A DNA stretch of 64,000 bases, taken from contig JBPOHV010000001.1 of the NCBI GenBank assembly GCA_052035175.1, positions 772,228 through 836,227 on the forward strand, given 5' to 3'. The stretch's first letter is position 1, and every line of letters begins with the position of its first letter. The translations under genes were made by a program, and so were the position numbers. Under the pieces are notes generated by a model that saw only the letters and a list, made by a program, of their open reading frames with translations, was not told the DNA's origin and did not search any database. Shown here piece by piece: positions 1-64,000 of this stretch. The DNA is from a candidate division WWE3 bacterium (GTDB taxonomy: Bacteria > Patescibacteriota > WWE3 > UBA101185 > UBA10185).

Positions 1-2
1 GA

Positions 3-3000
3 AATGGAGCTGCTGGAGGCGGCGCAAACAATGGATCAGCTGGTAGTGGAGGTGCTGGCGGTACAGGTGGAGGTATTGTAACTATTTTTGCAAATACGGT
101 CACCGTTACAAGTACAGGAACAATAACAAGCAATGGCAGTGATGGTAGTGCCGGAACAACTGGTGGGAATGCAAGTGCAGTACCAGGCGGCGGCGGTGGC
201 GGCGGTGGTGGCGGCGGCGGTGGAGCTGGTGGCAGTATTTATATAAAAGCAAATACAAATACACTAGGGACATCTTTAGTAAAAGCAAACGGCGGCGCAG
301 GAGGAAACTTTGCAACAGGAGGTAATGGAGCAACCAGCAGTGCAAATTTTATAGCAGGAGTTGGTGGACAAACCTCTGGGGCAGCAGGTACATGCGGCAC
401 AACAGGCACTACCGGCACATGCACAACGGCAGTTAACAATACAGTCACCGGATCTGCTTCTGGGGGCGGTGGCGCAGGTGGTACAGGAACCACCGGCAGC
501 GATGGCAGAATACACATTGAATATACGTCTTTATCTGGTACAACTACACCTAGCGCGGATACATCTGTATTAAGTAGTGCAGCTCTACCAACTAGAAAAT
601 TTGGAAGCGATTGTATTGCTGGAAACTGTCTGCTGTTTTCATCGAGTTTAGTTAAAAAAACATATTCGTCAGATACAGAGTTGAATCCTGGAACAGAAAG
701 TTTTACTGTATCTTCTTGGTTTTTACACTCATCGACAATATCTGGGACCGACGTACTAATATCTAGGAGTAACAATGCAGTCAACGGTATTGGGTACAAG
801 ATATACATGAATAGTTCGGGTTTTATTTGTTTTGGTATAGACGATGACGCAACAAGCTTTGCAGAAGATGAGGTGTGTACAACAACGGCATACAATGACA
901 GCAAATGGCATCATGTTACGGGCACTAAAACTACTACATCAAACATAAAAATTTATGTAGACGGTGTACTCGCAACTACTGATGCTAGCATCTCTGCAAC
1001 AGGTTCACTTTCTGGAAGCTCCCCTACTCTATATGTAGGTATAGATGGTGACGGAACATCTAATGCATGGGATGGCTATATAGATGAAGTTAAAATTTAC
1101 AACTTTGCACGAGATGCTACTCAAATCAAAGCCGATTATCAATCAAAAAATACTTCAGACCTATCTGGAACAACAATAGGTAAATCACAAGCAACAGAAC
1201 TAAGTAATGCTATGTTGGGATATTGGAGGCTAGACGAATCTAGCGGAAATGCTAGCGATAGTAGCAGTAATGGTCTGACCCTTACAAACAACGGATCTAC
1301 CACATATGTCCCAGGTAAATATGCAAACGGGAGCGAACACGTCCCCGGATCTTCACAATATTTATCAACATCTACTACAATTAACGGAATTAAAAGTTTA
1401 TCATTTTGGGTTAACCCTGACACGACTACAAACTATTTTATAAACTTAACATCGACCGCAAATATCCAAGCTTCGTCTGGAACTATAAGTGCAAATGGAT
1501 TTACTAATGCAAAAATATATGTGAACGACCTTGAAAAAAATACAATCACAGCTGATGTATGGCAACTCGTAACAGTTACAACTGATACAGCAATCAATGC
1601 AGATACTTTTTACGTAGGTCGTATTTCTTCAAACTATTATGATGGAACATTTGATGATGTACGAATATATTCAAAGCAACTTAATGTAGATGAAGTAAGT
1701 ACTATATTAAACACGTCTCCCCCACCAGTTGCTTACTGGCCAATGAATGAGAATACAGGAACAACCACAGTGCATGATAACTCTGGTAGCGGGTTAGACT
1801 TAACCATGAACGGCTCTATGACAAGCGCAGATTGGGTACCTGGCAGATATGGTGCAGGTCTAGATTTCGATGGAACAGATGATAGCCTGTCAGTTAGTGA
1901 TAATTCAAATTTAGATTTTGCCGCTACAAACGATTTTACTGTAGAAGCATGGATCAAACATAACACAGCAGCAAGCACAGATGTAATCCTGTCAAAATAT
2001 GAAACTACAGGTAGCGATGGGGGCTTCGTTTTACAAATGGAAAGCGATGGCGATCTTTCGTTTGGTATAGATGATAACAATACTGGATTTCCTACAGATA
2101 TAGTAACTTCTACTGCTGCAACATATGACGACAACCAATGGCATCACGTAGTTGGTGTAAAAAAGGGTACTACATCAATCAGCTTATATATCGATGGTAT
2201 TTTCATAGGAAGCACAGCAGTAACAGCAAACGGAACTTTAGCAAATAACGATACGTACTATATAGGTCGCGATGGAAATGGAACAACGCAAGCATGGCAA
2301 GGTCAACTAGATGAAGTTAGAATTTATAATTACGCACGCAGTGATCTTCAGATAATAGAAGATATGAATGGTGGTCATCCTGTACCTGGGTCTCCTATAG
2401 GATCACCACAGGTATACTGGAAGTTTGACGGTGAAACTACATCAACAGCTTGCGGACAAGACTCTACAATAAATAATAAAGATTTATCTATAACATGTTC
2501 AACTCATATAAGTACGTCAGGTAAATATGGCGCAGCATTTATGGGTGGTGATAACTTAAGAGGCACAAGAACAGATGACGCGGATTTAGACTTTGCAGGA
2601 GCAGATGCATTTTCGGTCAGCATGTGGTTTAAAAGATCGACAATGAGTAATGATGAATACTTATACAATAAAACTACAAGTAATGTTGGATACAGTTTGT
2701 ATCTCAACTCTAGTGGTCAATTAATATTTGGGTATTCCGATCAAGGCGCGGCGTCATTTCCAGAAGAAAGTATCACAAGCACTAGCGAGTACGATGATGA
2801 TGCTTGGCATCACGCCATTGCAGTAAAAAATGGTACTAGCTATATAAGATTATATGTCGATGGTATTTTGGTTGCAACTGATAGTACATTATCTAATACA
2901 AACTCACTTGCAAATGCAGGCGCTAGTTATATAGCTGATGCAAATGCAACAAACGGAACAGATGAGTTCTTGGGAGCTATAGATGATGTAAAGATTTTTA

Positions 3001-4553
3001 GATTTGCACTATCGGCAGATCAAGCAAAAGTTTTGTATAACAACAATGCAGCTACAGTCTATGGTGCAACAAGTACAACGTCTGCCGGCGCTGCAGACAA
3101 CTCAACTGCTAGGGCATACTGCGTACCTGGGGATACTACAAGCTGCGCAGTGCCGATTGTACATTATAAATTTGATGAGAATACGGGACAAAGGCTAGAA
3201 AATTCTACAGACGGTGGCGGCGACACTATATACAGAGGCACAGATACTGCAAATAGCGATGCAGCAGATCCTACCTTTGCAATAGGTAAATATGGGTCTG
3301 GACTTGATTTTGACGGTACAGCTGACCAATTGTTGGCAGGCAGCGATGACAATGACATCGATTTTACAGATGGAGAAAGTTTTACTATCGAAGGCTGGAT
3401 AAACAGAGATACATTTACATCTGACCACGTAATCATATCTAAAGGTATGAGAACTACAACAACTGTAGCTGATACTGGATATATTATATGGATCGATGAT
3501 GCTACAGATACAGTTACATACCGTATTGGAGACGCTACAAATTATTTTGAATTATCAGGAGCATCTACATCTGCAATAACAGCAAAGGGCTGGCATCACT
3601 TTGCAGCCGTCTTTGATGATGCAAGTACTACAAATTCAACAATTTATATAGACGGTATAGAACAAAGGGGTACACCAAGTGGTACAGCAACAAGTGTAGG
3701 AAACATTTCAAACACAAGCGCAGTAAAAATGGGTACAACTTCAAACTCTAGCGCTGGATGGTTTGATGGAAGAATAGATAATTTCATAATCTACAAATAT
3801 GTAAGAACACCAGCACAAATATTATGGGATTATAACAAAGGTAGCCCAATAGGAAATTGGAATTTTGATGAATGCCAGGGAACAACTGCGTATGATTCAT
3901 CAGGAAATGCAAATAATGGAACTATCGCACCTGGGGCATCCGGTAACACATCAGCAGGCACATGCTCTAGTGGTACATCAACTGAAATGTGGAATAATGG
4001 CACCACAGGTAAATACTCTGCTAGCATAGATCTTGATGGTACAGATGATGTCGTCACCATTTCAAACACCACACCTATAGATTTTGACGGTAGTTTATCA
4101 AAAGGTGTATCGTTTGCATTTTGGGTAAAACCTGCATCAGACGGTGAAAGTGATACTGGACAAATTTTCAATAAGGGTACAAACACATACTGTCGAACTG
4201 ATTCACAATCGGGAAGTAACTTGGACCTTGAATGTAATTTGGATCTGGGTACATCAGATGCAAATCTGAACTTGGCATCGGCATTAACTACAAGTAACTG
4301 GTACCACGTTGTTGTTAGTTATACAGACGATGCAGACGATGAAATAACAATTTACATTAATGGTGTAAGTAGAGGCACATCGAGCGGGGGCAGCGGAGCA
4401 CCTGCTACGGGTGATACTAATAATTTATTGTTAGGCGGACCTACTACAGCAAATTATGATGGACTGCTAGATGACTTTAAAGTTTACAATTATGAATTAA
4501 ACGCGCAACAAGTAAAAAGTTTATATACAAATGGAACAATATACGCGCAATAG
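3..4553 (+). CDS. Giant secreted/surface protein, 5'-partial. Gly-rich beta-helix-like N-terminal repeats followed by about 6-7 LamG / concanavalin-A-like lectin domains.
   Basis: Frame 3 is open from window position 3 with no stop before 4553. The track start at 681 is only the first TTG. The N-terminal part reads GAAGGG...IVTIFANTVTVTSTGTITSNGSDGSAGTTGG...GGGGGGGGGGGG. The C-terminal part repeats a module W(H)HV...T..IY(V/I)DG....DE(V/R)(K/R)IYN.A(R), which is the LamG/pentraxin-like signature. Confidence 0.75.
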   Translation, partial: NGAAGGGANNGSAGSGGAGGTGGGIVTIFANTVTVTSTGTITSNGSDGSAGTTGGNASAVPGGGGGGGGGGGGGAGGSIYIKANTNTLGTSLVKANGGAGGNFATGGNGATSSANFIAGVGGQTSGAAGTCGTTGTTGTCTTAVNNTVTGSASGGGGAGGTGTTGSDGRIHIEYTSLSGTTTPSADTSVLSSAALPTRKFGSDCIAGNCLLFSSSLVKKTYSSDTELNPGTESFTVSSWFLHSSTISGTDVLISRSNNAVNGIGYKIYMNSSGFICFGIDDDATSFAEDEVCTTTAYNDSKWHHVTGTKTTTSNIKIYVDGVLATTDASISATGSLSGSSPTLYVGIDGDGTSNAWDGYIDEVKIYNFARDATQIKADYQSKNTSDLSGTTIGKSQATELSNAMLGYWRLDESSGNASDSSSNGLTLTNNGSTTYVPGKYANGSEHVPGSSQYLSTSTTINGIKSLSFWVNPDTTTNYFINLTSTANIQASSGTISANGFTNAKIYVNDLEKNTITADVWQLVTVTTDTAINADTFYVGRISSNYYDGTFDDVRIYSKQLNVDEVSTILNTSPPPVAYWPMNENTGTTTVHDNSGSGLDLTMNGSMTSADWVPGRYGAGLDFDGTDDSLSVSDNSNLDFAATNDFTVEAWIKHNTAASTDVILSKYETTGSDGGFVLQMESDGDLSFGIDDNNTGFPTDIVTSTAATYDDNQWHHVVGVKKGTTSISLYIDGIFIGSTAVTANGTLANNDTYYIGRDGNGTTQAWQGQLDEVRIYNYARSDLQIIEDMNGGHPVPGSPIGSPQVYWKFDGETTSTACGQDSTINNKDLSITCSTHISTSGKYGAAFMGGDNLRGTRTDDADLDFAGADAFSVSMWFKRSTMSNDEYLYNKTTSNVGYSLYLNSSGQLIFGYSDQGAASFPEESITSTSEYDDDAWHHAIAVKNGTSYIRLYVDGILVATDSTLSNTNSLANAGASYIADANATNGTDEFLGAIDDVKIFRFALSADQAKVLYNNNAATVYGATSTTSAGAADNSTARAYCVPGDTTSCAVPIVHYKFDENTGQRLENSTDGGGDTIYRGTDTANSDAADPTFAIGKYGSGLDFDGTADQLLAGSDDNDIDFTDGESFTIEGWINRDTFTSDHVIISKGMRTTTTVADTGYIIWIDDATDTVTYRIGDATNYFELSGASTSAITAKGWHHFAAVFDDASTTNSTIYIDGIEQRGTPSGTATSVGNISNTSAVKMGTTSNSSAGWFDGRIDNFIIYKYVRTPAQILWDYNKGSPIGNWNFDECQGTTAYDSSGNANNGTIAPGASGNTSAGTCSSGTSTEMWNNGTTGKYSASIDLDGTDDVVTISNTTPIDFDGSLSKGVSFAFWVKPASDGESDTGQIFNKGTNTYCRTDSQSGSNLDLECNLDLGTSDANLNLASALTTSNWYHVVVSYTDDADDEITIYINGVSRGTSSGGSGAPATGDTNNLLLGGPTTANYDGLLDDFKVYNYELNAQQVKSLYTNGTIYAQ
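181..230 (+). repeat. (GGC/GGT)n trinucleotide tract encoding a 12-residue poly-Gly run inside the giant surface protein.
   Basis: ggcggcggcggtggcggcggtggtggcggcggcggtgg is read directly. Its length is a multiple of 3, so slippage would change the protein length without changing frame. Confidence 0.8.
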
Positions 4554-4564
4554 ATACACATGTT

Positions 4565-6097
4565 TTAACTGAACTCTTTATAAGTAAGCGCCTCGGCAAT
4601 ATGATTACTAGAAACATCAGTAGAGCTTTCTAGGTCAGATATCGTTCTGGCAACTTTAATAAGTTTAAAATACGATCTTGGAGATAGCTTTAACCTATTT
4701 ATACCTTTTTGCAATAAATCTCTGGCTTCATTTGTCATACGACAGAATTTGTCGACATGTTTATTCTTCATTTCACTATTTGTATAAATACCTTCATTTA
4801 GAAACCGATCTTGCTGAATCCGACGCGCCGACAAAATACGTGCGCGAATACTTTCCGATTTTTCTGCTGATTGTGTTAATGCAGAAAATGTATTTAGTTT
4901 TAATGTATCAACACTGCCCACTTTTGAAAAAATATCTATCCTATCTAGGATAGGTCCAGAAAGCCTTTTGGAATAAAGTAAAACCTGGCTAGCGCTGCAA
5001 GTACATTTATGACTACTAGAACCCAAATAACCACATGGGCAGGGATTAAATGCAGCAACAAGCATAAACTTGCAGGGAAATGTAACATTGGTGCTACTTC
5101 TAGTAATATTTATTAAACCGTCTTCTAATGGCTGGCGTAAACTTTCTAGACACTTACGTGAAAACTCTGGAAATTCGTCAAGAAATAAAACTCCTCGATG
5201 TGCCAAACTGATCTCACCAGGTTTGGGATATATTCCACCCCCAATTAGACCTGAATAAGATATTGTATGATGTGGTGACCTGCACTGGCGCTGTGAAATA
5301 ATTCCGCCATTTGGAGGGATCAAACCTGCAGCTGAATATATCTTTGTTATTTCAATAGACTCTTCTACAGTTAATGAGGGCAACAATGAGGGTATAGCAC
5401 GAGATAGCATACTTTTACCAACACCAGGTGGACCAGAAATCGCTAAATTATGCCCACCAGCAAGTGCAACCTCCAAAGCTCTTTTAGCCTGTTCCTGACC
5501 TATTATCTCTGAAAGATCTACGTCATATAATGTTACAGGTTCATCGAGTTTATTTGATTTAAATGGCTTTATATTCTTTTGTTTATTTAAATGTGAAAAA
5601 AGCTGTTGCAACGTTTCTATCGGAAAAACATCTCCCTCAAAAACTTCAGTGGCTTGAAGCTTACAAGCTTCTGGTATAAATATATGTTTAAGTCTGCTCT
5701 CCTGGGCATATATAGAAATTAGAAACACTCCATGGCTATATCTAAGTGATCCATCTAAAGAGAGCTCTCCGTAAAACAAACTTTCTTTTGGTATAGCCAG
5801 GTCATAAACTGCCGATAAAATACCTATAGCTATAGGTAAGTCAAAATATGAACCATCTTTTTGTACATCAGCTGGAGCCAGATTGACAGTGATACGCTTG
5901 TTTGGGAATTCGAATCCAGAATTTATAATAGCAGTTCTGACACGTTCTCTGCTTTCAGCTACCGTTTTACCTGGTAAACCAACTATATCAAAAGCAGGCA
6001 ATCCTTTTGTGGAAATATTTACTTCAACGTCTATGCCTATAGCTTTTATACCTACATTAACACTTGAATTAACTTTAACTAACATAATAAATACCAT
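4565..6097 (-). CDS. comM: Mg-chelatase-like AAA+ ATPase of the YifB/ComM family (competence protein ComM).
   Basis: 510 aa. Lon-like N-terminal domain (GIDVEVNISTKGLPAFDIVGLPGKTVAESRERV), then Walker A ISGPPGVGKSM, then the ChlI-type AAA+ module. Confidence 0.85.
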   Translation of the reverse strand: MVFIMLVKVNSSVNVGIKAIGIDVEVNISTKGLPAFDIVGLPGKTVAESRERVRTAIINSGFEFPNKRITVNLAPADVQKDGSYFDLPIAIGILSAVYDLAIPKESLFYGELSLDGSLRYSHGVFLISIYAQESRLKHIFIPEACKLQATEVFEGDVFPIETLQQLFSHLNKQKNIKPFKSNKLDEPVTLYDVDLSEIIGQEQAKRALEVALAGGHNLAISGPPGVGKSMLSRAIPSLLPSLTVEESIEITKIYSAAGLIPPNGGIISQRQCRSPHHTISYSGLIGGGIYPKPGEISLAHRGVLFLDEFPEFSRKCLESLRQPLEDGLINITRSSTNVTFPCKFMLVAAFNPCPCGYLGSSSHKCTCSASQVLLYSKRLSGPILDRIDIFSKVGSVDTLKLNTFSALTQSAEKSESIRARILSARRIQQDRFLNEGIYTNSEMKNKHVDKFCRMTNEARDLLQKGINRLKLSPRSYFKLIKVARTISDLESSTDVSSNHIAEALTYKEFS

Positions 6098-6944
6098 CCT
6101 TTTCTAATAAAATTTCTTCCAATAACAGCTTGGTTATTAGTGAACTCAAATCTTTTATCGGCAAACCCACAGCTCTAGATAACTCATCTAGCCCTAAAGG
6201 CGTTTTGGAAACTATAGAAATAATTAGCTTTTCTGAACTATCAAGTGATGAATATGAAACCGGAGGCTGTGAAAGCCCATAATAATCGAATATGTCTTGA
6301 GCACATGTAACCGCACTAGCCCCATCTCTAATAAGATTATTTGTGCCTTTTGACGTAGGAGCGTAAATGTTACCCGGTATAGCAAAAACGTCCCTACCTG
6401 ACTGTAGTGCCAATTCAGCTGTAATTAGTGACCCACTCTTCTCAGCAGCTTCAATTACCAAAGTAGCTGCAGATAAACCAGCAACTATCCTATTTCTTCT
6501 AGGATATGTCCATAGCTGTGGAAGCTCTGTTCCTGGGTATTCTGATAATATTAGTCCCCCACTCTCAACAATTTGCCAATAAATTTCTGTGTTTACCGAT
6601 GGGTGTATATGGTCTATACCACAAGGCATAACAGCAATAGTTTTACCTAAGACACGCAATGCAGCTTTGTGAGCCTCAGCATCTATACCATACATAAAAC
6701 CAGAAACAATTGTTATACCAGCTTTTGCGGCCTTAGAAACTATGTCGCTTACTGCTTGCACACCATAATGTGTCATTTTGCGACTACCCACAACAGACAA
6801 ACACTTATCAAATGTAAAACCATGAATATTACCCTTATAAAACAGCTTTTTTGGCGGATCATATATATTTTTTAATAAAGCAGGATATAACGTATTTTTA
6901 ATATTTATAACTCCACACATAAGTTTAGTTTTATATAAAAACAT
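6075..6944 (-). CDS. dprA: DNA-processing protein DprA (Smf).
   Basis: 289 aa with a Rossmann-like DprA core: VVGSRKMTHYGVQAVSDIVSKAAKAGITIVSGFMYGIDAEAHKAALRVLGKTIAVMPCGIDHIHP. Sits next to comM. Confidence 0.85.
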   Translation of the reverse strand: MFLYKTKLMCGVINIKNTLYPALLKNIYDPPKKLFYKGNIHGFTFDKCLSVVGSRKMTHYGVQAVSDIVSKAAKAGITIVSGFMYGIDAEAHKAALRVLGKTIAVMPCGIDHIHPSVNTEIYWQIVESGGLILSEYPGTELPQLWTYPRRNRIVAGLSAATLVIEAAEKSGSLITAELALQSGRDVFAIPGNIYAPTSKGTNNLIRDGASAVTCAQDIFDYYGLSQPPVSYSSLDSSEKLIISIVSKTPLGLDELSRAVGLPIKDLSSLITKLLLEEILLEKDGIYYVS

Positions 6945-6970
6945 GTAAAAAAAGAAGATAGAATAATCTA

Positions 6971-7357
6971 TTAAAATTGGAATATGCTCTTATAGTGCGA
7001 CAAAGTGGCTCGAGATTTGTCGAGGTGCATTGATATACAAATAGCATCAAATCTATAGTTTATAGCTCCAGAATAATGATTTTTAGCCAAAAAAATGCTT
7101 CCCAATAACTTTATACGCATAAGCTTTTTATGCGTAAAGGTGTCTTCAGCTCTTCCCAAATACATAGAGCTCTTTGAACGCACCTCTACAAAAACCAAAC
7201 AATTTTTGTGCAATGTAACTATATCTATCTCACCCACTTTACACCTATAATTTCTTGTAACCACCTCATAACCAGACCTTGCAAGATATAAGCATGCAAG
7301 CGTCTCTGATAGCCTACCAAGCTCTTTTTTTGTCATAAATATATGTAAATACACCAT
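6971..7357 (-). CDS. yraN: YraN-family endonuclease (UPF0102).
   Basis: 128 aa. LYLARSGYEVVTRNYRCKVGEIDIVTLHKNCLVFVEVRSKSS is typical of UPF0102 / Holliday-junction-resolvase-like proteins. Confidence 0.75.
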   Translation of the reverse strand: MVYLHIFMTKKELGRLSETLACLYLARSGYEVVTRNYRCKVGEIDIVTLHKNCLVFVEVRSKSSMYLGRAEDTFTHKKLMRIKLLGSIFLAKNHYSGAINYRFDAICISMHLDKSRATLSHYKSIFQF

Positions 7358-7499
7358 GCATAAATTGAAACAACCAAATTTCTATTAATATTAGAAATTG
7401 ACAAGTGAAATAAAATATGTAAACTACACATATAGCCAAAGACAGCAAGTGTTGGTCTCACGACTAACTTAAACATCTTGCCGAGGTAAAACAGTTTAT

Positions 7500-7535
7500 A
7501 TAACTTTTTTATAGCTCTTTGGTGGAGCTTTTTTT
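7500..7535 (+). promoter_or_regulatory. Hairpin plus T-tract immediately upstream of the rplJ start (possible L10-leader-type attenuator; GGTGGAG also serves as the SD).
   Basis: tagctctttggtggagctttttttATG has the stem GCTC...GAGC followed by T7. Confidence 0.3.
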
Positions 7536-8054
7536 ATGCCAAATAATAAAAATAAACAAACATTAGAAGAAATAAGAACTAAAGTAAATAATGCTAGATC
7601 AGTAGTTTTTACTGAATATCATGGGTTAAAAGCCTATGAACTCAACGAACTAAGGTCAAAAATCAGACAAGCTGGTAGTGAAATGCTTGTAGCCAAAAAC
7701 ACACTACTCAAAATAGCTTTACGTGAAAAAGGTTACTCAAACGAGATAGATCAATTATCAGGTCCAGTAGCAACCGTACTCGCCTACAACGACCCGATAG
7801 CTCCCATTAAAGTACTTACAGAATTTACCAAAAAATATCAATTGCCAAAATTAAAATTTGGCTTTTTAGAAAACGCATATATAAATGAAGCAAACTTACA
7901 AAATGTAAGCCTAATACCTGAAAAACCAGTTCTTATAAGCAAGTTACTGGGTAGTTTAAAATCACCTTTGACTGGTATTGTATCTGTAATGTCAGGAACT
8001 CAAAGGAAATTTGTATACGCTTTGGCAGAAATTGCCAAACAGAAGGAGGTGTAG
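7536..8054 (+). CDS. rplJ: 50S ribosomal protein L10.
   Basis: 172 aa. [44 protein letters not shown] matches L10. Followed directly by rplL. Confidence 0.9.
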
Positions 8055-8058
8055 CACG

Positions 8059-8466
8059 ATGTCGGATGAATTAAAATTGAGCGATAACGCTAAAAAAGTC
8101 ATGGAGTTGGTAGAAAAATTAACAGTTCTCGAACTTAATGATTTGGTAAAAGCATTAGAAGAGAAATTTGGAGTAAGCGCTGCTGCACCAGTTATGATGG
8201 CTGGAGCAATGCCAGCTGCAGGAGCAGAAGCTGCTGCACCAGAAGAAGAAAAAACAGAATTTGATGTTGTTCTTGCAGACGCAGGAGCAAATAAAATAGC
8301 TGTTATCAAGGTCGTAAGAGAAATCAACCAAGCCTTGGGTTTGGTAGAAGCTAAAAACCTTGTAGAATCTGCACCTAAAAACGTTTTGGAAGCAGCCAAG
8401 AAAGATGCAGCACAAGCTGCTAAAGAGAAACTCGAAGCTGCAGGCGCTAAAGTTGAAATTAAGTAA
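8059..8466 (+). CDS. rplL: 50S ribosomal protein L7/L12.
   Basis: ATG at 8059, preceded by AGGAGG at 8045-8050. [45 protein letters not shown]...[29 protein letters not shown]...GAKVEIK. The track start at 8011 is an upstream TTG in the rplJ tail. Confidence 0.9.
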
Positions 8467-8507
8467 CACACATAACTTTAGTTTAAATGAACAAACAATC
8501 AACAAAG

Positions 8508-8539
8508 GGTCTCAGGCAACTGAGGCCTTTTGTGTTTTA
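8508..8539 (+). terminator. Rho-independent terminator after rplL.
   Basis: gggtctcaggcaactgaggcc followed by ttttgtgtttt. It also lies at the 3' side of the convergent gene 8546..9367. Confidence 0.7.
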
Positions 8540-8545
8540 TAAACC

Positions 8546-9367
8546 TTATTTAAATGACTTGTGTTTGGAAATAAAATCGGTCAAATAAGCTTGAATAGAA
8601 GCATCTGCAACACCAGAAATATAGCTATCTTTCCAAATTGGGGCGACTTCATAACCATATATTTGACTTAACTTAGGCTGCTCTACAACATCATCGTAAA
8701 GCGAAGTTACAGGGGTAGCAGGCATTAGAGAGATATCAGCTGGGTCACTATCAACAAAGTTATCTCTGAGCAAAACAAAATCGTTGGACGAAGTCATAGC
8801 AAACAATTGTGTATTGAAATCATTTATATCCATGTTATGTGTAACTTTGATATGTAGACAATTACCGCCCAAACTCAATATATGTGTTTCGGTAGCTTTA
8901 TCCAAAAACAAACCAGACTCAAAACCTACAGATTCAGGAAAAACTAAATTGTTATATCCCAGGGCTTTAGCACTCAAAAGCATATGAGAAAACTCTGGTG
9001 ACGCTTTTGGAAAGGAAATAAACAATGTATCCAGGTCTTTTACCAAAATCGCATCTTCTCCTTCAAAACCCTTTTTCTTTCCAAAATAATAACCAAGGGC
9101 ATATTCATTAAGTATGAGTTCTTCTTCAATATCAGCCAACTTTACCGCATTTGGTAATGTTAAATAGGCACATGTGTTTAGCAATTGAACTTGGTCTGTG
9201 TCTAAAGCTTCAAATACATTAGTTTCTGTAATCTTTTCTAAATAGGATAAAGGTAGTACAAAGTTGAATTTTAAATGCTTGTTAGAGCCTAAATGCCTAA
9301 GTAAAACAGGCAAAAATGTGGGTGAAGAATCTTTAGTAAATTCAAGTATTACAAGTTGGTTCATCAA
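8546..9367 (-). CDS. Hypothetical protein (273 aa).
   Basis: Long ORF in AT-rich context. No family recognised. Confidence 0.5.
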   Translation of the reverse strand: MMNQLVILEFTKDSSPTFLPVLLRHLGSNKHLKFNFVLPLSYLEKITETNVFEALDTDQVQLLNTCAYLTLPNAVKLADIEEELILNEYALGYYFGKKKGFEGEDAILVKDLDTLFISFPKASPEFSHMLLSAKALGYNNLVFPESVGFESGLFLDKATETHILSLGGNCLHIKVTHNMDINDFNTQLFAMTSSNDFVLLRDNFVDSDPADISLMPATPVTSLYDDVVEQPKLSQIYGYEVAPIWKDSYISGVADASIQAYLTDFISKHKSFK

Positions 9368-9411
9368 TAAGCCATTATACTATGACCTTCTATTCAAACT
9401 CAACAACAAAA

Positions 9412-9496
9412 AAAGATCCCGATCTGCAGGAAACGGCTTCTTATTCTCCTGCCCTCAGAATAAGAAACTTTGATGTTCCCCGCAGATCGGGATCTT
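9412..9496. repeat. Long inverted repeat (about 17-bp stem, about 47-nt loop containing a nested palindrome) downstream of gene 9547..10464.
   Basis: aaagatcccgatctgcagg ... cccgcagatcgggatcttt. The inner part is ttcttattctcctgccctcagaataagaa. Read as a probable terminator or structured RNA. Confidence 0.5.
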
Positions 9497-9546
9497 TGGT
9501 TAGCATGATAGCATAAGTATATAGGACTGTCAAAAGATGACAAAAC

Positions 9547-10464
9547 CTATAAAATACTGGATGCCTCTTCTTTTAAGGCAGCATCCCCAAAGTCTGAAAC
9601 GTCTTGAGATAACCTTTCTTTAGAGACTACTTTAAGTCCGTGCATTTCAATCATAGATTCATAAAGTGCATCGTCATCAGAAAGCAACAAACATAGTTGT
9701 GAATTATCTTCTTGGGCTGGTTGAAGCTTTAACATATTTTCGAATAAGTTTTTGTCACCAGGTCTTATATAAGCATGCAACAATGCAAATGGTTTTATTG
9801 GTTTAAACAATGATAAACCAGCACTTAGTGTGAAAGCGTAATCAACATTTGAAGTTCGAGATGTTTTATCAAGATTTTGAGCAATATCCCTGAGGCCACC
9901 TAAGGCACTGCGATAATAAACCAAAGTTGGCGATTTCATAATAGGAGCCTGTGCATGCACAGATGTAGTTGTTTCTTCTTCAAATTTCCTTGCTGCTTCT
10001 CTAAATTTTTGTAACCAATCAACCTCTTCTGCATCTTCAGAATCTTCTGCAGACGCTGAAACAATGTTAGTCTTAACAGCCACTTGTTCAGTTTCATGAC
10101 TAGATAAGACTTGTAATTCTTCTTCTTCATCATCAAAGTCAAAATCAAAATCATTGATTGCTGGGGTTTCTACTTTAGGTTGTGCAGGTTGTTTGACAGT
10201 TTGTCTTGTTGCAGCTATTGGTTTTGATGCCATTTTTACTGTAGGTGCAAAATCGTCATCAGCATCTATTGAGGTATCAGCAGCACCATTTGGGTACAGA
10301 AAGTCTAATATATTTGCTTTTGTAAATCTATGTCTACCAGTGGCAGTCTTTACTTCCGCATCCAAATTACCTTCTTCGATATATCTGTAAACAGAACGAA
10401 GACTCACACCTAAAATTTGTGCAACCTCAGAAGACGTATAAAGTTTATTTTCAAGTTTTAACAT
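9547..10464 (-). CDS. DNA-binding protein with an excisionase/MerR-type HTH N-terminus, an acidic linker and a domain of unknown function.
   Basis: LYTSSEVAQILGVSLRSVYRYIEEGNLDAEVKTATGRHRFTKANILDFL is HTH_17-like, followed by the D/E-rich stretch DFDFDFDDEEEE. Confidence 0.55.
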   Translation of the reverse strand: MLKLENKLYTSSEVAQILGVSLRSVYRYIEEGNLDAEVKTATGRHRFTKANILDFLYPNGAADTSIDADDDFAPTVKMASKPIAATRQTVKQPAQPKVETPAINDFDFDFDDEEEELQVLSSHETEQVAVKTNIVSASAEDSEDAEEVDWLQKFREAARKFEEETTTSVHAQAPIMKSPTLVYYRSALGGLRDIAQNLDKTSRTSNVDYAFTLSAGLSLFKPIKPFALLHAYIRPGDKNLFENMLKLQPAQEDNSQLCLLLSDDDALYESMIEMHGLKVVSKERLSQDVSDFGDAALKEEASSIL

Positions 10465-10521
10465 AAGAAAATGATGACATCATGATCAATGCATGTCAAT
10501 ACATACATAAGACGAACATGT

Positions 10522-11409
10522 TTATAAAGTAGATTTATAAATAAGATAACAAAACTTTATCGTCGCATTAAATATGCGGCTAAATCTCCAAGGCTGAACA
10601 AACATCTTATACAACCACTCTAAACCACAATAAGATACAAATTGTGGCGGTGTCATATAATTACCTGACACATAATCAAGTGTGCCACCTATACCTACGC
10701 ATAACTTTGCTGGTATCTTGTCTGCATTTCTCAACACCCATTTTTCCTGATTAATGTGATTATAGGCCACTAGAAGTATGTCTACTTGCGAAGCTTCATT
10801 CTTTTGAAGACAGTCCTTAATATAGGCAATTGTCTTATCATCATCTGACTTTCTGAAACTAAAATCTGAAGTGGCACCTATTACATTTAAATTACTATAT
10901 TTGTTTTTTAGGATCTTACTAGCTTTAGAAGCAATATCACCACTTGTTAATGCCATTCTGCCAAAGCTATCTTTTTTCCAACCACCTAATAAAAAAATGT
11001 TATAGCCTTTTGATGCGGCATAAGCGCATAAGTCATATATTAGCTCTCTACCTAGTACTCTACTAGAGCTATTTCGGTATGTAGAAGAGAAAATGTAACT
11101 AAAGCCCAAAGATAACCCTATTAAACAAGCTTTTAATTTATATAGATTATCTTTTGGTAAATTTTTGACTTTAGCAAGATAGTCTTTGGCTAAAATTGGG
11201 CCAACACCGTCGGGAATAGAAAAATAGCAACTATTTATTATATTCATAAAATCACGATCTTCATACGCAGAAACTATAAATTCTGCATTTGTTGTACAAA
11301 TTAAAGTGTGAGTAGAAGATGATACAGCATAGTCTACTGCATGTAAGATATCTAACTTTGTCACACCAAAATCTATATTTACACCTAATATTTTTTCTTT
11401 TGTTATCAT
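10522..11409 (-). CDS. Glycosyltransferase family 26 (WecG/TagA/CpsF) with an N-terminal extension.
   Basis: The C-terminal part carries ...ILLVAYNHINQEKWVLRNADKIPAKLCVGIGGTLDYVSGNYMTPPQFVSYCGLEWLYKMFVQPWRFSR, including the GLEWLY(R/K) motif typical of WecG/TagA. Confidence 0.65.
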   Translation of the reverse strand: MITKEKILGVNIDFGVTKLDILHAVDYAVSSSTHTLICTTNAEFIVSAYEDRDFMNIINSCYFSIPDGVGPILAKDYLAKVKNLPKDNLYKLKACLIGLSLGFSYIFSSTYRNSSSRVLGRELIYDLCAYAASKGYNIFLLGGWKKDSFGRMALTSGDIASKASKILKNKYSNLNVIGATSDFSFRKSDDDKTIAYIKDCLQKNEASQVDILLVAYNHINQEKWVLRNADKIPAKLCVGIGGTLDYVSGNYMTPPQFVSYCGLEWLYKMFVQPWRFSRIFNATIKFCYLIYKSTL

Positions 11410-11411
11410 AA

Positions 11412-12437
11412 TTACCTAGTGATCATATTTTTTTCAAATAAATCAATATTATCCAAAGCAACACTCAGTCCACGGACAACACAATATAATGGATCATCTG
11501 AAGCATGAACTGGAACTCCTGCAAACTCAGAAATATATTTATCAAGATCGCGTAGCATAGATGTTCCCCCACTCAACACTATTCCTTTATCGATAATGTC
11601 AGAGGCTAGTTCAGGTGGTGTTTTTTCTAATACAGATTTTACAGCTAATGCAATCTGATTTACAGAATGATTGATAACATTTGCAATTTCATTTGAGGAA
11701 ATATTAATAGTTCTAGGAAACCCAGAAACTGAGTCTCTACCTTTTACTTCCATACTTAGTTCTTTCAACAAGGGTTTTGCACCCCCTACAGAAATTTTAA
11801 CCAATTCGGCTGTATTGTCACCTATTATCAAACCATACTTCCTTCTTATATAAGAGGATATATTGTCATCCAATGTATTACCACCTACGCGCACACTTCC
11901 ATGCACCACCATGCCATACAATGAAACAATTGCTATTTCAGTCGTCCCACCACCTATGTTTACTATCATGTTTCCGCTAGCTTCTGATATAGGTAACCCC
12001 GCACCAATAGCAGCAGCCAAAGGTTCTGGAATCAAATATGCATTTCGAGCTCCAGCAGAATACGCAGCTTCAAGTACAGCACGAGCTTCAACCGACGTCG
12101 CGCCTGCAGGTATTGATATCATTATGTCAGGCTTTATTATCCTATTTCTACCCAATACCTTATTTATAAAATGACGCAAAAGAGCCTCTGTAATAACATA
12201 ATCAGCTATAACACCGTTGCGTAATGGTTTTATCGATAAAATGTTGTCTGGAGTTTTACCAGACATTATTCTAGCGGCTTCACCTACAGCCAAAATCTTA
12301 TCTTCGTCTATAGAAACTGCCACAACAGTAGGCTCTATCAAAACAACCCCTTTACCAGAAACATAAACTACCGAGTTTGCGGTTCCCAGATCTATTGCAA
12401 TTTTTTTATGAAAATCAGATTTACTAAACATAAGCAA
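11412..12437 (-). CDS. mreB: Rod-shape-determining actin homologue MreB.
   Basis: IAIDLGTANSVVYVSGKGVVLIEPTVVAV...NGVIADYVITEALLRHFINKV, GGGTTEIAIVSLYG, ISEFAGVPVHASDDPLYCVVRG. Confidence 0.9.
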   Translation of the reverse strand: MLMFSKSDFHKKIAIDLGTANSVVYVSGKGVVLIEPTVVAVSIDEDKILAVGEAARIMSGKTPDNILSIKPLRNGVIADYVITEALLRHFINKVLGRNRIIKPDIMISIPAGATSVEARAVLEAAYSAGARNAYLIPEPLAAAIGAGLPISEASGNMIVNIGGGTTEIAIVSLYGMVVHGSVRVGGNTLDDNISSYIRRKYGLIIGDNTAELVKISVGGAKPLLKELSMEVKGRDSVSGFPRTINISSNEIANVINHSVNQIALAVKSVLEKTPPELASDIIDKGIVLSGGTSMLRDLDKYISEFAGVPVHASDDPLYCVVRGLSVALDNIDLFEKNMITR

Positions 12438-12521
12438 AACCTACAAAACACTATATATACAATTAGAATATACCATTCAGTGATCAACTTTGATAAAATG
12501 TCATTGTACCTATATTAACCA

Positions 12522-13673
12522 ATGAATAAAGATTTAATTAAAACATTTTTCAGGCTTTGTTTGCTTTTAGCTGTAACTACAACTCTATTTTTGTATGTTT
12601 ACGGAGTTAGAATCAATAAGCCAGCACAAGATCCTGTAAATCTTACACAAACTGGCATGGTAAGTGCAAAATCAATTCCTACAAGTGGCAGTGTTTATTT
12701 AGATGACAACTTGATGACTGCAACCGACGATACTATATCTGGAATAACACCAGGCATTCATAAAATTCGTATTATAAAAAATGGTTTTACTCAATGGGAA
12801 AAGCAAATAGAAGTGTTCCCAGAGCTAGTAACAGATATCACAGCAATATTAATAGCACAGAGTCCTAGACTAGAACCTCTAACTACAACAGGTGCGAAAA
12901 ATCCGGCTATATCACCTACTCTAACCAAACTAGCTTTCTTTTCGCAAGATTCAGAAAAACCCGGAGTCTGGGTAATCCCATTGACTCAAACAGGAATAAC
13001 ACTGTTTAAATCGAATCCAAATATAGTTTTGCTAGATACAAAATTAACAAAATATTCCGAAGGGCAAACAATCGAGTGGTCACCAGATGAAGAAGATCTG
13101 ATAATACAAGGACCCAATAATATTTATTATCTGGTAAATTTGGCTACTGGGGTTGCTGAAGCAATTGCAAACCCAGAACAAATAAAACAAGACTGGCAAA
13201 CAAAACTAACAGCAAAAAGACAAGATTTTATAAATAAACTTGATATACCCGACAATATCAAACAACTAGCTATATCAAAACAAGCAATCTGGTCACCCGA
13301 CGAAAAAAAGTTTTTATATACAAATCAAAATGGGGAAGATTTAGAATACAAAGTTTATAACTTAGAAAAACCTATACCAGTTGGTGAAAAGGTAGAAACC
13401 ACAGTATTCATAACAAAAACCAAAGCATTACAACCAGCTGTATCTTGGTATTCAGATAGCTTTCATTTAGTAATGGTAGAAGGAGACGTAACAAAAGACC
13501 AAAAGGGTCTTATTAGTCTTATTAGGATCGATGGAACAAATAAGACCGAGCTGTATAATAGCGTATTACACAGCAACAAAGTTTTTAGTACACCAAGCGG
13601 TGATAAGGTTATAATTTGGACATCTTTTAAATCAAATGATAAATCTGATTTGTACACTTTGAGTATTCGTTAA
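12522..13673 (+). CDS. PEGA-domain-containing secreted/membrane-anchored protein with a beta-rich C-terminal domain.
   Basis: N-terminal TM segment, then a PEGA-like module SVYLDDNLMTATDDTISGITPGIHKIRIIKNGFTQWEKQIEV. Confidence 0.5.
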   Translation: MNKDLIKTFFRLCLLLAVTTTLFLYVYGVRINKPAQDPVNLTQTGMVSAKSIPTSGSVYLDDNLMTATDDTISGITPGIHKIRIIKNGFTQWEKQIEVFPELVTDITAILIAQSPRLEPLTTTGAKNPAISPTLTKLAFFSQDSEKPGVWVIPLTQTGITLFKSNPNIVLLDTKLTKYSEGQTIEWSPDEEDLIIQGPNNIYYLVNLATGVAEAIANPEQIKQDWQTKLTAKRQDFINKLDIPDNIKQLAISKQAIWSPDEKKFLYTNQNGEDLEYKVYNLEKPIPVGEKVETTVFITKTKALQPAVSWYSDSFHLVMVEGDVTKDQKGLISLIRIDGTNKTELYNSVLHSNKVFSTPSGDKVIIWTSFKSNDKSDLYTLSIR

Positions 13674-13679
13674 ATCTAT

Positions 13680-14357
13680 TTAATGTACATCTATCAATTT
13701 TGCAGTAATTACTAACCTATTTATAACTGTACCTGGAGGATCACACGTTTGTAATGTTAAAGTAGGTTCAATAACTGGTCTCATTATCGGATAAGTATCC
13801 CAACCTTTTACGCGTTCTTTATTCAAAACTTCGTATACATATGTTTTATCCTCATAAAAAAGGTGTATTCTGTCTTTTATTTCAAGCTTGCGTAGTAGAT
13901 TAAATACTGTCGAGTATTGCCCCAATGAGAAAAAATTTAGCGAAGCATGCGCAAACAAATAAGTATTACCTGGTTCTTGAGAAGGATACTCAGAAATAGA
14001 AGCATGAGCGATACCTTGCTTGAGAGCCTCTGTGTATATCTTTTCATTCCAAACAGGTACATCTTTTACAATTGGTGCATTAACCCCAATTTTCTCAATA
14101 ACTATAGAAAAATCTGTGTTTACTGGGTTTATTTTGATTGGTTTAGTTGTAAGCAACTGGGCAAATGGGCTTTCTGCAGCACTACCCGAGTCAACAGAGT
14201 ATTCTTGATTCTTGAGCTGTTTTATATAAAACCACAACTCATCTTTTATCAAAGGTCCCCACGAAACTAACAAAAAAATAATACCTAATACTATTAGTGT
14301 ATTAGGTAAAAGCTTTTTCAAACGAGATAGTGATGGGATTTTGTTAAGTTTATGCAT
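13680..14357 (-). CDS. Sortase-family transpeptidase.
   Basis: N-terminal TM anchor, catalytic His context YLFAHAS, Cys in LTLQTCDP (the TLxTC motif), and Arg in RLVITAKL. Confidence 0.7.
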   Translation of the reverse strand: MHKLNKIPSLSRLKKLLPNTLIVLGIIFLLVSWGPLIKDELWFYIKQLKNQEYSVDSGSAAESPFAQLLTTKPIKINPVNTDFSIVIEKIGVNAPIVKDVPVWNEKIYTEALKQGIAHASISEYPSQEPGNTYLFAHASLNFFSLGQYSTVFNLLRKLEIKDRIHLFYEDKTYVYEVLNKERVKGWDTYPIMRPVIEPTLTLQTCDPPGTVINRLVITAKLIDVH

Positions 14358-14379
14358 TTTGTATATTCTAACAGGTTAA

Positions 14380-14454
14380 TGGTGCTCCCGACAGGAATCG
14401 AACCTGTAATTAGCCCTTAGGAGAGGCTTGTTATATCCATTTAACTACGGGAGC
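14380..14454 (-). tRNA. tRNA-Arg (anticodon CCT).
   Basis: The reverse complement folds as a cloverleaf: GCTCCCG-TA-GTTA..TAAC-A-AGCCT-CTCCTAA-GGGCT-...-ACAGG-TTCGATT-CCTGT-CGGGAGC-A-CCA. Confidence 0.85.
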
Positions 14455-14470
14455 ATACTTTGCGCCGTAA

Positions 14471-15157
14471 TTATAACAAAAACGCGGCGTGTTCCTTAAA
14501 TGAAGACTTGCTATAGAAATATGTATCGGTTATGGGCTTTATAACTAGATTAGGCGATCTACCAAATACCAATGAATTTGATGGAATATCTGTATCCATC
14601 ACAAACGCACCAGCAGAAAATATGACATTTTTACCTACATGGCTATTACCAAATACAGAAGATCCAGCATACATAATGACATTTTCTTCAAATACTGGTC
14701 TGTATGTTCCATTTGCGCCTACATTACAACACTGGTAAATTTTCAAATAATTGCCATAGATTGACTTCCCCAACCCCGATGCATAAGGATGAACTAAATG
14801 AAAAAATTCTGGCAGCTTTACCTCATAAAACAAGTCACACGCATTAAGCATTTTATTCAAATAGAAAAGTTTGGAAGCCAATGTGGTATCTTTAGAACCC
14901 AAGTAAATCTCTCTAGAAAACAAGTATAGAAACGTAGCATAATGATCACCATTTAAAGCATTGAACAAAGTATCATGCCCATCAAAATAATACTTACTTA
15001 AATTTTGTGAAAAGTTTGATTCTAGCTTTAATAGTACCTGGGGATAATAGTTTCTTATCAAAAGCTCCTCGGGAGCTGTTAATAGGAAATTAGCAGTTAG
15101 CTGGTTTAAAAGCATGCATACAATATCTTGCCTTGATAGAGTAACAAATTTAAACAT
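14471..15157 (-). CDS. cysE: Serine O-acetyltransferase-like hexapeptide-repeat acyltransferase.
   Basis: HPYASGLGKSIYGNYLKIYQCCNVGANGTYRPVFEENVIMYAGSSVFGNSHVGKNVIFSAGAFV is a left-handed beta-helix with a CysE-like arrangement. The track start at 15190 would overlap tRNA-Ser, so the start was moved to the internal Met. Confidence 0.7.
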   Translation of the reverse strand: MFKFVTLSRQDIVCMLLNQLTANFLLTAPEELLIRNYYPQVLLKLESNFSQNLSKYYFDGHDTLFNALNGDHYATFLYLFSREIYLGSKDTTLASKLFYLNKMLNACDLFYEVKLPEFFHLVHPYASGLGKSIYGNYLKIYQCCNVGANGTYRPVFEENVIMYAGSSVFGNSHVGKNVIFSAGAFVMDTDIPSNSLVFGRSPNLVIKPITDTYFYSKSSFKEHAAFLL

Positions 15158-15162
15158 ATAAA

Positions 15163-15252
15163 TGGCGGAGGGGGTGGGATTTGAACCCACGTTCCACTTG
15201 CGCAGAAACCTGTTTTCAAGACAGGCGCACTAGACCACTATGCGACCCCTCC
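15163..15252 (-). tRNA. tRNA-Ser (anticodon TGA), class II with a long variable arm.
   Basis: Reverse complement GGAGGGGTCGCATAGTGGTCTAGTGCGCCTGTCTTGAAAACAGG-TTTCTGCGCAAGTGGAAC-GTGGGTTCAAATCCCACCCCCTCCGCCA. The anticodon loop CTTGAAA gives TGA. G73 discriminator. Confidence 0.85.
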
Positions 15253-15317
15253 CTAAGAAGCAATCGTATTTTATCATTTAAATTGGGTTTTATGCTCTAT
15301 GTATTTGATTTTAAAAG

Positions 15318-15896
15318 CTAAGAATAAAGTTGTTCGTGTACTCGTTGATATGTGACTATTTCATCTGGCTTAAACCACAAATCAATTTCTCGTGCTGCTT
15401 CTTCTGCGTTACCAGAAGCATGAATAAGATTGTATATGCTTCTTTTTGCAAAGTTTGCGCTTATAGCAGAATCGAGTGCATAGTCCCCTCTGATAGTACC
15501 TGGAGCGGCTTTGGAAGGTAATGTATGACCGCACATAGCACGTACATTAGAAATAACATGAATTCCTTCTAATACCAAAGCTACAACAGGCCCTGAGACT
15601 AAATAATTAATACCCCACTCCCAAATCATTTCTCCCAATTTCAAAGGATCATCTGTTCCCAATACGCTTACTAAATCAACATTGTTTTCTTTACAATCCA
15701 AAACAGTATTGTTCCCCATACGTGTCAATTGTTCGTTAGTTGTCAGATAGTGATCTTTAGCAAAATCGCGAGTAACATGAACAAGTTTCATCCCAACTAT
15801 TTTTATTCCAGCGCGTTCAAAACGCTGAATAATTTCTCCGGCAATGCCTCTTTTTATAGTTTCTGGTTTTAATAGTACTAATGTCTTTTCATTCAT
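15318..15896 (-). CDS. ndk: Nucleoside diphosphate kinase (long form with an insertion).
   Basis: TLVLLKPETIKRGIAGEIIQRFERAGIKIVGMKL ... NLIHASGNAEEAAREIDLWF. Confidence 0.8.
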   Translation of the reverse strand: MNEKTLVLLKPETIKRGIAGEIIQRFERAGIKIVGMKLVHVTRDFAKDHYLTTNEQLTRMGNNTVLDCKENNVDLVSVLGTDDPLKLGEMIWEWGINYLVSGPVVALVLEGIHVISNVRAMCGHTLPSKAAPGTIRGDYALDSAISANFAKRSIYNLIHASGNAEEAAREIDLWFKPDEIVTYQRVHEQLYS

Positions 15897-15920
15897 ACGA
15901 GTAACATATCAAAATTTAGT

Positions 15921-16946
15921 CTACAAAACAATATCTTCAAACGAGTAAGTACCATCACTGTATATAGAAAATAGTGTGTACCTCGGCGTTTGTAAATTTC
16001 TCTTTTCTTCTTTTGCCAAACTCCCTACGACAATATGAGACAAGTTTTTGTTAATAGGATCTTGATTATTACTTGACCTATGATGATCTGCAGCTATTAT
16101 AGCGGTTACATCAGAATTACGAATATTATCTACCAACCATTGACCTTGTTTATAGACTTCGTCGTTCTTTTCACCATTCACAATCCCCATTATTGGGCTC
16201 AACACAGAAATAAGCGGATGATATATAGGTTGAGATAACACAACATAATCAGCTTCAACCAGGTTTGCAGCAAACCATGATGTCCAAATCTCAGGTATGA
16301 CAGTAAAGTTTGCGCTATTGTCAAAAAAAACAAAAGTGGAACCATTTATATTTTTTGTATAAAATCTCGAAATAGATGCCTCACCAAATACTGACATATA
16401 ATTATCGGCATTAACCGACTGATACAAGTCGTGATCACCGGGTAAACAAGAGTAATCAAAGCCAGAATTATCTAGCAATTGCTTTACTTGAGTAAGATTT
16501 ACTATTTCACCATAATCAGTTAAGTCCCCTATACATATTAAGTAATCTATACTTAGCGCATCTAATTCGGTTAATGCATTTGTTAGGTGATCTAAATCAG
16601 AATGAATATCAGCAACTACTGCAATACGTGCAACAATATCTGATCTTTCGACGCTTGGAGTAGTCATAGGTATAGGATTATTTGTATCTGGTTTTATGTC
16701 AGTATTAGATAATCTTGTAAAAAATGCACCAGCAACATCACCTACTTGGTTACTATCTACACCAAGTTTTGCATAAATAGGTGATAATTGTGTATTTATG
16801 TCATCAAATGTTGTCGAAGTCCCTAGTTTTACAAAAACGGCTATCACAACAACAAACGATGTAATTACAAATACAGATAGTATAGTTTTAAAAAATCTTG
16901 CGACTAAATGTCTTGAAGGTTTTTTTTCATCATGTAAGCTCGTCAT
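15921..16946 (-). CDS. Membrane-anchored calcineurin-like metallophosphoesterase.
   Basis: N-terminal TM segment, then IAVVADIHSDLDHLTNALTELDALSIDYLICIGDLTDYG (metallophosphoesterase motifs I-III) and GDHD. Confidence 0.7.
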   Translation of the reverse strand: MTSLHDEKKPSRHLVARFFKTILSVFVITSFVVVIAVFVKLGTSTTFDDINTQLSPIYAKLGVDSNQVGDVAGAFFTRLSNTDIKPDTNNPIPMTTPSVERSDIVARIAVVADIHSDLDHLTNALTELDALSIDYLICIGDLTDYGEIVNLTQVKQLLDNSGFDYSCLPGDHDLYQSVNADNYMSVFGEASISRFYTKNINGSTFVFFDNSANFTVIPEIWTSWFAANLVEADYVVLSQPIYHPLISVLSPIMGIVNGEKNDEVYKQGQWLVDNIRNSDVTAIIAADHHRSSNNQDPINKNLSHIVVGSLAKEEKRNLQTPRYTLFSIYSDGTYSFEDIVL

Positions 16947-16950
16947 ACAA

Positions 16951-18729
16951 TTACATCCTCTCTACCACAGGGATACACAACAAATTTAATACCTTTTTCA
17001 AAGTAATGGCGAATGCAAAGGTTAGGGTTAATCTGAAGTTTTGTAAAATTGGATTATTAGTATCTATAATTCTCTCAATAGCATAAAATGAGTTGAAAGT
17101 TTGGCACAAGTTAAACCCATATTCAGCTAGTATATGTGGTGACATTTTAGCTGATGAATCATGTAAGATCTCGCCAAAGTAACCTATCGATCTGATTAAA
17201 GCTGTTTCTTTTTCAGAGAGTATATGAACATCAGAACCGTCAGCGCTGTATGAAGCTGCCGAAACATCAAACCCAGAGCGTGTCAAAACAGAAAGCGCAC
17301 GTGCATAAGAGTACATCAAATAAGGGCCAGTACTGCCCTCAAATTTAGTTACATTTTCATACCTAAAGATGATACTTTTCGAAGGATCTACACGTAACAA
17401 AGCATACCTGAAAGCCGACAAAGCTACCTTATCTATGACATCTGGTGATATTGAGTCTTTCACTAAACTATTGTCAACTTCCATTTTTTCTAACTCAATA
17501 AGACGTTGGAAAACTTCATCTGCATTTACAACATTGCCAGTTCTAGATGACATCTTACCTTCGGGCAAAGAAATCCAACCATATGATAAATGATATAGCC
17601 TATTGGACCACTCAAAACCTAACAAAGATAATATTTTAAATAACTGCGCAAAATAATCACCTTGTCTACCATCTACAACGTATATTCTTTTATCAAATTT
17701 ATATTTTTCGTACCCATCTTTTGCAAGTTGTAAATCTTTGGTGATATACAATGAAGTACCATCACTTCTCAACAAAACTTTATTGGGTAAACCATATGAT
17801 TCCAAATCAGCTACTATTGCGCCTGTATCATCCTTATGTGCAATACCTTTCTCAACAGCCACGTCAACTATATCTTTGCCAATTGAAATATTGTTACTCT
17901 CATACTCCCATATATCAAATTGGACATTTTGATCTGTATAAGTAGATTTCCAACCCTCATATACCCATGCGTTTAACTTTTGCCATAGAGATATAACTTC
18001 TTTATCACCAGCTTCCCACTTACGCAATAATTCCTGAGCTTCTTCTAGCAGTTGCGGATTTTTTTCTGATTCTTTTTCAAACAAGGTATAAAAAGCACCT
18101 ACGAAGTGATCGGGTTTTATATCAGGTAACTTGCCATCGCCATACTTCATATACATCAACAAACTTTTACATATGTGTATACCAATATCCCCAACGTAAT
18201 TTGCACGGACAACCTCGTAACCAAGATATGAATATATTTCTGCCAAAGATGAACCTATAAAATTATTTCTAGCATGACCAACATGCTGGGCTTTGTTAGA
18301 ATTTGGTTGTGAAAATTCTATTAATATCTTTTTCCCAGCGCCAATCTTCGACGACCCATAGGACTCTTGGTGTTTTATCACTTCTTCTAACACATGATGG
18401 TCCCAATAATTACTCAAAACAAAATTTATAAAGCCCGGTGAAGCTATCTCCACTTTTGTAAATATAGGATGACCAAGCAGCATCTCGCTAAACCTAGGTA
18501 GTCTACTATCTATCTCATAGCATAAAATCTTGGCAATCTGCATAGGAGGCTGATGAAGCTTGTTGGACAAAACTAAAGCAATATTTGTTGAAAGATCACC
18601 AAAAGATGTGTTTGAGGGGTGCTCAACAACAAAAGTATCTATATCCAACTCATATACAGATTTAACTGACTCTTTTATCAACCCATGTAAGCTTTGTATT
18701 AATTCAAGCGAGTTCATATATATAGACAT
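16951..18729 (-). CDS. argS: Arginine--tRNA ligase.
   Basis: FSQPNSNKAQHVGHARNNFIGSSLAEIYSYLGYEVVRANYVGDIG (class I HIGH motif) with a DALR-type anticodon-binding C-terminus. Start taken at an internal Met so as not to overlap comEC. Confidence 0.85.
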   Translation of the reverse strand: MSIYMNSLELIQSLHGLIKESVKSVYELDIDTFVVEHPSNTSFGDLSTNIALVLSNKLHQPPMQIAKILCYEIDSRLPRFSEMLLGHPIFTKVEIASPGFINFVLSNYWDHHVLEEVIKHQESYGSSKIGAGKKILIEFSQPNSNKAQHVGHARNNFIGSSLAEIYSYLGYEVVRANYVGDIGIHICKSLLMYMKYGDGKLPDIKPDHFVGAFYTLFEKESEKNPQLLEEAQELLRKWEAGDKEVISLWQKLNAWVYEGWKSTYTDQNVQFDIWEYESNNISIGKDIVDVAVEKGIAHKDDTGAIVADLESYGLPNKVLLRSDGTSLYITKDLQLAKDGYEKYKFDKRIYVVDGRQGDYFAQLFKILSLLGFEWSNRLYHLSYGWISLPEGKMSSRTGNVVNADEVFQRLIELEKMEVDNSLVKDSISPDVIDKVALSAFRYALLRVDPSKSIIFRYENVTKFEGSTGPYLMYSYARALSVLTRSGFDVSAASYSADGSDVHILSEKETALIRSIGYFGEILHDSSAKMSPHILAEYGFNLCQTFNSFYAIERIIDTNNPILQNFRLTLTFAFAITLKKVLNLLCIPVVERM

Positions 18730-18755
18730 GATTTTCTCATTACTAAAGGGAAAAC

Positions 18756-19802
18756 TCAACTGCGTGACTCTAATATACAACTATAATAAACCCAATATGA
18801 GACTGCTAATAAAATGTAATAAATAATAAGAGTGTTAAGAGAAATTGCGTATGCGTAAATACCTATATCTAAATCAGAAAATAATGAAACTATCCAAATA
18901 AATAAGGTCAATAGGGGATATAAAAGCTTCAATAAAATAAAAAATAAGTACAAGTTGATAAACGACAACCCTATACCAATTAAACCTATGACAGTCGAAA
19001 GAGGAATTATCCATAGTACTAAAGCATTTACAAAGGGGCTTATAAGGCTAATTGAACCCATTTTATATGACAATAAAGGCCACACAAGTAATTGAGCACT
19101 TATAGATGAACAAAAATCTGTAACTATGAAAAAACTCGACTTAAAAATGTAGGTAGAAAACCACTTAACAACAAGCTCACCAAACAAAACCAAGCCTAAG
19201 GTTGCCAAGAAACTCAATAAAAAGCTCATATTAAATATATAACTAAGGTTAAATATTAGAATGACAAATGCTGACATTAATAACACTCGCTTAATATCTG
19301 GCGAGTATCCAAAATAAATAGATAAATAGGACAACGTACCCATAAGCCAAGCACGTATAACTGGCGGTTCAAATCCAGTAATTACTGCATACAACAAAGT
19401 AAATAATATGCCTATGTATAAACTAAACCTGCTGTACTTCGACCCCAGCAACTTAGTTATGAATTTATAAATTAGAGTTATGTTGAATCCAGATACAACA
19501 ACTACGTGTATTGTTCCAGTTTTTTTGAGCATGTCGTTAAACGTATCGAGCGATTTTATATTATCCATACCAAGAGTAAGACCCAAAAACAAAGCAGCAT
19601 GCGTTTCTGGTAAAACTATATTCACTTGTTTAGAAATATAAGACCTGAATGCTTGAATATAAGGGGTTTGCATATCCCCTTTTAATCTAGACTGGTACGA
19701 CAATCGAATTGAACATTGAGCAAGACTTAAGTCAAAACACTCAAAAAGAATCTTCAAGAGTAACAAACCCATGAATAAACTTAGTATATAAAACATTTTC
19801 AT
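18756..19802 (-). CDS. comEC: ComEC/Rec2-like competence channel, short form: competence domain only, no metallo-beta-lactamase domain.
   Basis: 348 aa, polytopic. HAALFLGLTLGMDNIKSLDTFNDMLKKTGTIHVVVVSGFNITLIYKFI is the ComEC competence-domain signature. Downstream of comEA. Confidence 0.7.
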   Translation of the reverse strand: MKMFYILSLFMGLLLLKILFECFDLSLAQCSIRLSYQSRLKGDMQTPYIQAFRSYISKQVNIVLPETHAALFLGLTLGMDNIKSLDTFNDMLKKTGTIHVVVVSGFNITLIYKFITKLLGSKYSRFSLYIGILFTLLYAVITGFEPPVIRAWLMGTLSYLSIYFGYSPDIKRVLLMSAFVILIFNLSYIFNMSFLLSFLATLGLVLFGELVVKWFSTYIFKSSFFIVTDFCSSISAQLLVWPLLSYKMGSISLISPFVNALVLWIIPLSTVIGLIGIGLSFINLYLFFILLKLLYPLLTLFIWIVSLFSDLDIGIYAYAISLNTLIIYYILLAVSYWVYYSCILESRS

Positions 19803-20443
19803 TTATAAGTCGTTTGAGAAATGAACTTATTTAATATACTTAGACTTATACTCGTTTTATCAATAAAATCATCTTTGTTTTTATATGGTCTATTCTGAAT
19901 TATTTTGTTTGCGTAAACCTCCCCTACCCCTTCCAAATCTAAGAGACTTGATTTGTCAGCAGTATTAAGGTCTATCAAATTGGCAGTAGCACCTGAAGGT
20001 GTCGCAACGGTACCCTGCTCTGCTTCCAAGTCAGAAGCAAAATAAATAGTATCAGCGTAATAAGGGCTTTGAATTGCGGTATCCCATACGTATGGAATAT
20101 ACAATTTGCTTGAATCTACAATTAAAGCTGCAATATTAAGATTTTTATTAACAAATGAAGCATCTGACGATTCTAGTAATCCACCAGACATAGATAGGGC
20201 ATCGGCTATCCGCGCACCTTTGTTCAATTTATACAATCCGGGCATTTTTACCGCACCAGAAATATCTATGTGCACCCAGTCCTCAACCTGCACCCCGACT
20301 TCATTAGGTACAGCTTGATCTGATAAAGCATTACTTTCTACTTGCGCAAAAGTATTTCTATAACCGAGCAAAGCTATTATTAGAACTGAAATAGCTATCA
20401 CTAGCACTACTTGCTTATAGTATGACTCGAATATTTCTTTCAT
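19799..20443 (-). CDS. comEA: Competence protein ComEA (TM anchor, SLBB domain, tandem helix-hairpin-helix).
   Basis: VHIDISGAVKMPGLYKLNKGARIADALSMSGG (SLBB) and IDLNTADKSSLLDLEGVGEVYANKIIQNRPYKNKDDFIDKTSI (HhH). Confidence 0.85.
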   Translation of the reverse strand: MKEIFESYYKQVVLVIAISVLIIALLGYRNTFAQVESNALSDQAVPNEVGVQVEDWVHIDISGAVKMPGLYKLNKGARIADALSMSGGLLESSDASFVNKNLNIAALIVDSSKLYIPYVWDTAIQSPYYADTIYFASDLEAEQGTVATPSGATANLIDLNTADKSSLLDLEGVGEVYANKIIQNRPYKNKDDFIDKTSISLSILNKFISQTTYK

Positions 20444-20630
20444 ACCACGCAGTTTATAAAAAAAGCTACAATGCTACTAGTATAAATATTCTAGTAATAC
20501 TAGACACAATTACCGCACAATAAACGCAATGGATCGCCGCACAGAAAAGTGAAAGGTGGGAATTAACGCAAAATAAAAAAGTGTATAGGTAAAGATCTAA
20601 AATAGTGGGGATATTAATTCTAAGGAAAGG

Positions 20631-20924
20631 TTAATCTTCTAGTGCTTTTTCTAATATTTCTTTGAAGGCTGGGTTTCTTTTTAAATCTTTGAGTAAGGTT
20701 ATAAGCTTTGTATCATTTATTCGATAAAAAACTTCTCTACCCTTTTTGAGATTTTTAAGAAAACCCAAAGACGCAAGAACACGTAAATGATGTGAGGCTA
20801 AATTCTCTTCGACATTAAGTCGATCTGCTACTTGACTTACATTTTTTTGGCCATCGCCAAGATAATCTAATATTTTAATTCTATTTTTATCAGATAAAGC
20901 TTTTGATACTTTTTCGACTAACAT
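20631..20924 (-). CDS. ArsR/SmtB-family transcriptional regulator.
   Basis: 97 aa. LSDKNRIKILDYLGDGQKNVSQVADRLNVEENLASHHLRVLASLGFLKNLKKGREVFYRIN. Confidence 0.8.
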   Translation of the reverse strand: MLVEKVSKALSDKNRIKILDYLGDGQKNVSQVADRLNVEENLASHHLRVLASLGFLKNLKKGREVFYRINDTKLITLLKDLKRNPAFKEILEKALED

Positions 20925-20967
20925 AAGTAGAATCTACAATAAAAATTGCAATAATGCAATCTTATTT

Positions 20968-21657
20968 GTGTATAATCTAAATATGGACAAAGATAAGTTA
21001 ATAGAAATAGACGAATTAATTAAAGAGCTAAAAGCAAATAACATAAGTATAGGTAAAGGCAACCCGTACAACACATTGCGCTACTATACAAAAATTGGGT
21101 GGTTACCAAACATGCAAAGAAAAAAGGCACCAGATGGAAATGTAAAGGGACATTACCCTATCGACACGATTGAAAAATTGAAAAGAATTAACGAACTAAA
21201 AAAACAAGGAATTAGTAATGAAGACATACAAAATATTCTGGAAACCACAAACAAAATTACTAGTGTTAAAGCATTATTAAAAAACAAAGAATTTTTGAAC
21301 AAACTATACAAAGTAGCCACCATTTTAATCTTGATACTTCTAGTAATAATTGAACTTGGATTTATCGATAAAAATAATATTTTATCTAGCAATGAATATA
21401 AATATAGTCCAAATTCAAATAATAATATGTATGTTCTCGAAACTGGGACTTTTTTTATACCCAAAAACAGGTCTTCTATTTATATTAAAAGCAATAACAT
21501 AAATGAAACCACAAAAATTTTAATAAACTTCAAGCAAACATACTCCCCTGCTTTTAGATATTGGTATGAGATAGACTCCACACGAAGCGGATTTTATGTA
21601 AAGCTAGATGCACCAGTGATTGACGACACATATTTTGATTGGTGGATTACAAAATGA
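20968..21657 (+). CDS. MerR-like HTH protein with a C-terminal TM segment.
   Basis: GNPYNTLRYYTKIGWLPNMQRKKAPDGNVKGHYPIDTIEKLKRINELKKQGISNEDIQNIL is a MerR-type HTH. Hydrophobic segment VATILILILLVIIELGFI. Confidence 0.5.
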   Translation: MYNLNMDKDKLIEIDELIKELKANNISIGKGNPYNTLRYYTKIGWLPNMQRKKAPDGNVKGHYPIDTIEKLKRINELKKQGISNEDIQNILETTNKITSVKALLKNKEFLNKLYKVATILILILLVIIELGFIDKNNILSSNEYKYSPNSNNNMYVLETGTFFIPKNRSSIYIKSNNINETTKILINFKQTYSPAFRYWYEIDSTRSGFYVKLDAPVIDDTYFDWWITK

Positions 21658-21715
21658 TGTTCTCGTAACGGGAAAGCCTATTGACAGCTGATGAAACACC
21701 ACATAAACTTTTTGT

Positions 21716-23989
21716 ATGTCTAACTTTGATACAGAAAAAAATTCAATAGATTCTTTCTTACTAAAAATAGTTTTCTATTTAAATATTGCGCTAGCCTTCT
21801 TGATAAGTTTGTTTTTCTTACCTACCACAACCGAGTTCTATGAATTTAATAAGCTAGCATTAATTACAGGCGTGACTATTTTGTCTGTAGTAGTACTTAT
21901 TACAAGAATGCTACTTGGCTTCAAGCTAGATTTTATAAAATCAAAATTAGACTTAGGCATTTTTGCATTACTCGTAGTTGTCATATTATCTACTATCTTC
22001 TCAGTAGATAAAAACTTGAGCATCTTTGGTAGTGAAGGCAGATGGTTCCCAAGCCTTATTGGGTTTTTAATTTTGGTTACTTACTATTATGTAACAGCAC
22101 CAAGTCTTAAAAATGATGCATACATCAAAACCTTGATTAAGGCATTTGTAGCTGGAGGTTCACTTTCTAGTCTCATATCGATATTAAGCTTTTATGGAGT
22201 ATATATTTTTGGATACGATTTCTTGAAGGTCGGAACATTCAATACGCTAGGATCAATAAATTTGGCAACAATACTATCTGTGGTCAGTTTATTTCTAACT
22301 TTGGGATTGTTAACTTATGAAAATAACTCAATCAACAAGATAGTTCTATCTGTAATGGCAGTACCAAGTTTTGTATACTTGTGCATTGCAAATAGTTTCT
22401 TGGGATGGGCTTTGTTGACTTTCGGTTTATTGGTCAGCCTGAGATTTTTATTTAAAGAGCTAGTAATAGAAAAAAGAAATGTAGTTTACTTTTCTGTCTT
22501 GGCTGGCATATTCTTGGGAGTTGCAGCGCTTGCACTAATACCTCAAACAAAGAAAATAATTTTCAAAGGTGGTTATGGATATGAAATAACTTTACCTGCA
22601 AAAGAATCATGGGAAATTGCAGCCTCTACAATAAAACGCAGCCCGCTTTTTGGTACAGGACTTAGTACATTTGAATTTAATTTCAATCGATTTAAGCCTG
22701 CTGATCTAAATAAAACAAACTTATGGGGAATTAGTTTTGATAAACCACAAAACGAAATATTCAATACGCTAACAGCTATGGGAATTGTCGGCCTAGTTGG
22801 AGTCATTGTATTTGGTATAAAAGTCTATCAAGCTGCAACAAAAAGCTTACACATACAAGATGAAAGTGGAATAGCAAAAATACTTTCTCTTGGAATATTG
22901 ATAGTGTTGTTTAGCTTCTTCTTTAGCTATGCAAGTGTCTTTGGTACATTTGTTTTGATAATGTTACTCGCTTTTGCTAGTGCACATTATAAAAATATAA
23001 ATACACACGAATATGCAGAAATTGCGTCTTTAGAATTCACATCTATCGCAAATATAACTTCTATAGATCACGAAAATAATAAAGCAGTAATAAAGGGCTC
23101 ATACATCAAATACATAGCTGCTATACCTTTGGCTGCTTTGATACTTGTAGCTAGCCGAAGCTTTTATAGGATATATGCAGCTGAAGCCTATATGCATGCA
23201 TCACAAATGGCATTCAGAGACGGTAATGGGGCTAAAGTATATGAATATCAAGGTAAAGCAATAAATCTCAACACACGCCGTTCTGAGTATCACAGAGAAT
23301 ATGCTAAAACAAACTTACTATTGGCAAACAGCATTGCTTCTAAAAAAGACTTGTCTGATGTTGACAAACAAAATATACAAAGTCTTATAAAAGAGTCTGG
23401 TAATCGTGCAAAAATAATGACAGAAGTAGTTGGACCTTTAAATTCTGCAAATTGGGAAACACGCGGTGCCATTTATCGTGCGTTAGACAAAGTTGCGAAA
23501 GATTCATTGCAATGGTCAGCAGCAGCATACGAAACTGCAGTACAATTAAGCCCTGCAAATCCAATACTGCGTGTCAACTTGGGCGGCGTATATACAGCTA
23601 TGGGAAACAACCTAGCCGCTGCCAATCAATTTAAAGCCGCAGCGAATTTGAAACCTGACTATGCAAATGCTAAATATAATTTGGCCAAAGCATTAGTAGC
23701 TTTGAATGAATATGAATTAGCAAAACAAGAGCTACTATCAGTAAAGAGCTTGTTGCCAGCAGATTCAAAAGACTTGGAAACACTAAATACAGACCTTGCT
23801 ATGGTTGAAGAAAAACTAAAAACTATAGACAGCAATGTAGCAGGTGCTGCGACAGAAAAACCAACAATAGAAGAATTGCAAAAAGATGCACAAAAAGAAA
23901 CTACACAGCAAGAGCCTTTGACCAATGTTAGCCAAAAATCTGAGATTGAAGCTGACAATCTAAATCAAGATAAGCTGCCACAACAATAA
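21716..23989 (+). CDS. O-antigen-ligase-like (Wzy_C) polytopic membrane protein with C-terminal TPR repeats.
   Basis: 757 aa with about 12 TM helices, then TPR-like AAAYETAVQLSPANPILRVNLGGVYTAMGNNLAAANQFKAAANLKPDYANAKYNLAKALVAL. Confidence 0.5.
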   Translation: MSNFDTEKNSIDSFLLKIVFYLNIALAFLISLFFLPTTTEFYEFNKLALITGVTILSVVVLITRMLLGFKLDFIKSKLDLGIFALLVVVILSTIFSVDKNLSIFGSEGRWFPSLIGFLILVTYYYVTAPSLKNDAYIKTLIKAFVAGGSLSSLISILSFYGVYIFGYDFLKVGTFNTLGSINLATILSVVSLFLTLGLLTYENNSINKIVLSVMAVPSFVYLCIANSFLGWALLTFGLLVSLRFLFKELVIEKRNVVYFSVLAGIFLGVAALALIPQTKKIIFKGGYGYEITLPAKESWEIAASTIKRSPLFGTGLSTFEFNFNRFKPADLNKTNLWGISFDKPQNEIFNTLTAMGIVGLVGVIVFGIKVYQAATKSLHIQDESGIAKILSLGILIVLFSFFFSYASVFGTFVLIMLLAFASAHYKNINTHEYAEIASLEFTSIANITSIDHENNKAVIKGSYIKYIAAIPLAALILVASRSFYRIYAAEAYMHASQMAFRDGNGAKVYEYQGKAINLNTRRSEYHREYAKTNLLLANSIASKKDLSDVDKQNIQSLIKESGNRAKIMTEVVGPLNSANWETRGAIYRALDKVAKDSLQWSAAAYETAVQLSPANPILRVNLGGVYTAMGNNLAAANQFKAAANLKPDYANAKYNLAKALVALNEYELAKQELLSVKSLLPADSKDLETLNTDLAMVEEKLKTIDSNVAGAATEKPTIEELQKDAQKETTQQEPLTNVSQKSEIEADNLNQDKLPQQ

Positions 23990-24069
23990 AGATTAATACA
24001 AACTAATTTGCTAAAATATACCTGCTAAAGCATCATTGCTAGGCAGGTATATTTGTGACTTAACTATCT

Positions 24070-24145
24070 GGGCCGTTAGCTCAATTGGTAGAGCGCTTCC
24101 ATGGCATGGAAGAGGTAACCGGTTCGATCCCGGTACGGTCCACCA
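24070..24145 (+). tRNA. tRNA-Ala (anticodon GGC).
   Basis: GGGCCGTTAGCTCAATTGGTAGAGCGCTTCCATGGCATGGAAGAGGTAACCGGTTCGATCCCGGTACGGTCCACCA. G3:U70 identity pair, anticodon loop ATGGCAT. Confidence 0.85.
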
Positions 24146-24228
24146 AAGAAAAACCCATTTCATTTTTTGTTAAGTTTTTTTTTATACAATCCAAATAACA
24201 ATTCAATCTTTTAGTAAAGGAGACAATT

Positions 24229-24447
24229 ATGGTTCCACCTCACAAGTGCAACCTGGAAACTGTGAGAAAGACTAAAACATGTTCAGAATGTAATGGTGAT
24301 AAATACTATGAATTCGAGGACAGTGCACAAGATCCAGATGAGTACGGTAGGTTTCCGTATGCTCGGGTTAGTTGCCCAGAATGCGGAGGCTTAGGTAGCA
24401 TTTATGTATATATAACAAGATGTACTATCTGCGGAAACACTTATTGA
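24229..24447 (+). CDS. Small zinc-ribbon protein with DnaJ-CR-like CxxCxGxG motifs.
   Basis: 72 aa. SD aaaggag at 7 nt upstream. CSECNGDK ... CPECGGLG ... CTICGN. Confidence 0.5.
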   Translation: MVPPHKCNLETVRKTKTCSECNGDKYYEFEDSAQDPDEYGRFPYARVSCPECGGLGSIYVYITRCTICGNTY

Positions 24448-24525
24448 AACATTAATCTGTGTTTACCATTAAGGGTGCGTTACATCAATCTATGTTGTAG
24501 AGCACCCTTTCTTGTTAAATCGCAG

Positions 24526-25380
24526 TTAATATTTAGCTTCTGGTATTTGGTTTTTTATATACTCATCTCGCACGTCTCTGTTCTGAAAGCCTTCTTGAAA
24601 TGTTCGTTCCGCTAATTCTTGAGCGTTTAGAAATTCTGCACTCGATATAAGCTCTGTATACCAAACTGAACCATAAAACCTATCAAAGATCTTATTAGCA
24701 GTTTTGACCCACTCGACTATTCCTGCATCGGTTTTGTGTTCTGGATAATAAGTAAAGTTTGGAACAGCGCTTGTTGTGAAATACTCTTTTGGATAAGACA
24801 ATTCTACACGTATTAGTTTATCTAATTCATTAAGTCTAAGTGCTTTTTCAAAATCATAGATTGCTTGATCAGGATAACCCATACGAATACCTTCATGAAA
24901 AACCATAAGACTATCTCCAACTGGTATTTCTCCCCTTTCTCTGGCTGATATTAAATTCTGTTTGAATTGTCTAGACCATACAACTAAGTCTTCAATTTTA
25001 GATGAATAAGTATACTTGACCATCCACGGTAAACTACTTAAATGCGTTGTTCTTTCTAAACCTTTAAGGCTTGTCATACTACCACTAAAAATATTTACCG
25101 GGCACTCAAAATGAAAAACAGATAATTCCATACCATAGCTTTTTAAAATAAGATTGGCTGCATACACTTGGCTTTCTGTATTCTCTGTATATCTTATCCA
25201 AGGAATATCAGCGTACCTCTTTACACCAGCAATTGCTAAGACAACATTTGGATTAACCAACTTACAAGCTAACTCAGGGTCCAACAGATTGTAGACTTCA
25301 GAAATAATTTTAACCACTTCTTCACCAGTACGTGGATCTAAGTTTATAGTGGTAGCAGCCATACACAAAATATAGCACAA
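24526..25380 (-). CDS. Hypothetical protein (284 aa).
   Basis: Long ORF. No family recognised. Confidence 0.45.
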   Translation of the reverse strand: MCYILCMAATTINLDPRTGEEVVKIISEVYNLLDPELACKLVNPNVVLAIAGVKRYADIPWIRYTENTESQVYAANLILKSYGMELSVFHFECPVNIFSGSMTSLKGLERTTHLSSLPWMVKYTYSSKIEDLVVWSRQFKQNLISARERGEIPVGDSLMVFHEGIRMGYPDQAIYDFEKALRLNELDKLIRVELSYPKEYFTTSAVPNFTYYPEHKTDAGIVEWVKTANKIFDRFYGSVWYTELISSAEFLNAQELAERTFQEGFQNRDVRDEYIKNQIPEAKY

Positions 25381-25409
25381 ATCAGCATTGCAAAGCCTAA
25401 CAATACGCG

Positions 25410-26510
25410 CTATTTGATCAGCATTCTCTTGTTTGGGATATTTTCAATCGTATAAGTTTGAGATACTTCTTCAGTATTCAACACAACCAAAGGTAGATTC
25501 TGCATTTTTTCAGATAGTACATTTATTACATCTGTAAAACCCTCTCGCGTGTAGGCTGATATACCAAAGACTTCCTTTCCAATCTTTTTAAAAGCTTTTT
25601 TTATATTTGTAAAATCGTTGTTTATCTCTGGAATATCAATTTTATTTATCAAAATAATTTCGGGCTTATTCAATAAATCTACACTGTAATTATTTAGTTC
25701 ATGTCTTATTTTGTCATATTTGTCTAATGCCGATTTCACATAAGAATCTCCTGCTTCTAAAGAAGGATCTATCATATGCAAAAGAAGCCTAGTGCGCTCT
25801 ACATGACGTAAAAAATCAAATCCTAAACCCTTACCTTCAGATGCACCTTCAATCAAACCAGGAATATCAGCTAATACCAGTTTTTGATCCCCTTTTAGTA
25901 TCAAAATACCCAAGTTTGGCTCGATAGTTGTAAAAGGATAATTTGCTACTTTAGCACTCATGCTACACAGCGAATTTATCAAAGTAGTTTTGCCTGCATT
26001 TGGGAAGCCGATAATACCTATATCTGCGATGAGCTTTACTTCTAGCTTAATGTTAAACTCTTGGCCTTTCCCACCTTTTGTAGACTTCATAGGAGTACGA
26101 TTTGTTGAACTTTTGAATCTATAGTTACCCATACCACCACGACCTCCTTTTGCAATCAGTATGCGTTGACCAGGGGTATTTAAATCTGCAATTAAATGAT
26201 TTACAGTTTGGTCTGTATTCATCTCATAAACAAGAGTGCCAACTGGGACTTTTATAATTGTATCAACGGCATTTTTACCAAACATATTTTTGCCTTTACC
26301 ATGTTCTCCCGATTCTGCTTGTATCTTCTTTTTTGATTTAAAATCAAAAAGAGTATTCATGTTGTAATCTACTTCAAAATAAATGCTACCGCCGTTTCCA
26401 CCATCTCCACCATCAGGCCCTCCTTTTGGAATATATTTTTCTCGACGAAATGTTGCTACACCGTCTCCCCCATTACCTGCTTTAATTTTTATATATGCTA
26501 CGTCTACCAT
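25410..26510 (-). CDS. obg: GTPase Obg/CgtA.
   Basis: MVDVAYIKIKAGNGGDGVATFRREKYIPKGGPDGGDGGNGGSIYF (Obg fold) followed by a G domain (GFPNAGKTTLINSL). Confidence 0.9.
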   Translation of the reverse strand: MVDVAYIKIKAGNGGDGVATFRREKYIPKGGPDGGDGGNGGSIYFEVDYNMNTLFDFKSKKKIQAESGEHGKGKNMFGKNAVDTIIKVPVGTLVYEMNTDQTVNHLIADLNTPGQRILIAKGGRGGMGNYRFKSSTNRTPMKSTKGGKGQEFNIKLEVKLIADIGIIGFPNAGKTTLINSLCSMSAKVANYPFTTIEPNLGILILKGDQKLVLADIPGLIEGASEGKGLGFDFLRHVERTRLLLHMIDPSLEAGDSYVKSALDKYDKIRHELNNYSVDLLNKPEIILINKIDIPEINNDFTNIKKAFKKIGKEVFGISAYTREGFTDVINVLSEKMQNLPLVVLNTEEVSQTYTIENIPNKRMLIK

Positions 26511-26527
26511 AATTTTTTACCTTTGTG

Positions 26528-27748
26528 TTATTGCGTATAACCCAATGGATTTTGTACTACACCGTTATACTTAACAATAAAATGAACATGTGGACCTGTA
26601 GAGTTTCCTGTGCTTCCCATAAGACCAATTATTTGACCTCGGTTAACTTGCTCACCATATCCAACGTCCAATCTACTCATATGCCCATATACTGTCTCAT
26701 AACCATTACCATGGTCTATGCGTACATGCAAGCCCAATCCCCAAGGATCCCAACCTGCTCTAGTAACAACCCCGCCGGTACAAGCAAAAAGCGGTGGCAT
26801 TGCTTTACCCCATGGTGTGGCTACATCTATACCATTGTGATACCAAGTAAAGTACTGTGTAACAATACGTACAGTAGACGGCCAAACGCAGAAGCTTTTA
26901 CTTGGCTGAGCTTGAGCCAAATTACCACCCGAATTCACTGGAGTAAATGCAGGAACTGTAGGAATCACTCTTTCAGGAATACTTGCACCAGGTATGACTA
27001 ACTCAGTACCAACCGCAAGCCTTGAGACATCTAAAATATAGTTGAAGTCTGCAATAGCCTGAGGTGCAACATCATATTTTGCTGCAATCGAAGCCAAGTT
27101 ATCTCCTGTACCAACTTTATGAATAAGTCCAGATACTGGAGGTATTTGTAACTGTTGACCAATTTTTAGTATCGAATCGTCGGTCAAATTATTAACATAT
27201 AAAAGCGCATCTTTTGAGATTTTAAATTTTGTACCTATTCCAAAAACTGTATCGCCTACTTCAACAGTATAAGTAAAAGGCTCATTTCTTTTTCGATTTT
27301 CTGGTATATCCGTAGTTGCGATATATCTTTGTGGAATTATGTCGGAAACGTACGACACATAATCAGAAGGTATCTCCCTGGCATTCACAAATGAGGAAGC
27401 GCTAAACACTTTACCAAGCAAAAAGACAAAAAAACAAAAAGTCAAAACTACAGTAGGAGCAACCGTTTTACCCAATTTACCACGAGACCATATCAATTTA
27501 CGTACAATATAGTCTTTGGAGAATTTGGGAACAATGACAAATAGTAAAGTGAGTCTGTACAAAACTTTGACAAAATCATGTAGTTTTGATGATATGTACT
27601 TATAAAGATCTAGTACAAAATCAAAGAGTAAATAAAAAAAACCACGTAATTTACTCTCGCTTAATGGATTAAAACCATCGAAAACGACACGATAAAATCT
27701 ATGAGATAGCGGACTTTTTGTACTTGGGTTCATACTAAATAGCTCCAT
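26528..27748 (-). CDS. LysM-domain-containing M23 family metallopeptidase.
   Basis: Two LysM repeats (YTVEVGDTVFGIGTKF..., HKVGTGDNLASIAAKYDV...) and an M23 core HNGIDVATPWG...YGHMSRL...GSTGNSTGPHVHF. Confidence 0.8.
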   Translation of the reverse strand: MELFSMNPSTKSPLSHRFYRVVFDGFNPLSESKLRGFFYLLFDFVLDLYKYISSKLHDFVKVLYRLTLLFVIVPKFSKDYIVRKLIWSRGKLGKTVAPTVVLTFCFFVFLLGKVFSASSFVNAREIPSDYVSYVSDIIPQRYIATTDIPENRKRNEPFTYTVEVGDTVFGIGTKFKISKDALLYVNNLTDDSILKIGQQLQIPPVSGLIHKVGTGDNLASIAAKYDVAPQAIADFNYILDVSRLAVGTELVIPGASIPERVIPTVPAFTPVNSGGNLAQAQPSKSFCVWPSTVRIVTQYFTWYHNGIDVATPWGKAMPPLFACTGGVVTRAGWDPWGLGLHVRIDHGNGYETVYGHMSRLDVGYGEQVNRGQIIGLMGSTGNSTGPHVHFIVKYNGVVQNPLGYTQ

Positions 27749-27775
27749 TTTAGCAAAATATCAAGAATATTGCTC

Positions 27776-29161
27776 TTATGATGCCTTGTGTAGATTTGCC
27801 AAGAATTCTTTATTTGTCTTAAACTGTCGTAATCTACCCAATACAAGCTCTGTAGCTTCACGATCATCTAATAAGTCGACCATGCGTCTAAGTTTAAAGA
27901 TTTGTTCCAACACTTCTCTAGAGAACAACTGTTCTTCATGACGTGTGCTGCTACTCTTGATATCTATTGCAGGGTAAATTCTTCTATCTGCCAATACTCT
28001 ATCCAAACGTAACTCCATGTTACCTGTACCCTTAAACTCTTCAAAAATAACATCATCCATTTTGGAACCTGTATCTACAAGTGCTGTAGCTATAATAGTC
28101 AAACTACCTTGTGTTTCAAAGTTTCTTGCAGCACCAAAATAGTGCTTGGCTGGATACAATGCAGAAGGGTCAAAACCTCCGGACAAAGTGCGGCCTGATG
28201 GTTGAACTACCATATTGTAAGCACGCGCAAGTCTTGTAAGAGAGTCCATAAGAATTACTACATCTTTGCCTTGTTCAGCCATACGCTTTGCTCTTTCTAA
28301 ACAAACTTCGGCTACTCTAGTCTGCTCCATAGCTTCTTCGTCAAAATTGCTGGCGTAAACAGTACCTTTTATGCTTCTTTGAATATGCGTGACTTCTTCC
28401 GGACGCTCTCCAATCAAAGCAACTAGTAATTCTGTGTCAGGGTAATTTGTTGTTATTCCATTTGCAATTTCTAGTAAAAGCCATGTCTTTCCTGCTTTTG
28501 GAGGAGCGACAACCATAGCTCTTTGACCTTTACCAATAGGAGAAATGAGATCTATCAGCCTGGTAGATAAAATATCTTGTTTAGTTTCTAAATGCATCCA
28601 TTCGTTTGGAAATACAGGAACTAAGTCGACAAATCTTGGGCGTCTTTTTGCTAATTCTGGATCCATACCTTCGACAGTTTCTACACGCAACAAAGATAAA
28701 TAAACTTCTCCTTCTTTTGGAGGTCTTGCCATACCTTCAATCATGTCGCCTTTTCTTAGACTAAACCGTTTTATTTGAGAAGGGCTAATATATACATCAC
28801 GTGGTAAACCATCTTCTACTTGCTCTGGCTGTCGTATAACACCGTAGTTAGGCAATATTTCCAAAATACCTTTTATAGGTACTACGTCACCTTGATATTT
28901 ATCCATAGGTGCTGATTTATTGTTGTTATAGTTATTATAGTTTCCATTATTATGGTTGTTGGCACTATAGTTGGAATTAGATGAATGATAGTTTGGATTG
29001 CGATATGTATTTGTTGATTGGGTTGGCGTTGGTTTTGGCGTAACAACGGGTGAATCGTCTGTAGTACTTGGTTGTACTACTAAATCTGGTTGAGATGCGT
29101 CTGCTACTACTGGAACATCATCTGTGTTTGATACTGAACTAGCTTTTTTTCTCACTGGCAT
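27776..29161 (-). CDS. rho: Transcription termination factor Rho, with an Asn/Tyr-rich low-complexity N-terminal insertion.
   Basis: The RecA-like core [18 protein letters not shown]...LIGERPEEV...[16 protein letters not shown] is preceded by [30 protein letters not shown]. Confidence 0.9.
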
Positions 29162-29238
29162 AAATAATTCTCCTGAATTTCTTAATTTATTATTGATTTA
29201 TTATTGAATCTATATAAATGAATTTAATACAACTAATA

Positions 29239-29889
29239 TCAACCTATCAATTCGGCTGTTACCAACAAACGTTTACTGTAAGTTTTGGATTTTAGATCCC
29301 ATACACCGCCACAAGTTATCAATATCAACTGAGGCTTTGTAGTAGATTTATTTATTATATGTAATCTGTTGGGGTCATTTAAATCCACATAAGAAGAACC
29401 AACTACTATATAAGTATAAGTTCTTCCATACTTATCAGACACTTCTACTTTATCACCGAGGTCTAGATTTTTCAACGCCCAAAATGCTGCTGGCCCACCC
29501 CAAGTATTATCGTAATGAGCAGGTATTATCAAGTTACCCGGTTCACCTGCTTTTGCTCCATATATAAAATATCCGACATCATTCCAACCTTTTGGGGCTT
29601 CCATAACGCCGTCTTGCGAAACACCGACATCGACTAGCTCTTTTGAGATTATTTCTAGCTTTTCAATAGTAATATTTACTGGTTTTTCGTAAATGGGTTT
29701 TAATAGTTCTACAAAAGCAGAAGCATCTGATTCAGCAGCTAACGTGTCAGACTGATTTACAGTTGGATTAGCATCTTTATTTAAAATAAAAAAAAGTGAA
29801 AGTACTGTAACTGCAACCACAACGATGAACAACAACCATCTAATCAAAAATGCTAACTTTGAATTTGAATCTAAAAATAAATATCCCAT
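29239..29889 (-). CDS. Sortase (class-F-like).
   Basis: N-terminal TM segment, IIPAHYD (His), LILITCGG (Cys; TLxTC motif), RLLVTAEL (Arg). Confidence 0.75.
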   Translation of the reverse strand: MGYLFLDSNSKLAFLIRWLLFIVVVAVTVLSLFFILNKDANPTVNQSDTLAAESDASAFVELLKPIYEKPVNITIEKLEIISKELVDVGVSQDGVMEAPKGWNDVGYFIYGAKAGEPGNLIIPAHYDNTWGGPAAFWALKNLDLGDKVEVSDKYGRTYTYIVVGSSYVDLNDPNRLHIINKSTTKPQLILITCGGVWDLKSKTYSKRLLVTAELIG

Positions 29890-29989
29890 AAATAGCCTTA
29901 AGAAAAATTTAGGTCATATACAGAGTGGTCGAGTAAGTACTAAGACAAACCCAACCATTCTATACATGACCCAAAGGTTATGTATGTGT

Positions 29990-30019
29990 ATGCCCCGCCT
30001 GCCTACGCAGGCGGGGCAT
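29990..30019. repeat. Perfect GC-rich palindrome/hairpin (13-bp stem) between the LPETG-protein gene and the sortase gene.
   Basis: atgccccgcctgc-ctac-gcaggcggggcat. There is no adjacent T-tract, so it may act as an RNA stabiliser or terminator, or be REP-like. Confidence 0.6.
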
Positions 30020-30033
30020 CACGCTAAATAGTC

Positions 30034-30675
30034 TTATCTACGAGACTTAATAAAAGCGCCTAAAGAAGTTAATCCTAAGCCTAATATTGATAATGCATCA
30101 GTATATCCAGTTTCTGGAAGCTCAGTTACGTCTACGTCACCGTAACAAACTGTGGCTGTATCAGAACCTTCGAAGTCATCGTCATAAAAGACTTGAGCTT
30201 CGTTGACAATACATTTCTCAAAGTCACCATCTCTGTCGAATTCATCGGCATCGATTTTAGCTTTGATTATGAACTCTCTATCCTCACCAGGAGCGAAATC
30301 ATCCCAGTATTCGGTAAGTCCATCACCGCCTACTCTTTCCATTTCGTCTGGAAGAATATCTTTCATTTTCATATTGTCAAAATCAGGAACGTCATCAGAA
30401 GGAGTTCCATCAGGTACATTAGTGTTGTTGGTTATAGTAACCTTAAACTCTACTGTATCGTCGGCTTCTACACCGCTGACTTTATCTTTCCAACTATCAT
30501 TACCTTCTATTCTTACTTTTTTCTCAATTGTAAAACTTTTATTTATGATGCAGGTTTCTCCCCCACCATAGTTGGGTTCACAATCGTTATCTGCATAAGC
30601 AGTACCATTTGATACAGCTAAAACAGAAGCAGAAAGTAAGGCAACTGCTATTAATTTTTGTATGTTTTTTAACAT
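30034..30675 (-). CDS. Secreted cell-surface protein with a C-terminal LPETG sortase sorting signal.
   Basis: Signal peptide MLKNIQKLIAVALLSASVLAVSNGTAYA. The C-terminus is ...VTELPETGYTDALSILGLGLTSLGAFIKSRR (LPxTG, hydrophobic helix, then a positively charged tail). Adjacent to the sortase at 29239..29889. Confidence 0.8.
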   Translation of the reverse strand: MLKNIQKLIAVALLSASVLAVSNGTAYADNDCEPNYGGGETCIINKSFTIEKKVRIEGNDSWKDKVSGVEADDTVEFKVTITNNTNVPDGTPSDDVPDFDNMKMKDILPDEMERVGGDGLTEYWDDFAPGEDREFIIKAKIDADEFDRDGDFEKCIVNEAQVFYDDDFEGSDTATVCYGDVDVTELPETGYTDALSILGLGLTSLGAFIKSRR

Positions 30676-30975
30676 AAGCCTTTCTTTTTGCCCTATTCGA
30701 CACTTATAAGCAGACCTTTTATGAAGGAATACCTACAAATATTGAAGTTTGGCAGGGTAAATAAATAACGATACTAAAGAAAAGGATAGCTTTTATACTA
30801 TCTTTATTCTAAGTACGGGGGTAATAATAACCTATAATACAGTATTTGTCAACTGCTATGGGGTAGTTAATATGGAAAGCATGAGATGACTTATAGGGTA
30901 AACATGTCCGAAACACTAAAAGCGCACCCTCAGCCTACTTTTTGCTGTTACACGGCCTTTTGTAAGCTAGTATCA

Positions 30976-33900
30976 CTATTGAGATTTTCGTTTAAAGATT
31001 AATGGTAAGGTCAAAAACCCTATAACCTCTAATACCTGAGGCCAGAAGATGGCATGTACATTATCCAAATTAGCCTCGGCTTTGCTCATAATCCAGCCAT
31101 TTGCCCAGTTATTAACCGCTATATGTTGGGCATTACAAGGTAAAAGACCACAGAACAACAGCCAACCGTGCTCATAAGCTTGGTTATAAACGACTAATTG
31201 TTGTTTATCAGCAGTCATCTTCTGCGCATCATAGGCATCTTTATAAACCAAAGACTTTATATAGCTATAAGGCACTTCAGAAACACTTAGGTACGCGAGT
31301 TCATTTTTTGTAGGTTCATTGCCTATAGGTAATGAAGTAAAGTTGAGAGTGTACCCCCTGCCCTTGTCCATTGGAGGTACAAAATAGTAATAATCGTGCC
31401 ATTCGGCAGATTCTGGTAGTGAAATATATAAATCGCATCTTTTACTTTCATTATTTGATAAACAAATTCGTAGAGGCAACCCTTGCAAGTTTCTAGATCT
31501 AAACTGCAATAATAACCCAGTTGCGTGAGATACGTTGTCCAAAGCTATTGTGTCACAAATATAATCGTCATTGGCTGTATATGTTAATACTCCGTTTACT
31601 ACTTTTGTATTTCCCCCAGATATCAACCTCTCACCTGTTTTACACGATCTTGGGTTCAAAGCAAACTTTGAAATATCACCAGAATAAATAGGATCTTTGG
31701 CTAGCTTTATATATGACGTCAATAAATTTAGATTATTCAAGTCAACATCAACCTTTGCAATAGTTGAAGGAGTAAGCAATGTCGGCTTTATATTAGAAAA
31801 ATCTATCGACACTTCGGTTTTGGATAAAATACCAGAAACACTTATGTGTAAATCGTATCTGCTTACATCATTGCCTTCTAATAAAGCGTAAACTGTACTT
31901 GCATCTACCGTATTATTTACGCATACACCGGTATAATTGTCATATATACATATACTTGGCTTGCGTGAGTCATTGTCAAAAACAAAGTTTAATAAAAGGA
32001 TTTCATTAGACTTTATTGCACTAACAAAATCTGCAAGCTTTATATTTACACAAGCGATCGCGCTTTTCGACGAAAGACTAAACCCAGTATTTGTCCTGGT
32101 TAAGGTATACGACGCATTAGCGTTTACATCACTGCATACATCTAGCGCAACATTCTTTATAGGTATTGCCTGTGCATCATATGTCTTTGTATAAAAAGTT
32201 GCATTTGATAAATCTGAGGTGCTTGCTTGTATATATTGTGCAGCGTGCGAAACATCTACTAAAGCATTTCCGAACCCTACATGTGTATAAATGGCTGGCA
32301 CTAAAAGCTCAAAAATCAAATATTGTCGGTTTGTATCATAACCTTGGATAACATGATTACCATTGTAATTCTTCGATTCTACTAACAATTCTATATCACC
32401 TTCATAATTATCAACTAACTTTATATTGGATTCTTTTGGCATTTGTAAATGTATAAACTTATCATCAGCTGAGATTGACGCTGCGCTCACTTTTTCGTCA
32501 TAATCATTAATCCCTACAAAAGGGAACACTTGCTCCCCTGTTTGAGCATATGTATTAAAGTAATCATATGCCGGATCGGTATGTTCTTTGAAAGAGTGAT
32601 CATTTGATAAAACATATTCAGACGTAATTTCTTTTTGAGAATATTGATGTGAAGGCGCGTATTTATAAACCAATAACCCATCGCCAAAGTCTTTTTCCAA
32701 AACTATATTATTTGACGCTTCTAACAAGGTCTGTATTTGGCTTAAATACAGCTCATTTGGATCATTACCCGGCAGCAATACACTTTTATCAAATAAAACC
32801 CATTTGACTTTATATTTGGAAAAAACTGCTTCAAAAGCTGGTAAATCTTGGCTATACACTGCTTTTACCATTTCTCGATAATAATTTTCGTTAGTAATAT
32901 TCCATCTATCAAATTCTCTATCCAGCAACGGCTGCTTTATACCAAACCACAAAAATCCTGCGCCTTGATAACCTGACTGGTTAGAACCCCAATTGTGATA
33001 TACCCAACCCCAAAATGTCGGTATTGGCAGGTTGGCAACTCTTCCATATTCTTTTTGGCCATCAAAATATTTAAACATGTCAAAATATCGATTTGGGATT
33101 TTGACCTTCATACTTGGGCTTATGAAGTAACCATTAAATGCTGGCAACATATAGTAACTTATGCAAAAAGATAAACTCAAGACAAAAAGTACTTTTACAA
33201 AAATACGCAAGATGTTGAATTTCAATTTATCAAAAAGGGAGTACAACCATGATACAAAGTAACCAAATAGACCACCATAACAAAGCATTAGCAAAATTGA
33301 GAATTTTGTGAAAGGAAATCTAAATGCTTCGCCAAAAAATGGCACATATTTTTGCAAAAAGATAAAAATAAATCCGAAAGGTGGATTCACATTTAGCAAA
33401 AAGAAGGCTGCCATAAGGCCAAGCATACCAATACTGAGCACATATTTATCCCGCTTATAAATACCTACTGACAAACCCATTAATGCCAAGAAATAAATGC
33501 TATATCCGATAGCAGATACATAAGGGCGGGCCAAATGAAAACTCCATTCGTCTAACAAATCACCAAATTGCCCATTACCAATATGCTCTCCCCAATTGAA
33601 CAAGAAATTCTTGAGTAATGCTGTATCAGCAACAGTACCAAATTTTTTATTCTGCAAGAATGCTTCTTGCGAAAACAAATGATGTATCTTTGACTCGCCT
33701 ACTTCTTGCGCATGATTCAAAACGAAATATACATTTGGCAATAACCAAAATAAATTAACAAAGATTAAATAAAAAATAATATGCAAAAAAACACCAAATG
33801 ATTGTTTAAATTGGTCTTCGAAAACCGAAATCAGCAGCAAAGTACCAAAATACACCACAATACCTCCAAAATAAGCATAAAATAGCGTGGCGGTATGAGC

Positions 33901-34500
33901 TTGTGACGCTGCCAACAGATTGAGACCAGCAAAAATGAGCAGATTTCTGCGTTCTTTTTTTTCAAAATACAAAGTACCAAATGCAAATATCCACCCCAAA
34001 TACCCATAATGTGTCAAAAACATTTCTAAAGGTACGTAAAAATGCTGCAGCGTACCCAAATTTAATAAATAAACTAAACCTGCAAAAAAACTGCCTACTT
34101 CTGATGCACTTTTACTGAATCTTTTGGTAAGTATTGTCTTTGCAAAGTAATACACTCCTAGCGGGCCTAATATAAGCATTAAAAAGGTGTAAGCATACCT
34201 CACCATATTAGTTGGTAAAAATAAGTCTATAAACATAAGTAGTGGTATACGCGTGATTTCTGAAGCATGTGCTTGAGTTGCCACCGCACCCAAACCTTGA
34301 TGCTCTTGCCATACTCCCCCCAAAATGCGAGACCAATAAATACGGTAGTTGAACTCTGGATGCAAAGTATCCCATCCTGTTAAATATGTCCCAGGTGAAT
34401 AATTTTTAAAACAAATAAATGCTGTGATAACAAACAAAACAATTGCAAGTGGGTTATGTATGATTAATGATTTAAAACGCAGGGCAAGTCGTTTGAGCAT
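30976..34500 (-). CDS. Large polytopic membrane protein (about 500-aa multi-TM N-terminal domain plus a 650-aa extracytoplasmic domain); a YfhO/GT-C-like putative glycosyltransferase.
   Basis: 1174 aa. More than 12 predicted TM helices, then a long soluble domain. The family assignment rests on architecture only. Confidence 0.4.
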   Translation of the reverse strand: MLKRLALRFKSLIIHNPLAIVLFVITAFICFKNYSPGTYLTGWDTLHPEFNYRIYWSRILGGVWQEHQGLGAVATQAHASEITRIPLLMFIDLFLPTNMVRYAYTFLMLILGPLGVYYFAKTILTKRFSKSASEVGSFFAGLVYLLNLGTLQHFYVPLEMFLTHYGYLGWIFAFGTLYFEKKERRNLLIFAGLNLLAASQAHTATLFYAYFGGIVVYFGTLLLISVFEDQFKQSFGVFLHIIFYLIFVNLFWLLPNVYFVLNHAQEVGESKIHHLFSQEAFLQNKKFGTVADTALLKNFLFNWGEHIGNGQFGDLLDEWSFHLARPYVSAIGYSIYFLALMGLSVGIYKRDKYVLSIGMLGLMAAFFLLNVNPPFGFIFIFLQKYVPFFGEAFRFPFTKFSILLMLCYGGLFGYFVSWLYSLFDKLKFNILRIFVKVLFVLSLSFCISYYMLPAFNGYFISPSMKVKIPNRYFDMFKYFDGQKEYGRVANLPIPTFWGWVYHNWGSNQSGYQGAGFLWFGIKQPLLDREFDRWNITNENYYREMVKAVYSQDLPAFEAVFSKYKVKWVLFDKSVLLPGNDPNELYLSQIQTLLEASNNIVLEKDFGDGLLVYKYAPSHQYSQKEITSEYVLSNDHSFKEHTDPAYDYFNTYAQTGEQVFPFVGINDYDEKVSAASISADDKFIHLQMPKESNIKLVDNYEGDIELLVESKNYNGNHVIQGYDTNRQYLIFELLVPAIYTHVGFGNALVDVSHAAQYIQASTSDLSNATFYTKTYDAQAIPIKNVALDVCSDVNANASYTLTRTNTGFSLSSKSAIACVNIKLADFVSAIKSNEILLLNFVFDNDSRKPSICIYDNYTGVCVNNTVDASTVYALLEGNDVSRYDLHISVSGILSKTEVSIDFSNIKPTLLTPSTIAKVDVDLNNLNLLTSYIKLAKDPIYSGDISKFALNPRSCKTGERLISGGNTKVVNGVLTYTANDDYICDTIALDNVSHATGLLLQFRSRNLQGLPLRICLSNNESKRCDLYISLPESAEWHDYYYFVPPMDKGRGYTLNFTSLPIGNEPTKNELAYLSVSEVPYSYIKSLVYKDAYDAQKMTADKQQLVVYNQAYEHGWLLFCGLLPCNAQHIAVNNWANGWIMSKAEANLDNVHAIFWPQVLEVIGFLTLPLIFKRKSQ

Positions 34501-34565
34501 TGTGTTAATTCTAATATGAAATCAAATGCTTATAAATGCTTTTAAAATAGTCTCTAGAACGCAAA

Positions 34566-34623
34566 GCGCCCCACTGTGTGATTTCAAATATCTGCTTGTT
34601 AGCAGAATCTACACAGTGGGGCG
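34566..34623. terminator. Long hairpin (13-bp perfect stem with a nested inner palindrome) at the 3' end of the GC-rich gene.
   Basis: gcgccccactgtgt ... acacagtggggcg, with the inner tctgcttgttagcaga. Confidence 0.5.
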
Positions 34624-34645
34624 TTCTTTTGCACCCGAGAAAACT

Positions 34646-35752
34646 TTACGGCGTCCAAATATATGGATCAAGAATAGTTCCGTCAGCCAGAACCTTCACG
34701 ATCCATGTATGGACACCACCTTGACCTGCAGCCCAGATATCAATCTGGGCGTCCCCGGCTATTTGCGTTGTTCCGCATGCCCACATTGGGGCAGTCTGCG
34801 GGGCATCTGGGCCAGGAACTTGGGTAAAGTGGAAAACTAAATCCACTTCGGAAACCACGACAAAAGTATCGTTCTGCGGTATGGCTACAGCCATCGTCGC
34901 AGATTCGATAATTGCCGAGTCTCCAGACCCAATAAGGCCTGGCCAACCCTCGGCCCAAAGGCGCGCTTCTGGATCTGGAGAATCCCAGAACCAGATGACG
35001 CCCTCTGGCTGAGGGCCACAATGATTTTCCTCGTACGGCACGGCCGTAGGAGAAGGTGTCATAGTAGGAGTTGGCGTGACCGTCGGGGACGGAGTCCCTG
35101 TGGGTGTCACAGGATCCGTCGGAGTCGACGTCACGGTTGGGCTGGGCGTGGCGGTCGGGCCATTGTACACCTCAACGGTGTACGCCCCATCCGCTGACAC
35201 GCGGATAACCCAATACTCCATCCCCTGATTTTGCCAACCAGAAGTCAGTTCTGCGATTTTGGACTCTGGCATATCGCCCTGAGTCCCACAACCGTAGATG
35301 TTAGCGAAACCCGACCCGCCCAGCGGGACATTGCTAAAGGACAGCGGAAGTTTCGAAATAAACAGCGTTGGAACGCTGATCGAAACTTGTTGCCCAGCAA
35401 TAATCCACAAAGATGGATCTACCGTAACCCAAAGCCCATTTCCTTCAGGCAAAATAACTGCCCAAGGATTCGAGGTGTCACCATCAACGATGGGACCACC
35501 TTGCTCATCCTGCCCGCATGGGCCTTGGATGAAGGGTTCGAGGGTGGCAGTGGGCGTTGCAGTCGGTTCCGGAATGCCTTCTCCATTTGCCACAAAGGGC
35601 AAATAGGAAAGCAGGTTCAACGGAAGAGCCTCCGTAGGGGTCGGGCTAACCCGATCCGCTACATTGTTGGCCAGCGCCTGAAACGGCGCGACCAATAAAG
35701 AAAAAACAAAAAAGGCCGCGATGGCCAACGATAAGAAACGATTAAGTTTCAC
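34646..35752 (-). CDS. Secreted protein with a Pro/Thr-rich linker, encoded in a GC-rich (about 57%) compositional island.
   Basis: GTG start, with AAGGAG 9 nt upstream. Signal peptide MKLNRFLSLAIAAFFVFSLLVAPFQALA. Linker PTATPSPTVTSTPTDPVTPTGTPSPTVTPTPTMTPSPTAVP. Codon usage and GC content are sharply different from the flanking sequence. Confidence 0.65.
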   Translation of the reverse strand: MKLNRFLSLAIAAFFVFSLLVAPFQALANNVADRVSPTPTEALPLNLLSYLPFVANGEGIPEPTATPTATLEPFIQGPCGQDEQGGPIVDGDTSNPWAVILPEGNGLWVTVDPSLWIIAGQQVSISVPTLFISKLPLSFSNVPLGGSGFANIYGCGTQGDMPESKIAELTSGWQNQGMEYWVIRVSADGAYTVEVYNGPTATPSPTVTSTPTDPVTPTGTPSPTVTPTPTMTPSPTAVPYEENHCGPQPEGVIWFWDSPDPEARLWAEGWPGLIGSGDSAIIESATMAVAIPQNDTFVVVSEVDLVFHFTQVPGPDAPQTAPMWACGTTQIAGDAQIDIWAAGQGGVHTWIVKVLADGTILDPYIWTP

Positions 35753-35885
35753 TTCGAAAACTCCTTTACTAATACTACATTTGGGTGCGATTTATGGTAT
35801 GAATTATATCATTACTATAGGTCTTATGTCAACCTACGATATGACAACAAAAGGAAAAAAGGCATATGAGATGTATCTGAAATGC

Positions 35886-37487
35886 TTAGATAATAAATCT
35901 CGAACTAAGGCTCCAAAAAGCCATAAAAAGCGCACCAAGGAGCACAAAAAGCACATAAAACAGCTTTGTAGGTAACTTTTTGCTTTCCAAAAGCATAGCC
36001 AAATATACAAACAAACTCAGACCAAAAAAGCTATATTTCAAAACCCCAGAAAGTCCCCCATTGACCAGACCAATTGTCAAAAAGCAACTCAACAAAGCAT
36101 AAAACATATTTTGCGTATCTTGATTTAATTTATCTTTTAATCTAGTAATTCCAAAAAAACTTAAGCCTGCTAGCAAAATTGCACTTAGTGTTTCAAACAG
36201 CGCATATTTGTCAAAATGCACAAAGTAATTGAATAATCCGCCTACAAAAGAAGTGCCATCACCATACCAAGGTTTGCGCGCGTTATAAATAACCAACCAA
36301 TCACCAGTTTGCGAATACAAAGCATACAGATACATAAACAAAGTCAGCAAAACTATTGAAACAATCAACAAATACTTCTCTCGTTTATCTTTGAGCATAA
36401 AATATAAAGGAATCAAAACTAATAATCCATAAATATTTGTATAAACCAGCAAAGACAATAAAAATCCGCTCAATACACTACTCTTCTTTGCATAAAAAAG
36501 AGTCATAAATAAAAGCATGTTAAAAATGGAAACGCTCAAAAATGCAAAATTAAAAAAAGAAAAAGGAAATAAAATATATAAAATAGTAGATTTCCAGGCT
36601 AAACTTTCGTCGAAATAAACTTGCAATAATTTATATAAATAAAACGCCGAAACTATAAAACAAACTAGCGAAATTAGTATTCCAGACACAACTACATCCA
36701 AACTACTTAATGAAACAAATTTGGCGAGATTGGAATATAAAGGCATAAATGCATAAACAGTAAACTGCTTTTCGTATGAAATTTGAGGAACTTCGACCAA
36801 ATTATCTTTAGAAATGACTCTACAACCATCACCTCTATATTCCAAATCTGGCATACCGTTTGGACGCGTGCTACCAAAGGTAGGTTGAGGCTGTTCAGGT
36901 GATATTTTTGAGAAAGATTCTTGATATACAACATTATTATCATAAGCAGAATAATAAGTTACAAACGCAGTATCACACGCGCTATCGCCACAAGCTGTAG
37001 GATTGGTAATACCTTCGTTTGCAATTTTTACATCGCGGTCATAATCAATAGGGCCAGTAAACTCACAATAACCAATACCTTCATAACCATTATAAATAGG
37101 CACAGTTACTCTTTCGCCTCTTTTACCTATCAAAAATAATGTGTTATTAACTTTTTGTGTAAATAGCGTGTGAGGCAAAGCAAATTTCTTTTCGCCTACT
37201 AAACCAGAACCCAAAAATACTTTTACCCAACCGTCTGCAGGTATATCTATGTTGGCAACAGTTATTTTTTGATCAAGCTTGGGATACCCTTTTTCAGCTA
37301 TATCATAATAAAATCCGCTATCCCAAGACGTCCAAGCATTTACAAATGTATACGGGCTTGTATATGTCCACGATGGGAATGGTTTGGAAGTATCTAGTAA
37401 AGTTGTGCGCGCAAAAACTCCAACCAGTGTATATACGACAAATAACCCAAGTATTAATAATGTTAATTGGCTGAGTTTTTTGGGCAT
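35886..37487 (-). CDS. GT-C-fold membrane glycosyltransferase-like protein (PIG-V/DUF2029-like WD..Y.IA..GY motif).
   Basis: 533 aa. N-terminal TM segment, WDSGFYYDIAEKGY motif, C-terminal domain of about 10 TM helices. Confidence 0.4.
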   Translation of the reverse strand: MPKKLSQLTLLILGLFVVYTLVGVFARTTLLDTSKPFPSWTYTSPYTFVNAWTSWDSGFYYDIAEKGYPKLDQKITVANIDIPADGWVKVFLGSGLVGEKKFALPHTLFTQKVNNTLFLIGKRGERVTVPIYNGYEGIGYCEFTGPIDYDRDVKIANEGITNPTACGDSACDTAFVTYYSAYDNNVVYQESFSKISPEQPQPTFGSTRPNGMPDLEYRGDGCRVISKDNLVEVPQISYEKQFTVYAFMPLYSNLAKFVSLSSLDVVVSGILISLVCFIVSAFYLYKLLQVYFDESLAWKSTILYILFPFSFFNFAFLSVSIFNMLLFMTLFYAKKSSVLSGFLLSLLVYTNIYGLLVLIPLYFMLKDKREKYLLIVSIVLLTLFMYLYALYSQTGDWLVIYNARKPWYGDGTSFVGGLFNYFVHFDKYALFETLSAILLAGLSFFGITRLKDKLNQDTQNMFYALLSCFLTIGLVNGGLSGVLKYSFFGLSLFVYLAMLLESKKLPTKLFYVLFVLLGALFMAFWSLSSRFII

Positions 37488-37499
37488 ATATAAATGATA

Positions 37500-39638
37500 C
37501 TATCGACTCCCCCCATACTCAATAAATAATTCGTCTTTTAAAGAATATTCATCAGAATAATATGGAATTACTTTTAATTTTTTCATTACTTTTTGCAAAC
37601 CTGTGCCTTCAAAATCTGCTTGTGTATATTTTGTCTGTGTGAGTTTTGTTATATCAGAGCCATTTACTTGAGTATGGATTAAGTTTTGACATCTTCCGTC
37701 TCGGCAAGATTGTCTTTCATCGGTTTGTATAGACATATCCAACAAAGCTGAAGATATTTCTTTTTGAATTTTTAGTTTTGTACCTAATCTGTGACAATAC
37801 GAGAACCCTGTTTTTGGTAAATCATTTATTATTACTTCTTTAGGGTAAACTTCGTAATTGTTAATTTCCAAGATGTGTAGAGTTTCGGGTAAATAAGGTT
37901 GTTTAATGCTTTGATAATTATAATGGCCTGTAAATAGTATAAGTGACGCCAACGGCTCTATTGTAAATTTAAATTCTCCTGTAGAAGTCTTCTCTACTCC
38001 GCAAGTATTGACCTTCACAGGCACATCAAAGTCTTTGCGCTTATAAGTTGTAATATCGTTTGCTTCATTTTCAAATACTTGTAGTTTGTCAAACCACACA
38101 GCGCTTCTATATTTCATAAATTCTGTAGCTTGCATAAGTGCTGCATAATTGCGTAAACCTGTAGGACCAGGATTTTCTGGTGCTAATACATAAGAGACAT
38201 TTTTGTCGCGTAAGAATTTGACTATTTCGTAATCAGATTTAAATGGTTCAAATTGATAATAAGGTACTGGCATATACACTTTGTCTAGCATCATTTGTTC
38301 TCGCAACATTTCTAGACCTGCTGCTGATACTTTTTCATAATCAACAAGTGGTGTAATGCCTACGGCTTGAGTGTCAGAAAAGACTGCATCGGCCATAATG
38401 TTGTTAAATATTTCTTTCATTGGTGGTTTATATGGTCTATATGAGTACAAATCTGGTCTTATCTCAAAATACTCATACATCGGACCTGTAAGTAGAATCC
38501 CCCACGCTGTTGATTCTGTTGAATGTGCTTTTATATGATTGAAACAAGTAAAAACAAATATAAACAATGTAAATGCAACGATAAAAATGCGCAATTTCTT
38601 TTGTTTTATAATATCCAAAACATAAGCAGTGAGAATCGCTAAGGGTAAACTGAGTACAAATAAGTACCTTTGATTTTTATTTTGAATAAGGCTGAATAGA
38701 AAGTAGACTAAAAACAAATGTGCAAATAACAAAAGCGCTGTGCGTCTGTCTTTTTTATAAAAATGAAACCCACCAAACAATGCACATACAAATGGCACTA
38801 AATACATTTGATAAACCAACAACCCTTTGATGTAATGGCCAAAGTTTTCGATAGATAATAGCTTTTTTGGATCATCGGCTTCACCTACTGCATATAACGA
38901 GCTCAAAATGCGCATTTCTTGAAAATTTAATATATACCAAGGCAAAGCTATAACGATAAACATAAGTGATCCGAGCAAAATAGGCTTGATCATATTTTTT
39001 ATTTGACCGTGCTTATAGCCTGTATATAAAACATAAAGTACTGGTACTACAAGAAACAAAAATCCATACCATTTGATCAATTGAGTCAATGCAAATGTAA
39101 TAAAAAATAAAAATGTAAATTTTGAATTAGTAAAATATTTGGATTTAAATAAAAAGTGGTAACACAAAAGCACAAACAAAGTGAGCGGGATTTCTAGATG
39201 AAATACTCTAGATTGATCCCCTACTAAAGGCGATAACGAATAAAAAAATGTACTATAAAACGCTAATTTTTCTGAATACCCTAGATTTATTATTAATTTA
39301 TAAAATAAAACAATCGTTCCCAAAAACATCGAAAATATAAAACCAAGTTGTAATACAAAGTGATAACCAAATATGAGATTAAATACTGCCATTATCAAAT
39401 GGATCAGTGGTGGGTAATAATTGGATTGTGTGGCTATGTCATAAAGAGTTACGCTGCCCCCACCAAAGTATTCTTTGAACATATCTGCGAATCTCATAGA
39501 AAGCGCCATATGGCCTGCGCTATCCCATGTCTGGTACGACTTATCCAAAAGCCTAAATACTACGTATACGAGTGTGTGAAATATAAGAAGTAGATAAAGA
39601 TATTTGTGATATTTGGAACTCGGCAGCAAAACTTTCAT
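37500..39638 (-). CDS. GT-C-fold (ArnT/PMT-like) polytopic membrane glycosyltransferase-like protein with a C-terminal soluble domain.
   Basis: 712 aa. About 11 TM helices in the first 380 aa, then a soluble domain. Confidence 0.4.
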   Translation of the reverse strand: MKVLLPSSKYHKYLYLLLIFHTLVYVVFRLLDKSYQTWDSAGHMALSMRFADMFKEYFGGGSVTLYDIATQSNYYPPLIHLIMAVFNLIFGYHFVLQLGFIFSMFLGTIVLFYKLIINLGYSEKLAFYSTFFYSLSPLVGDQSRVFHLEIPLTLFVLLCYHFLFKSKYFTNSKFTFLFFITFALTQLIKWYGFLFLVVPVLYVLYTGYKHGQIKNMIKPILLGSLMFIVIALPWYILNFQEMRILSSLYAVGEADDPKKLLSIENFGHYIKGLLVYQMYLVPFVCALFGGFHFYKKDRRTALLLFAHLFLVYFLFSLIQNKNQRYLFVLSLPLAILTAYVLDIIKQKKLRIFIVAFTLFIFVFTCFNHIKAHSTESTAWGILLTGPMYEYFEIRPDLYSYRPYKPPMKEIFNNIMADAVFSDTQAVGITPLVDYEKVSAAGLEMLREQMMLDKVYMPVPYYQFEPFKSDYEIVKFLRDKNVSYVLAPENPGPTGLRNYAALMQATEFMKYRSAVWFDKLQVFENEANDITTYKRKDFDVPVKVNTCGVEKTSTGEFKFTIEPLASLILFTGHYNYQSIKQPYLPETLHILEINNYEVYPKEVIINDLPKTGFSYCHRLGTKLKIQKEISSALLDMSIQTDERQSCRDGRCQNLIHTQVNGSDITKLTQTKYTQADFEGTGLQKVMKKLKVIPYYSDEYSLKDELFIEYGGSR

Positions 39639-39795
39639 TTATATGAGTTTATAGGATTTTACAATGCTTAAAAAGGGTCTAGAAATGCAAGGAGGCCCCG
39701 AATGGGAGAAGTAAATAGTGTGGATCAGCTTTATAGGCCGAAACTCTTTTTTAAATCTCTCCATTCGGAGCCTCACAATGCGTAAACTTACGGTT

Positions 39796-40560
39796 TTACT
39801 GTTCGAGAACAGTCGTTTCAACAAGCGAGTAGCCTGGGATGGACGCGGCATCAATCACGAGGAAACCCTCACTTTGACTGCCTTCGTCGAGCACGGCATA
39901 TGACGCATAAACGTCTTTGCCTTCACCAGGACCACCTTTCGGACCTTGCAGGTCCGCCGCCATTAACGCGATTTGTTCGGGGGTACCCCGATAAATGCAC
40001 AAATGCACATCATGGCGGTTGTTTGGATCATTCCAGCTCGTTTGCACAGTCACCTCGAGGGGTACCGTTGAACCATTGTAGAAAGAGAGCACTGCCCCCT
40101 TTCCACTAGACTCAAAGGTTTTACCCGCAAAGGTAACCACGCCGGGCGACATGGAGAGCCAAGCGCCTTCACCAGGATTGAGAACAGCCACCGGGATGGC
40201 GGTTTCAACAGTGAGAAGGGGCATAGCGGCCTCGTCGCAAGCGACGTAAACTGGATCACCAGCCGGGGCTTCCCGAACCATTTCGGTCAGCAATTGCTGA
40301 TTGGCGACCTGACGAGAGGTCCCGGTAGCCGCAATGGCTTCGGGACTGTCGAGGTCGATGGTGTTCCGGCTATTGGAGCCGGTGTTCTCGGTGACCGAGG
40401 TTTCCCAAGGCCAGTTAATCGCGGACATAGATGGCGAAGCCACCTTAAAGACTGCGCTTCCGATTACCACCACACAGGCGGCAATAAAAGCGAGCAGTAC
40501 CGCTCCAAACAGAAACTGGAAGAAGCGGGTCCACGGGTTGACGGATTGAGTTGTGTTCAT
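39796..40560 (-). CDS. Signal-anchored hypothetical protein encoded in a GC-rich (about 56%) island.
   Basis: ATG at 40560, with AGGAG 8 nt upstream. MNTTQSVNPWTRFFQFLFGAVLLAFIAACVVVIG... The track start at 40587 is an upstream TTG. Confidence 0.55.
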   Translation of the reverse strand: MNTTQSVNPWTRFFQFLFGAVLLAFIAACVVVIGSAVFKVASPSMSAINWPWETSVTENTGSNSRNTIDLDSPEAIAATGTSRQVANQQLLTEMVREAPAGDPVYVACDEAAMPLLTVETAIPVAVLNPGEGAWLSMSPGVVTFAGKTFESSGKGAVLSFYNGSTVPLEVTVQTSWNDPNNRHDVHLCIYRGTPEQIALMAADLQGPKGGPGEGKDVYASYAVLDEGSQSEGFLVIDAASIPGYSLVETTVLEQ

Positions 40561-40760
40561 GAGAATTCTCCTTGTTTTTCTTGACAATCTGTGAATGCAG
40601 AATGCCTTATTTAAAGCTCCAAATTTCTTTAGAAACTTAAAAAAGGCATTTGCACACAGTAACCAAAATAAGAAGATTTCTCATTTATTTAACCGTAAGT
40701 ACGCATTTTCAATGTACTTCGCCTTAGCTATAAGCTAAAACGAATATTCCAGCGATTTGA
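40561..40760 (-). promoter_or_regulatory. AT-rich 5' leader of the GC-rich gene at 39796..40560; copy A of a duplicated leader of about 180 bp.
   Basis: About 65-70% identical by eye to 41283..41480, including the same SD context AGGAGAAT(T/A)(C/T)TC-ATG and the blocks ...tccaa..ggaaact.aaaaaaggcatt..., ...tttaaccgt.a.acgc.ttttcaa.gt.cttc.c.ctaagc... Confidence 0.5.
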
Positions 40761-40901
40761 CTCGGCTGGCTTCAAGCCTCAAGAATTCAATCTTAACGCT
40801 TAGAGCCAGCCCGGCAACCAATGGTGTGTAAATTCCTCCCCTTTCGGGGAAGCTAGACACAGCCTCTGGCTGCCGAGGAGACGTGTAACGGTTTGGGCCA
40901 A

Positions 40902-41282
40902 CTAGGCAGTCGCCTTTTTGAAAGGATTGAATGAGGCAAAGGCCTCACGCAAGCCATCCAACATGGCGTCTTTAACGCCAACCTTGAGCTGGGGATTTTC
41001 GGCCGCATCAGCCACGAACAAAGCCCGGACGCTGTCCGGAATGTATTCATAGGCCAACAAGGCTTTTTCGATCCGATCAGACGGATCGTGGGCTAACCCA
41101 CGACGCGAGAGATCGGCATTGCCGAGGCTCGGATCAATCGATCCAACTAAGGCGTCATACGCCTGTTGGATAAACTCTATCCCGACACCTTTCGCGGCAC
41201 GCGCATCTGCGGCAGATACAATAGTGGACAAAAGGGTGGTTTTGAGATCCGGGGCTGTGGGGGCAACTTTAGCAGTAATCAT
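40902..41282 (-). CDS. Hypothetical protein (126 aa) encoded in a GC-rich (about 58%) island.
   Basis: ATG at 41282 with AAGGAGAATATC immediately upstream. No family recognised. Confidence 0.5.
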   Translation of the reverse strand: MITAKVAPTAPDLKTTLLSTIVSAADARAAKGVGIEFIQQAYDALVGSIDPSLGNADLSRRGLAHDPSDRIEKALLAYEYIPDSVRALFVADAAENPQLKVGVKDAMLDGLREAFASFNPFKKATA

Positions 41283-41480
41283 GATATTCTCCTTTTAGAA
41301 AAAAATGTGAGGGCAGGAACTGCCTTTTTTCAATCTCCAATCGCTTGGAAACTCAAAAAAGGCATTCTGCCTTACCATCTTTTCAAGAAGATAATCATTA
41401 TGCTTTAACCGTTATACGCCTTTTCAAAGTGCTTCCCGCTAAGCGGGAAAGCTTAAACAGAATCATCTTCACCCACATAA
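41283..41480 (-). promoter_or_regulatory. AT-rich 5' leader of the GC-rich gene at 40902..41282; copy B of the duplicated leader.
   Basis: See copy A. Contains the hairpin gcttcccgctaagcgggaagc at the position where copy A has ttagctataagctaa. Confidence 0.5.
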
Positions 41481-41736
41481 AATGAGGGATAAAAAGGAAT
41501 AAATCCTTCCAAGCTTTTAATTTGCTTGGGTGATTTCTGAATGAACAAATAGTACTATAGGTATCACTTTTTGTCAAGAGCTATAGGATATATTACGAGA
41601 ATATGGCTTTGCTAAGAGAACAATTACAGGCTGTAGTGAAAGGGTTATATGGGCTTATAACGCATTTCGCCCCTTTGGTAGTATCCAAGATCTGCCTCAC
41701 GACAGGTATAATTTGGACTTTCCAAAGGGGCGATAA

Positions 41737-42021
41737 TCATCTTCCGGTGTACCATTCTTGGTCCCACCAAAAGAAAAGTCCAGGTGCTATGGGCGTTGAC
41801 CAGTAGCTGTTAACTTCTACTCCCCCTTGTTGGGGGTAATAGAAACAAACATAGTTCTTTTGTACAAGAATTGCGGACAAAGATTGTCCGCCAAACTCGT
41901 ACTGGGAAAAAACTGCCCTGTTAATACACTGGTTTCTGGCATAAACTGCCAGAAAGTGTAGTGTAAAACAAAAGAAAAAGGTTATCAATGAAAGCCAGAT
42001 AAACTTTTGCACTTTAGACAT
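41737..42021 (-). CDS. Small membrane-anchored hypothetical protein (94 aa).
   Basis: GGAGG SD upstream of the ATG at 42021. TM segment FIWLSLITFFFCFTLHFLAV. Confidence 0.45.
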   Translation of the reverse strand: MSKVQKFIWLSLITFFFCFTLHFLAVYARNQCINRAVFSQYEFGGQSLSAILVQKNYVCFYYPQQGGVEVNSYWSTPIAPGLFFWWDQEWYTGR

Positions 42022-42087
42022 GGGAACCTCCGGGGAAAAATAAGAATTTTGGTGCGGATATTATATCATGGCTATAGGTCTAATATG

Positions 42088-43437
42088 TTATTCAATCAAC
42101 GAAGATATTCTTTGTGCAGCAGTTATGTTTGGGAATTTAGGATTCACCTTGGTCAAAGCGCTATTACAAGCGTACTGCAGATCTTCATACGCGCGTTCAT
42201 ACTTATTGATTTCAGATGCATGGAGCTCACCAAAAATTGGATCTTGTAAAAGGAAGTCTTCTAGAGATTCATTTTGAAGCACAGGGCACGCCTCACATAA
42301 ATCACGCCACATATTTTCACTTGTATAAAACTTGTCTTCGTTACCTATTGTGTTAGATATGAGTGCTTGCATAAAATAGCCAGATCTAAACAAATTGTAT
42401 ATATTTCTAATCTCTTGTCCTTCTACACTCGTATCAGGCAATTCATGATCACAGTCCCCAACTTCACAAGCGATAGACACATTGTGAGCGCTAAAATTAC
42501 CATGCCAGTGCCCTCCACCAATCATACCTGCCAAATTTAAAATCATTTGTTTTCTAAAAGACATTGCATATGAATTAAAAGAAAAGTCATCACCCATATG
42601 GACAGCACAGCCCAAAGAATACTGAGTATTATGCTTTTTGTTGTAACTGTGTACTTCTTTTGCGTCAGATATAAAAGTAAAAGCACGACCTGCAATAACG
42701 TCTATTGTATTTCTTGCATTTATTGTCAAAGAATCAACATCTGGGGACGAACTAGGATCAAGCGACAATGTCGTGGATTCATATAAACTGTTTACGCGCA
42801 AATTAGAAGCCCACAAACGTTGTAACGCGCCAAGCGAAACAGACGGTTTAAATACTTTACCTGCAAAAACAAATTTATCATAAGCAAGCGTCGGTAAAAA
42901 TTTACATGTGAGCACGCCATCTTTTTCCATTTTTAAAATATGCTCGATGTCAAAAGCAAGGTCTGATAATGTTTCTACACCCATAGGTTCGCCAGAATCA
43001 TCTTGCTTATCAGCATAACGCTTGAAATGAGAAGACTTTGTCACATTAACTCCTTTCACATCGTGCGCTGTGTATACACGGTCATCCAAAACCCAACCTT
43101 CTTCAAAAGTGACCGCTTTACCACCAAAAGGATACGCTACTGCTGTGACACTAGACTCTTCTGGAGCTACTACACACACACTATATTCGTGTGCAAACTT
43201 TTCTCCGCCATCATACATAGGGACATGCTTTACAGGTGAAATACCCAACTGCGTGAGCAGCTCTTTATCTCTACCACTCAATGGGCTATTAAATTGAGAC
43301 ATTTCTGTTGTATACATTTGAGCGTCTTCGCCTTGATAACCAAGCTCCAATACCGTTGCTACATGCCCAGGGGTTTTAACTATATGCTCAGTATTATAAA
43401 TATACGTGACCATGTCTGGACCAAATGGATACGTCAT
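42088..43437 (-). CDS. Hypothetical protein (449 aa) with a kinase-like catalytic-loop motif; last gene of the RHH operon.
   Basis: GGGHWHGNFSAHN resembles HipA DxHxKNFS and APH HGDxxxxN catalytic loops. A weak match only. Confidence 0.4.
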   Translation of the reverse strand: MTYPFGPDMVTYIYNTEHIVKTPGHVATVLELGYQGEDAQMYTTEMSQFNSPLSGRDKELLTQLGISPVKHVPMYDGGEKFAHEYSVCVVAPEESSVTAVAYPFGGKAVTFEEGWVLDDRVYTAHDVKGVNVTKSSHFKRYADKQDDSGEPMGVETLSDLAFDIEHILKMEKDGVLTCKFLPTLAYDKFVFAGKVFKPSVSLGALQRLWASNLRVNSLYESTTLSLDPSSSPDVDSLTINARNTIDVIAGRAFTFISDAKEVHSYNKKHNTQYSLGCAVHMGDDFSFNSYAMSFRKQMILNLAGMIGGGHWHGNFSAHNVSIACEVGDCDHELPDTSVEGQEIRNIYNLFRSGYFMQALISNTIGNEDKFYTSENMWRDLCEACPVLQNESLEDFLLQDPIFGELHASEINKYERAYEDLQYACNSALTKVNPKFPNITAAQRISSLIE

Positions 43438-43474
43438 AGTCTTTGTACCTTCTTTTCTATTTTCTTTATTAAAA

Positions 43475-43978
43475 CTAATTCTTACCTATACTTTGTTGCC
43501 TTATTACAGGTATATAATTTAATGCTTGAGTGTGAATCTTCAATTTCTTTTCTGAGTCTTTTATATCTTTAAGACACTCCGCAGATTTTAAAATAGCTTC
43601 ATCAGAGGTAAGTGCATCTTGTCTAAATGTAGCGAGGTCAGCTTTACTCTTTTCTAAAAGTTCTGAGTAATAAGTTTGCAACATAGTAATTATTCTTTCG
43701 GCACCTATAGCTGGCGACGATATACTCATAGTTTCTGTAGGAGAACGAAACTTTTGATTGAACAATGAAGCAAAAGCGTCATAATCAGCAGTCAACTCAT
43801 CGACTCGCCTATCTTGTACTTCTGGAAGATCACCAGATTCTCTAACAAAGTCAACCAAACCCTCCATACACATACGCGCGTCGATAAATGATTGTGAAAA
43901 TGCTTCTTTATCTGGTATTTCTGTATTTCGAGGAATTTCATTATGAGGAAAGTCTAGTGTTGTTAATGTGTTATGCAT
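43475..43978 (-). CDS. Hypothetical protein (167 aa).
   Basis: ORF with tight spacing (17 nt and 37 nt) to its neighbours on the same strand. Confidence 0.45.
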   Translation of the reverse strand: MHNTLTTLDFPHNEIPRNTEIPDKEAFSQSFIDARMCMEGLVDFVRESGDLPEVQDRRVDELTADYDAFASLFNQKFRSPTETMSISSPAIGAERIITMLQTYYSELLEKSKADLATFRQDALTSDEAILKSAECLKDIKDSEKKLKIHTQALNYIPVIRQQSIGKN

Positions 43979-43995
43979 ATATTTATTCTAACAAA

Positions 43996-46059
43996 TCAAA
44001 GTACATCCGCCATTTTTAGTGCTGCATGATATACAACTGGCTTTTGACGGACTTCTTGTGTTACTTTATCGACAACTTTTACATAAGTTACCTCTGGTAA
44101 GTTAGCAGATCGACGCAAAGCGTTTACTTCTACCAAATCCCAACCTTGCTCGTCTGAGGCCAACATATATTGGCTCGCGTGCGCTCTCTCACCAACACCA
44201 AGCCTACGTAGATGCCCAGCTCTTGTAAAAGCTATCAAAGTGTCTTCTTCTTCTTTAGTTTTTTTCCCTCTTCCATAATTAATATTTAGATCTGTGGCTT
44301 CATTGCATGTAATTTCAGCTAAATGTGCTAAAACCATAACTTCAAACCAATTAGTATTATCATTGTATGCACCATATCTAGACATATCTTTACGAGTTTG
44401 TGGATCTAATAGTTTCTTATGTTTATCTAATAAAAGTCGTATTGTGCATTTACCTACGGCTACATCTACAATATATTCAGATTTAGTTTTGCCATTAAAT
44501 TTATAAGTTATTGATGAATAACCCAGACCACGTAAGCTTTGATCCCCTATCTCGCATTGCGTGCCACGAGGACTTATAGATCTACGAAAGTCAATTTTCA
44601 AACGATTTGCAACTTTACCTTTTTTTTCTACTAAATCTGTTGGTAATGATTCGGGTGACAACCAATTTATACATGTCGCGACTTCGGCACTTTTCAACAC
44701 AGGATTATCAGTTTGCCTTTCGAGATTTGCAAGTACAAGGCCTCTAAAATATCCGTGTTGTTCTTCGGGGTGTAACTTTTTATCTGGTACATGTATAACA
44801 GTAGGTTCACCAGGCAAAGTCAAAAAAACATGAGCATTCAAACCTTTTTGCCTAGAAAATCTCCCATAGTCTGCATATATCATTTCCCTAAGAGAGCCAA
44901 TATTTGTAGATATAACATTATATGGAAAAACATTTCTTTCTTCATCTGGAATTTCTGTAAGCGCTGTCGAGTCTTCGTCACCATAAAATAATGCTAAAGC
45001 AGCAAGGCGGCGTTCAAGTACAGCGCGTTGCCTACGATCTGAAATTGTATCTAGAAGGTTACGTGCGTGTATTTCTTTTGATAACATGCCTATCGTTTTA
45101 ATATTTCCAGATGGGTTACTAGAATCATCAAATGCAAGGGTGTCTGGGTGCACGAGACTAAACTTTTCTGAATTTAAGCGCTGTGCAACTAAGGGTTGTA
45201 ATGTCTTAATAATATAATTATAAGCTGGATCAGCGTCTAGCATTTTTGTGACTGCCTTTTTACGCTTGTTTCTCCACTCATTATGGTTATCTGGTGTATA
45301 TAACTTTCCATACCAATCACAAAATAATTCGACTTCGGAATATTTTTTAAAAATCTCATCATTAGCAGATAGAAAACCATTAGCAAAATTTAATCTATAA
45401 GCATTTGCAGAATTACCAATCGTTATATCGCTATTACTACACAATATATTCAATACATATGCAATCTTTGCAGCGTCACCGTCGTCCAAACCCACTTCTG
45501 CTAATAAATAAGATGTCTCTACTACGTGTTTAGTTTGTTCTATCTGATTACCTTTTGGCTCACGCGAAAGTAAACCTTTCAAAATCGCATGGCTATATTT
45601 AGAATGCAATGAGTTTGCTGTAGCAGATGTGATTAAATCTAAAGCTCTTTCTTGTGTAAGAGGTAAGCTTTGCAAACTACTCTTTTCTGCAACACGTAAC
45701 AAAGAATTATGTATAGAACTACGCATGCTATTAATTAATTTTGATGTTTCCGGATTTAATTGGGCAATTTCTTCTAAATTTCTAAAAACCCCAGGCAAAA
45801 GTTGGGAATTATTAATTAATGTTGTAGATACTGAGTTAGTAACTGCCTCCATACGAGCTTTATCACCCAAAGCCGCACTATAATCTGCACATAAATTGGT
45901 CGTCAATAAATATGCCTGTTGATCTAAGCTACTATCGTCGTTAAAAACGGATTCATTTGAGGACATGGGCATACCTGCATAAGCATTACCTTTAGTTCCG
46001 CGGTTTTTACCTTTTAATTTTTCTTCTTCTGGAAAATAAGGGATATCTTCAAAGTGCAT
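43996..46059 (-). CDS. Hypothetical large protein (687 aa).
   Basis: Long ORF. No family recognised. Immediately downstream of the small RHH gene. Confidence 0.5.
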   Translation of the reverse strand: MHFEDIPYFPEEEKLKGKNRGTKGNAYAGMPMSSNESVFNDDSSLDQQAYLLTTNLCADYSAALGDKARMEAVTNSVSTTLINNSQLLPGVFRNLEEIAQLNPETSKLINSMRSSIHNSLLRVAEKSSLQSLPLTQERALDLITSATANSLHSKYSHAILKGLLSREPKGNQIEQTKHVVETSYLLAEVGLDDGDAAKIAYVLNILCSNSDITIGNSANAYRLNFANGFLSANDEIFKKYSEVELFCDWYGKLYTPDNHNEWRNKRKKAVTKMLDADPAYNYIIKTLQPLVAQRLNSEKFSLVHPDTLAFDDSSNPSGNIKTIGMLSKEIHARNLLDTISDRRQRAVLERRLAALALFYGDEDSTALTEIPDEERNVFPYNVISTNIGSLREMIYADYGRFSRQKGLNAHVFLTLPGEPTVIHVPDKKLHPEEQHGYFRGLVLANLERQTDNPVLKSAEVATCINWLSPESLPTDLVEKKGKVANRLKIDFRRSISPRGTQCEIGDQSLRGLGYSSITYKFNGKTKSEYIVDVAVGKCTIRLLLDKHKKLLDPQTRKDMSRYGAYNDNTNWFEVMVLAHLAEITCNEATDLNINYGRGKKTKEEEDTLIAFTRAGHLRRLGVGERAHASQYMLASDEQGWDLVEVNALRRSANLPEVTYVKVVDKVTQEVRQKPVVYHAALKMADVL

Positions 46060-46094
46060 GCTGAAATTATAGCAAGAGATTAATTTGATTATGC

Positions 46095-46208
46095 TTAAAG
46101 TAGTATTTTTTTCAAAGCTTTTTCGACAACATCTTGTAAAGTCATATCATGCTCAATTGCATACAACTGAGCGAGCTTTTTTACTGTGCTATCAAGCATA
46201 ATAGTCAT
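46095..46208 (-). CDS. Small ribbon-helix-helix (CopG/antitoxin-like) protein; first gene of a four-gene operon.
   Basis: ATG at 46208 with AAGGTGA SD. MTIMLDSTVKKLAQLYAIEHDMTLQDVVEKALKKILL has a beta-strand/helix/helix pattern typical of RHH. Confidence 0.5.
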   Translation of the reverse strand: MTIMLDSTVKKLAQLYAIEHDMTLQDVVEKALKKILL

Positions 46209-46442
46209 CTTCACCTTCGAACTATTTGCAGGTAATTTAAAAATTACCGAGTTAGATTTTCTTTTAGTCACAGCCACAAATACAGTATAACCGTATATAC
46301 GGATTGCCGCAAGTCTGTATAAATAGACAACGCACATTGGAATCACCGCTGGTTTTTCTTTTGTTGCTTCAGTAAGAGAACAAATTTTCTAACGTACATA
46401 GCTTGTAAAGTTTTTTTTATGATTTAGTATTTGATCTAAGAT

Positions 46443-46480
46443 ACATGCTTCTGCTGTCCAGAAGCATGTGCGCTTTTTGT
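46443..46480. repeat. Perfect hairpin (11-bp stem) plus T-tract, followed to 46560 by further nested inverted repeats.
   Basis: acatgcttctgc-tgtc-cagaagcatgt then gcgcttttt. Further on, gaaaaacgccc...ggagcgtttttc. Confidence 0.5.
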
Positions 46481-46569
46481 ATCGCTTTGGCGGTACGGAA
46501 ATTATCGAAAAACGCCCTGTACAAGACGCTTTATATGTCGCTTGCAACGGAGCGTTTTTCTTTTTGTGT

Positions 46570-46977
46570 CTAAAGGGACAGTCCTAAATCGTCCCTTCTA
46601 TTCTTTTCAAAATAGTTTCTAATAGTTGTTAAATCCTCTAGTGAGGCCAATAAACGTGCTTTGTATCTTCCTTGAAACAAGTGTCCTACTCTCCCATATT
46701 TATAATTAAAATATAAAACGTACCTGATACAAACTGATCGCATCATTTTTTCTATATCTCTTTCTTTATTTTGAAAAATTAATAAATGAAAATGATTTTT
46801 TACATAAACATGATCTAGCAAAAGAACATTGTTCTTATTAACAGCAGCAAATAAATATTTATGAAAGACAAAATAATCTTTTTCCTCCAAAAATATATCT
46901 CGCTTCTCTACACCACGATTATAAATATGATAATAGCTTTCACATACATATTTTTTTAATATATTTTTACCAGGCAT
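46570..46977 (-). CDS. REP-associated tyrosine transposase (RAYT) / IS200-like Y1 HuH transposase, paralogue 1.
   Basis: 135 aa. YHIYNRGVEKR...NHFHLLIF (HuH) ... GRVGHLFQGRYKARLL (catalytic Tyr). The last codons DDLGLSL* are encoded by the REP. Confidence 0.75.
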   Translation of the reverse strand: MPGKNILKKYVCESYYHIYNRGVEKRDIFLEEKDYFVFHKYLFAAVNKNNVLLLDHVYVKNHFHLLIFQNKERDIEKMMRSVCIRYVLYFNYKYGRVGHLFQGRYKARLLASLEDLTTIRNYFEKNRRDDLGLSL

Positions 46978-47115
46978 AACCCAAATCTATACCTAAGATA
47001 AATTTTTTCCAGAATCAAATTTCTAGTAAAAATAGAATATACAGGGACAGTCCCTAAAGTAAGCCAAAACAAGGCTAAAACATTACATTGAAAGGGTCCG
47101 TTTAGGACTGTCCCT
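46571..47115 (-). mobile_element. RAYT/IS200-like unit 1: Y1 HuH transposase gene flanked by cognate REP-like palindromes.
   Basis: Left REP gggacagtcctaaatcgtccc (46574-46594). Right REPs agggacagtccctaaag (47043-47059) and inverted tttaggactgtccct (47101-47115). Confidence 0.7.
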
Positions 47116-47129
47116 ATGCTACACTTGTC

Positions 47130-48116
47130 TTGATGGCAAAGAAAAATTTTGTTGTTGATTCAACAAAAAAACTAGAAAAAGATGAAGTGCACGAACTAGC
47201 GCGTGAGGAAGTACCACTAGTCCTCAAATTGCTTATTGCGCTTTTATGCACAATATTGGGATTCAACTTCGCAAATGGTGAATTTTTTGCACTATTCCCT
47301 CTATTTGGTTCTGTACTATTGAGTGAGATCTTATTTTCAGCTCTAGCAGGTGGATTTGGATATTTCGTAATACCAGTTGTATATATAACAGCTAAATACG
47401 CACTATACAGATTTATATTTGAAGTCGTAAGCGACATCGTCTCTAATTTTTGGGAACAACAAACAAAGCGTATGCATGAAGTACGAAGACTAAAACAAAA
47501 AGAAAAGGCTAAAAAGCTCAAAGAAGATATTTCTGGTGGTACAGTGCTAGACACATCGGTACTTGTCGACGGAAGAATTTCTGATATAACACGCTTGGGA
47601 TTCATTCCTAGAAAACTCATTATACCAACACCGGTAATGTCTGAACTTCATCTTATTTCTGACAGCGAAGACAATTTAAAAAGACAAAAGGGCCGCCGTG
47701 GACTAGATACAGTCAATCTGTTACGCAAAGAAAAAGATCACTTACTACTCTTTCCAGAATTTACTGGCAAAACAAGCCTAGTTGATAAAACACTTGTTGA
47801 ATTTTGCAAAAAACATAAATTGGGCCTTATGACTTTGGATTTTAATCTAAATAAGTTAGCTGCTACACAAGGTATAAAGATACTTAATATCAATGAGTTA
47901 GTTGAAGTGATAAAGTCGAAATATTTACCGGGCGAAAAATTTATAATCAAAATATTACAAGAAGGAAAAGAAGATAATCAAGGCGTTGGATATTTGGAAG
48001 ACGGGACTATGATAGTAGTAGAAGAAGCAAAAGATAAAGTTGGCCAAGAACTTGAAGTCACAGTAAAAAAAGTTATACAAGGGCCTGCTGGCAAAATGCT
48101 TTTTTGCAAGCTGTAA
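47130..48116 (+). CDS. PIN plus TRAM domain membrane-associated protein (YacL-like).
   Basis: N-terminal TM helices. PIN: VLDTSVLVDGRISDI...IIPTPVMSEL. C-terminal TRAM: GEKFIIKILQEGKEDNQGVGYLEDGTMIVVEEAKDKVGQELEVTVKKVIQ. Confidence 0.7.
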   Translation: MMAKKNFVVDSTKKLEKDEVHELAREEVPLVLKLLIALLCTILGFNFANGEFFALFPLFGSVLLSEILFSALAGGFGYFVIPVVYITAKYALYRFIFEVVSDIVSNFWEQQTKRMHEVRRLKQKEKAKKLKEDISGGTVLDTSVLVDGRISDITRLGFIPRKLIIPTPVMSELHLISDSEDNLKRQKGRRGLDTVNLLRKEKDHLLLFPEFTGKTSLVDKTLVEFCKKHKLGLMTLDFNLNKLAATQGIKILNINELVEVIKSKYLPGEKFIIKILQEGKEDNQGVGYLEDGTMIVVEEAKDKVGQELEVTVKKVIQGPAGKMLFCKL

Positions 48117-48178
48117 ACTTGCAAAACCTCTTTTTTACAGGCTGTAAACTTGCAGAACTTCCTTTTTACAAGTTCTAG
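48100..48178. terminator. Tandem near-repeated hairpin units of about 32 bp between the convergent PIN-TRAM and radA genes.
   Basis: ttgcaagctgtaaacttgcaaaacctcttttttac / aggctgtaaacttgcagaacttcctttttac, each with the stem-loop gcaag-ctgtaaa-cttgc and a T-run. Confidence 0.55.
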
Positions 48179-49506
48179 GGTGATAAGCTTTTTTTGATAG
48201 CATCTGGCAAAGAAGAAACCGTATCAGAAGAAACTACACGTGAAAATCCTAGTTTTTTGGCTTCTTTGATGCGCTTTTCGATATGAGATATTTTGCGTAA
48301 CTCACCTCCCAAACCACATTCACCAAATGCGCATATACCATCTTTTAAAGCAATGTCTTTAATAGAAGAAGCAACCGACAAACACACAGCCAAATCTGCT
48401 GCATACTCTGAAATATTAAACCCACCTACTACGTTTAGATATACATCATAGCTGCTTACAGGAACTCCACAGCGTCTTTCGAGTATAGCTAAGAGTACTT
48501 GTAATCTATTTGCGCTAAAACCGCTGGTACGTCTTACTGGATAACCGTAACTAGTTTTTACAGTGAGCGCTTGTATCTCAAACAAGATAGGACGAAAACC
48601 TTCCATAGTAACTGTAATACATGAGCCAGGTCGATTTTTATAATTTTCCAAAAATACTTGTGACGGATTTTCTACTTGCACCATACCTTCATTTTTCATT
48701 TCAAAAACCCCAACCTCAGAAACTGCGCCAAATCTATTTTTACTGGTTTTGAGAATTCTAAATATATTTTGTGTATCACCTTCCAAAATAAGTACTGTGT
48801 CTACTATGTGCTCCAGAACTTTTGGTCCGGCAACTTCGCCTTCTTTAGTCACATGGCCTACCAATACAAACGGAACATGAATCCGTTTGGCCACTTGAGT
48901 AAACAACTGAGCACAGTTGCGAAGTTGCCCAACAGAACCAGCCATGCCACTAAGACCATCGGCACTAAACATTTGTATAGAATCAATTATTACCAAATTG
49001 ATATCGTCTTTTTCTACATTACTTTCTATCAAATCACATACACTTTGAGCATTTGTTTCTTGCACAACAAACATATTTTCACCCTTATAACCCAGACGCT
49101 CAGCTCTAATTTTTATTTGCTGCGTGCTCTCTTCTGCAGCTACATACAAAACATTTTTTTGAAGCATTTTGGATATTTCTAACAAAATAGTACTTTTACC
49201 TATTCCAGGTTCTCCAGCTATCAAAATAACTTGACCGGGAACAAATCCCCCACCCAGCACTCTATCTACCTCTGGCATGTTTGAAGAAATACGATCTACT
49301 TTTGTTGATTTTGTTTTTGAAAGAGGTGTTAATTCATAATTTAAATTTGGCCTAGATTTGACAGTCATACTACCACTAGCATTTGTGCTAGAAATTAAAT
49401 TTTCTTCAAATGAATTCCATTCCTGGCATTTTGGACATTGACCAAGCCAACTAGAAGTTTCATAAGAACAATTTTTACAAACAAAAACTTTGCGTATCTT
49501 AGACAT
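48175..49506 (-). CDS. radA: DNA repair protein RadA/Sms.
   Basis: N-terminal zinc ribbon CKNCSYETSSWLGQCPKCQEW, RecA-like GEPGIGKSTILL, and the KNRFG motif. Confidence 0.9.
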   Translation of the reverse strand: MSKIRKVFVCKNCSYETSSWLGQCPKCQEWNSFEENLISSTNASGSMTVKSRPNLNYELTPLSKTKSTKVDRISSNMPEVDRVLGGGFVPGQVILIAGEPGIGKSTILLEISKMLQKNVLYVAAEESTQQIKIRAERLGYKGENMFVVQETNAQSVCDLIESNVEKDDINLVIIDSIQMFSADGLSGMAGSVGQLRNCAQLFTQVAKRIHVPFVLVGHVTKEGEVAGPKVLEHIVDTVLILEGDTQNIFRILKTSKNRFGAVSEVGVFEMKNEGMVQVENPSQVFLENYKNRPGSCITVTMEGFRPILFEIQALTVKTSYGYPVRRTSGFSANRLQVLLAILERRCGVPVSSYDVYLNVVGGFNISEYAADLAVCLSVASSIKDIALKDGICAFGECGLGGELRKISHIEKRIKEAKKLGFSRVVSSDTVSSLPDAIKKSLSP

Positions 49507-49537
49507 ATGACTATCTTAACAAAGAATTCTTAAATAT

Positions 49538-51859
49538 TTATGAATTGATAACTTGTATTTTAATATGATCTTTTATTGCCAGTGCGTTGAGTTTTATCGG
49601 ACGTTTCTTATTTTTCAAAAGAACTTCTGCAATTTTGTCTAGCAATTCTTTTTCGACAGTTCTACGAAGTGCACGTGCACCGTATTCTTTTGAATAACCC
49701 TTTTTCAAAAGCAACTCTTTAGCAGACTTAGCAACCGATAGCGATATGTTTTGTGGTTTCATATTGTCTTTAATTTTTCCTATGAGTAAATCGATTATTC
49801 TAAACTGTGCTTCTTGTTTTAGCTGTTGGAAGTATATGATTTCATCAAATCTATTTATAAGCTCTGGCTTCATTATCTTCTTTAAATTCTGCTCTAATCT
49901 ATCTTTGGGTTCTGCACCAGAATCTGAGTCTATATAAAAACCAATATCAGACTTATGAAAGATTTCTGTACCCAAATTGCTTGTTAGAATAATTACGCTT
50001 CTCGAAAAGTCATACATATGACCTCTAGCATCGAGTAACTCGCCTTCTTCCATGATTTGTAACAGAATATTCAAAACATCAGGATGTGCTTTTTCTATTT
50101 CATCAAACAAAACTACACTGTCAGGTTTGGCAGCAATCTTTGTCGTCAATTCCCCACCTTCGCCAAAACCCACATAACCAGGTGGCGCACCAATAAGTCT
50201 TGCAACCATATGCTTTTCTGAAAAATCACTCATGTCCAACCGAATAAGGGCATTCTCACCAAAAAACTCTGTAGAAAGAAGCTTTGCTAACTCAGTTTTA
50301 CCAACACCAGTTGGTCCCAAAAATAAATAACTACTCAATGGCCTATTTCCTGTTTTTAAACCAAGACTTGCGCGAATCATTGCTTTTGAGACTGTATCAA
50401 CAGCAGCATCTTGACCTATCAACTGTGATTTTATCCGATCTGATAGATTTGCAACTCTTGAAAGCCTATACTTTGCCGAAATACCCAAATCACCTTTTAC
50501 CAAAGCATCAACCGCATCATCCACATCTTCCTTGGAAACTACAAACTGCTCTGTTTTTAAAAACTTCACTTCTTGTTTTGATAAAGCATCTTCTGTTTCA
50601 GAAAGTAAAACCTTCAAATCTGCGGCTTTCTCATATTTGCCTGCAGATAACATCGCGTCAATAGAGTCTGCAAGCAACAAAGTCTTGTCTACACTTCTAC
50701 GATAAGTAACAGGTATTTTACTTTTCTTCATAATAGTAAAAGAACAAACTATATCCATCAGATCGACACCTCTTTTGGGAAATTTAGCATCAGATAAAAG
50801 ATTTTCTTCTACAGCATAGTCATAGATGTAATTTGTCACATCTACCGGGATCTTGAGTTTATGATGCCTTTCTAGTTTTGCAGCTTCTCGCTTCATAATT
50901 AAAAGCGCATCTTTTTTTGTAGGTTCTTCAACATCTATTACTGTAATGTCTTCAAATATATGTTCGTTATCAGAAGAAACGCGTTCATACATTTGATTGC
51001 TCATTGTAGCTACAAACCTTATATCTGCCTGACGCAACATAGCTTTGAATAAGGTATAAAACATAGGAACGGCAAAGGTCCCAGTTGAAGCAAAAAATAC
51101 ATTTGACAAATTTTCGATACTTAAAATTACTCTACCTAACATTCGCAACTCATCGACAAAAGAATACAAGCCCAGCTCTATACCACCACGATTGATAAAT
51201 CCCATCATAAAAGCAAGAAGATCTACTTCAAGCAAACGGTACCCCATTAGTGACGGTGGGACATTTAATAAAACCATATTTTGAGCCAAGAGCTTTATAA
51301 TACTGTCTTTACCTACACCAGGGTCACCTATCAATAAAACATTTGAATTATGCTCTTTCAACAATGCAGAAACTGTATTCAAATATTCTTTACGTTCCAA
51401 GAGTGTTAAATCACCATTATCTAGTTGTCGTGCAGCCTCACGAGTAACATCACGCGTAAAAGTATTTATGATTGGAGTATTTTTATTTATGTTGAAAGAT
51501 CTTAGAGTATTAGAAAATATGTTTAACTTCATGCACTCCAAACGCAACTGTTCATACATATCTTTTTGCTTTGTGATTTTGAATACAGCCAATAATAAAT
51601 GTTCTGTACCTACATACGAATGTTCAAAACTAAGCGCTTGATAAAATGCTTCTTTTATGAGCCTATTTATCTCTACACTGTGTTGTGGGGGGATTGAGAG
51701 TGTCTTTACTTCTTGAAGCATTGCGCTTCCCATTCCACCAGCTGCAATAATTTCTTCAATTAGTACAACAACCGGCACTCTTTCTGTTTTTGGCAATCTA
51801 TCTAAAACACTCTTAGCTCGGTCAGTAAGCCTCTCTGTAAGTACTGCTTCACCTTGCAT
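49538..51859 (-). CDS. clpC: Clp/Hsp100 AAA+ chaperone (ClpC-like) with two nucleotide-binding domains.
   Basis: Clp_N domain. D1 LLIGDPGVGKDSI. D2 FLGPTGVGKTELAKLL...VVLFDEIEKAHPDVLNILLQIMEEGELLD. Confidence 0.8.
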   Translation of the reverse strand: MQGEAVLTERLTDRAKSVLDRLPKTERVPVVVLIEEIIAAGGMGSAMLQEVKTLSIPPQHSVEINRLIKEAFYQALSFEHSYVGTEHLLLAVFKITKQKDMYEQLRLECMKLNIFSNTLRSFNINKNTPIINTFTRDVTREAARQLDNGDLTLLERKEYLNTVSALLKEHNSNVLLIGDPGVGKDSIIKLLAQNMVLLNVPPSLMGYRLLEVDLLAFMMGFINRGGIELGLYSFVDELRMLGRVILSIENLSNVFFASTGTFAVPMFYTLFKAMLRQADIRFVATMSNQMYERVSSDNEHIFEDITVIDVEEPTKKDALLIMKREAAKLERHHKLKIPVDVTNYIYDYAVEENLLSDAKFPKRGVDLMDIVCSFTIMKKSKIPVTYRRSVDKTLLLADSIDAMLSAGKYEKAADLKVLLSETEDALSKQEVKFLKTEQFVVSKEDVDDAVDALVKGDLGISAKYRLSRVANLSDRIKSQLIGQDAAVDTVSKAMIRASLGLKTGNRPLSSYLFLGPTGVGKTELAKLLSTEFFGENALIRLDMSDFSEKHMVARLIGAPPGYVGFGEGGELTTKIAAKPDSVVLFDEIEKAHPDVLNILLQIMEEGELLDARGHMYDFSRSVIILTSNLGTEIFHKSDIGFYIDSDSGAEPKDRLEQNLKKIMKPELINRFDEIIYFQQLKQEAQFRIIDLLIGKIKDNMKPQNISLSVAKSAKELLLKKGYSKEYGARALRRTVEKELLDKIAEVLLKNKKRPIKLNALAIKDHIKIQVINS

Positions 51860-51868
51860 GATTAATTT

Positions 51869-52969
51869 TTAAGCTTTTAATTTTCTTATGCTAAGAGCAA
51901 GCTTTTGACTTGCACCATCAACATTGGTGACTATTGCTTCTACTTCATCACCCACATTTAAAGGTCCTTCGGTTTCAGAGATATGAATAAGACCATCTAA
52001 TCCTTTTTCTAAATTAACAAAAGCACCAAAAGGTACTATCTTGCTAACTTTACCTTTTACAGTTGAATCAACAGGATATCTAGTCTCTACCCCTTCCCAT
52101 GGATTTGGAATAGTACGTTTAACACTAAGCGCTAGTTTTTTTGTATCATCATCAACGCCAAGCACCAAAACACTTATTGTTTGTCCAACAGAAAAGTATG
52201 TGCTAGGATGTGTAACTTTTTCCCAAGCGATTTCACTTATATGAACTAGACCTTCGACACCTTCCAGATCAACGAAAACACCAAAAGGCATTATACCGGT
52301 AACAACTCCATCCAGTGTATCGCCTATTTTAATATCTTTTAATTTTTCCTCTTTTGCTGCTTCTGTATATGTACCCAAAGCTTCTTTTTCAGATAAAACT
52401 AATCGATTTTTCTCTGGGTCAAGTTCAATTACTTTAACCTTGATCATTTTGCCAGTTAATACTTTGAGAGTTTCTTTTAGCTCTGCATCACTACCAGTAG
52501 CCATCTTTGAGCCATCATTAGAGAAATGAACTCTATCTAAGTGAGATAAAGGAACAAAACCTCGCAAGCCTGCACACTCACAGACAAAACCACCTTTATT
52601 ATATTCAAGGATTTCAGCTTCTATAACAGAACCATCTGCATAAGCATCTTCAAGTTCTTTCCATTTCTTTTCTTTATCAGCGCGTTTAACTGACAAAACT
52701 ATATAACCTTGTCTATCTTCAGGCTGAACGACTTTGGCTATAATAGATTGACCTACTTCAAGCGTTTTCGCATCTTCGCCGAATTCTTGCAAAGAAATTA
52801 TTCCTTCAGATTTTGCACCAACATCGACTAAAATCTCCGATGAATTTATACTAACGATCTTACCTTCTATCAATTCTCCTTGCTCTAATAGTCGAATAGA
52901 AACACCCTTATCTTTAAGGATTTCTTCCATTTTTGAACTTGATTTGTGAACTTGTTTGGATTTTGCCAT
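51869..52969 (-). CDS. rpsA: 30S ribosomal protein S1 (multiple S1 domains).
   Basis: Repeated S1 modules (GELIEGKIVSINSSEILVDVG..., DGVVTGIMPFGVFVDLEGVEGLVHISE..., GKVSKIVPFGAFVNLEKGLDGLIHISE). Start moved to MAKSKQ: the track start at 53059 would extend into the REP at 53058. Confidence 0.8.
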   Translation of the reverse strand: MAKSKQVHKSSSKMEEILKDKGVSIRLLEQGELIEGKIVSINSSEILVDVGAKSEGIISLQEFGEDAKTLEVGQSIIAKVVQPEDRQGYIVLSVKRADKEKKWKELEDAYADGSVIEAEILEYNKGGFVCECAGLRGFVPLSHLDRVHFSNDGSKMATGSDAELKETLKVLTGKMIKVKVIELDPEKNRLVLSEKEALGTYTEAAKEEKLKDIKIGDTLDGVVTGIMPFGVFVDLEGVEGLVHISEIAWEKVTHPSTYFSVGQTISVLVLGVDDDTKKLALSVKRTIPNPWEGVETRYPVDSTVKGKVSKIVPFGAFVNLEKGLDGLIHISETEGPLNVGDEVEAIVTNVDGASQKLALSIRKLKA

Positions 52970-53057
52970 AAAATTAAACCTTGTTACTGGATAAATTAAT
53001 AATAAAGAAACATCACCAGCCGATATTTCTTGGTCTGGGGGATTATAGCATATATCC

Positions 53058-53562
53058 AAAGGGCTAGGCCCGGCTTAGCCTTATTCTAAGTTTCTTAGAA
53101 TTTACAATGTTGTCACAACTAGAAAAGTAAATATTATAACCTATATGCCACAACGGAATGTCAAAAAAGTATACCTACCAAACAGCTTTTATCACATATA
53201 CAATCGAGGTGTAGAAAAAAGAGTGATTTTTAATAGTCAAATGGACTTAAATGTATTTGAAAAATATCTTACAGATAGCTTGCTTAAAAACAATATTAAA
53301 ATTTATGAAAAAGCCTTCATGCCAAACCATTATCACTTACTAGTTTTTCAAAAAGAGGCACATGCTATTGAAAAAATGATGCACTCACTTGGTACTAGAT
53401 ATACTATCTACTTCAATATTAGGCATAACAGAACTGGACACTTATTCCAAGGAACCTATAGAGCAAGACTGGTGAATACTGATGGCGATTTTCAAGCGGT
53501 TACAATGTATATAAGAAATCATTACGTAGAAGATGAGGAGGCTAAGCCGGGCCTAGCCCTTT
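53058..53562 (+). mobile_element. RAYT/IS200-like unit 2, flanked by a perfect 23-bp inverted repeat.
   Basis: aaagggctaggcccggcttagcc (53058-53080) and its exact reverse complement ggctaagccgggcctagcccttt (53540-53562). Each arm is itself an imperfect palindrome: ggctaggcc-c-ggcttagcc. Confidence 0.75.
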
Positions 53563-53567
53563 GGTAG
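53145..53567 (+). CDS. RAYT / IS200-like Y1 HuH transposase, paralogue 2.
   Basis: 140 aa. FYHIYNRGVEKR...PNHYHLLVF...GHLFQGTYRARLV. The C-terminal KPGLALW* is encoded by the right REP. Confidence 0.75.
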   Translation: MPQRNVKKVYLPNSFYHIYNRGVEKRVIFNSQMDLNVFEKYLTDSLLKNNIKIYEKAFMPNHYHLLVFQKEAHAIEKMMHSLGTRYTIYFNIRHNRTGHLFQGTYRARLVNTDGDFQAVTMYIRNHYVEDEEAKPGLALW

Positions 53568-53577
53568 TTTGGTAACA

Positions 53578-53715
53578 CTGTCCCGGCGACGACCTATCTT
53601 CCCAGGCATTCTGCCAAGTATTTTCAGCGCTGACGGTCTTGACTTCTCTGTTCGGAATGGACCTCGCCGAAGCGAGTTAAGAGGTATAACCCCGCCGCTA
53701 TCATCACCGAGACAG
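53578..53715 (-). rRNA. rrf: 5S rRNA (with an extra hairpin insertion of about 18 nt).
   Basis: The reverse complement contains ...GGTGATGATAGCGGCGGGG...CCGAACAGAGAAGTCAAGACCGTCAGCGCTG... Helix I is ctgtctcgg paired with ccgggacag. The inserted ctcgcttcggcgag is a UUCG-capped stem. Confidence 0.7.
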
Positions 53716-53784
53716 TATTACCAATAAAGTGTGCTCATTTTGAAATAAACACACTAAAAACTGAATAGAAGACTGTAGTTAGAA

Positions 53785-56862
<3,078 letters not shown>

Positions 56863-57008
56863 ACTACCTTGTTTTACCAAGGTCGAACGTTAAATTCTAA
56901 CTTGCTTCTATTCAGTTCTCAATGTGCTTTACTTCGCAAAGCCGATCTCACAAGCTAGCTTCGCTTTCGCTTAGCCGACCTGATGGTCTAGCTTTACTAA
57001 TCTATTTT

Positions 57009-57084
57009 TGGTGGACCCGACGGGATTCGAACCCGTGACCTCTGCGATGCAAACGCAGCGCTCTACCAACTAAGCTACAGGCCC
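57009..57084 (-). tRNA. tRNA-Ala (anticodon TGC), immediately upstream of 23S.
   Basis: Reverse complement GGGCCTGTAGCTTAGTTGGTAGAGCGCTGCGTTTGCATCGCAGAGGTCACGGGTTCGAATCCCGTCGGGTCCACCA. G3:U70 pair. Confidence 0.85.
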
Positions 57085-57499
57085 ACGAAGTGGGTATGTA
57101 AGAGGAAGTGCAATCCCGCTAAGCAGGATAACCAAGCTCTTCCAAGCCCGTGGTACTAGGTATAGATCTTTCGATCACGCACCCAAGTTTATAGATTATA
57201 GAAATGAAGTTGAGATAGTACAAGGTTTTATCCTATGCATATCTCTAAGAGGAATCTAGAGCTTCTAAATAGACTACATGAAATGCAGTTAAGTGAAGAT
57301 TAGCATTCCCATTCCGTATTGGCATAATACAAAATGCCCTCACCCATGTCAACCTTATTTATTGTTAAAAAATAGCGACTTTTCGTCTATGAGGGAATAC
57401 ATAAAAAATCCAAGCAAAGAAATAAAAATAAATAATGCAGAACCCACTATATATATCCAACCTATTACTGTAGTTTTCATATGTAAACTATGACTATTT

Positions 57500-58627
57500 T
57501 CAATCGCCATCCTCGACAATTTCAGCCTCAAGGGGACCAAAAAGATGCGCGTGGTGAGTAGTAAACCAGCTACGAGCAGACTCAACCTTTTCCCCAATTT
57601 GTGCTACGGCATCCATATCTGAACCAGCGTTGTCAATTAAACCTTTTGCATAAACATCCAGTATTTCTTCCAATGTATTTATCGCTTGCATATAGTCTCC
57701 TTTTGCCAACTCATTAATACGGTGTACTATTTGAGCCTCTTTCTTTATAAAAGCGTCGTCTGGGGTTGGTGGCTTCGAAGCTTGTGTCTCTGCTTTAGCA
57801 GCTGGCGCTCTAGCTGGTTGAACTGGCGTCTCTGGAATACCGTTGGAAGCTCTTGAATCATAGACTAAATCACTAAATGCACCTGCCTTGGCAAGTTTCT
57901 CTGCATCTGCATTCATTTTCAAATATCTAAGTAAGTAAGCATAGCCGTCTTTATATAATGCACGAGCCAGTAAAAACTTGGCATCCGCATACTCTTTTAT
58001 TTTTTCAGGAGTATTATGGCTTGCAGCAAGTGCGGACAAATACTCATCCATATGGGCCACAAATTTAACAGGCGAGGGAAATTTTTTAAAAACTTTGGTC
58101 AGATGTCCAGGGCTAATAATCGATTCTTTTAGACCATGTGCTTTCTTCTCGGAATATGCAGTATTGAGCCTTGTTGCAAGAGGTAACGCATCGTCGGCAC
58201 ATGCAGCAAGCAACAATACCTGCGCACGACGATTGATATCCAGCTCAGTACCTTTACCAGAGATGACCTTACGCCACTTAGACTTCTCCGGTGTGTAAGT
58301 TATCTCATCGATAATTGTTTTTGGTTTATATACCTCAGCACACGCATTTGTAATAAAACGCTCCATACCTTTCTTGTACCGACCCTTATGTAGATTGAAG
58401 TAAAAACGCATATTCGCCCGCGGATTTACATTTGGCCTTAGTGTGTCACCAACACCACTTATACCCGCATCCTTAAGTTCATTATCAATATGTTGTATAC
58501 GTTCGGGGTCTAGTAATGCAGTTTGCTCAGCAATAGCACTTTCCAATGCGCTACTATAAGCCGCTTCTACTGTCTTAGGTGTGGTTTCTAAATCGTTCGG
58601 TACCCTATTAATTCCTGCCATATGCAT
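57500..58627 (-). CDS. Hypothetical protein (375 aa) located between tRNA-Ala and tRNA-Ile.
   Basis: Long ORF with protein-like composition. No family recognised. Confidence 0.45.
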   Translation of the reverse strand: MHMAGINRVPNDLETTPKTVEAAYSSALESAIAEQTALLDPERIQHIDNELKDAGISGVGDTLRPNVNPRANMRFYFNLHKGRYKKGMERFITNACAEVYKPKTIIDEITYTPEKSKWRKVISGKGTELDINRRAQVLLLAACADDALPLATRLNTAYSEKKAHGLKESIISPGHLTKVFKKFPSPVKFVAHMDEYLSALAASHNTPEKIKEYADAKFLLARALYKDGYAYLLRYLKMNADAEKLAKAGAFSDLVYDSRASNGIPETPVQPARAPAAKAETQASKPPTPDDAFIKKEAQIVHRINELAKGDYMQAINTLEEILDVYAKGLIDNAGSDMDAVAQIGEKVESARSWFTTHHAHLFGPLEAEIVEDGD

Positions 58628-58705
58628 ATAATTCTAGTTAAAACTTAAGATATAAACAAGCTGTAAAAATAAATTTCTATGTTAAAATTCAAAATGTCTA
58701 CGTTT

Positions 58706-58782
58706 GGGTGATTAGCTCAGGTGGTTAGAGCATTCCTCTGATAAGGGAAAGGTCCGTGGTTCGAGTCCACGATCACCCACCA
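58706..58782 (+). tRNA. tRNA-Ile (anticodon GAT), on the opposite strand to the rRNA genes.
   Basis: GGGTGATTAGCTCAGGTGGTTAGAGCATTCCTCTGATAAGGGAAAGGTCCGTGGTTCGAGTCCACGATCACCCACCA. Anticodon loop CTGATAA. Confidence 0.85.
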
Positions 58783-58783
58783 T

Positions 58784-59227
58784 TTACCAAAGGACCTGGT
58801 CAGACCAGGTCTCGAACTCGGAATTATTATGGTTTTTTATATAAGCAGATACCGACTCAAAATCTCTTTGCGAATTCACTAATCTAGCACGATAGGGACC
58901 TTGGAATAAGTGGCCAACCCTATTATATTTCAAATTGAAAAACATAGTGTATCTTAATCCCACAGAATGCATCGCGCGCGTTATCGACATTGAGTCATTT
59001 TGAAAAATTAAAATGTGGTAATGATTAGGCATTAAAGCCTTTTCATATATCCGCATATTTTCTTTATTTACAGCGCACGATAAGTAATATTCGAATATAT
59101 CCATGTCTGCTTGAGTTGTAAATATAGGTCTTTTTTCTACACCACGATTGTATATATGATAAAAACTGGCAGGCAAATAGACTTTTCTTACATTCTTCTG
59201 AGCCATAACAAGTGAATAATAAAACAA
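58784..59227 (-). CDS. RAYT / IS200-like Y1 HuH transposase, paralogue 3.
   Basis: 147 aa. FYHIYNRGVEKR...PNHYHILIF...GHLFQGPYRARLV. The C-terminal SDQVLW* is encoded by the REP. The stop lies 2 nt from the tRNA-Ile 3' end. Confidence 0.75.
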   Translation of the reverse strand: MFYYSLVMAQKNVRKVYLPASFYHIYNRGVEKRPIFTTQADMDIFEYYLSCAVNKENMRIYEKALMPNHYHILIFQNDSMSITRAMHSVGLRYTMFFNLKYNRVGHLFQGPYRARLVNSQRDFESVSAYIKNHNNSEFETWSDQVLW

Positions 59228-59289
59228 GAGTTGTTAATAACAAGGATATAAATTCCAGAAATACTAGACCTGGTCTGACCAGGTCCCTA
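58789..59289 (-). mobile_element. RAYT/IS200-like unit 3, flanked by inverted copies of a palindromic REP.
   Basis: aaaggacctggtcagaccaggtctc (58789-58813) and agacctggtctgaccaggtcccta (59266-59289). The core gacctggtc-a-gaccaggtc is self-complementary. Confidence 0.75.
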
Positions 59290-59290
59290 A

Positions 59291-60061
59291 CTAAATCCCT
59301 AAAAAATTCATAACCAAAAACCTTACAACCAACGGACCCATTCCACCAGGTGACGTCGCTACCAGACCCAAATGTGCTGTTTTGCTAGTCAGATCAAAAT
59401 CACCAACAGTTTTCCCATTAACCACACTAGAACCAAAATCTACAACACAAGTGTTTTCAGACAACATATCCCCCTTTATCAACGATGGTATTCCCGCAGC
59501 ACAAACAACTAAATCTGTATGTATAAAGGTACCCGAACTATAATTATTAACTGTATTAACAACCACGTTATTATCTTTTAAAAAGTTTGTTACTGGTAAT
59601 CCAACTAAAGCCCCATCGCCAATTACAGTAGCTGATTTTATCCTATCACAGCAACTATGAAACAAAGAAAAAGCACGTATAACCGGAGATATAAATTTAT
59701 TAGTTTTTTTGTTTAAAGCGTCAATATCCTTTTCTTCAGGTATTAAGTCTATTAAGGAGTACAAACTTTGTCTTGGCAAAGGCATTTGTATGATCAACCC
59801 AGTAATTTTTGTGTCACCCATTATTTTTTTGCACTCAGAAATTATTTCAACATCTGCCAATGCACTGGAAATCCTGAATATATGACAATCTATGCCTAAC
59901 TTAAAGCAAAGGCTTTGTTTCAAAGATATATATTTATCTGAAACCTGATTCTCACCTATTTGTATGATTCCAAGAATTCCAATATTCTTAGAATTTTCTA
60001 AGAATTTAGACATTGATAAGTCTAGTAAGTCTTTATATTTTTGTGTTGGAAATAAATTCAT
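59291..60061 (-). CDS. folD: Bifunctional methylenetetrahydrofolate dehydrogenase/cyclohydrolase.
   Basis: ATVIGDGALVGLPVTNFL...DLVVCAAGIPSLIKGDML...VVDFG...VGDFD...SPGGMGPLVVRFLVMN. Confidence 0.8.
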   Translation of the reverse strand: MNLFPTQKYKDLLDLSMSKFLENSKNIGILGIIQIGENQVSDKYISLKQSLCFKLGIDCHIFRISSALADVEIISECKKIMGDTKITGLIIQMPLPRQSLYSLIDLIPEEKDIDALNKKTNKFISPVIRAFSLFHSCCDRIKSATVIGDGALVGLPVTNFLKDNNVVVNTVNNYSSGTFIHTDLVVCAAGIPSLIKGDMLSENTCVVDFGSSVVNGKTVGDFDLTSKTAHLGLVATSPGGMGPLVVRFLVMNFLGI

Positions 60062-60099
60062 ACAAAGCCTATTTTAGCACTTAAGAGTGATAAAATTGC

Positions 60100-60591
60100 T
60101 TGAGCTTGTTTATGAAAAATAAATTAGAAAAGTTAAATCGAACTAAATTTGTTGTATTAATGACTTTCTTGGCCTTTTTATTGAAAGTTCTGGCATACTT
60201 TATTGCCAATATAATATTTGGTATTTGGCAAAATCCCACTCTAGAAAAACTTATTCAAGATACAAATGTACAACCTAACATCATGACTTTGATAATCTCT
60301 GGAATCATAATTGCACCAATTATTGAAACGGTTGTTGGACAACTTATACCTATCAAAATAACCAGCCTTTTCACAAAAAAGACTAGCATCAACCTGATTA
60401 TATCTGTAATAGTATTTTCTGGATTACACGACTACAGTAATATCCTCACAGGAATTGGCGTAGGTACAATACTCGCATACTCATATCTATTAAAACTAAA
60501 AATTTCTGAAAAAGAAGCCTTTTTTACAACTACTGCAATACACCTATTACATAATCTTATCGCAGTAATCTTATTAATAATATTTATGTGA
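60100..60591 (+). CDS. CPBP-family (CAAX protease / Abi-like) intramembrane metalloprotease.
   Basis: Polytopic, 163 aa. FSGLHD (FxxxH) and HLLHNL (HxxxN) motifs. The EExxxR motif is degenerate (IIETVVGQ). Confidence 0.5.
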   Translation: MSLFMKNKLEKLNRTKFVVLMTFLAFLLKVLAYFIANIIFGIWQNPTLEKLIQDTNVQPNIMTLIISGIIIAPIIETVVGQLIPIKITSLFTKKTSINLIISVIVFSGLHDYSNILTGIGVGTILAYSYLLKLKISEKEAFFTTTAIHLLHNLIAVILLIIFM

Positions 60592-60837
60592 GTGAATTTA
60601 CAAACTGAATCGAAACCTTTAACACAAGAAGAACACTTCGTGCGGAAATTTTTTCTTACTTGCGCAAGAAAGCTTACTTCCAAACTTATCCTTTGCTAAG
60701 CGTAAGGGCAAAGCAATTTATGAGATATGTTCTTAGGATTATCTGAACATAAATTGTATGATCATATTTCGTTGAGCTTCCCCACCGAAGCAGAGCAAGA
60801 CATCAACAAGCAAACATACGTGTTTTTCTCCATTAGA

Positions 60838-62278
<1,441 letters not shown>

Positions 62279-62465
62279 AAGTGTTCTTCTTGTGTTACAA
62301 ATTTCGATTCAGATTTCAAAGTGCGCCTACTAACAATTAGACATATATTAGCAGAGCTAGATCAAGATAACACATCTTACCTAAGGCCACAACCCTGTAT
62401 TTTCTAATAGCATTAGAATTTACAACATTGTGATTTTTTCGACTTAAGTTTAAATGGTAACTTGA

Positions 62466-64000
62466 TGCCACATATTAAACTTTTAATCGTTAAAAGGCAA
62501 ATACTAGCTGTACTAATCATTCTAGCAATAACAGCTAATATAAAGATATCTGCCGAAGAAAATGTGTGGCATCAAATTAATATCCCCACACAAAGTATAA
62601 ACGCTATTGAAACAACCCCACTAGGAGTACTGGCTGGAGAATTTAGTATTTTTATACCAAACGCAGTAACAAATGGCTTATTTATCACAAAAGACTTGGG
62701 AAACACTTGGCAAGAATTTGGACTGATTAATCGTGGAGTTACCGACCTCAGATACTACAACGGTACTTTATACGCTGCAACATACTTTTCAAATGATAAC
62801 GGTCAACGCCTGTATATATCTACAGATAATGGGCTAACATGGCAAAACACAGGGCCGGTTGCTGCTGGAAGACAAGTAGATAGAGACGAATCAATGATTT
62901 ACTATGGCACATACTCCTTTGGATTATGGACATCTACAGACAACGGAAATACTTGGATAAGGGCAGACAATGCATGGGATACAACTGATGATATTTATAT
63001 GATCGAATCAGGCAAAAACTCCACCCTAGTAGCAACAAATAACAATACGTATATAACCGCTGATAATGGAATATCTTGGCAAAAAGTGACATTTTTAAAT
63101 AATAAAAAAATCCGAAGTGCACTTATCACACAAGAATATATCTTAGCGGGATCAGACGAAAAACACGGCCTATATATTTCCTACGACAATGGGAACACAT
63201 GGTCAGAGCTGGGATTCTTTAATGGATATTACATAGGCAATATAAAAAAACTTGATACTAGACTTTTTGTAGCCAGAAAAAATAATGGGTTTGAAAACTT
63301 AGCAACCATTTTTATGTCAACTGATAATGGAACAACATGGGTAGACACTAACTTACATATTCAAGCAATAAAAAATGCCTCACGGATGGCAATTACTTAT
63401 GGAAAGCAAAACTCACTGTTTGCTTTTATATCCTCTGGAGGCTTATACAAAATGGATCTGCCCAAATACAGTGTTACATTTAACAGATTTTTAGACATTC
63501 CTTTTGATTATGATGCTGACGCAGAGTTAATGACTAAAATAACTAGTTTTTTTGACCATCAATACCCCCTGTTAGGTTACAAAACCCATGAAGAACCAGA
63601 CGAGGCAAAACAAACTACAGTGAATTTTTTCAATCAAATAGGATACATACCCAATATCTTTTATTCAACACACAACGGAATCGATTTCAAATTACCATAT
63701 GGAAGCCCAGTAAAAGCCGCTGCACCAGGGTATGCTTCTTACTATTTTTGTAATGATTGCGGTAATACCATAAAAATTAATCATCAAAACGGCTATGAAT
63801 CTGTATATATGCATTTAAAGTCTGATGGCCTTGTTACTACGGGCACAAACAAAGTATGGATTAATAAAGGCGACACATTAGGTTATGTAGGAATGTCTGG
63901 AAATACTAGCGGTCCCCATTTGCACTTTACAGTAAACAAAACCACCAAACAATTTCCTGACAGCTTAGTAGACCCATATGGATGGCTAGACAACAGTACA
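62466..64000 (+). CDS. Secreted BNR/Asp-box repeat protein fused to a C-terminal M23 peptidase domain (3'-partial; absent from the ORF track because there is no stop in the window).
   Basis: ATG at 62466. Signal peptide MPHIKLLIVKRQILAVLIILAITANIKISA. Repeated S-x-D-x-G-x-T-W boxes (STDNGLTW, TSTDNGNTW, TADNGISW, SYDNGNTW, STDNGTTW). M23 core HNGIDFKLPYGSPV...YMHL...GMSGNTSGPHLHF. Confidence 0.7.

Follow-up and report, generated by a model that had tools for sequence, protein, structure and literature searches.

A sortase gene, a neighboring LPXTG protein gene and a conserved RNA hairpin form a core locus of candidate division WWE3

What does a sortase anchor in a bacterium of candidate division WWE3, and is the LPETG protein encoded beside it its cargo? 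Sortases are widespread in the CPR/Patescibacteria (PMC6744442), and our search of the literature for cargo anchored by their enzymes through LPXTG signals found no describing paper. [quoted passage not shown] An earlier note, made from the letters of this window, had described the two as a class-F-like sortase and its substrate, possibly for pilus or adhesin anchoring. Both ORFs were recovered where that note had placed them, on the minus strand, with all the peptides it quoted (including IIPAHYD, LILITCGG and RLLVTAEL). Table 1 gives the features of the locus and its surroundings.

Table 1. Positions of genes, protein motifs and nucleic acid elements in the 64-kb window
Feature	Position	Strand	Description
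PEGA-domain protein	12522..13673	+	TolB-like beta-propeller region; PEGA 32.7 bits; convergent with second sortase
Second sortase, 225 aa	13680..14357	-	LTLQTCDP; PF04203 65.6 bits
obg	25410..26510	-	downstream, co-oriented, tightly packed; conserved block spans 25410..29161
LysM/M23 peptidase	26528..27748	-	downstream, co-oriented, tightly packed; part of conserved block
rho	27776..29161	-	downstream, co-oriented, tightly packed; part of conserved block with sortase gene
Adjacent sortase, 216 aa	29239..29889	-	N-terminal membrane helix 11-37, linker, catalytic domain 69-216; His125, Cys193, Arg207
Conserved 68-nt RNA hairpin	29908..29975	-	substrate-sortase spacer; base 18 nt before sortase ATG
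Perfect 13-bp GC-rich hairpin	29990..30019	-	AUGCCCCGCCUGC GUAG GCAGGCGGGGCAU; begins 14 nt past substrate stop; without U-run
Substrate gene, 213 aa	30034..30675	-	signal peptide, one Ig-like domain, LPETG, hydrophobic helix, KSRR
LPETG sorting pentapeptide	30106..30120	-	codons 186-190, direct reading; scissile bond expected Thr189/Gly190
Conserved 5'-UTR motif	30748..30757	-	CCCUGCCAAA; CCTGCCA in 31/60 upstream regions
Promoter-like region of substrate gene	30824..30862	-	CCCATAG box, then TTGACA, 17 nt, TATTAT; 11/12 consensus matches
Polytopic membrane protein, 1174 aa	30976..34500	-	directly upstream of substrate gene; conserved there in many loci
PMT/PMT_2-like gene	37500..39638		neighbor

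The product of the gene next to the substrate is a sortase, as the earlier note had claimed: it matches PF04203 with 64.9 bits (E 7.6e-18; gathering score 26.6) and carries the His/Cys/Arg triad. Among 15 aligned sortases His125 and Cys193 are invariant and Arg207 is at least 90% conserved, and the second sortase of the window has the triad in the same columns. In the AF2 model (pLDDT 85.1) the hydrophobic residues 11 through 37 are helical, and a linker of low confidence connects them to a beta-barrel; Foldseek with this model matched sortases of all classes, at E-values down to 9.5e-9. The NCBIfam model for class F (NF033748) scores 86.2 bits (E 1.7e-24) against a curated cut-off of 166, ahead of class E (28.8 bits), class GN (26.9 bits) and class D (19-20 bits), and the class C model gave no match at E ≤0.1. 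The enzyme is thus nearest to class F yet below NCBI's cut-off for that class, so that the label "class-F-like" is right about resemblance and does not extend to membership. Its sole named homologue is a class F sortase of Frankia (32% identity). No DP[FWY] lid motif was found before the catalytic domain.

The Sec signal peptide of the substrate (approximately residues 1 through 28) can be read directly as a basic n-region (K3, K7), a hydrophobic core (LIAVALLSASVLAV) and then AYA, after which cleavage is expected; the family alignment retains this pattern. The sorting signal, VTELPETGYTDALSILGLGLTSLGAFIKSRR, is the extreme C terminus of the ORF and, in agreement with the earlier note, does not lie inside a globular domain: LPETG is followed by YTDALSILGLGLTSLGAFI, KSRR and the stop codon, with a helix modeled at residues 193 through 212. 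Across 70 related loci the motif reads LPKTG (33), LPETG (27), LPDTG (5) or another LPxTG (5), nearly always after a Glu, and ELPxTG is kept in 68 of the 70 proteins. TIGR01167 scores the window protein at 14.0 bits, below its cut-off of 15.9, and PF00746 is matched by 16 of 40 relatives (E ≤0.01). A scan of C termini in all six frames of the 64 kb, a check that the earlier note had suggested, returned the substrate's LPXTG signal and no second convincing one.

Between the two signals lies a single CLIPPER/DUF11-like Ig domain (approximately residues 44 through 182), preceded by a Cys32-Cys42 loop (CEPNYGGGETC) that follows the signal peptide. The domain has a CnaA-like fold and can be superposed on the solved CLIPPER domain. 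With PF01345 (DUF11) the window protein scores 14.9 bits, below the gathering threshold of 24.6, whereas the model does match 27 of the 40 family members (best E 3.4e-8); the guess of DUF11 in the earlier note therefore holds for the family and falls short for this member. Relatives of 1100 to 1359 aa contain six DUF11 repeats and end in the same domain and LPETG. In sum, the substrate carries one diverged CLIPPER/DUF11 domain, and its fold is the one seen in pilins and adhesin stalks.

Residues K52, D106 and N158 and the cysteines C32/C42 and C155/C177 are invariant or near-invariant in 40 substrate sequences. In an hhalign alignment, which covered the central part only (residues 23 through 100), D106 falls on the position of the catalytic Asp in canonical DUF11 repeats; K52 fits I-x-K-x-V and N158 fits N-x-A-x-V, while MAFFT put Cys155, not Asn158, on the canonical repeat. 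A Lys52-Asn158 isopeptide bond, with Asp106 as the catalytic residue and Asn158 as a tentative partner, and two disulfides probably stabilize the domain. PDB sequence searches with the substrate, the family profile and a six-repeat relative returned zero matches, and the isopeptide residues are consequently not mappable onto the CLIPPER structure 9IFR by sequence. We propose that the disulfide-closed, highly conserved N-terminal loop is the outward tip of the domain.

Gene order places the two proteins together. In 60 of 70 genome loci a large membrane protein, the substrate, the sortase, rho, the LysM/M23 peptidase and obg follow one another, and the substrate and sortase genes are co-oriented and 65-250 nt apart while substrate identity spans 38-61%. 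The same arrangement, substrate directly followed by sortase on the same strand, appears in 55 of the 68 metagenome contigs that were found via the RNA motif alone (described below) and have sufficient downstream DNA. With this order found in 60 of the 70 related loci, the pairing cannot be put down to chance, and the pair belongs to the core loci of candidate division WWE3. In the window, HMMs built from the sortase and substrate families detect two sortases and a single CLIPPER-like ORF, and no more. The 1174-aa membrane protein upstream has zero matches in Pfam and NCBIfam. Distant 210-aa homologues (E ~1e-20 to 1e-28) have neither an adjacent sortase nor the hairpin, so tight pairing is limited to the WWE3-type family. 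At least six related loci retain the substrate gene with its LPxTG, and likewise the hairpin, but have no sortase beside it, so the neighboring enzyme can be dispensed with. We consider it likely that this is a dedicated WWE3 sortase/substrate locus, in which the sortase anchors a minimal adhesin-stalk protein of one repeat to the wall.

The second sortase has to be weighed as the acting enzyme. The earlier note had reported it beside a PEGA-domain protein, and both genes are confirmed by Pfam profiles (Table 1). The arrangement is conserved in three independent contigs, with the sortase facing the PEGA gene and then mreB and tagA/wecG. Its best NCBIfam scores (class D, 40.4 bits; class C, 39.5 bits) are both far under the cut-offs, and it belongs to no curated class. 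A C-terminal sorting signal was sought in the PEGA protein and none was found; for this reason, and because transcription of the two genes is convergent, no functional tie between them can be drawn. This second sortase could be the housekeeping anchor for the substrate and any other LPXTG proteins, in which case adjacency would reflect synteny more than function and the fast-evolving neighbor would be redundant or act elsewhere. The six loci without the adjacent sortase fit such a reading, as does the better conservation of the second sortase (60-67% identity across relatives, against 35-50% for the adjacent one) and its far larger family (1429 homologues, against 25 homology matches). Gene order is generally kept in such small genomes (rho, M23, obg, argS, ndk), which makes conserved adjacency alone weak evidence. 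We nevertheless judge this reading unlikely: co-orientation and close spacing persist through the substrate divergence given above, no alternative candidate substrate lies near either sortase within the window, and sortases beside a single LPXTG gene are usually cognate, as in classes B, C and D.

A second alternative to anchoring by the adjacent enzyme is a minimal sortase-assembled fiber. The adjacent sortase would link copies of the one-domain protein head to tail, from Thr189 of one subunit to Lys46 (at the N-terminal end of the domain) or Lys65 of the next, and the second sortase would attach the fiber to the wall, much as labor is divided between pilin-specific and housekeeping enzymes in Gram-positive pili. 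Such a fiber would explain why one sortase gene is co-oriented with the structural gene while another lies elsewhere, and it would account for the conservation of Lys46 (at least 90%) and Lys65 (invariant) in the 40 substrate sequences, which is otherwise unexplained; the strong substrate promoter and an RNA structure insulating the enzyme gene are what an excess subunit would lead one to expect. However, the substrate sequence has no YPK pilin motif and no E-box, and its conserved W62-x-D-K65 is only loosely similar to the missing WxxxVxVYPK. The sortase resembles class F rather than class C and has no lid, and the locus offers no tip or basal pilin genes but a single one-domain gene with the membrane protein and rho as neighbors. 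To our knowledge, the shaft pilins described so far comprise at least two domains. In several lineages the substrate is kept without the adjacent sortase, and ordinary fibrillar adhesins with multiple repeats end in this same domain. With every pilus-specific feature tested absent (YPK, E-box, class C sortase or lid, accessory pilins, multiple domains), the pilus reading raised by the earlier note is not supported, and we regard a fiber of this kind as quite unlikely. Its most elaborate version is unlikely as well: a self-contained minimal module in which a CLIPPER "mini-pilin" is lysine-polymerized by the class-F-like sortase and anchored by the second one, with the hairpin setting the subunit-to-enzyme ratio. 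If true, it would provide the first physiological role for class F-type sortases and a Gram-positive-type covalent pilus in CPR with the smallest known subunit.

The sortase-substrate pair is ordinary in kind; the new part of the locus is an RNA element. The whole 144-nt spacer folds as two hairpins (-75.9 kcal/mol, z -10.3), and the one nearer the sortase gene is 68 nt long. Its lower stem counts 24 bp and carries at its apex an invariant module (UGGGUUUG ... CUUAC[G/U]CG) that includes an internal UU/UU loop. A single match to the core pattern was found in the 64-kb window (0.01 expected), and the hairpin is present as one copy per locus in 62 loci, at constant position across deep divergence. 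RNAalifold finds compensatory change in 19 of 28 pairs; 95.8% of alignment cells are paired, against 38-50% with the partner slid, and 0 of 500 shuffles reach the observed values. There are 203 G-U/U-G cells and 15 A-C/C-A cells, so that pairing works on the gene-sense strand only, and the covariance model likewise scores 79.4 bits on the sense and 38.4 bits on the antisense strand. Rfam 15 (4227 families) gave zero matches at gathering scores and noise in E-value mode (miRNA and snoRNA models, 15-25 bits), the hairpin is absent from second-sortase loci, and a literature search on WWE3 RNA motifs found no relevant paper. Independently of the fiber reading, the element is probably a real, hitherto undescribed cis-acting RNA specific to this lineage. 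Nine metagenome matches to the pattern outside this locus context were set aside as weak and pattern-only (≤22 bits). The spacer falls within the interval covered by the earlier note, which does not mention a hairpin.

It is very improbable that the 68-nt element acts as DNA, whether as a palindromic operator or as what is left of a mobile-element end. In favor of such a role, the element is an inverted repeat, and two genes of the IS200-like Y1 transposase family, which recognizes DNA hairpins, lie within the window. Against it, the G-U asymmetry leads us to reject a DNA palindrome, the sense strand is favored by the covariance score, and the single copy keeps a fixed place in each locus with no further copy in the 64 kb. 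A T-run (at least 4 T within 9 nt) follows 24 of 49 hairpins, and the three closing pairs are U-A; since the run is found after only about half of them, a simple terminator role is doubtful. A terminator scan of the window called neither spacer hairpin.

The GC-rich hairpin that directly follows the substrate gene is a terminator-like or 3'-stabilizer structure. Its sequence varies between loci; in many, the corresponding position is taken by another GC hairpin. Of 60 non-identical loci, 39 have TTGACAA and 31 have CCCATAG ahead of the substrate gene, and the CCTGCCA motif of the 5'-UTR has a single occurrence in the window. Long-range pairing of this motif with the hairpin was considered and rejected (complementarity 7.1 for cognate and 6.9 for non-cognate pairs; no covariation).

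For wall anchoring, the reading that we prefer, the following course may be envisaged. Sec would export the 213-aa protein and the signal peptide would be removed after AYA, the C-terminal helix and KSRR tail retaining the protein in the membrane. The membrane-anchored sortase encoded 144 nt downstream would then attack LPET|G via Cys193, and a peptidoglycan-precursor amine would resolve the acyl-enzyme, so that the substrate ends up covalently attached to the wall. On display would be the single CLIPPER/DUF11-type Ig domain, a one-repeat version of fibrillar-adhesin stalks; it may serve in adhesion and, were the cell an epibiont, in attachment. At the level of expression, the near-consensus promoter would drive the substrate gene, with the variable GC hairpin and the 68-nt hairpin parting it from sortase, rho, M23 and obg. 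We infer that the 68-nt RNA lets an abundant structural protein be expressed independently of the enzyme genes downstream, with attenuation, RNase III-type processing and occlusion of the sortase start site as candidate modes.

The locus is of use beyond its own function. A reduced genome here offers a one-to-one candidate pair with a sortase of class-F-like type, and the substrate, as a single-domain protein of ~160 residues, should express easily and give a tractable entry to CPR envelope biology; the pair possibly informs how CPR cells contact other cells. As a natural minimal CLIPPER domain, the substrate would be useful for studies of isopeptide-stabilized folds. The hairpin, strongly covarying and placed at a defined regulatory position between a surface-protein gene and sortase/rho, qualifies well as a candidate new RNA family.

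Among known enzymes, class F sortases (Cutibacterium acnes SrtF and the SrtF paralogues of Streptomyces and Actinoplanes) are by far the best-scoring class for the adjacent sortase. Like the WWE3 pair, the C. acnes system combines an enzyme that has the His-Cys-Arg triad and is anchored in the membrane at its N terminus with a signal of LPXTG type (PMC8225981). The WWE3 sortase differs in reaching only about half the curated cut-off, in coming from Patescibacteria rather than Actinomycetota, and in standing one-to-one with a single substrate gene; the physiological role and substrates of the actinobacterial class F enzymes are unknown (PMC13251363). CLIPPER (DUF11, PF01345) domains contain a Lys-Asn isopeptide with a catalytic Asp and form adhesin stalks (crystal structure 9IFR; PMC12617251). 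The WWE3 substrate is one such domain rather than a long tandem array, lies under the Pfam threshold, and has a 7-residue insertion with W-x-D-K and a family-specific N-terminal Cys loop; its isopeptide is only predicted. The Pam pilins of CPR are likewise Ig-fold surface proteins specific to CPR lineages, and they are assembled by donor-strand exchange with membrane-anchored chaperones and no sortase (bioRxiv 10.64898/2026.03.03.709456), so that we reject a link to the WWE3 locus, of which no sign was found.

The Gram-positive sortase pili (BcpA/SrtD of Bacillus cereus, SpaA/SrtA of Corynebacterium diphtheriae) also place an LPXTG pilin-like Ig protein beside a sortase, with a second sortase elsewhere; the WWE3 locus departs from them in its one domain and in the missing pilin motif, E-box, class C sortase or lid, and accessory pilins. 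Dedicated sortase-substrate pairs are known from class B (SrtB-IsdC) and from class GN, where a "marine" sortase has a single target. As in these, one sortase gene adjoins one presumably cognate sorting-signal gene and a housekeeping sortase is encoded elsewhere. Their motifs are deviant (NPQTN, LP[QK]T[AS]T), whereas that of WWE3 is the canonical LPxTG, so that motif specificity alone cannot tell which sortase acts. Intercistronic hairpins set differential operon expression as RNase III processing sites or as intrinsic terminators and attenuators. The 68-nt hairpin resembles them as a long, near-perfect helix (~28 pairs, a length sufficient for RNase III) between a structural and an enzyme gene, with a T-run in about half of the loci; unlike RNase III sites and terminators, it has an invariant apical module and UU/UU loop, which neither role needs.

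The two genes that the earlier note had read as a sortase and its LPETG substrate are both present on the minus strand (see table), and, in the whole window, HMMs of the two families pick out just two sortases and a single ORF of the substrate type. The 213-residue substrate runs from a basic and hydrophobic start ending in AYA, through a β-rich body, to the claimed C-terminal sorting signal: LPETG, 19 hydrophobic residues and KSRR just before the stop codon. No other convincing sorting-signal-like C terminus emerged from a six-frame scan of the 64 kb. The 216-residue product of the adjacent gene matches Pfam Sortase at 64.9 bits (gathering score 26.6); when it is aligned with 13 relatives and the window's second sortase, H125 and C193 never vary and R207 almost never does. 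Its AlphaFold model (pLDDT 85.1) comprises an N-terminal helix (residues 11 through 37), a poorly ordered linker and a sortase barrel, with which Foldseek matched solved sortases of every class (E 1e-8 to 1e-6). Class F ranks first among the NCBIfam models (86.2 bits, E 1.7e-24; class E, 28.8 bits; the rest lower); as the curated class F cut-off is 166 bits, the description "class-F-like" is fair for resemblance but fails for curated membership.

Taken singly, the substrate is below threshold for both DUF11 (14.9 vs. 24.6 bits) and the TIGR01167 anchor model (14.0 vs. 15.9 bits); its identity is settled by its family. Nearly all of its 282 homologs have 200 to 230 residues, and several carry PF01345, PF24346 or PF00746 annotation or the name "LPXTG-motif cell wall-anchored protein". 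DUF11, one of the options raised for this protein beforehand, is matched by 27 of 40 aligned members and Gram_pos_anchor by 16 of 40; almost the whole family has ELP[KE]TG as its sorting motif. [quoted passage not shown] Invariant or near-invariant residues of the substrate family include K52, D106, N158, C32/C42, C155/C177, K46, K65 and L-P-x-T-G. In a profile-profile comparison, D106 takes the position of the Asp in canonical DUF11 repeats; K52 lies within I-x-K-x-V, as in those repeats, and N158 within N-x-A-x-V (compare N-T-A-C-V of the canonical repeats, where MAFFT aligned the cysteines instead). The conservation of these three residues and their motifs makes an isopeptide bond in the substrate likely. 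Among related genomes, some have LPETG proteins of the fibrillar-adhesin kind, 1100 and 1359 residues long, which contain six DUF11 repeats plus DUF7507, DUF7619 and DUF7927 and terminate in the substrate's own domain type and LPETG. By this comparison, the substrate is a single-repeat form of a fibrillar adhesin. Other related genomes have tandem paralogs of 374 and 443 residues.

The names of homologs and of 70 genome loci indicate a lineage in candidate division WWE3 of the Patescibacteria; some of the loci are deposited as "Patescibacteria group" or "uncultured Candidatus Saccharibacteria"; the G+C content of the window is 37.5%. The sortase gene lies directly 3' of the substrate gene on the same strand in 60 of the 70 loci, followed in the conserved loci by rho, a LysM/M23 peptidase gene and obg. 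Of the ten exceptions, three or four fall at contig ends, and the remainder are paralogs or have rho directly after the substrate gene. Often found upstream are a membrane protein of ∼1100 residues without family match and PMT-like glycosyltransferases; the block 30976..39638 is possibly a cluster for envelope glycosylation. Among 1.84 billion representatives, searched exhaustively with HMMER, 56 clusters matched at E ≤1e-30 and 373 at ≤1e-10, mostly over their full length (∼210 residues); in some, the module stands at the end of a longer protein. Two distant 210-residue relatives have no adjoining sortase. Upstream of the substrate genes, TTGACAA occurs in 39 of 60 loci, CCCATAG in 31 of 60, and the 5'-UTR motif CCCUGCCAAA likewise in 31 of 60.

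Features of the window and of related loci (window positions unless a locus is named)
Feature	Position	Strand	Remarks
L10 leader (Rfam)	7418..7543	+	64.1 bits; upstream of ORF 7536..8054; ordinary ribosomal-protein leader
Second-sortase block	9547..14357		sortase > < PEGA, mreB, tagA/wecG-type transferase, HTH protein; conserved in relatives (loci L080-L083)
PEGA-domain protein	12522..13673	+	
Second sortase	13680..14357	-	
Rho	27776..29161	-	long low-complexity Asn-rich N-terminal extension ahead of RNA-binding domain
Adjacent sortase	29239..29889	-	
Conserved hairpin	29908..29975	-	68 nt; sequence and structure both conserved
GC hairpin	29990..30019	-	perfect 13-bp stem, no U-run, 14 nt past substrate stop codon
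Substrate	30034..30675	-	
Promoter-like signal and UTR motif of substrate gene	30748..30862	-	CCCATAG, TTGACA, 17 nt, TATTAT; 11/12 match
Upstream membrane protein	30976..34500	-	1174 aa, polytopic, no Pfam/NCBIfam match; kept there in many WWE3 loci
Farther upstream genes	34646..39638	-	two further proteins without annotation; PMT/PMT_2-like (GT-C) glycosyltransferase
Second Y1 transposase gene	53145..53567	+	
5S rRNA	after 23S, before second Y1 transposase gene		
23S rRNA	53793..56856		3064 nt vs. 2925-nt model
375-aa ORF without family, then tRNA-Ala	between tRNA-Ile and 23S		
tRNA-Ile	58706..58782	+	strand opposite to 16S
IS200-like Y1 transposase gene	58784..59227		
folD-like gene	59291..60061		
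16S rRNA	60837..62279	-	
Example gene starts for the leader observation (see text)	8546..9367, 13680..14357, 43475..43978, 43996..46059, 57500..58627		
Long LPETG proteins, related loci	L071:3172-6471; L074:2398-6474		
Tandem paralogs, related locus	L054:3991-6531		

The 144-nt spacer between substrate and sortase genes folds as two hairpins (-75.9 kcal/mol, z -10.3). The first, a GC hairpin in a genome of 37.5% G+C, is replaced in related loci by different, non-homologous GC hairpins. The window contains the core pattern of the second, a 68-nt hairpin, a single time (0.01 expected), and 62 of 79 loci have exactly one copy; it always follows the substrate gene and, wherever the adjacent sortase gene is present, precedes that gene. 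A covariance model recovers the hairpin in the loci missed by the core pattern, and about 130 related contigs have it, one copy at each locus. Metagenome contigs scanned with the core pattern alone, blind to gene context, gave 75 contigs, 66 of them in substrate-hairpin-sortase or substrate-hairpin-rho context; the other nine were set aside as pattern-only matches (≤22 bits). Neither the second-sortase loci nor those of distant substrate homologs have the hairpin, and no Rfam 15 family matches it.

For a 49-sequence alignment, RNAalifold gives 28 pairs, 19 with compensatory double changes. Alignment cells are paired in 95.8% of cases, a figure that falls to 38 to 50% with the 3' partner shifted one to three columns; double-change cells number 184, against 45 ± 6 after shuffling (0 of 500 shuffles as high). 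The cells include 203 G-U/U-G vs. 15 A-C/C-A, and the covariance model scores 79 bits on the sense strand vs. 38 on the antisense. This asymmetry led us to reject a DNA palindrome and argues that the element acts as RNA and in the gene-sense orientation. A median of 22 nt, and in many copies only 5 to 12 nt, separates its 3' base from the sortase start codon that follows, and a T-run stands behind about half of the copies. A plain terminator role leaves unexplained the invariant apical module, UGGGUUUG ... CUUAC[G/U]CG with a UU/UU internal loop, which a protein could possibly recognize. Our best guess is that the hairpin would decouple expression of the structural gene from that of the downstream enzyme genes, whether by attenuation, by RNase III-type cleavage of the ∼28-pair helix or by masking of the sortase start site. 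No covariation between the hairpin and the 5'-UTR motif was detected when tested.

The simplest reading of the pair, which draws on established sortase biology and which we think probable, is sortase-mediated wall anchoring. The substrate would leave the cell by Sec export and be retained at the membrane by its C-terminal helix; Cys193 of the adjacent sortase would cleave LPET|G and transfer the protein to an amine of a peptidoglycan precursor, so that the wall would display a small, cross-link-stabilized Ig domain with its conserved N-terminal Cys loop outward. An alternative in which anchoring is actually done by the second sortase, with the adjacent one dispensable, seems unlikely, although loci without the adjacent sortase lend it support; in these the hairpin is kept at 74 to 80 bits. 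Conservation of the second sortase (60 to 67% identity among relatives; 1429 hits) far exceeds that of the adjacent one (35 to 50%; 25 hits). It matches Pfam Sortase at 65.6 bits and, with ∼40 bits vs. NCBIfam classes D and C and ∼31 vs. class E, is unclassified. As in the window, it is convergent with a PEGA-domain gene in three independent contigs, where mreB and a gene for a TagA/WecG-type transferase come next; this places it in a cell-shape and wall-polymer neighborhood. Its position beside the PEGA protein, remarked on in the earlier note, is therefore real and conserved, but a functional link is not supported, as the PEGA protein is encoded on the opposite strand and a C-terminus scan found no sorting signal in it. 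Several facts fit a covalent one-domain fiber, polymerized by the adjacent sortase and anchored by the second: the substrate fold resembles that of pilins, there are two sortases, K46 and K65 are conserved, and the expression architecture is compatible. Yet every specific pilus criterion tested came out negative, and the pilus once suggested for this locus is unlikely.

Elsewhere in the window, the rRNA genes are spread out across 53145..62279. Most gene starts lack a Shine-Dalgarno sequence despite a canonical CCUCCU at the 16S 3' end, and many genes have a TATAAT-like box 7 to 12 nt ahead of the start codon; this suggests that mRNAs with a very short leader, or none, are frequent.

A relation to the recently reported Pam pili of CPR bacteria was rejected, since these use donor-strand exchange without a sortase. 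Sortases of CPR bacteria are already documented (PMC6744442, PMC4736985, PMC7143001) and LPXTG proteins with DUF11/CLIPPER are a known kind (PMC12617251); the pair thus belongs to a known kind. From the literature and databases searched, what appears undescribed is the one-to-one partnership, across the lineage, between a class-F-like sortase and a CLIPPER protein of one repeat, the fixed position of this pair ahead of rho, and the structured RNA between the two genes.

Follow-up and report, generated by a model that had tools for sequence, protein, structure and literature searches.

Paralogous mRNA leaders predicted to bury the ribosome binding sites of two GC-rich genes in a candidate division WWE3 bacterium

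We suggest, with moderate confidence, that the AT-rich segments 5' of genes A and B, two consecutive GC-rich genes in a stretch of 64,000 nt of DNA (the window), are paralogous, lineage-specific mRNA leaders that act in cis, on the strand of A and B, by occluding the ribosome binding site. In brief, such a leader would consist, from 5' to 3', of a 28-nt box, a CU-rich anti-SD, a central hairpin of 19-21 bp with flanking helices, the Shine-Dalgarno sequence (SD) AAGGAGA and the AUG. Downstream of the box it is predicted to fold into one long hairpin, here called the rod. At its base this rod would hold the SD paired with the anti-SD; the start codon would be paired too in the copies from the window. 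A preliminary description of the same DNA had offered a structured cis-regulatory RNA as one of its proposals. This is also our best reading, for the mRNA strand and as judged from predicted folds, but the structure that is conserved and covaries is the long rod. The features of the locus are listed in Table 1.

Table 1. Features of the A and B units and their surroundings, in positions of the window.
Feature	Position	Strand	Description
Leader A rod	40558-40685	minus	hairpin of ~50 bp; MFE -45.6 kcal/mol, z = -7.9, 6 G.U pairs
Leader B rod	41280-41399	minus	hairpin of ~45 bp; MFE -50.6 kcal/mol, z = -6.7, 5 G.U pairs
Gene A	39796..40560	minus	ORF; 254 aa, GC-rich (GC3 0.58), N-terminal membrane anchor
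Gene B	40902..41282	minus	ORF; 126 aa, GC-rich (GC3 0.56), Ala-rich, probably helical
Box A	40689..40717	minus	GTACATTGAAAATGCGTACTTACGGTTAA, core AATGCGTACTTACGGTT; -35-like TTGAAA at 40707-40712
Box B	41405..41432	minus	GCACTTTGAAAAGGCGTATAACGGTTAA, core AAGGCGTATAACGGTT; -35-like TTGAAA at 41422-41427
Post-stop complement of box A	39777..39795	minus	mRNA-sense AACCGTAAGTTTACGCATT; directly 3' of the TAA stop
Post-stop complement of box B	40879..40894	minus	mRNA-sense AAACCGTTACACGTCT; starts 7 nt past the TAG stop
12-bp hairpin directly 5' of box A	40718..40744	minus	UUCGUUUUAGCU-UAU-AGCUAAGGCGAA; contains the palindrome ttagctataagctaa
Hairpin directly 5' of box B	41431..41452	minus	GCTTCCCGC-TAA-GCGGGAAAGC; within a 27-nt insertion
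Plus-strand hairpin	41314-41332	plus	GGCAGGAACTGCCTTTTTT; perfect 5-bp stem, then T6
Promoter P1	41549..41577	minus	TTGACA-17-TACTAT, CCTATAG motifs on the flanks; best regional match, 10/12
Multi-stem spacer, post-stop B to leader A	40764..40875	minus	GC-rich; 92-100% identical to L001 over ~140 nt
Terminator-like long stem 3' of gene A	39679..39774	minus	arms 39761-39774 and 39692-39705; tail CUUGCAUUUCUAG

The segments 5' of A and B align with each other, and the block GGAAACTYAAAAAAGGCATT occurs exactly twice in the 64 kb, where 0.04 occurrences are expected. A covariance model, R1, was built from the leaders and run on the window and eight loci. It matches both window copies with E of about 1e-16 (101 bits for leader A, 103 bits for leader B) and nothing else in the window. 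The alignment, the block and the R1 matches bear out the preliminary description in its observation that homologous regions precede two genes whose proteins are unrelated to each other.

That description had put forward as checks a search for further copies, an alignment of the leaders with a consensus fold, and a comparison with Rfam. The first gave three more copies, on two related metagenomic contigs, L001 (one copy) and L002 (two copies, L002_1 and L002_2), where the leader module again precedes orthologous genes. This gives five copies, and beyond them R1 found no match in the window and the eight loci, six related loci of 7-22 kb being empty. The box was also searched for with the pattern TTGAMAAKGCGTAN{2,3}ACGGTTWA, which had no match in the GTDB representatives or in IMG/VR, and two in the JGI metagenomes, both chance matches in unrelated coding sequence. 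Phage and plasmid sequences, searched by BLASTN with the locus, had no match either. No Rfam family was matched: a scan with the Rfam 15 gathering thresholds gave nothing within 39.4-42.2 kb, and in a scan to E 10 the only matches were noise from hairpins of microRNAs and snoRNAs, at 17-22 bits where the gathering scores are 73-140. Given more sequences, the leader could enter the RNA family databases as a new RNA motif.

All five copies fold independently into one architecture, a rod of 44-50 bp that spans the whole leader, with MFE values of -45.6 to -54.0 kcal/mol and folding z of -6.7 to -9.6. In the predicted fold of leader A, the anti-SD UCUUCUU (40670-40676) pairs with the SD AAGGAGA (40567-40573) and AUGAGAA (40678-40684) with UUCUCAU, the start codon at 40558-40560 included. 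In that of leader B, the anti-SD UCUUCUU (41385-41391) pairs with the SD AAGGAGA (41288-41294), and AUGAU with AUCAU, reaching into the start codon. In each window copy, the stretch that precedes the anti-SD is thereby suited to that copy's own SD-AUG spacer. An inverted-repeat search placed the arms of the central hairpin at 40601-40623 and 40628-40650 in leader A, and at 41321-41340 and 41345-41364 in leader B.

The burial of the SD is predicted throughout the set. All seven SD bases pair with the anti-SD in four copies and five of them in L001, both when each copy is folded independently for its MFE and when the full length is folded. The anti-SD reads UCUCCUU in L002 and UCUUCUU in the window, a difference that is G.U-compatible only. 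Both window SD:anti-SD helices are kept in the MFE structure of the putative operon transcript of 1868 nt. In a further locus, L007, the orthologous leader cannot be aligned by sequence, yet it pairs UUCUUCUUU with the SD, closing a long hairpin. Based on these predicted folds, in which the SD is paired to an anti-SD in the window and in homologues alike, the leaders would belong to the SD-occluding kind. The common SD context given in the preliminary description fits leader A (AAGGAGAATTCTCATG) and is one base off for leader B (AAGGAGAATATCATG).

The consensus fold agrees with the folds of single copies, as RNAalifold, run on a plain MAFFT alignment, recovers both the anti-SD:SD helix and the central helix. 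In alignment A5, which was fitted to R1 and in which the SD helix is mis-registered for window copy A and L001, so that the pair counts are approximate, 17 of the 37 pairs are changed on both sides and 81.5% of the cells are paired, against 41-62% in slid controls. None of 500 shuffles reached the observed covariation values, though these statistics are weak because the five copies represent three lineages and two of them are paralogues of one genome. The rods contain 28 G.U pairs against a single A.C apposition, indicating that selection acts on the mRNA strand. The sense fold is also 9-19 kcal/mol more stable than the antisense fold, and R1 gives 70-113 bits to the sense strand against 17-55 bits to the antisense strand.

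The same strand comparison bears on the proposal, made in the preliminary description, of a small RNA on the opposite strand. Such an RNA would run antisense to the leaders on the plus strand and end at GGCAGGAACUGCCUUUUUU, where a perfect 5-bp stem is followed by T6, and weak promoter-like sites are present on that strand. With an antisense fold and antisense scores that weak, a terminator-like hairpin that is not conserved in copy A, L002 or L001, and no conserved plus-strand promoter, we give this reading next to no credence. The hairpin with T6 is itself present as had been described; it is the complement of the 3' side of the mRNA-sense hairpin and is not conserved.

A functionless palindromic repeat, selfish or neutral and of the MITE, ERIC or BOX-like kind, that landed 5' of two genes is very improbable. 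It could account for a long imperfect palindrome of ~120 bp in two copies and for a 27-nt hairpin module that moved or duplicated, but not readily for just two copies in 64 kb at a constant position relative to SD and AUG, nor for their retention, with compensatory changes, at orthologous positions in relatives. A ratio of 28:1 of G.U over A.C is unexpected for a decaying DNA palindrome, and the public collections scanned hold no copies.

The module just mentioned lies 5' of the rods. The preliminary description had given most weight to small palindromic hairpins at equivalent positions in the two leaders. Both palindromes exist, although one A had been omitted from that of B, but they are located upstream of the box and are not conserved as a pair. 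The hairpin 5' of box A is kept in L001 at 1248-1274, and a different hairpin is found at that place in L002. The hairpin 5' of box B sits in a lineage-specific insertion of 27 nt that is missing from L001, where the upstream region is otherwise 92-96% identical; it is therefore not a conserved feature of the leader. Its sequence recurs in the B-A spacer of L001. Upstream ORFs of 8 and 15 codons in the window leaders were also considered, and were dropped as they are not conserved in L002.

Upstream of the rod, the 28-nt box is conserved in all five copies, and it has a partner at the far end of each gene. When the 670-1190 nt downstream are searched in full, the best complement of the box core turns up, in all five units, no more than about 20 nt past the unit's own stop codon. 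The box/post-stop duplexes have energies of -17.5 to -22.4 kcal/mol, while the runners-up reach -10.9 to -14.7 kcal/mol. For box A the values are -22.4 and -10.9 kcal/mol (1190 nt downstream) and for box B -18.6 and -14.7 kcal/mol (666 nt downstream), and the pair of box B was found independently in the inverted-repeat search (I17). In shuffle tests 0-14 of 500 were as good or better. The A-type (AAUGCG/CGCAUU) and B-type (AAGGCG/CGCCUU) boxes covary with their complements. Predicted here is thus a long-range interaction between 5' and 3' UTR with complementarity of at least about 14 bp, conserved in homologues. In the distant orthologues L005 and L007, where the whole leader was used, 5'-3' complementarity was indistinguishable from that of shuffles.

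In the MFE structure of the putative operon transcript, 17 of the 19 positions of post-stop A are paired with box A and 14 of the 16 positions of post-stop B are paired. Both closing helices appear in that structure and in those of the L002 units, although long-range helices in MFE predictions of whole transcripts are unreliable. If the box is transcribed, its core and the 15-19 nt past its own stop would form a helix of 14-17 bp joining the ends of the cistron, and this 5'-3' closing helix is possibly part of the leader design. The box/post-stop pairs include only one G.U and one A.C, and they therefore do not tell selection on RNA from selection on DNA.

Whether the box could take part in such a helix depends on where transcription starts. 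P1 is the only consensus promoter of the region; L002 shares 38 of 40 bases with it and L001 shares 46 of 50. It probably drives a B-A operon, and the box is probably transcribed from this strong promoter within the operon. Downstream of B, the multi-stem spacer has a consensus fold with a GNRA hairpin and a 21-bp hairpin, and no Rfam match. Gene B, unlike gene A, has no terminator-like stem downstream. The stem that follows gene A recurs with its tail in L002 at 3350-3440.

Alternatively, each box could be a promoter of its own, with the rod as a 5' stabiliser of a monocistronic mRNA, like the leaders of highly expressed surface-protein genes, and the post-stop complement as a DNA-level feature (a second operator) or a relic. 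We think this unlikely. A -35 element, TTGACA or TTGAAA, is present in all five copies, followed by a -10 in L001 (TTGACA-17-TATAAC) and in L002_2 (TTGAAA-16-AAAAAT), but the -10 is not conserved (AATAAA, AGCATA, AAGATT), with no conserved -10 beside the -35-like TTGAAA of box A, whereas the -10 hexamers of real promoters in this genome are near-consensus. In the window copies the predicted +1 lies right at the rod's base, which is where a 5'-terminal protective stem is expected, and the hairpin just 5' of the box in most units could insulate it. The box core would then be untranscribed and, in L002 and L001, the anti-SD could lie at or before +1. What would be the promoter 'spacer', however, is conserved exactly in the part complementary to the post-stop site, and SD:anti-SD pairing, present in all copies, would be needless for a pure stabiliser.

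The sequence of the rods allows a reading as an intrinsic terminator or attenuator (A-tract, hairpin, U-tract) that would stop most transcripts unless prevented from forming. A run of 5-7 U is found on the 3' side of four of the five rods (AUUUUUUUC in window copy B, AUUUUUG in L002_1, UAUUUUUA in L002_2 and GCGUUUUUCC in L001), and a terminator scan flags the sub-hairpins AAGGCAGAAUGCCUU followed by UUUU and GGCACUCUGCUAAGGGUGCU followed by AUUUUU. These runs are, however, base-paired inside the rod and not trailing, and window copy A is without one. The gene-closing stems at the locus lack a following U-run, and we found no conserved alternative antiterminator pairing. The feature common to all five copies is the pairing of the SD. 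We consider attenuation improbable.

The box core and its complement can also be seen as DNA. All five units lie between inverted repeats of 14-19 bp whose positions are fixed, and a DNA-level role for repeats that bracket a gene in this way may exist. As recombination sites, the box core and the inverted post-stop copy would invert a gene cassette or once have delimited it, acting as an on/off switch that parts the -35 from the remainder of the unit, or as cassette borders. In the comparison with L001, conservation of the window is lost precisely at the box and regained ~50 nt past the stop codon, and what lies between, rod and gene, has diverged far more than the flanks. The histories of the modules disagree: the identity of rod B is 85% with L002 but ~45% with L001, and for gene B the pattern is reversed. 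Surface-protein-like products would fit such a switch. Nevertheless, a single orientation was seen in all three loci, no recombinase was found among the 25 ORFs scanned or seen in the window, the repeats have bulges and internal loops, the features of integrons are absent, and the rods show the strand asymmetry of RNA. The genes are orthologous and syntenic in relatives, not swapped. We regard this explanation as quite improbable, and the proposal in the preliminary description of a cassette site that captured foreign genes is likewise not supported, in view of the syntenic orthologues, the ORF scan and the lack of copies beyond those described. It is the leader modules that appear to have been swapped by recombination, independently of the genes.

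Genes A and B are, as judged from their sequences, real genes, since each has one homologue. In a search of 5.8 billion proteins, the single homologue of protein A was P0004 (52% identity) and that of protein B was P0002 (56% identity). Protein A is a member of a small lineage-specific family, with 21 representatives among 1.84 billion proteins. Gene A is homologous to a gene of 191 aa in L007, and both adjoin a PMT-like gene in the same position. A GC-rich gene is also found at the position of A in L005, L009 and L010, the comparison for homology having been made for L007 alone. Gene B, P0002 and gene 1 of L002 have a common N-terminus and share SDRI..LAY and FW.GLTG. Protein B matched no Pfam or PHROG family, and its predicted structure is helical, at low confidence (pLDDT 51). 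The products of A and B resemble surface proteins. A search for a diversity-generating retroelement with repeats gave no template/variable repeat pair.

The GC content of genes A and B is 54-55%, against ~35% for the genome. The GC-rich genes keep a GC3 of 0.53-0.79 throughout this AT-rich lineage, and GC-rich surface-protein genes adjoin PMT-like glycosyltransferases and sortases. The lineage, represented here by a contig of 925 kb with ~35% GC, is absent from the GTDB representatives scanned, and the PMT-like protein, used as a query against GTDB, found no relatives. Most genes of the window are without an SD and look leaderless; AGGAG was found only at A, B and two other genes, and the 3' end of the 16S rRNA reads CACCUCCUUUCU. 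In this small genome, which looks leaderless in other respects, A and B are nearly alone in being SD-led. A third GC-rich gene (34646..35752) has a short unrelated leader with TTGACA-17-TATAAT, and no 5'-3' complementarity was seen for it. A literature search limited to the name Patescibacteria gave no paper that joins it with leaderless and Shine-Dalgarno.

If the leaders are indeed SD-occluding mRNA leaders, burial of the SD in the rod, and in the window copies of the start codon too, would keep ribosomes from binding as long as the rod is neither unwound nor cleaved. With stabilities of -45 to -54 kcal/mol the rods would almost abolish translation, so that the model requires some factor to open them. 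For cleavage the evident candidate is RNase III, since the rod is an extended and nearly perfect duplex; no rnc gene was seen in the available part of the genome. The rod should also shield the message from nucleases. We further propose, as a doubtful extension, that each cistron is locked singly, by the end-joining helix of 14-17 bp together with the RBS-burying rod of 45-50 bp, and that leader modules are swapped independently of the genes. The inert closed-mRNA design of tiny toxin genes, or an excision by RNase III like that of rRNA, would then serve genes for surface proteins of ordinary size.

If true, a poorly known lineage with a small genome would run two modes of translation side by side, with most genes leaderless and a few GC-rich, lineage-specific surface-protein genes using strong SDs masked by RNA. 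It would also offer a testable case of post-transcriptional control where regulation has barely been explored.

The units share with integron attC sites and cassettes the imperfect inverted repeats at gene borders and a composition foreign to the genome. We did not find an integrase among the 25 ORFs scanned, nor the R''/L''/L'/R' organisation or an RYYYAAC inverse core; GTTAAAT fits the core GTTRRRY in one copy only. The repeats described here bracket the gene, whereas attC is a compact hairpin 3' of the cassette gene, and A and B have an SD and leader of their own and syntenic orthologues in relatives.

RNA thermometers such as ROSE and fourU are SD-occluding leader hairpins that are short and marginally stable. 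As in these, a pyrimidine-rich stretch pairs with the SD, G.U pairs included, but rods of 44-50 bp and -45 to -54 kcal/mol are too stable for physiological melting. Leaders and stems processed by RNase III are known from the lambda N leader, the T7 early mRNAs, E. coli adhE and the 16S and 23S stems of rRNA. With such leaders the rods have in common a near-perfect duplex of at least 20 bp in the 5' UTR beside the RBS, and with rRNA operons the units share complementary sequences that bracket a whole gene within a polycistronic transcript. To our knowledge, stems that bracket a protein-coding cistron have not been described as a standard feature.

Type I toxin mRNAs (hok/Sok, aapA/IsoA) likewise have their SD sequestered by an anti-SD. 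Anti-SD hairpins and a 5'-3' long-distance interaction are described for the aapA3 and hok mRNAs, the aapA3 ORF being 90 nt long (PMC6733600). Those mRNAs encode small toxic peptides and are paired with a cis-antisense RNA, whereas A and B encode 254 and 126 aa, and their anti-SD is located upstream in the leader and not at the 3' end. No small toxin ORF and no conserved antisense promoter or terminator was found in the units.

In the hbs mRNA of B. subtilis, which has a strong SD, the 5' UTR is highly structured and has a 14-bp interaction with the 3' UTR (Braun, Durand and Condon 2017, PMC5737220). The leaders of A and B are structured too and have the strong SD AAGGAGA, with a predicted pairing of 14-17 bp between box core and post-stop site. 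They have no sequence similarity to hbs. The SD of hbs is accessible, and protection of the mRNA comes from the initiating ribosome, whereas the SDs of A and B would be buried in a rod of 45-50 bp, and each of the two consecutive cistrons would have a 5'-3' pair of its own. If true, pairing of bacterial mRNA ends would no longer be confined to a few single cases, those of hbs, hok and aapA, but would include a modular design that works cistron by cistron.

Genes A and B are minus strand genes with 54-55% GC (GC3 0.56-0.58). They lie in an AT-rich bacterial chromosome of about 35% GC, the window carrying 5S, 16S and 23S rRNA and five tRNA genes and belonging to a 925-kb contig according to the protein database record. 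The adjoining PMT-like glycosyltransferase gene has a GC3 of 0.28. Searches of Pfam and PHROGs gave no family match for A or B. Among 5.8 billion proteins exactly one homologue was found for each, P0004 for A (52% identity) and P0002 for B (56% identity), and a search of 1.84 billion proteins gave only 21 representatives for the family of A. P0004 and P0002 are encoded on the metagenomic contigs L002 (4.8 kb) and L001 (1.3 kb), both syntenic with the window; neither the GTDB representative set nor the JGI collection contains the organism itself.

The genes around the locus are ordinary housekeeping genes (S1, Clp ATPase, RadA, DprA, NDK), and three PMT-like glycosyltransferases and sortases are encoded near A and B. 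More distant loci (L005-L010) were reached via the PMT-like protein (41-49% identity). All four distinct loci among these have one or two GC-rich genes at the same place (GC3 0.55-0.79, against 0.22-0.38 for the neighbours), each with a strong Shine-Dalgarno sequence (SD) and, following a consensus promoter, a leader of 270-440 nt that is rich in hairpins; the L007 gene is a homologue of gene A. GC-rich genes at conserved positions keep a GC3 of 0.53-0.79 beside neighbours at 0.22-0.38, even where the PMT-like protein is only 41-68% identical; orthology was established for L002 and L007. The products of several of these genes, which lie beside the PMT-like glycosyltransferases and sortases, are anchored in the membrane and have Pro/Thr-rich linkers.

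The segments upstream of A and B align to each other and share a 20-mer that occurs twice in the window, against 0.04 occurrences expected. A covariance model of the leader matches both copies (E ~1e-16) and nothing else in the 64 kb, which bears out the homology claimed in the preliminary description. The sequence details quoted there are all present, with two small corrections: in B the SD-AUG spacer is shorter by one base, and the palindrome of B includes an A that was left out. Collecting more copies had also been proposed, and three were found in relatives (two in L002, one in L001), giving five complete copies. The relatives' copies precede orthologous genes; that the leader is a selfish palindromic repeat is very unlikely.

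Read 5' to 3' on the mRNA strand, the leader starts with a box, GYACNTTGAMAAKGCGTA(N2-3)ACGGTTWA, whose core is invariant in all five copies. After the box comes a CU-rich anti-SD (UCUUCUU in the window, UUCUCCUU in L002, CUCCU in L001). A central hairpin has further helices on its flanks, and the SD, AAGGAGA, lies 5-6 nt from the AUG in the four window and L002 copies and 9 nt in L001.

Locations of the features of the A/B locus, its relatives and the surrounding window
Feature	Location	Strand	Remark
GC-rich genes, window	34646-35752, 39796-40560 (A), 40902-41282 (B)	-	
GC-rich genes, relatives	L002 1913-3327; L005 8953-9867; L007 9308-9883; L009 2642-3852, 8094-9077; L010 1822-3207, 5437-6282		
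Leader copies, relatives	L002 1766-1915, 2493-2631; L001 552-708		
Central hairpin, 19-21 bp	A arms 40601-40623, 40628-40650; B arms 41321-41340, 41345-41364	-	inverted-repeat scan
Post-stop complement of box	A 39777-39795; B 40879-40894		B also found independently as inverted repeat I17
Small hairpins upstream of box	A 40718-40744; B 41431-41452		
Short upstream ORFs	40640-40684 (15 codons); 41373-41399 (8 codons)	-	
Promoter P1	41577-41549	-	
CCTATAG-type motif	35815-35821, 41555-41561, 41581-41587, 42072-42078	-	also promoters in L002, L005, L007, L009, L010
68-nt three-stem rod	41667-41733 (-); L001 282-345; L002 1545-1612		repeat I23
GC-rich multi-stem element	40764-40875 (-); L001 1100-1235; L002 2355-2470		
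Long hairpin, L010 leader	L010 1648-1722		
ORFs without SD, TAnAAT before ATG (examples)	13680..14357, 43475..43978, 43996..46059, 48175..49506, 57500..58627	-	
16S; 23S rRNA	60837-62279; 53793-56856	-	
L10 leader (RF00557)	7418-7543	+	upstream of 7536..8054

When the five leaders were folded one at a time, every one formed a single rod of 44-50 bp, its SD paired with the anti-SD (MFE -45.6 to -54.0 kcal/mol; z -6.7 to -9.6 against dinucleotide shuffles). In both window copies the predicted pairing extends into the start codon, and the SD-AUG spacer and its 5' partner change in step (AUGAGAA with UUCUCAU in A, AUGAU with AUCAU in B). RNAalifold on a plain MAFFT alignment recovered the anti-SD:SD and central helices. 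Both partners change in 17 of the 37 pairs of the model-based alignment, in which 81.5% of cells are paired; none of 500 shuffles attained the observed values, and slid controls were 41-62% paired. The central hairpins of the second L002 copy and the L001 copy differ largely in sequence and are alike in shape. U-runs occur in four of the five rods, as a terminator or attenuator might have, a function that we regard as improbable.

In every copy the fold of the sense strand is more stable than that of its complement, by 9-19 kcal/mol; an antisense sRNA encoded on the plus strand is the least likely of the readings. The plus strand hairpin followed by T6 in the preliminary description is present; it is the 3' flank of rod B read on the complementary strand, and the other copies do not conserve it. 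The rods contain 28 G.U pairs and one A.C apposition (binomial p ~1e-7, the copies not being fully independent), which bears on the RNA strand because a randomly decaying DNA palindrome should show both equally. That the inverted repeats bracketing each gene (box core and post-stop complement) are DNA inversion or cassette sites is slightly less probable still than a terminator. The leader feature is real and non-random, and selection of the rod as RNA on the sense strand is supported rather than conclusively established, with five sequences from three lineages and an alignment fitted to the model.

In the L007 leader, which is not alignable with those of the window, an anti-SD, UUCUUCUUU, pairs with the SD and closes a long hairpin. 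Such pairing is not evident in the leaders of L005 and L010. A further orthologous leader with a very long duplex is that of the first GC-rich gene of L010, where a nearly perfect hairpin of about 33 bp precedes the SD by 80 nt. The window leaders also contain short upstream ORFs that start at the AUG pairing with the start-codon region of A or B. These are not conserved in L002 and are thus probably incidental.

The small hairpins stressed in the preliminary description lie upstream of the box, outside the rod. That of A, a 12-bp stem, is conserved in L001 and has a different hairpin in its place in L002. That of B is part of a 27-nt insertion missing from L001, although identity over the 270 nt around it is 84-96%; a nearly identical hairpin occurs in L001 within the B-A spacer. 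The argument that structure is conserved while the stem sequence differs is therefore unsafe for these hairpins; it is valid for the rod.

A further feature lies beyond the coordinates of that description: the box core (17-18 nt) is complementary to the sequence directly after the stop codon of its own gene. When the core was slid along all downstream sequence (670-1190 nt), in each of the five units the best duplex began no more than about 20 nt from the stop codon (-17.5 to -22.4 kcal/mol; next best site -10.9 to -14.7). Box and complement covary by type, AAUGCG/CGCAUU in A and AAGGCG/CGCCUU in B. The MFE fold of the 1868 nt from P1 to the stem after A forms both box:post-stop and both SD:anti-SD helices, and the L002 units behave alike.

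Each box could instead be the promoter of its gene, with the rod as a 5'-terminal stabiliser. The box has a good -35 hexamer (TTGACA or TTGAAA) and no conserved -10, and real promoters of the locus and genome have near-consensus -10 hexamers; we consider this unlikely. P1, about 260 nt upstream of B, is strong (TTGACA-17-TACTAT) and conserved (38/40 bases identical in L002, 46/50 in L001). In the window and in L002, gene A is followed by a long stem whose tail is CUUGCAUUUCUAG; nothing similar follows B. For these reasons we somewhat favour a B-A operon transcribed from P1, in which case both boxes would be transcribed and leader A would be an intercistronic region. A palindromic CCTATAG (or CTATGG/CCATAG) lies in or beside promoters of GC-rich and lineage-specific genes, for example as GACCTATAG(N2)ATGATATAAT before two genes and as two copies around P1. 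It occurs 14 times in the window against 6.9 expected and may mark a shared regulator or sigma factor.

Most ORFs of the window show no SD, and a TAnAAT hexamer precedes their ATG by 6-8 nt, a layout suggesting that the mRNAs are for the most part leaderless. The only genes preceded by AGGAG are A, B, the third GC-rich gene and 27776..29161, so that SD-led initiation is exceptional here; the 16S rRNA 3' end is CACCUCCUUUCU. In the predicted fold the SDs of A and B are masked. The 16S and 23S genes lie about 4 kb apart with protein-coding ORFs between them, not in a compact rRNA operon (53581-62279), and the gene for tRNA-Ile is read from the other strand. An insertion may be present in the 23S gene, whose match covers 3064 nt where the model has 2925 nt. 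A ribosomal protein L10 leader (64 bits) is an ordinary feature.

Compared with L001 and L002, region 39400-42030 is a mosaic of nearly identical non-coding islands and strongly diverged ORFs. In the comparison with L001, identity is 84-100% for the element that precedes P1, for P1, for the stretch from there to the box and for the B-A spacer, whereas it is about 45% for rod B and 55-65% (nucleotide) for gene B; the upstream gene is barely alignable. With L002 this is reversed, rod B being 85% and the downstream genes about 40% identical. The breakpoints coincide with the box and the SD. Since rod B is close to L002 and the gene closer to L001, the modules have conflicting histories, which suggests gene conversion or recombination among leaders. 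Just upstream of P1, after a 94-aa gene, is a 68-nt three-stem rod with a GUGA tetraloop; 37/40 bases are identical between the window and L002, far above the flanking genes and beyond what an ordinary terminator would need. The space between B and leader A holds a GC-rich multi-stem element of about 110 nt, which includes a GNRA hairpin as well as one of 21 bp. It shares 92-100% identity with L001, has no match in Rfam, and may be a small RNA in its own right, a site of processing or a terminator complex.

On balance, we lean towards the leaders acting in cis as RNA. The very stable rod would occlude the ribosome-binding site, and the box:post-stop helix would probably tie together the ends of each cistron. 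The message would be compact, nuclease-resistant and translationally silent, and would need to be opened by a helicase or cleaved by an enzyme such as RNase III or RNase Y. The leader is an apparently undescribed RNA motif of a known general kind, ribosome-binding-site occlusion; the unusual addition is the complementarity bracketing each cistron. Its nearest counterparts are of two kinds. One is the hbs mRNA of B. subtilis, which combines a structured 5' UTR and a strong SD with a 5'/3'-UTR interaction of 14 bp that modulates RNase Y (PMC5737220). The other is the type I toxin mRNAs, aapA3 and hok among them, whose full-length transcript is kept inert by a 5'-3' long-distance interaction together with anti-SD hairpins (PMC6733600). 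The A/B locus falls outside these families, having no small toxin, no supported antisense RNA and no sequence similarity to them; the likeness lies in the mode of working.

Follow-up and report, generated by a model that had tools for sequence, protein, structure and literature searches.

A native four-gene cluster encoding a probable divergent SelO-like kinase-fold enzyme in a candidate division WWE3 bacterium

The four minus-strand genes found at positions 42088 to 46208 of the window, the whole 64,000-nucleotide stretch of DNA analysed here from a candidate division WWE3 bacterium (GCA_052035175.1; JBPOHV010000001.1:772228-836227), are interpreted, with slightly better than even confidence, as a native protein-nucleotidylylation module associated with a ribbon-helix-helix (RHH) protein. 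The 449-aa protein would be the enzyme, moving a nucleoside monophosphate (AMP or UMP) from an NTP onto a protein side chain, and it probably represents a small family, so far without annotation, of kinase-fold enzymes that resemble SelO but have diverged strongly from it. The features of the cluster and its flanks, in window coordinates, are as follows.

46291..46302, strand not assigned: perfect 12-bp palindrome CCGTATATACGG from an inverted-repeat scan, a candidate operator
46095..46208, minus strand: ORF for a ribbon-helix-helix-like protein of 37 aa, a probable DNA-binding regulator from sub-threshold family matches
46057..46076, minus strand: strain-invariant block CTTGCTATAATTTCAGCATG, read from the sequence and the strain comparison
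43996..46059, minus strand: ORF for a soluble protein of 687 aa with no family assigned
44011..44682, minus strand: residues ~460-683 of the 687-aa protein, its C-terminal domain and the one region for which a distant relative was detected
43475..43978, minus strand: ORF for an acidic soluble protein of 167 aa (pI 4.9) with no family assigned
42088..43437, minus strand: divergent SelO-like protein-kinase-fold enzyme of 449 aa, a probable protein nucleotidyl (AMP/UMP) transferase
42448..42519, minus strand: catalytic-loop and DFG-equivalent block GGGHWHGNFSAHNVSIACEVGDCD, residues 307-330 of the 449-aa protein
41873..41891, minus strand: first terminator-like hairpin past the 449-aa gene, ~200 nt after its stop codon, from a consensus scan

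All four ORFs were recovered in an ORF listing of the window, which reproduced the coordinates given in the earlier note and the intergenic gaps of 35, 17 and 37 nt between the RHH gene and the 449-aa gene. The same gene order is present in a second strain (contigs L001 and L002, 95-96% nucleotide identity), the contig of which stops at ~46287, limiting comparison further upstream. Compared with strain 2, the 687-aa gene has a Nei-Gojobori dN/dS of 0.30 and the 167-aa and 449-aa genes each have 0.19, with mismatches piling up at third codon positions, and the codon changes in the RHH gene are nearly all synonymous (see below); the four ORFs are therefore genuine genes under purifying selection and not chance ORFs. 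The GC3 of all four (0.23-0.31) is at the level of the core genes for RadA, ClpC and PMT, and the block thus looks native by composition. It lies ~3.5 kb from clpC-radA, in surroundings that include genes for RadA, ClpC, PIN-TRAM and a PMT glycosyltransferase, and 11 of 19 ORFs scanned in the neighbourhood have no Pfam family. The mobile or accessory neighbourhood described earlier was evident at the flanks, where there is a RAYT-like gene along with ORFs that are GC-rich and look foreign, but not in the block itself, which looks native and is kept in strain 2. The host is most likely a deep-branching, low-GC, small-genome bacterium in which the cluster is chromosomal and vertically inherited.

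No terminator-like site was found on the minus strand within 42088-46208 in a consensus scan, and the description of the cluster as a tight four-gene operon is therefore plausible; the hairpin at 41873..41891 has a weak T-run and is hence a tentative terminator. However, the three large genes may have a promoter of their own. The block CTTGCTATAATTTCAGCATG contains the extended -10 sequence TGcTATAAT (46066-46074), whose end is 6 nt ahead of the start codon of the 687-aa gene, and the surrounding spacer is otherwise just 77% identical between strains. Because this box is strain-invariant and directly ahead of the start codon, it suggests a separate promoter, from which the 687-, 167- and 449-aa genes would be co-transcribed. 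The 687-aa gene is not preceded by a Shine-Dalgarno sequence, and transcription from CTTGCTATAATTTCAGCATG would yield a near-leaderless mRNA for it. Further along, the 17-nt spacer preceding the 167-aa gene is 100% conserved between the strains, and a deletion in the related strain removes the GAAGG ahead of the 449-aa gene.

The RHH protein, previously given as 38 aa, is 37 aa long. Its ORF is open in frame up to a GTG at 46346, but the part added upstream has changed freely between the strains, whereas the 37 aa themselves show 9 synonymous codon changes and 1 non-synonymous one relative to strain 2, and the ATG at 46208 was therefore taken as the true start. The Shine-Dalgarno sequence AAGGTGA reported for this gene is present in the window but reads AAAGTTA in the related strain. 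In its length, in an N-terminal strand (MTIMLD) followed by two helices, and in the D-M-T turn and second helix TLQDVVEKAL that are typical of RHH proteins, the protein resembles the CopG, Arc and MetJ repressors. Unlike recognised RHH repressors it scores below curated thresholds, reaching 15.3 bits (E=0.023) against Antitox_RHH (PF20605; cut-off 27.2) and a sub-threshold E=0.093 against the Arc-like repressor of PHROG 582, and PDB sequences offered no informative match. These matches, with a sequence pattern that fits strand-helix-helix, make it a probable RHH transcriptional regulator, which may act at the palindrome CCGTATATACGG 83-94 nt upstream of its start.

None of the three large proteins had been assigned to a recognised family, and this was borne out, as no match was obtained in Pfam, NCBIfam, PADLOC, PHROGs or PDB sequences. 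The segment GGGHWHGNFSAHN of the 449-aa protein (residues 307-319), which had been likened to kinase catalytic loops, does lie in a protein with a predicted protein-kinase-like fold, closest to that of SelO/YdiU (PF02696; PDB 6eac, 6k20, 6lna, 9l29), a protein-kinase-fold AMPylase/UMPylase. The top Foldseek matches include YdiU-NAD complexes released in 2026, and NiRAN and viral structures match weakly. At the sequence level the resemblance to SelO is slight (hhalign probability 17%, ~11% identity). None of 14 family members matches the Pfam SelO model even at E<=1, a search in which E. coli SelO as positive control scores 513 bits, and NCBIfam, including its SelO model, gives no match for the family. 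When the family was compared with a 9-sequence SelO profile, hhalign returned P=0.0014 over alphaE, the catalytic loop and DFG, and the alignment stayed colinear on extension.

In the active site, SelO uses a Lys, a Glu and two Arg to hold the gamma-phosphate of a flipped ATP (K113, E136, R176 and R183 in Pseudomonas syringae; K107, E130, R170 and R177 in E. coli), and an Asn and an Asp to bind metals (PMC8097203; bioRxiv 10.1101/692707). The phosphate-holding set (beta3 Lys, alphaC acid and Arg pair) is present in the 449-aa protein, with residues here mapped to E. coli SelO from the profile alignment and not by coordinate superposition. K128 corresponds to K107 (9/13 members), D163 to E130 as a conservative Glu-to-Asp change (10/14) and R207 to R170 (11/14), none of these being strictly invariant, and R214 corresponds to R177 (14/14); the two Arg residues have the same 7-residue spacing as in SelO. 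K/R107 in the Gly-loop is the equivalent of R87 (13/13). GGGHWHGNFSAHNVSIACEVGDCD aligns to HGVMNTDNMSLLGLTLDYG of E. coli SelO and has the family consensus WHxNxSxQNxSIAGExGDWD, with H312 matching H240, and N319 and D328 matching N247 and D256 (13/13) at the same N-x8-D spacing; the region of the catalytic-loop Asn and DFG-equivalent Asp is the single segment that hhalign aligns alone. All members (13/13) share N314, N319, E325 and D328. As the residues for the flipped nucleotide and the metals are retained, transfer of a nucleoside monophosphate is the likeliest chemistry.

The family differs from SelO at the position of E. coli D246, which is Gln in 10/13 members and His in 3/13, and at which the two close strains differ, the window having His and the 95%-identical strain Gln; N244 is replaced by Ser. 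Asp246 is the proposed general base of SelO, and its mutation abolishes YdiU activity (bioRxiv 10.1101/692707). The change may mean that the chemistry differs from that of SelO or that the protein is inactive. The catalytic loop is re-wired, with Gln or His for the general-base Asp and the additional family-invariant Asn314 and Glu325. The C-terminal Cys/Sec or auto-AMPylated Ser tail of SelO is also missing from the protein, which ends ...AAQRISSLIE, and the family alignment shows no C-terminal Cys shared by the members, nor is a CEAC at residues 381-384 conserved in it.

In contrast to SelO, which occurs across the tree of life, the 449-aa family is very sparse and patchy, and its members are just 23-38% identical to one another. 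Sufficient flanking sequence was available at four other loci, and at each the homologue is a solitary gene amid housekeeping genes: one with NusA/IF2 and DnaJ-DnaK-GrpE-HrcA, one with SecE-NusG-L11-L1 and NrdR, one in the arrangement RuvC-gene-RuvA-RuvB, and one near KsgA. No RHH-, 687- or 167-like gene is near the homologue at those four loci, and an RHH-like, 167-like or other conserved small neighbour was found at 0/9 homologue loci. The earlier note had named housekeeping contexts of the homologues as evidence against its toxin-antitoxin or defence proposal, and for the 449-aa protein such contexts were found.

The sole homologue of the 687-aa protein in an index of 5.8 billion proteins is 95% identical (P0002), and searches of family models, PDB sequences, plasmids, phages and IMG/VR gave no match. 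The secondary structure in a low-confidence AlphaFold model (pLDDT 33) hints at helices throughout the N-terminal two-thirds and at mixed alpha/beta content in the C-terminal third. The C-terminal domain matches residues 504-732 of an ORF of 743+ aa in locus L109, from an unrelated genome, where the SelO-like gene P0011 lies two genes further downstream (phmmer E=0.0026 among 842 ORF segments; BLASTP 35 bits, pairwise E=8e-6; hhalign P=0.0016 over 208 colinear columns). The Smith-Waterman score was 88, relative to a mean of 41.6 for shuffled sequences (sd 5.4, max 70), giving a Gumbel P of about 9e-6. This distant similarity, seen at two loci and with a significance of about 4e-3 after correction, hints that the 687-aa protein partners the SelO-like enzyme, and through its conserved C-terminal domain it may be a partner, substrate or regulator. 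The 167-aa acidic protein could perhaps also play one of these roles. It matches nothing in the family and PDB sequence sets named above and has no relatives in IMG/VR or plasmids, and its 90%-identity cluster holds the two strains only; both proteins appear to remain lineage-specific orphans.

The toxin-antitoxin or anti-phage identity put forward in the earlier note would have the kinase-fold protein as a toxin modifying an essential target, the 167-aa and/or RHH protein neutralising it, and the 687-aa protein as sensor or accessory; it is improbable, the most so of the readings considered here. Toxins that nucleotidylylate or phosphorylate, Fic/Doc and HipA, are known. The 449-aa protein is like HipA of HipBA and HipBST in being a ~440-aa kinase-superfamily enzyme from a cluster that starts with a small DNA-binding protein, and, should it AMPylate, control of nucleotidylylation by a small partner would be a functional analogy with Fic/Doc modules. 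The small acidic protein gene directly upstream of the enzyme gene, the weak resemblance of the RHH protein to Antitox_RHH and an Arc-like repressor, the patchy family and the foreign-looking flanks with their RAYT-like gene are in keeping with such a module. However, PADLOC-DB 2.0 gave 0 matches for the four proteins at E<=1, no toxin model of Pfam, NCBIfam or PADLOC and no PHROG identifies a toxin in the cluster, and a HipA_C or HipA-like catalytic domain was not found in the 449-aa protein. Its fold is also unrelated to that of Fic, and it is without the HPFx[D/E]GN[G/K]R motif, with no adjacent inhibitory helix protein identified. The RHH gene lies two genes (2.6 kb) from the enzyme gene, unlike the arrangement in type II modules, GC3 is native, plasmids, phages and IMG/VR hold no relatives of any of the four proteins, and the neighbours are RadA, ClpC, PIN-TRAM and PMT genes, with no known defence genes or defence island close to the block. 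As the homologues are solitary, in housekeeping contexts and without a conserved small partner gene or an adjacent RHH-like gene, intrinsic toxicity needing a cognate antitoxin is disfavoured. Neither a toxin-antitoxin nor an anti-phage identity is supported.

A SelO-like fold with some other chemistry, such as NAD+ hydrolysis, NiRAN-like nucleotidylylation or RNAylation in which the acceptor is non-protein or N-terminal, or small-molecule modification, is rather unlikely. It would accommodate the loss of the general-base Asp, the family's own invariant Asn314 and Glu325 and the YdiU-NAD complexes among the top structural matches, and NAD+ hydrolysis by SelO/YdiU was recently reported (PMC13391479). 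However, the phosphate and metal residues of the flipped-NTP site are all present and equally compatible with protein NMPylation, no direct sign of an alternative substrate was seen, and the NiRAN and viral matches are weak. Slightly less probable again is that the 449-aa protein is a dead pseudoenzyme or scaffold, or that the four genes are mere neighbours that are not functionally coupled. The loss of an Asp essential in YdiU, the His/Gln toggle there between close strains and the mostly solitary homologues point in that direction, and adjacency is weak evidence of function because most genes scanned in this region are orphans. R214, N314, N319, E325 and D328 nevertheless remain invariant across proteins of 23-38% identity, a maintained active-site signature that argues against a pseudoenzyme, and the 17-37 nt spacings, co-orientation, lack of internal terminators, strain-2 synteny and recurrence of the 687-like C-terminal domain beside a SelO-like gene in L109 argue against uncoupled neighbours.

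Kinase folds, a subject of active research, are known to perform chemistry other than phosphorylation, including AMPylation, UMPylation and NADase activity by SelO, glutamylation by SidJ and RNAylation by NiRAN, and to our knowledge every divergent branch so far has given new chemistry or targets. A bolder form of the favoured nucleotidylylation reading, in which a re-wired SelO-like enzyme, a 687-aa partner, an acidic modulator and RHH control form a new multi-component system, or else a novel toxin-immunity system, is unlikely, though less so than the alternatives above. YdiU UMPylates chaperones, the block is not far from clpC-radA and homologues adjoin dnaJ-dnaK and ruvCAB, and by speculative analogy a multi-component system might serve as a stress or proteostasis switch.

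An RHH gene followed by large proteins of no known family should not be called toxin-antitoxin or defence where most neighbouring genes are orphans. Pfam, NCBIfam and defence-system models do not detect the 449-aa family. In this genome the enzyme gene is grouped with those of a regulator and of two proteins that are candidates for partner or substrate, which offers an immediate experimental handle on hard-to-cultivate bacteria with small genomes. By keeping the flipped-nucleotide site minus the presumed general base, the family provides a natural test of the active-site mechanism of SelO.

The four genes of the block are co-oriented with intergenic gaps of 35, 17 and 37 nt. These gaps and the motif GGGHWHGNFSAHN, reported in the earlier note, were confirmed in the sequence at the following coordinates:

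46095–46208, minus strand, ORF for a 37-aa candidate ribbon-helix-helix (RHH) protein
43996–46059, minus strand, ORF for a 687-aa protein
43475–43978, minus strand, ORF for a 167-aa protein
42088–43437, minus strand, ORF for a 449-aa protein
Residues 307–319 of the 449-aa protein, motif GGGHWHGNFSAHN

All four products are soluble, with 0 transmembrane segments, and no paralogue of any of them was found elsewhere in the window. The sole close relative among 5.8 billion protein clusters was a second strain (GCA_020049755.1; tiny contigs L001 and L002) with 95–96% nucleotide identity and identical gene order, and a word-indexed homologue search using the 449-aa and 687-aa queries recovered this 95%-identical strain alone. 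The near-identical sequences were confined to contigs of 1.5–2.9 kb with contig numbers above 559,000, and GCA_020049755.1 may be the assembly of a host or eukaryote, or of a metagenome, that contains this bacterium. Nei-Gojobori dN/dS values against the second strain were 0.19, 0.30 and 0.19 for the 449-, 687- and 167-aa genes, and the RHH gene carried 9 synonymous and 1 non-synonymous codon changes, indicating that the block genes are real and under purifying selection. As the in-frame stretch 5' of the RHH ATG diverges freely between the strains, the length of this protein was taken as 37 aa. Its RHH assignment is putative, drawing on sub-threshold matches and a sequence pattern, and a PDB sequence search returned nothing meaningful. 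The 167-aa protein appears to be an orphan, judged from family libraries, PDB sequences and a two-member cluster at 90% identity.

When 1.84 billion representatives were searched exhaustively by HMMER with the 449-aa protein, the matches comprised 16 proteins at E<=0.001 (12 of them at E<=1e-10), mostly of ~450 aa and sharing 26–38% identity with the query. A repetitive protein of 1677 aa with 10 matched stretches (P0017) was discarded as a spurious match. A profile re-search following the word-indexed search recovered P0001 and P0014 alone, and metagenome scans with family-subset patterns and a degenerate QNxSxxxExGDWD DNA pattern gave chance-level matches only. The family alignment includes a sharply conserved WHxNxSxQNxSIAGExGDWD segment and an invariant Arg. 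Family members showed no consistent Pfam match, none matching the SelO model, and the 449-, 687- and 167-aa proteins had no match in Pfam, NCBIfam, PADLOC or PHROGs. PDB sequences gave no meaningful match with single sequences, the 449-aa family profile or the profile of the 687-aa C-terminal domain.

An AlphaFold model of the 449-aa protein built on a 14-sequence alignment was confident (pLDDT 82.8, pTM 0.87), and in Foldseek ranks 1–9 were all occupied by entries for SelO/YdiU, a protein-kinase-fold AMPylase/UMPylase, with probability 0.99–1.00. HipA was in neither Foldseek list and APH was at rank 48, and a HipA or APH identity was rejected on this ranking. The kinase-type catalytic loop suspected in the earlier note was right in kind, but its relative is SelO instead of HipA or APH. 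Structural matches in BFVD were insignificant.

The family was aligned using hhalign with a SelO profile of nine sequences (selO of E. coli plus eight genes carried on plasmids of bacteria, archaea and cyanobacteria), and the match over the alphaE helix, catalytic loop and DFG-equivalent had P=0.0014. At a permissive threshold the alignment was colinear across the kinase core; this extended alignment was obtained in local mode at low mact, and global mode gave a meaningless one. The following residues were paired:

Residues of the 449-aa protein, their E. coli SelO equivalents and conservation in the family
K/R107, SelO R87, kept in 13/13
K128, SelO K107, kept in 9/13
D163, SelO E130, kept in 10/14
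R207, SelO R170, kept in 11/14
R214, SelO R177, kept in 14/14
H312, SelO H240, conserved
N319, SelO N247, kept in 13/13
D328, SelO D256, kept in 13/13

In SelO, these residues bind the metals and the phosphates of the nucleotide in its flipped orientation (PMC8097203; bioRxiv 10.1101/692707), and the 449-aa protein was assigned as SelO-like because they are kept, with the exception of Asp246. Asp246 is the proposed general base of SelO, and its mutation kills YdiU (bioRxiv 10.1101/692707), whereas the 449-aa family has Gln (10/13) or His (3/13) at this position, where even the two close strains do not agree. The family also has additional invariant residues of its own, Asn314 and Glu325, and the 449-aa protein falls outside the curated SelO sequence model and departs from SelO on one catalytic-residue criterion. 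The mechanism that we infer for the SelO-like enzyme is probably that of SelO, and the protein would be a divergent variant of this nucleotidyl (AMP/UMP) transferase. No description of a divergent SelO-like family of this type was found in the searchable literature, and the family, which escapes every curated library searched, is a newly recognised divergent SelO-like branch. The family may be confined to Patescibacteria-like lineages. Its active site is a naturally occurring departure from that of SelO, present in poorly known bacteria and, in this window, encoded together with candidate partners.

The genetic context of the 449-aa gene was examined in the contigs of nine distant homologues, four of which had enough flanking sequence. 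In all four, the homologue was a solitary gene beside housekeeping genes:

L086, 10001–11353, between NusA/IF2/S15/PNPase and DnaJ-DnaK-GrpE-HrcA
L088, 2644–4029, between SecE-NusG-L11-L1 and NrdR, adjoining nrdR
L107, 10001–11374, inside RuvC-gene-RuvA-RuvB
L087, near KsgA

The short homologue contigs carried small, unrelated neighbours. In L086, the SelO-like gene is tail-to-tail with dnaJ of the hrcA-grpE-dnaK-dnaJ cluster and overlaps its 3' end, and in the window it lies ~3.5 kb from radA-clpC; a DNA-repair or proteostasis neighbourhood possibly recurs around SelO-like genes.

These contexts bear on the suggestion in the earlier note that the block is a toxin-antitoxin or anti-phage defence module, a reading that is now unlikely. 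No defence or toxin model matched the block proteins, all four being without a match in PADLOC, and tblastn and phmmer searches across the homologue loci found no RHH-, 167- or 687-like gene, apart from one 687-like ORF in locus L109. The composition of the block is native, with GC3 of 0.23–0.31 in its four genes as in core genes, whereas the foreign-looking ORFs immediately downstream (39796–41282) have GC3 of ~0.57, and no link to mobile elements was detected: the 449- and 687-aa proteins had no relatives in IMG/VR, plasmids or phages and the 167-aa protein had none in IMG/VR or plasmids. As the architecture also differs from that of type II modules and the 449-aa homologues are solitary genes in housekeeping contexts, a finding that the earlier note had named as refuting, the toxin-antitoxin or defence reading is unsupported. 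The operon is lineage-specific.

In L109, a 603-aa SelO-like homologue (P0011) is encoded inside a co-directional cluster of unannotated genes. Two genes upstream of it lies an ORF whose product has a C-terminal domain in common with the 687-aa protein. The similarity was detected by phmmer (E=0.0026 among 842 ORF segments), BLASTP (35 bits, pairwise E=8e-6) and hhalign (208 colinear columns), and the Smith-Waterman score of 88 compares with shuffled sequences averaging 41.6 and reaching at most 70 (Gumbel P ~9e-6, or ~4e-3 after correction for the number of ORFs and queries). The similarity is a genuine, if slender, indication that the 687-aa protein may be functionally linked to the SelO-like enzyme. 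AlphaFold failed to model the 687-aa protein (2-sequence alignment, pLDDT 33), leaving a secondary-structure outline only. Positions 1–10160 of L109 hold seven co-directional genes at ~50% GC, almost all without annotation, and this cluster may represent an enlarged form of the system in the window. The products are:

743+ aa
511 aa, weak GDSL-lipase match
603 aa, SelO-like
427 aa
335 aa, weak trypsin-like match
212 aa
362 aa

No terminator-like site was found on the minus strand inside the block, the first being ~200 nt beyond its last stop codon. The spacer between the RHH and 687-aa genes is 77% identical between the strains but includes an invariant CTTGCTATAATTTCAGCATG, an extended -10 box (TATAAT at 46066–46071) that ends 6 nt 5' of the ATG of the 687-aa gene; this ATG lacks a Shine-Dalgarno sequence. 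The three large genes may therefore have a promoter of their own that yields a near-leaderless mRNA, and the RHH protein would possibly act on this candidate promoter. A perfect palindrome, CCGTATATACGG, was identified by an inverted-repeat scan upstream of the RHH gene (46291–46302). Conservation does not extend to the Shine-Dalgarno sequences: the AAGGTGA of the earlier note reads AAAGTTA in the second strain, and an 11-nt deletion in that strain (L002/L001), in the 167–449 spacer (43438–43474), removes GAAGG, the sole Shine-Dalgarno-like sequence before the 449-aa gene. The 17-nt spacer between the 687- and 167-aa genes includes TAGAAT and shows 100% conservation. Translation in the block may start independently of Shine-Dalgarno pairing.

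The window is bacterial chromosome of ~35% GC, part of a 925-kb contig, and includes genes for RadA, a ClpC-like ATPase, a PIN-TRAM protein, a PMT-type glycosyltransferase and three IS200/RAYT-like proteins. The best match to RadA (48175–49506) among 185,579 species-representative genomes was 47% identical (Clostridia and Peregrinibacteria MAGs), indicating that none of these genomes is a close relative of the lineage, and hence that the set offers no close genome for insertion/deletion comparison via RadA synteny. As 11 of 19 neighbourhood ORFs scanned lack a Pfam family, orphan status is the local norm and does not distinguish the block. Large ORFs without a Pfam family encode 1174 aa (30976–34500), 533 aa (35886–37487) and 375 aa (57500–58627), and the 15-kb stretch around them is largely uncharacterised. 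Three GC-rich ORFs of 263, 126 and 368 aa (39796–41282, 34646–35752) have GC of 0.53–0.54 and GC3 of 0.53–0.57, versus ~0.25 in core genes; none has a Pfam family, Rfam identified no RNA there, and they have the appearance of genes recently acquired from a donor of high GC.

The RAYT-like gene adjoining the block has palindromic GGGACAGTCC copies, REP-like hairpins, on both sides (4 matches versus 1.2 by chance):

46570–46977, minus strand, IS200/Y1-transposase (RAYT-like) gene
53145–53567, plus strand, IS200/Y1-transposase (RAYT-like) gene
58784–59227, minus strand, IS200/Y1-transposase (RAYT-like) gene
46575–46584, REP-like repeat
47043–47054, REP-like repeat
47105–47115, REP-like repeat

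The rRNA operon (53581–62279) is split by protein-coding genes, with 5S-23S-tRNA-Ala ~3.7 kb from 16S and the 375-aa orphan, tRNA-Ile (opposite strand), a RAYT-like gene, FolD and a 163-aa orphan in between. The 23S covers 3064 nt, compared with 2925 positions in its model, and the 16S covers 1443 nt, compared with 1533.

Follow-up and report, generated by a model that had tools for sequence, protein, structure and literature searches.

Three core-only Y1/HuH transposase-family genes flanked by paralogue-specific palindromes in a candidate division WWE3 genome

The TIRYTs and their TIRtrons (Di Nocera et al., 2013; PMC3733652), also described as subclass 2.1 of TnpAY1 (Quentin et al., 2018; PMC6006769) and as RAYT Group 1 (Bertels et al., 2017; PMC5581495), are the described systems closest to the three genes reported here. 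TIRYTs have a median length of about 238 aa and carry the motifs NH[YF]H, FQ or W[EQ], and a Y[IV]HLNP-type tyrosine motif, together with an SS motif and a C-terminal tail domain. Their terminal inverted repeats, many with a GGGGWSAS motif and some overlapping the 3' end of the gene, were already noted by Di Nocera et al. (2013), and no REP-like sequences were reported for subclass 2.1 by Quentin et al. (2018). As far as text searches of these surveys showed, Patescibacteria lay outside their coverage. In another group, TnpAY1 subclass 2.4, REPs with GT[AG]G tags are inserted in frame between the HuH and Tyr motifs (PMC6006769).

The window, which is the whole 64-kb stretch analysed (about 7% of a 925-kb genome), contains, as the original prediction had described, three ORFs for mutually similar proteins of about 140 aa (Table 1); they are 46–58% identical in pairwise comparison. 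Only the start of copy 3 was moved; it had been placed at TTG 59227 and is most likely ATG 59206, which is preceded by TTGTTA-16-TATTAT.

Table 1. Genes, palindromes and neighbouring features at the three loci.
Feature	Position	Strand	Description	Basis
Copy 1	46570..46977	-	135-aa Y1/HuH gene, catalytic core only	ORF list, Pfam
Copy 2	53145..53567	+	140-aa Y1/HuH gene, H62-Y-H64, catalytic Y122	ORF list, Pfam
Copy 3	58784..59206	-	140-aa Y1/HuH gene	ORF list, Pfam; mechanical ORF extends to TTG 59227
Copy 1 3' palindrome/hairpin	46573..46597	-	contains AGGGACAGTCCTAAA (46574-46588); encodes ...DDLGLSL + stop	
Copy 1 proximal upstream palindrome	47043..47057	+	AGGGACAGTCCCTAA, variant of AGGGACAGTCCTAAA	
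Copy 1 distal upstream palindrome	47101..47115	-	46574-46588 inverted, exact copy, 15 nt	
Copy 2 upstream inverted-repeat arm	53056..53081	+	CCAAAGGGCTAGGCCCGGCTTAGCCT; 26 nt, 100% complementary to 3' arm	
Copy 2 promoter-like site	53110..53137	+	TTGTCA-16-TATTAT, between upstream hairpin and ATG	10/12 consensus matches, consensus match only
Copy 2 3' inverted-repeat arm	53539..53564	-	encodes ...AKPGLALW, abuts TAG stop	
Copy 3 3' inverted-repeat arm	58782..58812	+	hairpin GACCTGGTC-N-GACCAGGTC; encodes ...TWSDQVLW + stop	
Copy 3 promoter-like site	59243-59216	-	TTGTTA-16-TATTAT	
Copy 3 upstream inverted-repeat arm	59266..59296	-	directly after FolD stop (59291); terminator-like for FolD	
S1 gene	51869-52969	-	flanks copy 2	
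5S rRNA	53581-53711	-	flanks copy 2	
tRNA-Ile	58706-58782	+	3' end adjoins copy 3 3' arm	

The predicted membership in the Y1/HuH family was borne out by the Pfam profile PF01797 (Y1_Tnp), against which copies 1, 2 and 3 scored 29.3, 47.9 and 47.8 bits, all above the gathering score of 23 bits. The three proteins have in common the N-terminal YHIYNRGVEKR and the conserved HuH motif NH[FY]H[LI]L, which reads NHFHLL in copy 1. H62 and H64 are invariant in both family alignments (A2 and A3). The catalytic tyrosine had been assigned to GHLFQGxY. A profile alignment places it at Y122, in the motif Y[IF]xx[NH] of the last helix, which pairs with YIESQ of the ISDra2 transposase, the segment whose tyrosine is replaced in structure 2XO6 (Y132F). 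Y122 is invariant in alignment A3 and nearly so (at least 90%) in A2; the motif is YFEKN in copy 1 and YIRNH or YIKNH in the other two, with H or N at Y+4.

An AF2 model of copy 2 (pLDDT 85.6) put Y122 on helix 113–125, with tail residues 130–140 disordered, and the window proteins show a HuH on a beta-strand and a Tyr on a C-terminal helix in a ferredoxin-like fold. When this model was searched with Foldseek, the best E-values (about 1e-6) belonged to ISDra2, IS608 and IS200 TnpA, and the best TMq to the E. coli RAYT 4ER8 (0.66; rmsd 3.1; 10% identity in the structural alignment). Profile scores and predicted fold together support the assignment of all three ORFs to the Y1/HuH transposase family. 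The proteins end 13–18 residues past Y122, without the SS motif and without the C-terminal domain.

Each gene has on both sides, in inverted orientation, a GC-rich palindrome specific to that paralogue, and an AGG...CCT foot is common to all three. The repeat of copy 2 is perfect, as originally stated, and measures 26 nt, not 23; that of copy 3 extends over 31 nt at 87%. Same-geometry inverted-repeat scores at the three loci were 26, 21 and 15 (15 for copy 1), compared with a 99th percentile of 13 and a maximum of 15 at 639 control positions, in agreement with the prediction that each gene has its own inverted palindromes. Dinucleotide shuffles of the window gave essentially no (~0) matches for the palindromes of copies 2 and 3; for that of copy 1, five were found where 1.3 were expected. 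Upstream of copy 1 the sites at 47043-47057 and 47101-47115 form an inverted doublet, and the proximal one passed a terminator-like scan on the - strand; the same three-site layout occurs in a related locus, L003. The expected folding as single-stranded DNA was seen in copy 1 (3' palindrome, -5.7 kcal/mol, z -3.4) and copy 3 (3' arm, -7.9 kcal/mol, z -2.6; upstream arm, -8.0 kcal/mol, z -4.1), and failed in copy 2, the hairpin of which folds at shuffle level (z -0.4 and +0.2; upstream arm, -5.2 kcal/mol at z -0.4). It had also been proposed that the palindromes encode the C-terminal residues. This holds for the 3' palindrome of all three genes, which abuts the stop codon (...GLSL*, ...PGLALW* and ...DQVLW* in copies 1, 2 and 3); the original list of C-termini began with copy 2, went on to copy 3 and ended with copy 1. 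GTAG and GTAA occur in copies 2 and 3 only as Trp-stop codons 3' of the hairpin.

By motifs, alignment and flanks, the nearest described class is TIRYT/TIRtron, and the window genes fall in a large Patescibacteria clade. The window proteins carry NH[YF]H and FQ (as LFQG) with a degenerate Tyr motif, and their long relatives add YIHxNP and SS, which fits subclass 2.1. One copy of a locus-specific repeat lies about 50–90 bp upstream and another at or over the stop codon, overlapping the 3' end in all three genes, and the copy 1 core GGGACAG matches GGGGWSAS at 7 of 8 positions. Further likenesses are the presence of several diverged paralogues in one genome and the scarcity or absence of dispersed repeat families. 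An R. rubrum plasmid homologue (NHIH, LWQG, YIELNP, WSSY), a subclass-2.1-like protein, aligns with the window proteins and has AAAGGGGTCAGACCCCTT at -55 and right after the stop; in a Legionella homologue the 3' repeat covers the last codons. The window proteins differ from TIRYTs in their length of 135–140 aa and the missing C-terminal parts, and the repeats of the Patescibacteria clade differ in being compact palindromes, often present a third time, in frame, where core and C-terminal domain meet. With subclass 2.4 the genes share a cognate palindrome within the CDS that leaves the frame intact and lies in a peripheral or flexible region, but the main position in the Patescibacteria clade is 5–12 residues past the Tyr motif, which in the window is the gene end.

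Such elements had been described as mostly documented in Proteobacteria, but the family is not rare elsewhere; the matches listed include hundreds of homologues in Patescibacteria MAGs, mostly annotated just as 'transposase'. Among the best 80 loci from a scan of genome contigs, the best match was 50% identical. Full-length relatives have 200–240 aa, with a YIH[KN]NP Tyr motif, an SS motif and a C-terminal domain. A locus-specific palindrome stands on both sides of 48 of the 79 long relatives, a flanking repeat being counted if it was close and scored at least 13 (the control 99th percentile), and AGG-palindrome-CCT sites are enriched 11-fold around family genes. Orientation of the flanks is mixed across the family, with inverted better at 26 loci, direct better at 19 and a tie at 8. 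An in-frame internal copy was present in 22 of the 48 genes flanked on two sides. It begins 5–20 residues past the Tyr motif in 18 of these 22 (17 of the 18 within 5–12), and a minority of internal copies sit in an N-terminal insert. The palindrome-encoded tails of the window proteins begin 8–10 residues past Y122. In one relative, L105, three copies of about 30 nt of TTAGCTTCGCAAGGGGACGCCTTGCGAAGCT lie upstream, internally (encoding KLASQGDALRSW) and over the stop; the linker between core and C-terminal domain has a pLDDT of 52–61, and a deletion from the internal to the 3' copy would yield ...ALRS-TAG.

The loci themselves recur, in synteny, in relatives whose housekeeping proteins are only 40–67% identical. 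The order FolD-gene-tRNA-Ile of copy 3 was found in L002 and L090, S1-gene-5S of copy 2 in L004 and L091, and (RadA, PIN-TRAM)-gene-conserved non-coding element of copy 1 in L003, where the homologue is 59% identical to copy 1. More distant relatives (L085, L087 and L088) have PIN-TRAM/non-coding-element and 5S/S1 sites without units. pN was 0.11–0.35 and pS 0.72–0.80; synonymous sites are saturated, and the hairpins are conserved despite this. The substitution pattern indicates that the three paralogues, with all catalytic residues intact, are under purifying selection, and that they are old, diverged copies. An active or recently active REP family had been suggested; 46–58% identity, syntenic loci, saturation and zero palindrome copies away from their own genes within the 64-kb window lend this no support and do not indicate an active transposon burst. 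Repeated site-specific re-insertion or gene conversion may still have taken place, because the similarity of the proteins does not fully follow synteny: P0005, from an S1/5S locus, is 58% identical to copy 1 and 52% to copy 2, and P0002, from a FolD/tRNA-Ile locus, is 61% identical to copy 2 and 54% to copy 3.

The three genes are thus probably ancient, vertically inherited, core-only paralogues of Patescibacteria RAYT-like Y1/HuH single-stranded DNA endonucleases nearest to TIRYTs, kept as resident units. Each unit consists of a gene and promoter-like site enclosed by inverted copies of its own palindrome, the 3' copy sitting where long relatives carry their internal copy, in the low-confidence linker between core and C-terminal domain. 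Since the window proteins end at that position, the short genes look like products of deletion between internal and 3' palindromes; such a deletion would place a stop immediately behind the palindrome and give the protein a short disordered tail, with a sequence set by the palindromic DNA. By homology to IS608 and ISDra2 TnpA and to E. coli TnpA-REP, for which biochemistry exists, the protein may bind its cognate palindrome when this is folded into a hairpin during transient single-strandedness of the DNA, and may cut and rejoin beside the hairpin via Y122 and the HuH metal site. Binding of a symmetric dimer to double-stranded DNA is equally compatible with the palindrome. Only own-gene palindromes were seen as substrates in the 64 kb, which argues for resident units kept by selection and not for a spreading repeat family.

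It is unlikely that the loci are canonical REP/REPIN-RAYT systems, as the original prediction proposed, with every protein mobilising copies of its own palindrome throughout the genome and the window merely lacking dispersed members. The layout is REPtron-like, and E. coli TnpA-REP (RAYT, subclass 2.2; REP/BIME) shares with the window genes the Y1/HuH fold, flanking inverted palindromes, and single-copy-like, vertical inheritance. Exact dispersed palindrome copies and REPIN-like doublets also exist in some relatives (four inverted doublets within 4 kb in L027; copies 2–9 kb away in L024, L032, L048 and L078; 28 distant sites in 871 kb overall). However, no high-copy REP population was seen in the window, the copy 3 hairpin had only chance matches in a metagenome scan, in contigs of 60–73% GC without a Y1 gene, and the hairpin foot has no 5' GT[AG]G tag. 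Scores against NCBIfam NF047646 (REP_Tyr_transpos) were 19.9, 34.2 and 34.2 bits, far below its cutoff of 80. An autonomous IS200/IS605-type IS, or a new IS-like group of hairpin-gene-hairpin units targeting sites by rRNA and tRNA genes, has still less to recommend it, although IS200/IS605 TnpA (IS608, ISDra2), which recognizes hairpins in single-stranded DNA, has the same size and fold, the units are present in some relatives and absent from others, synteny and similarity disagree in part, and several family members adjoin tRNA genes. NF033573 (transpos_IS200) gave 16 and 12.9 bits and no match for copy 1, below the cutoff of 55; the Tyr signature is Y-x3-[NH] and not Y-x3-Q; there is no tnpB; the window holds no near-identical copies, only ones 46–58% identical with saturated synonymous sites; and the same three sites are occupied in the relatives with housekeeping proteins of only 40–67% identity. 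Nor do the ends follow the IS200/IS605 rules with which the original prediction proposed to compare them, being inverted copies of one palindrome instead of distinct left and right hairpins on one strand. Of the RAYT/IS200 signature first recognized, the Y1/HuH identity and the REPtron-like arrangement stood, and by the curated models the genes are neither IS200 nor E. coli-type RAYT.

The least probable reading takes the palindromes for ordinary bidirectional terminators or operators functionally unlinked to the Y1 proteins, which would then be decaying relics. Two of the elements, the proximal palindrome of copy 1 and the upstream hairpin of copy 3, are terminator-like and follow genes, and the proteins have lost their C-terminal domain. 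Against this, each gene has the same sequence on both sides and a different one from its paralogues, the pattern recurs in the 48 long relatives, in-frame internal copies included, most arms have no T-run, and the proteins have been maintained by selection. The copy 2 upstream arm, moreover, terminates nothing, because it lies between divergent genes.

As resident, TIRYT-like genes with their own palindromes, the three units represent a shortened form of a gene class already described, carried in a small candidate-phyla-radiation genome.

All three open reading frames of the original prediction were found at the positions described, and their proteins (copies 1, 2 and 3; 46-58% pairwise identity) all exceed the gathering score of the Pfam Y1_Tnp profile, which is 23. 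A tblastn search across the entire 64-kb window found no fourth Y1 copy. Translation of copy 3 more probably begins at the ATG than at the TTG that extends the frame to 59227, since the former aligns with the MPQRNV of its paralogues and has a TTGTTA-16-TATTAT site upstream. A single-sequence search of PDB sequences returned only noise, and a profile search weakly reached ISDra2 TnpA (E 0.006). The AlphaFold model of copy 2 (pLDDT 85.6) matched the folds of ISDra2, IS608 and IS200 TnpA (E about 1e-6), with the best TM-score, 0.66 (rmsd 3.1), for E. coli TnpA-REP (4ER8). The palindrome-encoded final 11 residues are disordered in this model. In a profile alignment, Y122 (in YIRNH) lines up with the YIESQ motif of the ISDra2 transposase, which contains the residue altered in the Y132F structure 2XO6. 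The catalytic tyrosine is thus Y122 on the last helix, which replaces the one in GHLFQGxY proposed earlier. The catalytic residues of the window proteins are intact, and the fold is that of Y1/HuH enzymes. PADLOC gave no defence-system match for the three proteins or for two uncharacterised neighbours.

The predicted assignment to REP-type RAYT or IS200 genes is not upheld by curated models. The three proteins scored 20-34 bits against the E. coli-type RAYT model (cutoff 80); against the IS200 model (cutoff 55), copies 2 and 3 scored 13-16 bits and copy 1 had no hit. A word-indexed search yielded more than 1,200 homologues, nearly all from candidate-phyla-radiation MAGs and mostly of 220-235 aa; in a profile search, 26,895 cluster representatives passed E <= 1e-3 and 136 passed E <= 1e-30. 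Motifs of the long forms are NH[FY]H, [FY]Q, YIH[KN]NP and SS, with a C-terminal domain after the last. These key motifs are those of TnpAY1 subclass 2.1 (Quentin et al., 2018; PMC6006769), which is RAYT Group 1 (Bertels; PMC5581495) and the counterpart of the TIRYT/TIRtron genes (Di Nocera et al., 2013; PMC3733652). Terminal inverted repeats flank the TIRYT genes; GGGGWSAS is present in many of these repeats, and some of them overlap the 3' end of the gene (PMC3733652). Two annotated proteobacterial plasmid homologues, from R. rubrum and Legionella, were inspected. The R. rubrum protein has the motifs NHIH, LWQG, YIELNP and WSSY, and its gene has AAAGGGGTCAGACCCCTT at -55, repeated directly 3' of the stop, which makes GGGGWSAS one half of a palindromic sequence. 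The 3' repeat of the Legionella gene extends across its final codons and stop. The window feature is real and is a core-only variant (135-140 aa) of the TIRYT/TIRtron class of RAYT-like genes. The window genes are not a new kind of system. Text searches of the literature turned up no description of this class in this lineage, and what is new here is the loss of a domain at a palindrome lying in frame, a palindrome architecture of three copies in the clade and conserved sites beside rRNA/tRNA genes.

Features of the window, and relatives (L-numbered loci of other genomes) that share the Y1 gene sites
Feature	Position or locus	Strand	Remark
Copy 1 ORF	46570-46977	-	Y1_Tnp 29.3 bits
Copy 2 ORF	53145-53567	+	Y1_Tnp 47.9 bits
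Copy 3 ORF	58784-59227 as first listed	-	Y1_Tnp 47.8 bits; ATG 59206 likelier start
Copy 1 palindrome	46574 (+) and 47101 (-)		AGGGACAGTCCTAAA; variant at 47043 (+)
Copy 2 inverted repeat	53056-53081 / 53539-53564		26 nt, perfect
Copy 3 inverted repeat	58782-58812 / 59266-59296		31 nt, 87%
Split rRNA operon	53581-62279		
16S rRNA	60837-62279	-	
tRNA-Ile	58706-58782	+	inverted
5S rRNA	53581-53711	-	
Uncharacterised ORF	43996-46059	-	687 aa
Uncharacterised ORF	57500-58627	-	375 aa
PIN-TRAM gene	47130-48116	+	
Conserved non-coding element	46440-46560	sense -	
Small RHH-like ORF	46095-46346		
FolD - Y1 gene - tRNA-Ile	L002, L090		tail to tail
S1 - Y1 gene - 5S	L004, L091		
RadA, PIN-TRAM - Y1 gene - conserved non-coding element - small ORF	L003		

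Paired, paralogue-specific palindromes and palindrome-encoded C-termini had been predicted, and both were borne out at all three genes. In each, the 3' arm encodes the last residues of the protein (GLSL*, PGLALW* and DQVLW*). Shuffles of the window contained no match to the copy 2 and copy 3 palindromes, and inverted repeats of the same geometry scored 26, 21 and 15 at the three loci, against a 99th percentile of 13 and a maximum of 15 in 639 controls. An AGG...CCT foot is common to all three palindromes, and the copy 1 core, GGGACAGTCC, is of the GGGGWSAS palindrome type. No further copies of any of the three were found elsewhere within the 64-kb window. The copy 3 hairpin matched 11 metagenome contigs, all of 60-73% GC and without a Y1 gene; these are uninformative chance matches. 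Folding as single-stranded DNA, which had been suggested as a check, gave a divided result: stability is clear for both copy 3 hairpins (-8 kcal/mol, z -2.6 and -4.1) and moderate for the copy 1 3' hairpin (z -3.4), and those of copy 2 fold no better than shuffled sequence.

Hairpins downstream of a gene may double as terminators, and the copy 3 upstream arm (3' of FolD) and the copy 1 proximal palindrome pass a terminator-like scan. As a full explanation a terminator role was rejected, since the copy 2 upstream arm sits between divergent genes and the pairing of palindromes throughout the family would be left unaccounted for. The palindromes are paralogue-specific, bracket the gene and a promoter-like site, and have long been constrained. 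Recent activity, as proposed, is not supported either, given palindromes without extra copies in 64 kb, saturated synonymous sites (pS) and gene sites shared with relatives; the window shows no sign of current mobility. Short-form relatives occupy the same three sites as the window copies, beside neighbour proteins 40-67% identical to those of the window. For the Y1 genes, pS is 0.72-0.80 (saturated) and pN 0.11-0.35; dN/dS is not given because of synonymous saturation, and the low pN despite saturated pS indicates purifying selection on the proteins. The palindromes were kept in the pairs L004/L091 and L002/L090, though neutral sites are randomised. Palindrome type has no simple correspondence with locus. 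The core GGGACAGTCC is common to copy 1 and L003, and paired transitions separate the copy 2 type, GGCTAAGCC-G-GGCCTAGCC, from the type GGTTAAACC-W-GGTTTAACC of L002, L004, L090 and L091. Because synteny and protein similarity are incompletely congruent, gene conversion or re-insertion may have occurred. In three more distant relatives (L085, L087 and L088; RadA 58-60%), no Y1 gene was found within ±10 kb. In these, the conserved non-coding element directly follows PIN-TRAM, and in L085 S1 lies about 210 bp beyond 5S. Such empty sites indicate that the Y1 units were gained or lost as discrete blocks.

The best 80 loci from a genome-contig scan for the protein family, which do not include the genome of the window itself, were almost all from Patescibacteria. 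Among them, 48 of 79 long genes (200-240 aa) had a close flanking repeat with a score of at least 13, typically 25-100 bp upstream and 0-75 bp past the stop. Most repeats are AGG-NN-N-NN-CCT palindromes (such as AGGCCAGGCCT, AGGCGACGCCT, AGGTGACACCT, AGGACAGTCCT and AGGTCAGACCT) whose inner bases vary with complementarity kept, and such sites are enriched 11-fold around Y1 genes (1.05 per kb vs 0.095 per kb). Inverted flanks in all family members were not found: inverted orientation was better at 26 loci and direct at 19, with 8 ties, owing to palindrome doublets in many loci. An in-frame internal copy, encoding a [KQ]G-x-x-L-type peptide, is present in 22 of the 48 long genes with flanking repeats. 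It starts 5-20 residues past the Tyr motif in 18 of the 22 (5-12 residues in 17 of these 18) and lies in an N-terminal insert in three; in L012 it is at the equivalent residue, the Tyr motif having been missed by the pattern used. The palindrome-encoded tails of the window proteins start 8-10 residues after Y122, at the internal-copy position of the long forms, and the end of the short form is homologous to that position.

The long gene of L105 has copies of about 30 nt of TTAGCTTCGCAAGGGGACGCCTTGCGAAGCT upstream, across the stop codon and internally; the internal one, which encodes KLASQGDALRSW, maps to a low-confidence linker (pLDDT 52-61) joining the core to the C-terminal domain. A hypothetical internal-to-3' deletion would give ...ALRS and then immediately TAG, which is the window architecture. 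Since a deletion of this type would yield what is seen in the window, we infer that the ancestors of the short forms would have been WWE3-type two-domain genes that lost the segment from the internal to the 3' palindrome. Among longer relatives, the nearest are forms of about 185 aa, whose PGLNLK is encoded by GGTTTAAACC.

In some family members (L024, L027, L032, L048 and L078), the gene's own palindrome also occurs dispersed, as exact copies and as inverted doublets of REPIN type; in all, there are 28 distant sites in 871 kb of relatives' loci. A Saccharimonadales Y1 gene in L027 has four exact inverted doublets of its palindrome, GCGAGGTCTAACCTTTCAC, within a distance of 4 kb (7204-11277); the starts of the two members of a doublet are separated by 31-68 bp. 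Two of the doublets are at 2.7 kb upstream and 0.55 kb downstream, a dispersal that resembles REPINs in a subclass-2.1-like family. An array of 10 copies of the Y1-flanking palindrome AAGGTCTCACCTT, alternating in orientation with a tandem unit of about 68 bp, is located about 1 kb downstream of the Y1 gene of L081 (8511-8844), on a contig labelled Dehalococcoidia. A second, diverged Y1 paralogue lies within 2-5 kb in L105 (6700 onward), L011, L026 and L057, and paralogue clustering as in the window appears to be common in the Patescibacteria clade. A preference for tRNA-adjoining sites is weakly suggested by a tRNA gene within about 150 bp at 4 of 60 loci scanned for tRNAs (L002, L007, L017 and L028). 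Many contigs whose Y1 genes are clearly of Patescibacteria type bear the label 'uncultured Gammaproteobacteria' or 'Pseudomonadales' (binchicken and TPA assemblies; e.g. L006, L009, L016 and L029), and one bears Bathyarchaeia; mislabelled taxonomy or mis-binning is the probable cause.

The window (about 35% GC) belongs to a contig of 925,229 bp, whose best named RadA relatives are from candidate division WWE3 (55-59% identity; nearest protein 60-61%). This places the organism in the Patescibacteria (candidate phyla radiation), without a closely related named genome. Each Y1 unit, of about 510-545 bp, is squeezed in between conserved genes. The rRNA operon is split, with the 16S gene followed by FolD, copy 3, the inverted tRNA-Ile, the 375-aa ORF, tRNA-Ala, 23S, 5S and copy 2 (+), beyond which are S1, a ClpC-like gene, RadA, PIN-TRAM (+) and copy 1. 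FolD, copy 3, the inverted tRNA-Ile and the 375-aa ORF thus separate 16S from tRNA-Ala/23S/5S. The FolD - Y1 gene - inverted tRNA-Ile - orf375-like order is repeated in L090 and partly in L002, which indicates that it is ancestral to the group. The two uncharacterised ORFs adjoining Y1 genes had no Pfam or PADLOC match; a homologue of the 375-aa ORF occupies the corresponding position in L090. Also in L090 (630-656), 11 bp are duplicated in tandem where the Y1 stop codon meets tRNA-Ile (CCCTATGGTAA-tgga-CCCTATGGTAA). In L091 (1419-1445), a second copy of the last approximately 10 nt of the Y1 gene plus the half palindrome (GATGACCTAGGTTAAACC) is found beyond 5S, so that the 5S gene is bracketed by direct repeats.

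In the window, PIN-TRAM is inverted with respect to RadA; the two genes run in one direction in L003, L085, L087 and L088. One breakpoint falls at the copy 1 upstream palindrome doublet (47043-47115), and on the other side (48099-48160) is a tandem 31-nt repeat with the hairpin TTGCAAGCTGTAAACTTGCAA. The conserved non-coding element lies between copy 1 and the small RHH-like ORF. It is also found at L003 2400-2530, L085 12462-12570, L087 and L088; in the empty-site relatives it is between PIN-TRAM, not a Y1 gene, and the small ORF. It contains two hairpins, AAAAACGCTCC...GGGCGTTTTT and then CATGCTTCTGGACAGCAGAAGCATG; in the first, substitutions are compensatory (AACATTCC/GGAATGTT) and the loop, AAGCGACATAYAAAGCG, hardly varies. 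An Rfam search (E-value mode) gave no credible hit around copy 1, and the element matched no family.

By analogy with the biochemistry of IS608, ISDra2 and TnpA-REP, each protein would recognise the hairpin form of its own palindrome in single-stranded DNA, and would cut and rejoin DNA beside it. A wider joint reading is speculative and rather unlikely. The palindrome would be integral to the gene, in the Patescibacteria clade as three co-evolving copies (upstream, in-frame at the junction of core and C-terminal domain, and at the stop) homogenised by the enzyme itself or by palindrome-driven recombination. Deletion of the internal-to-3' segment could switch a lineage from two-domain to core-only. 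Core-only genes kept beside rRNA/tRNA genes would serve the host there as domesticated hairpin nucleases, and the inverted tRNA-Ile, split rRNA operon and inverted PIN-TRAM would be traces of their recombination activity.

To our knowledge, the function of RAYT-like domesticated transposases is still unsettled, even in E. coli. The window offers a very small natural system, a catalytic core of 135-140 aa with two cognate palindromes, and three specificities within one genome of less than 1 Mb. No REP-like sequences were reported for subclass-2.1 genes (Quentin et al., 2018; PMC6006769). The present loci indicate that subclass-2.1-like genes can carry palindromic repeats, dispersed in some genomes, and extend this class to the candidate phyla radiation. 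The clade also offers a recognition palindrome at a fixed coding position that changes together with its flanking copies, which makes predictions on protein-hairpin specificity, the maintenance of repeat-copy identity and domain loss at a repeat testable.
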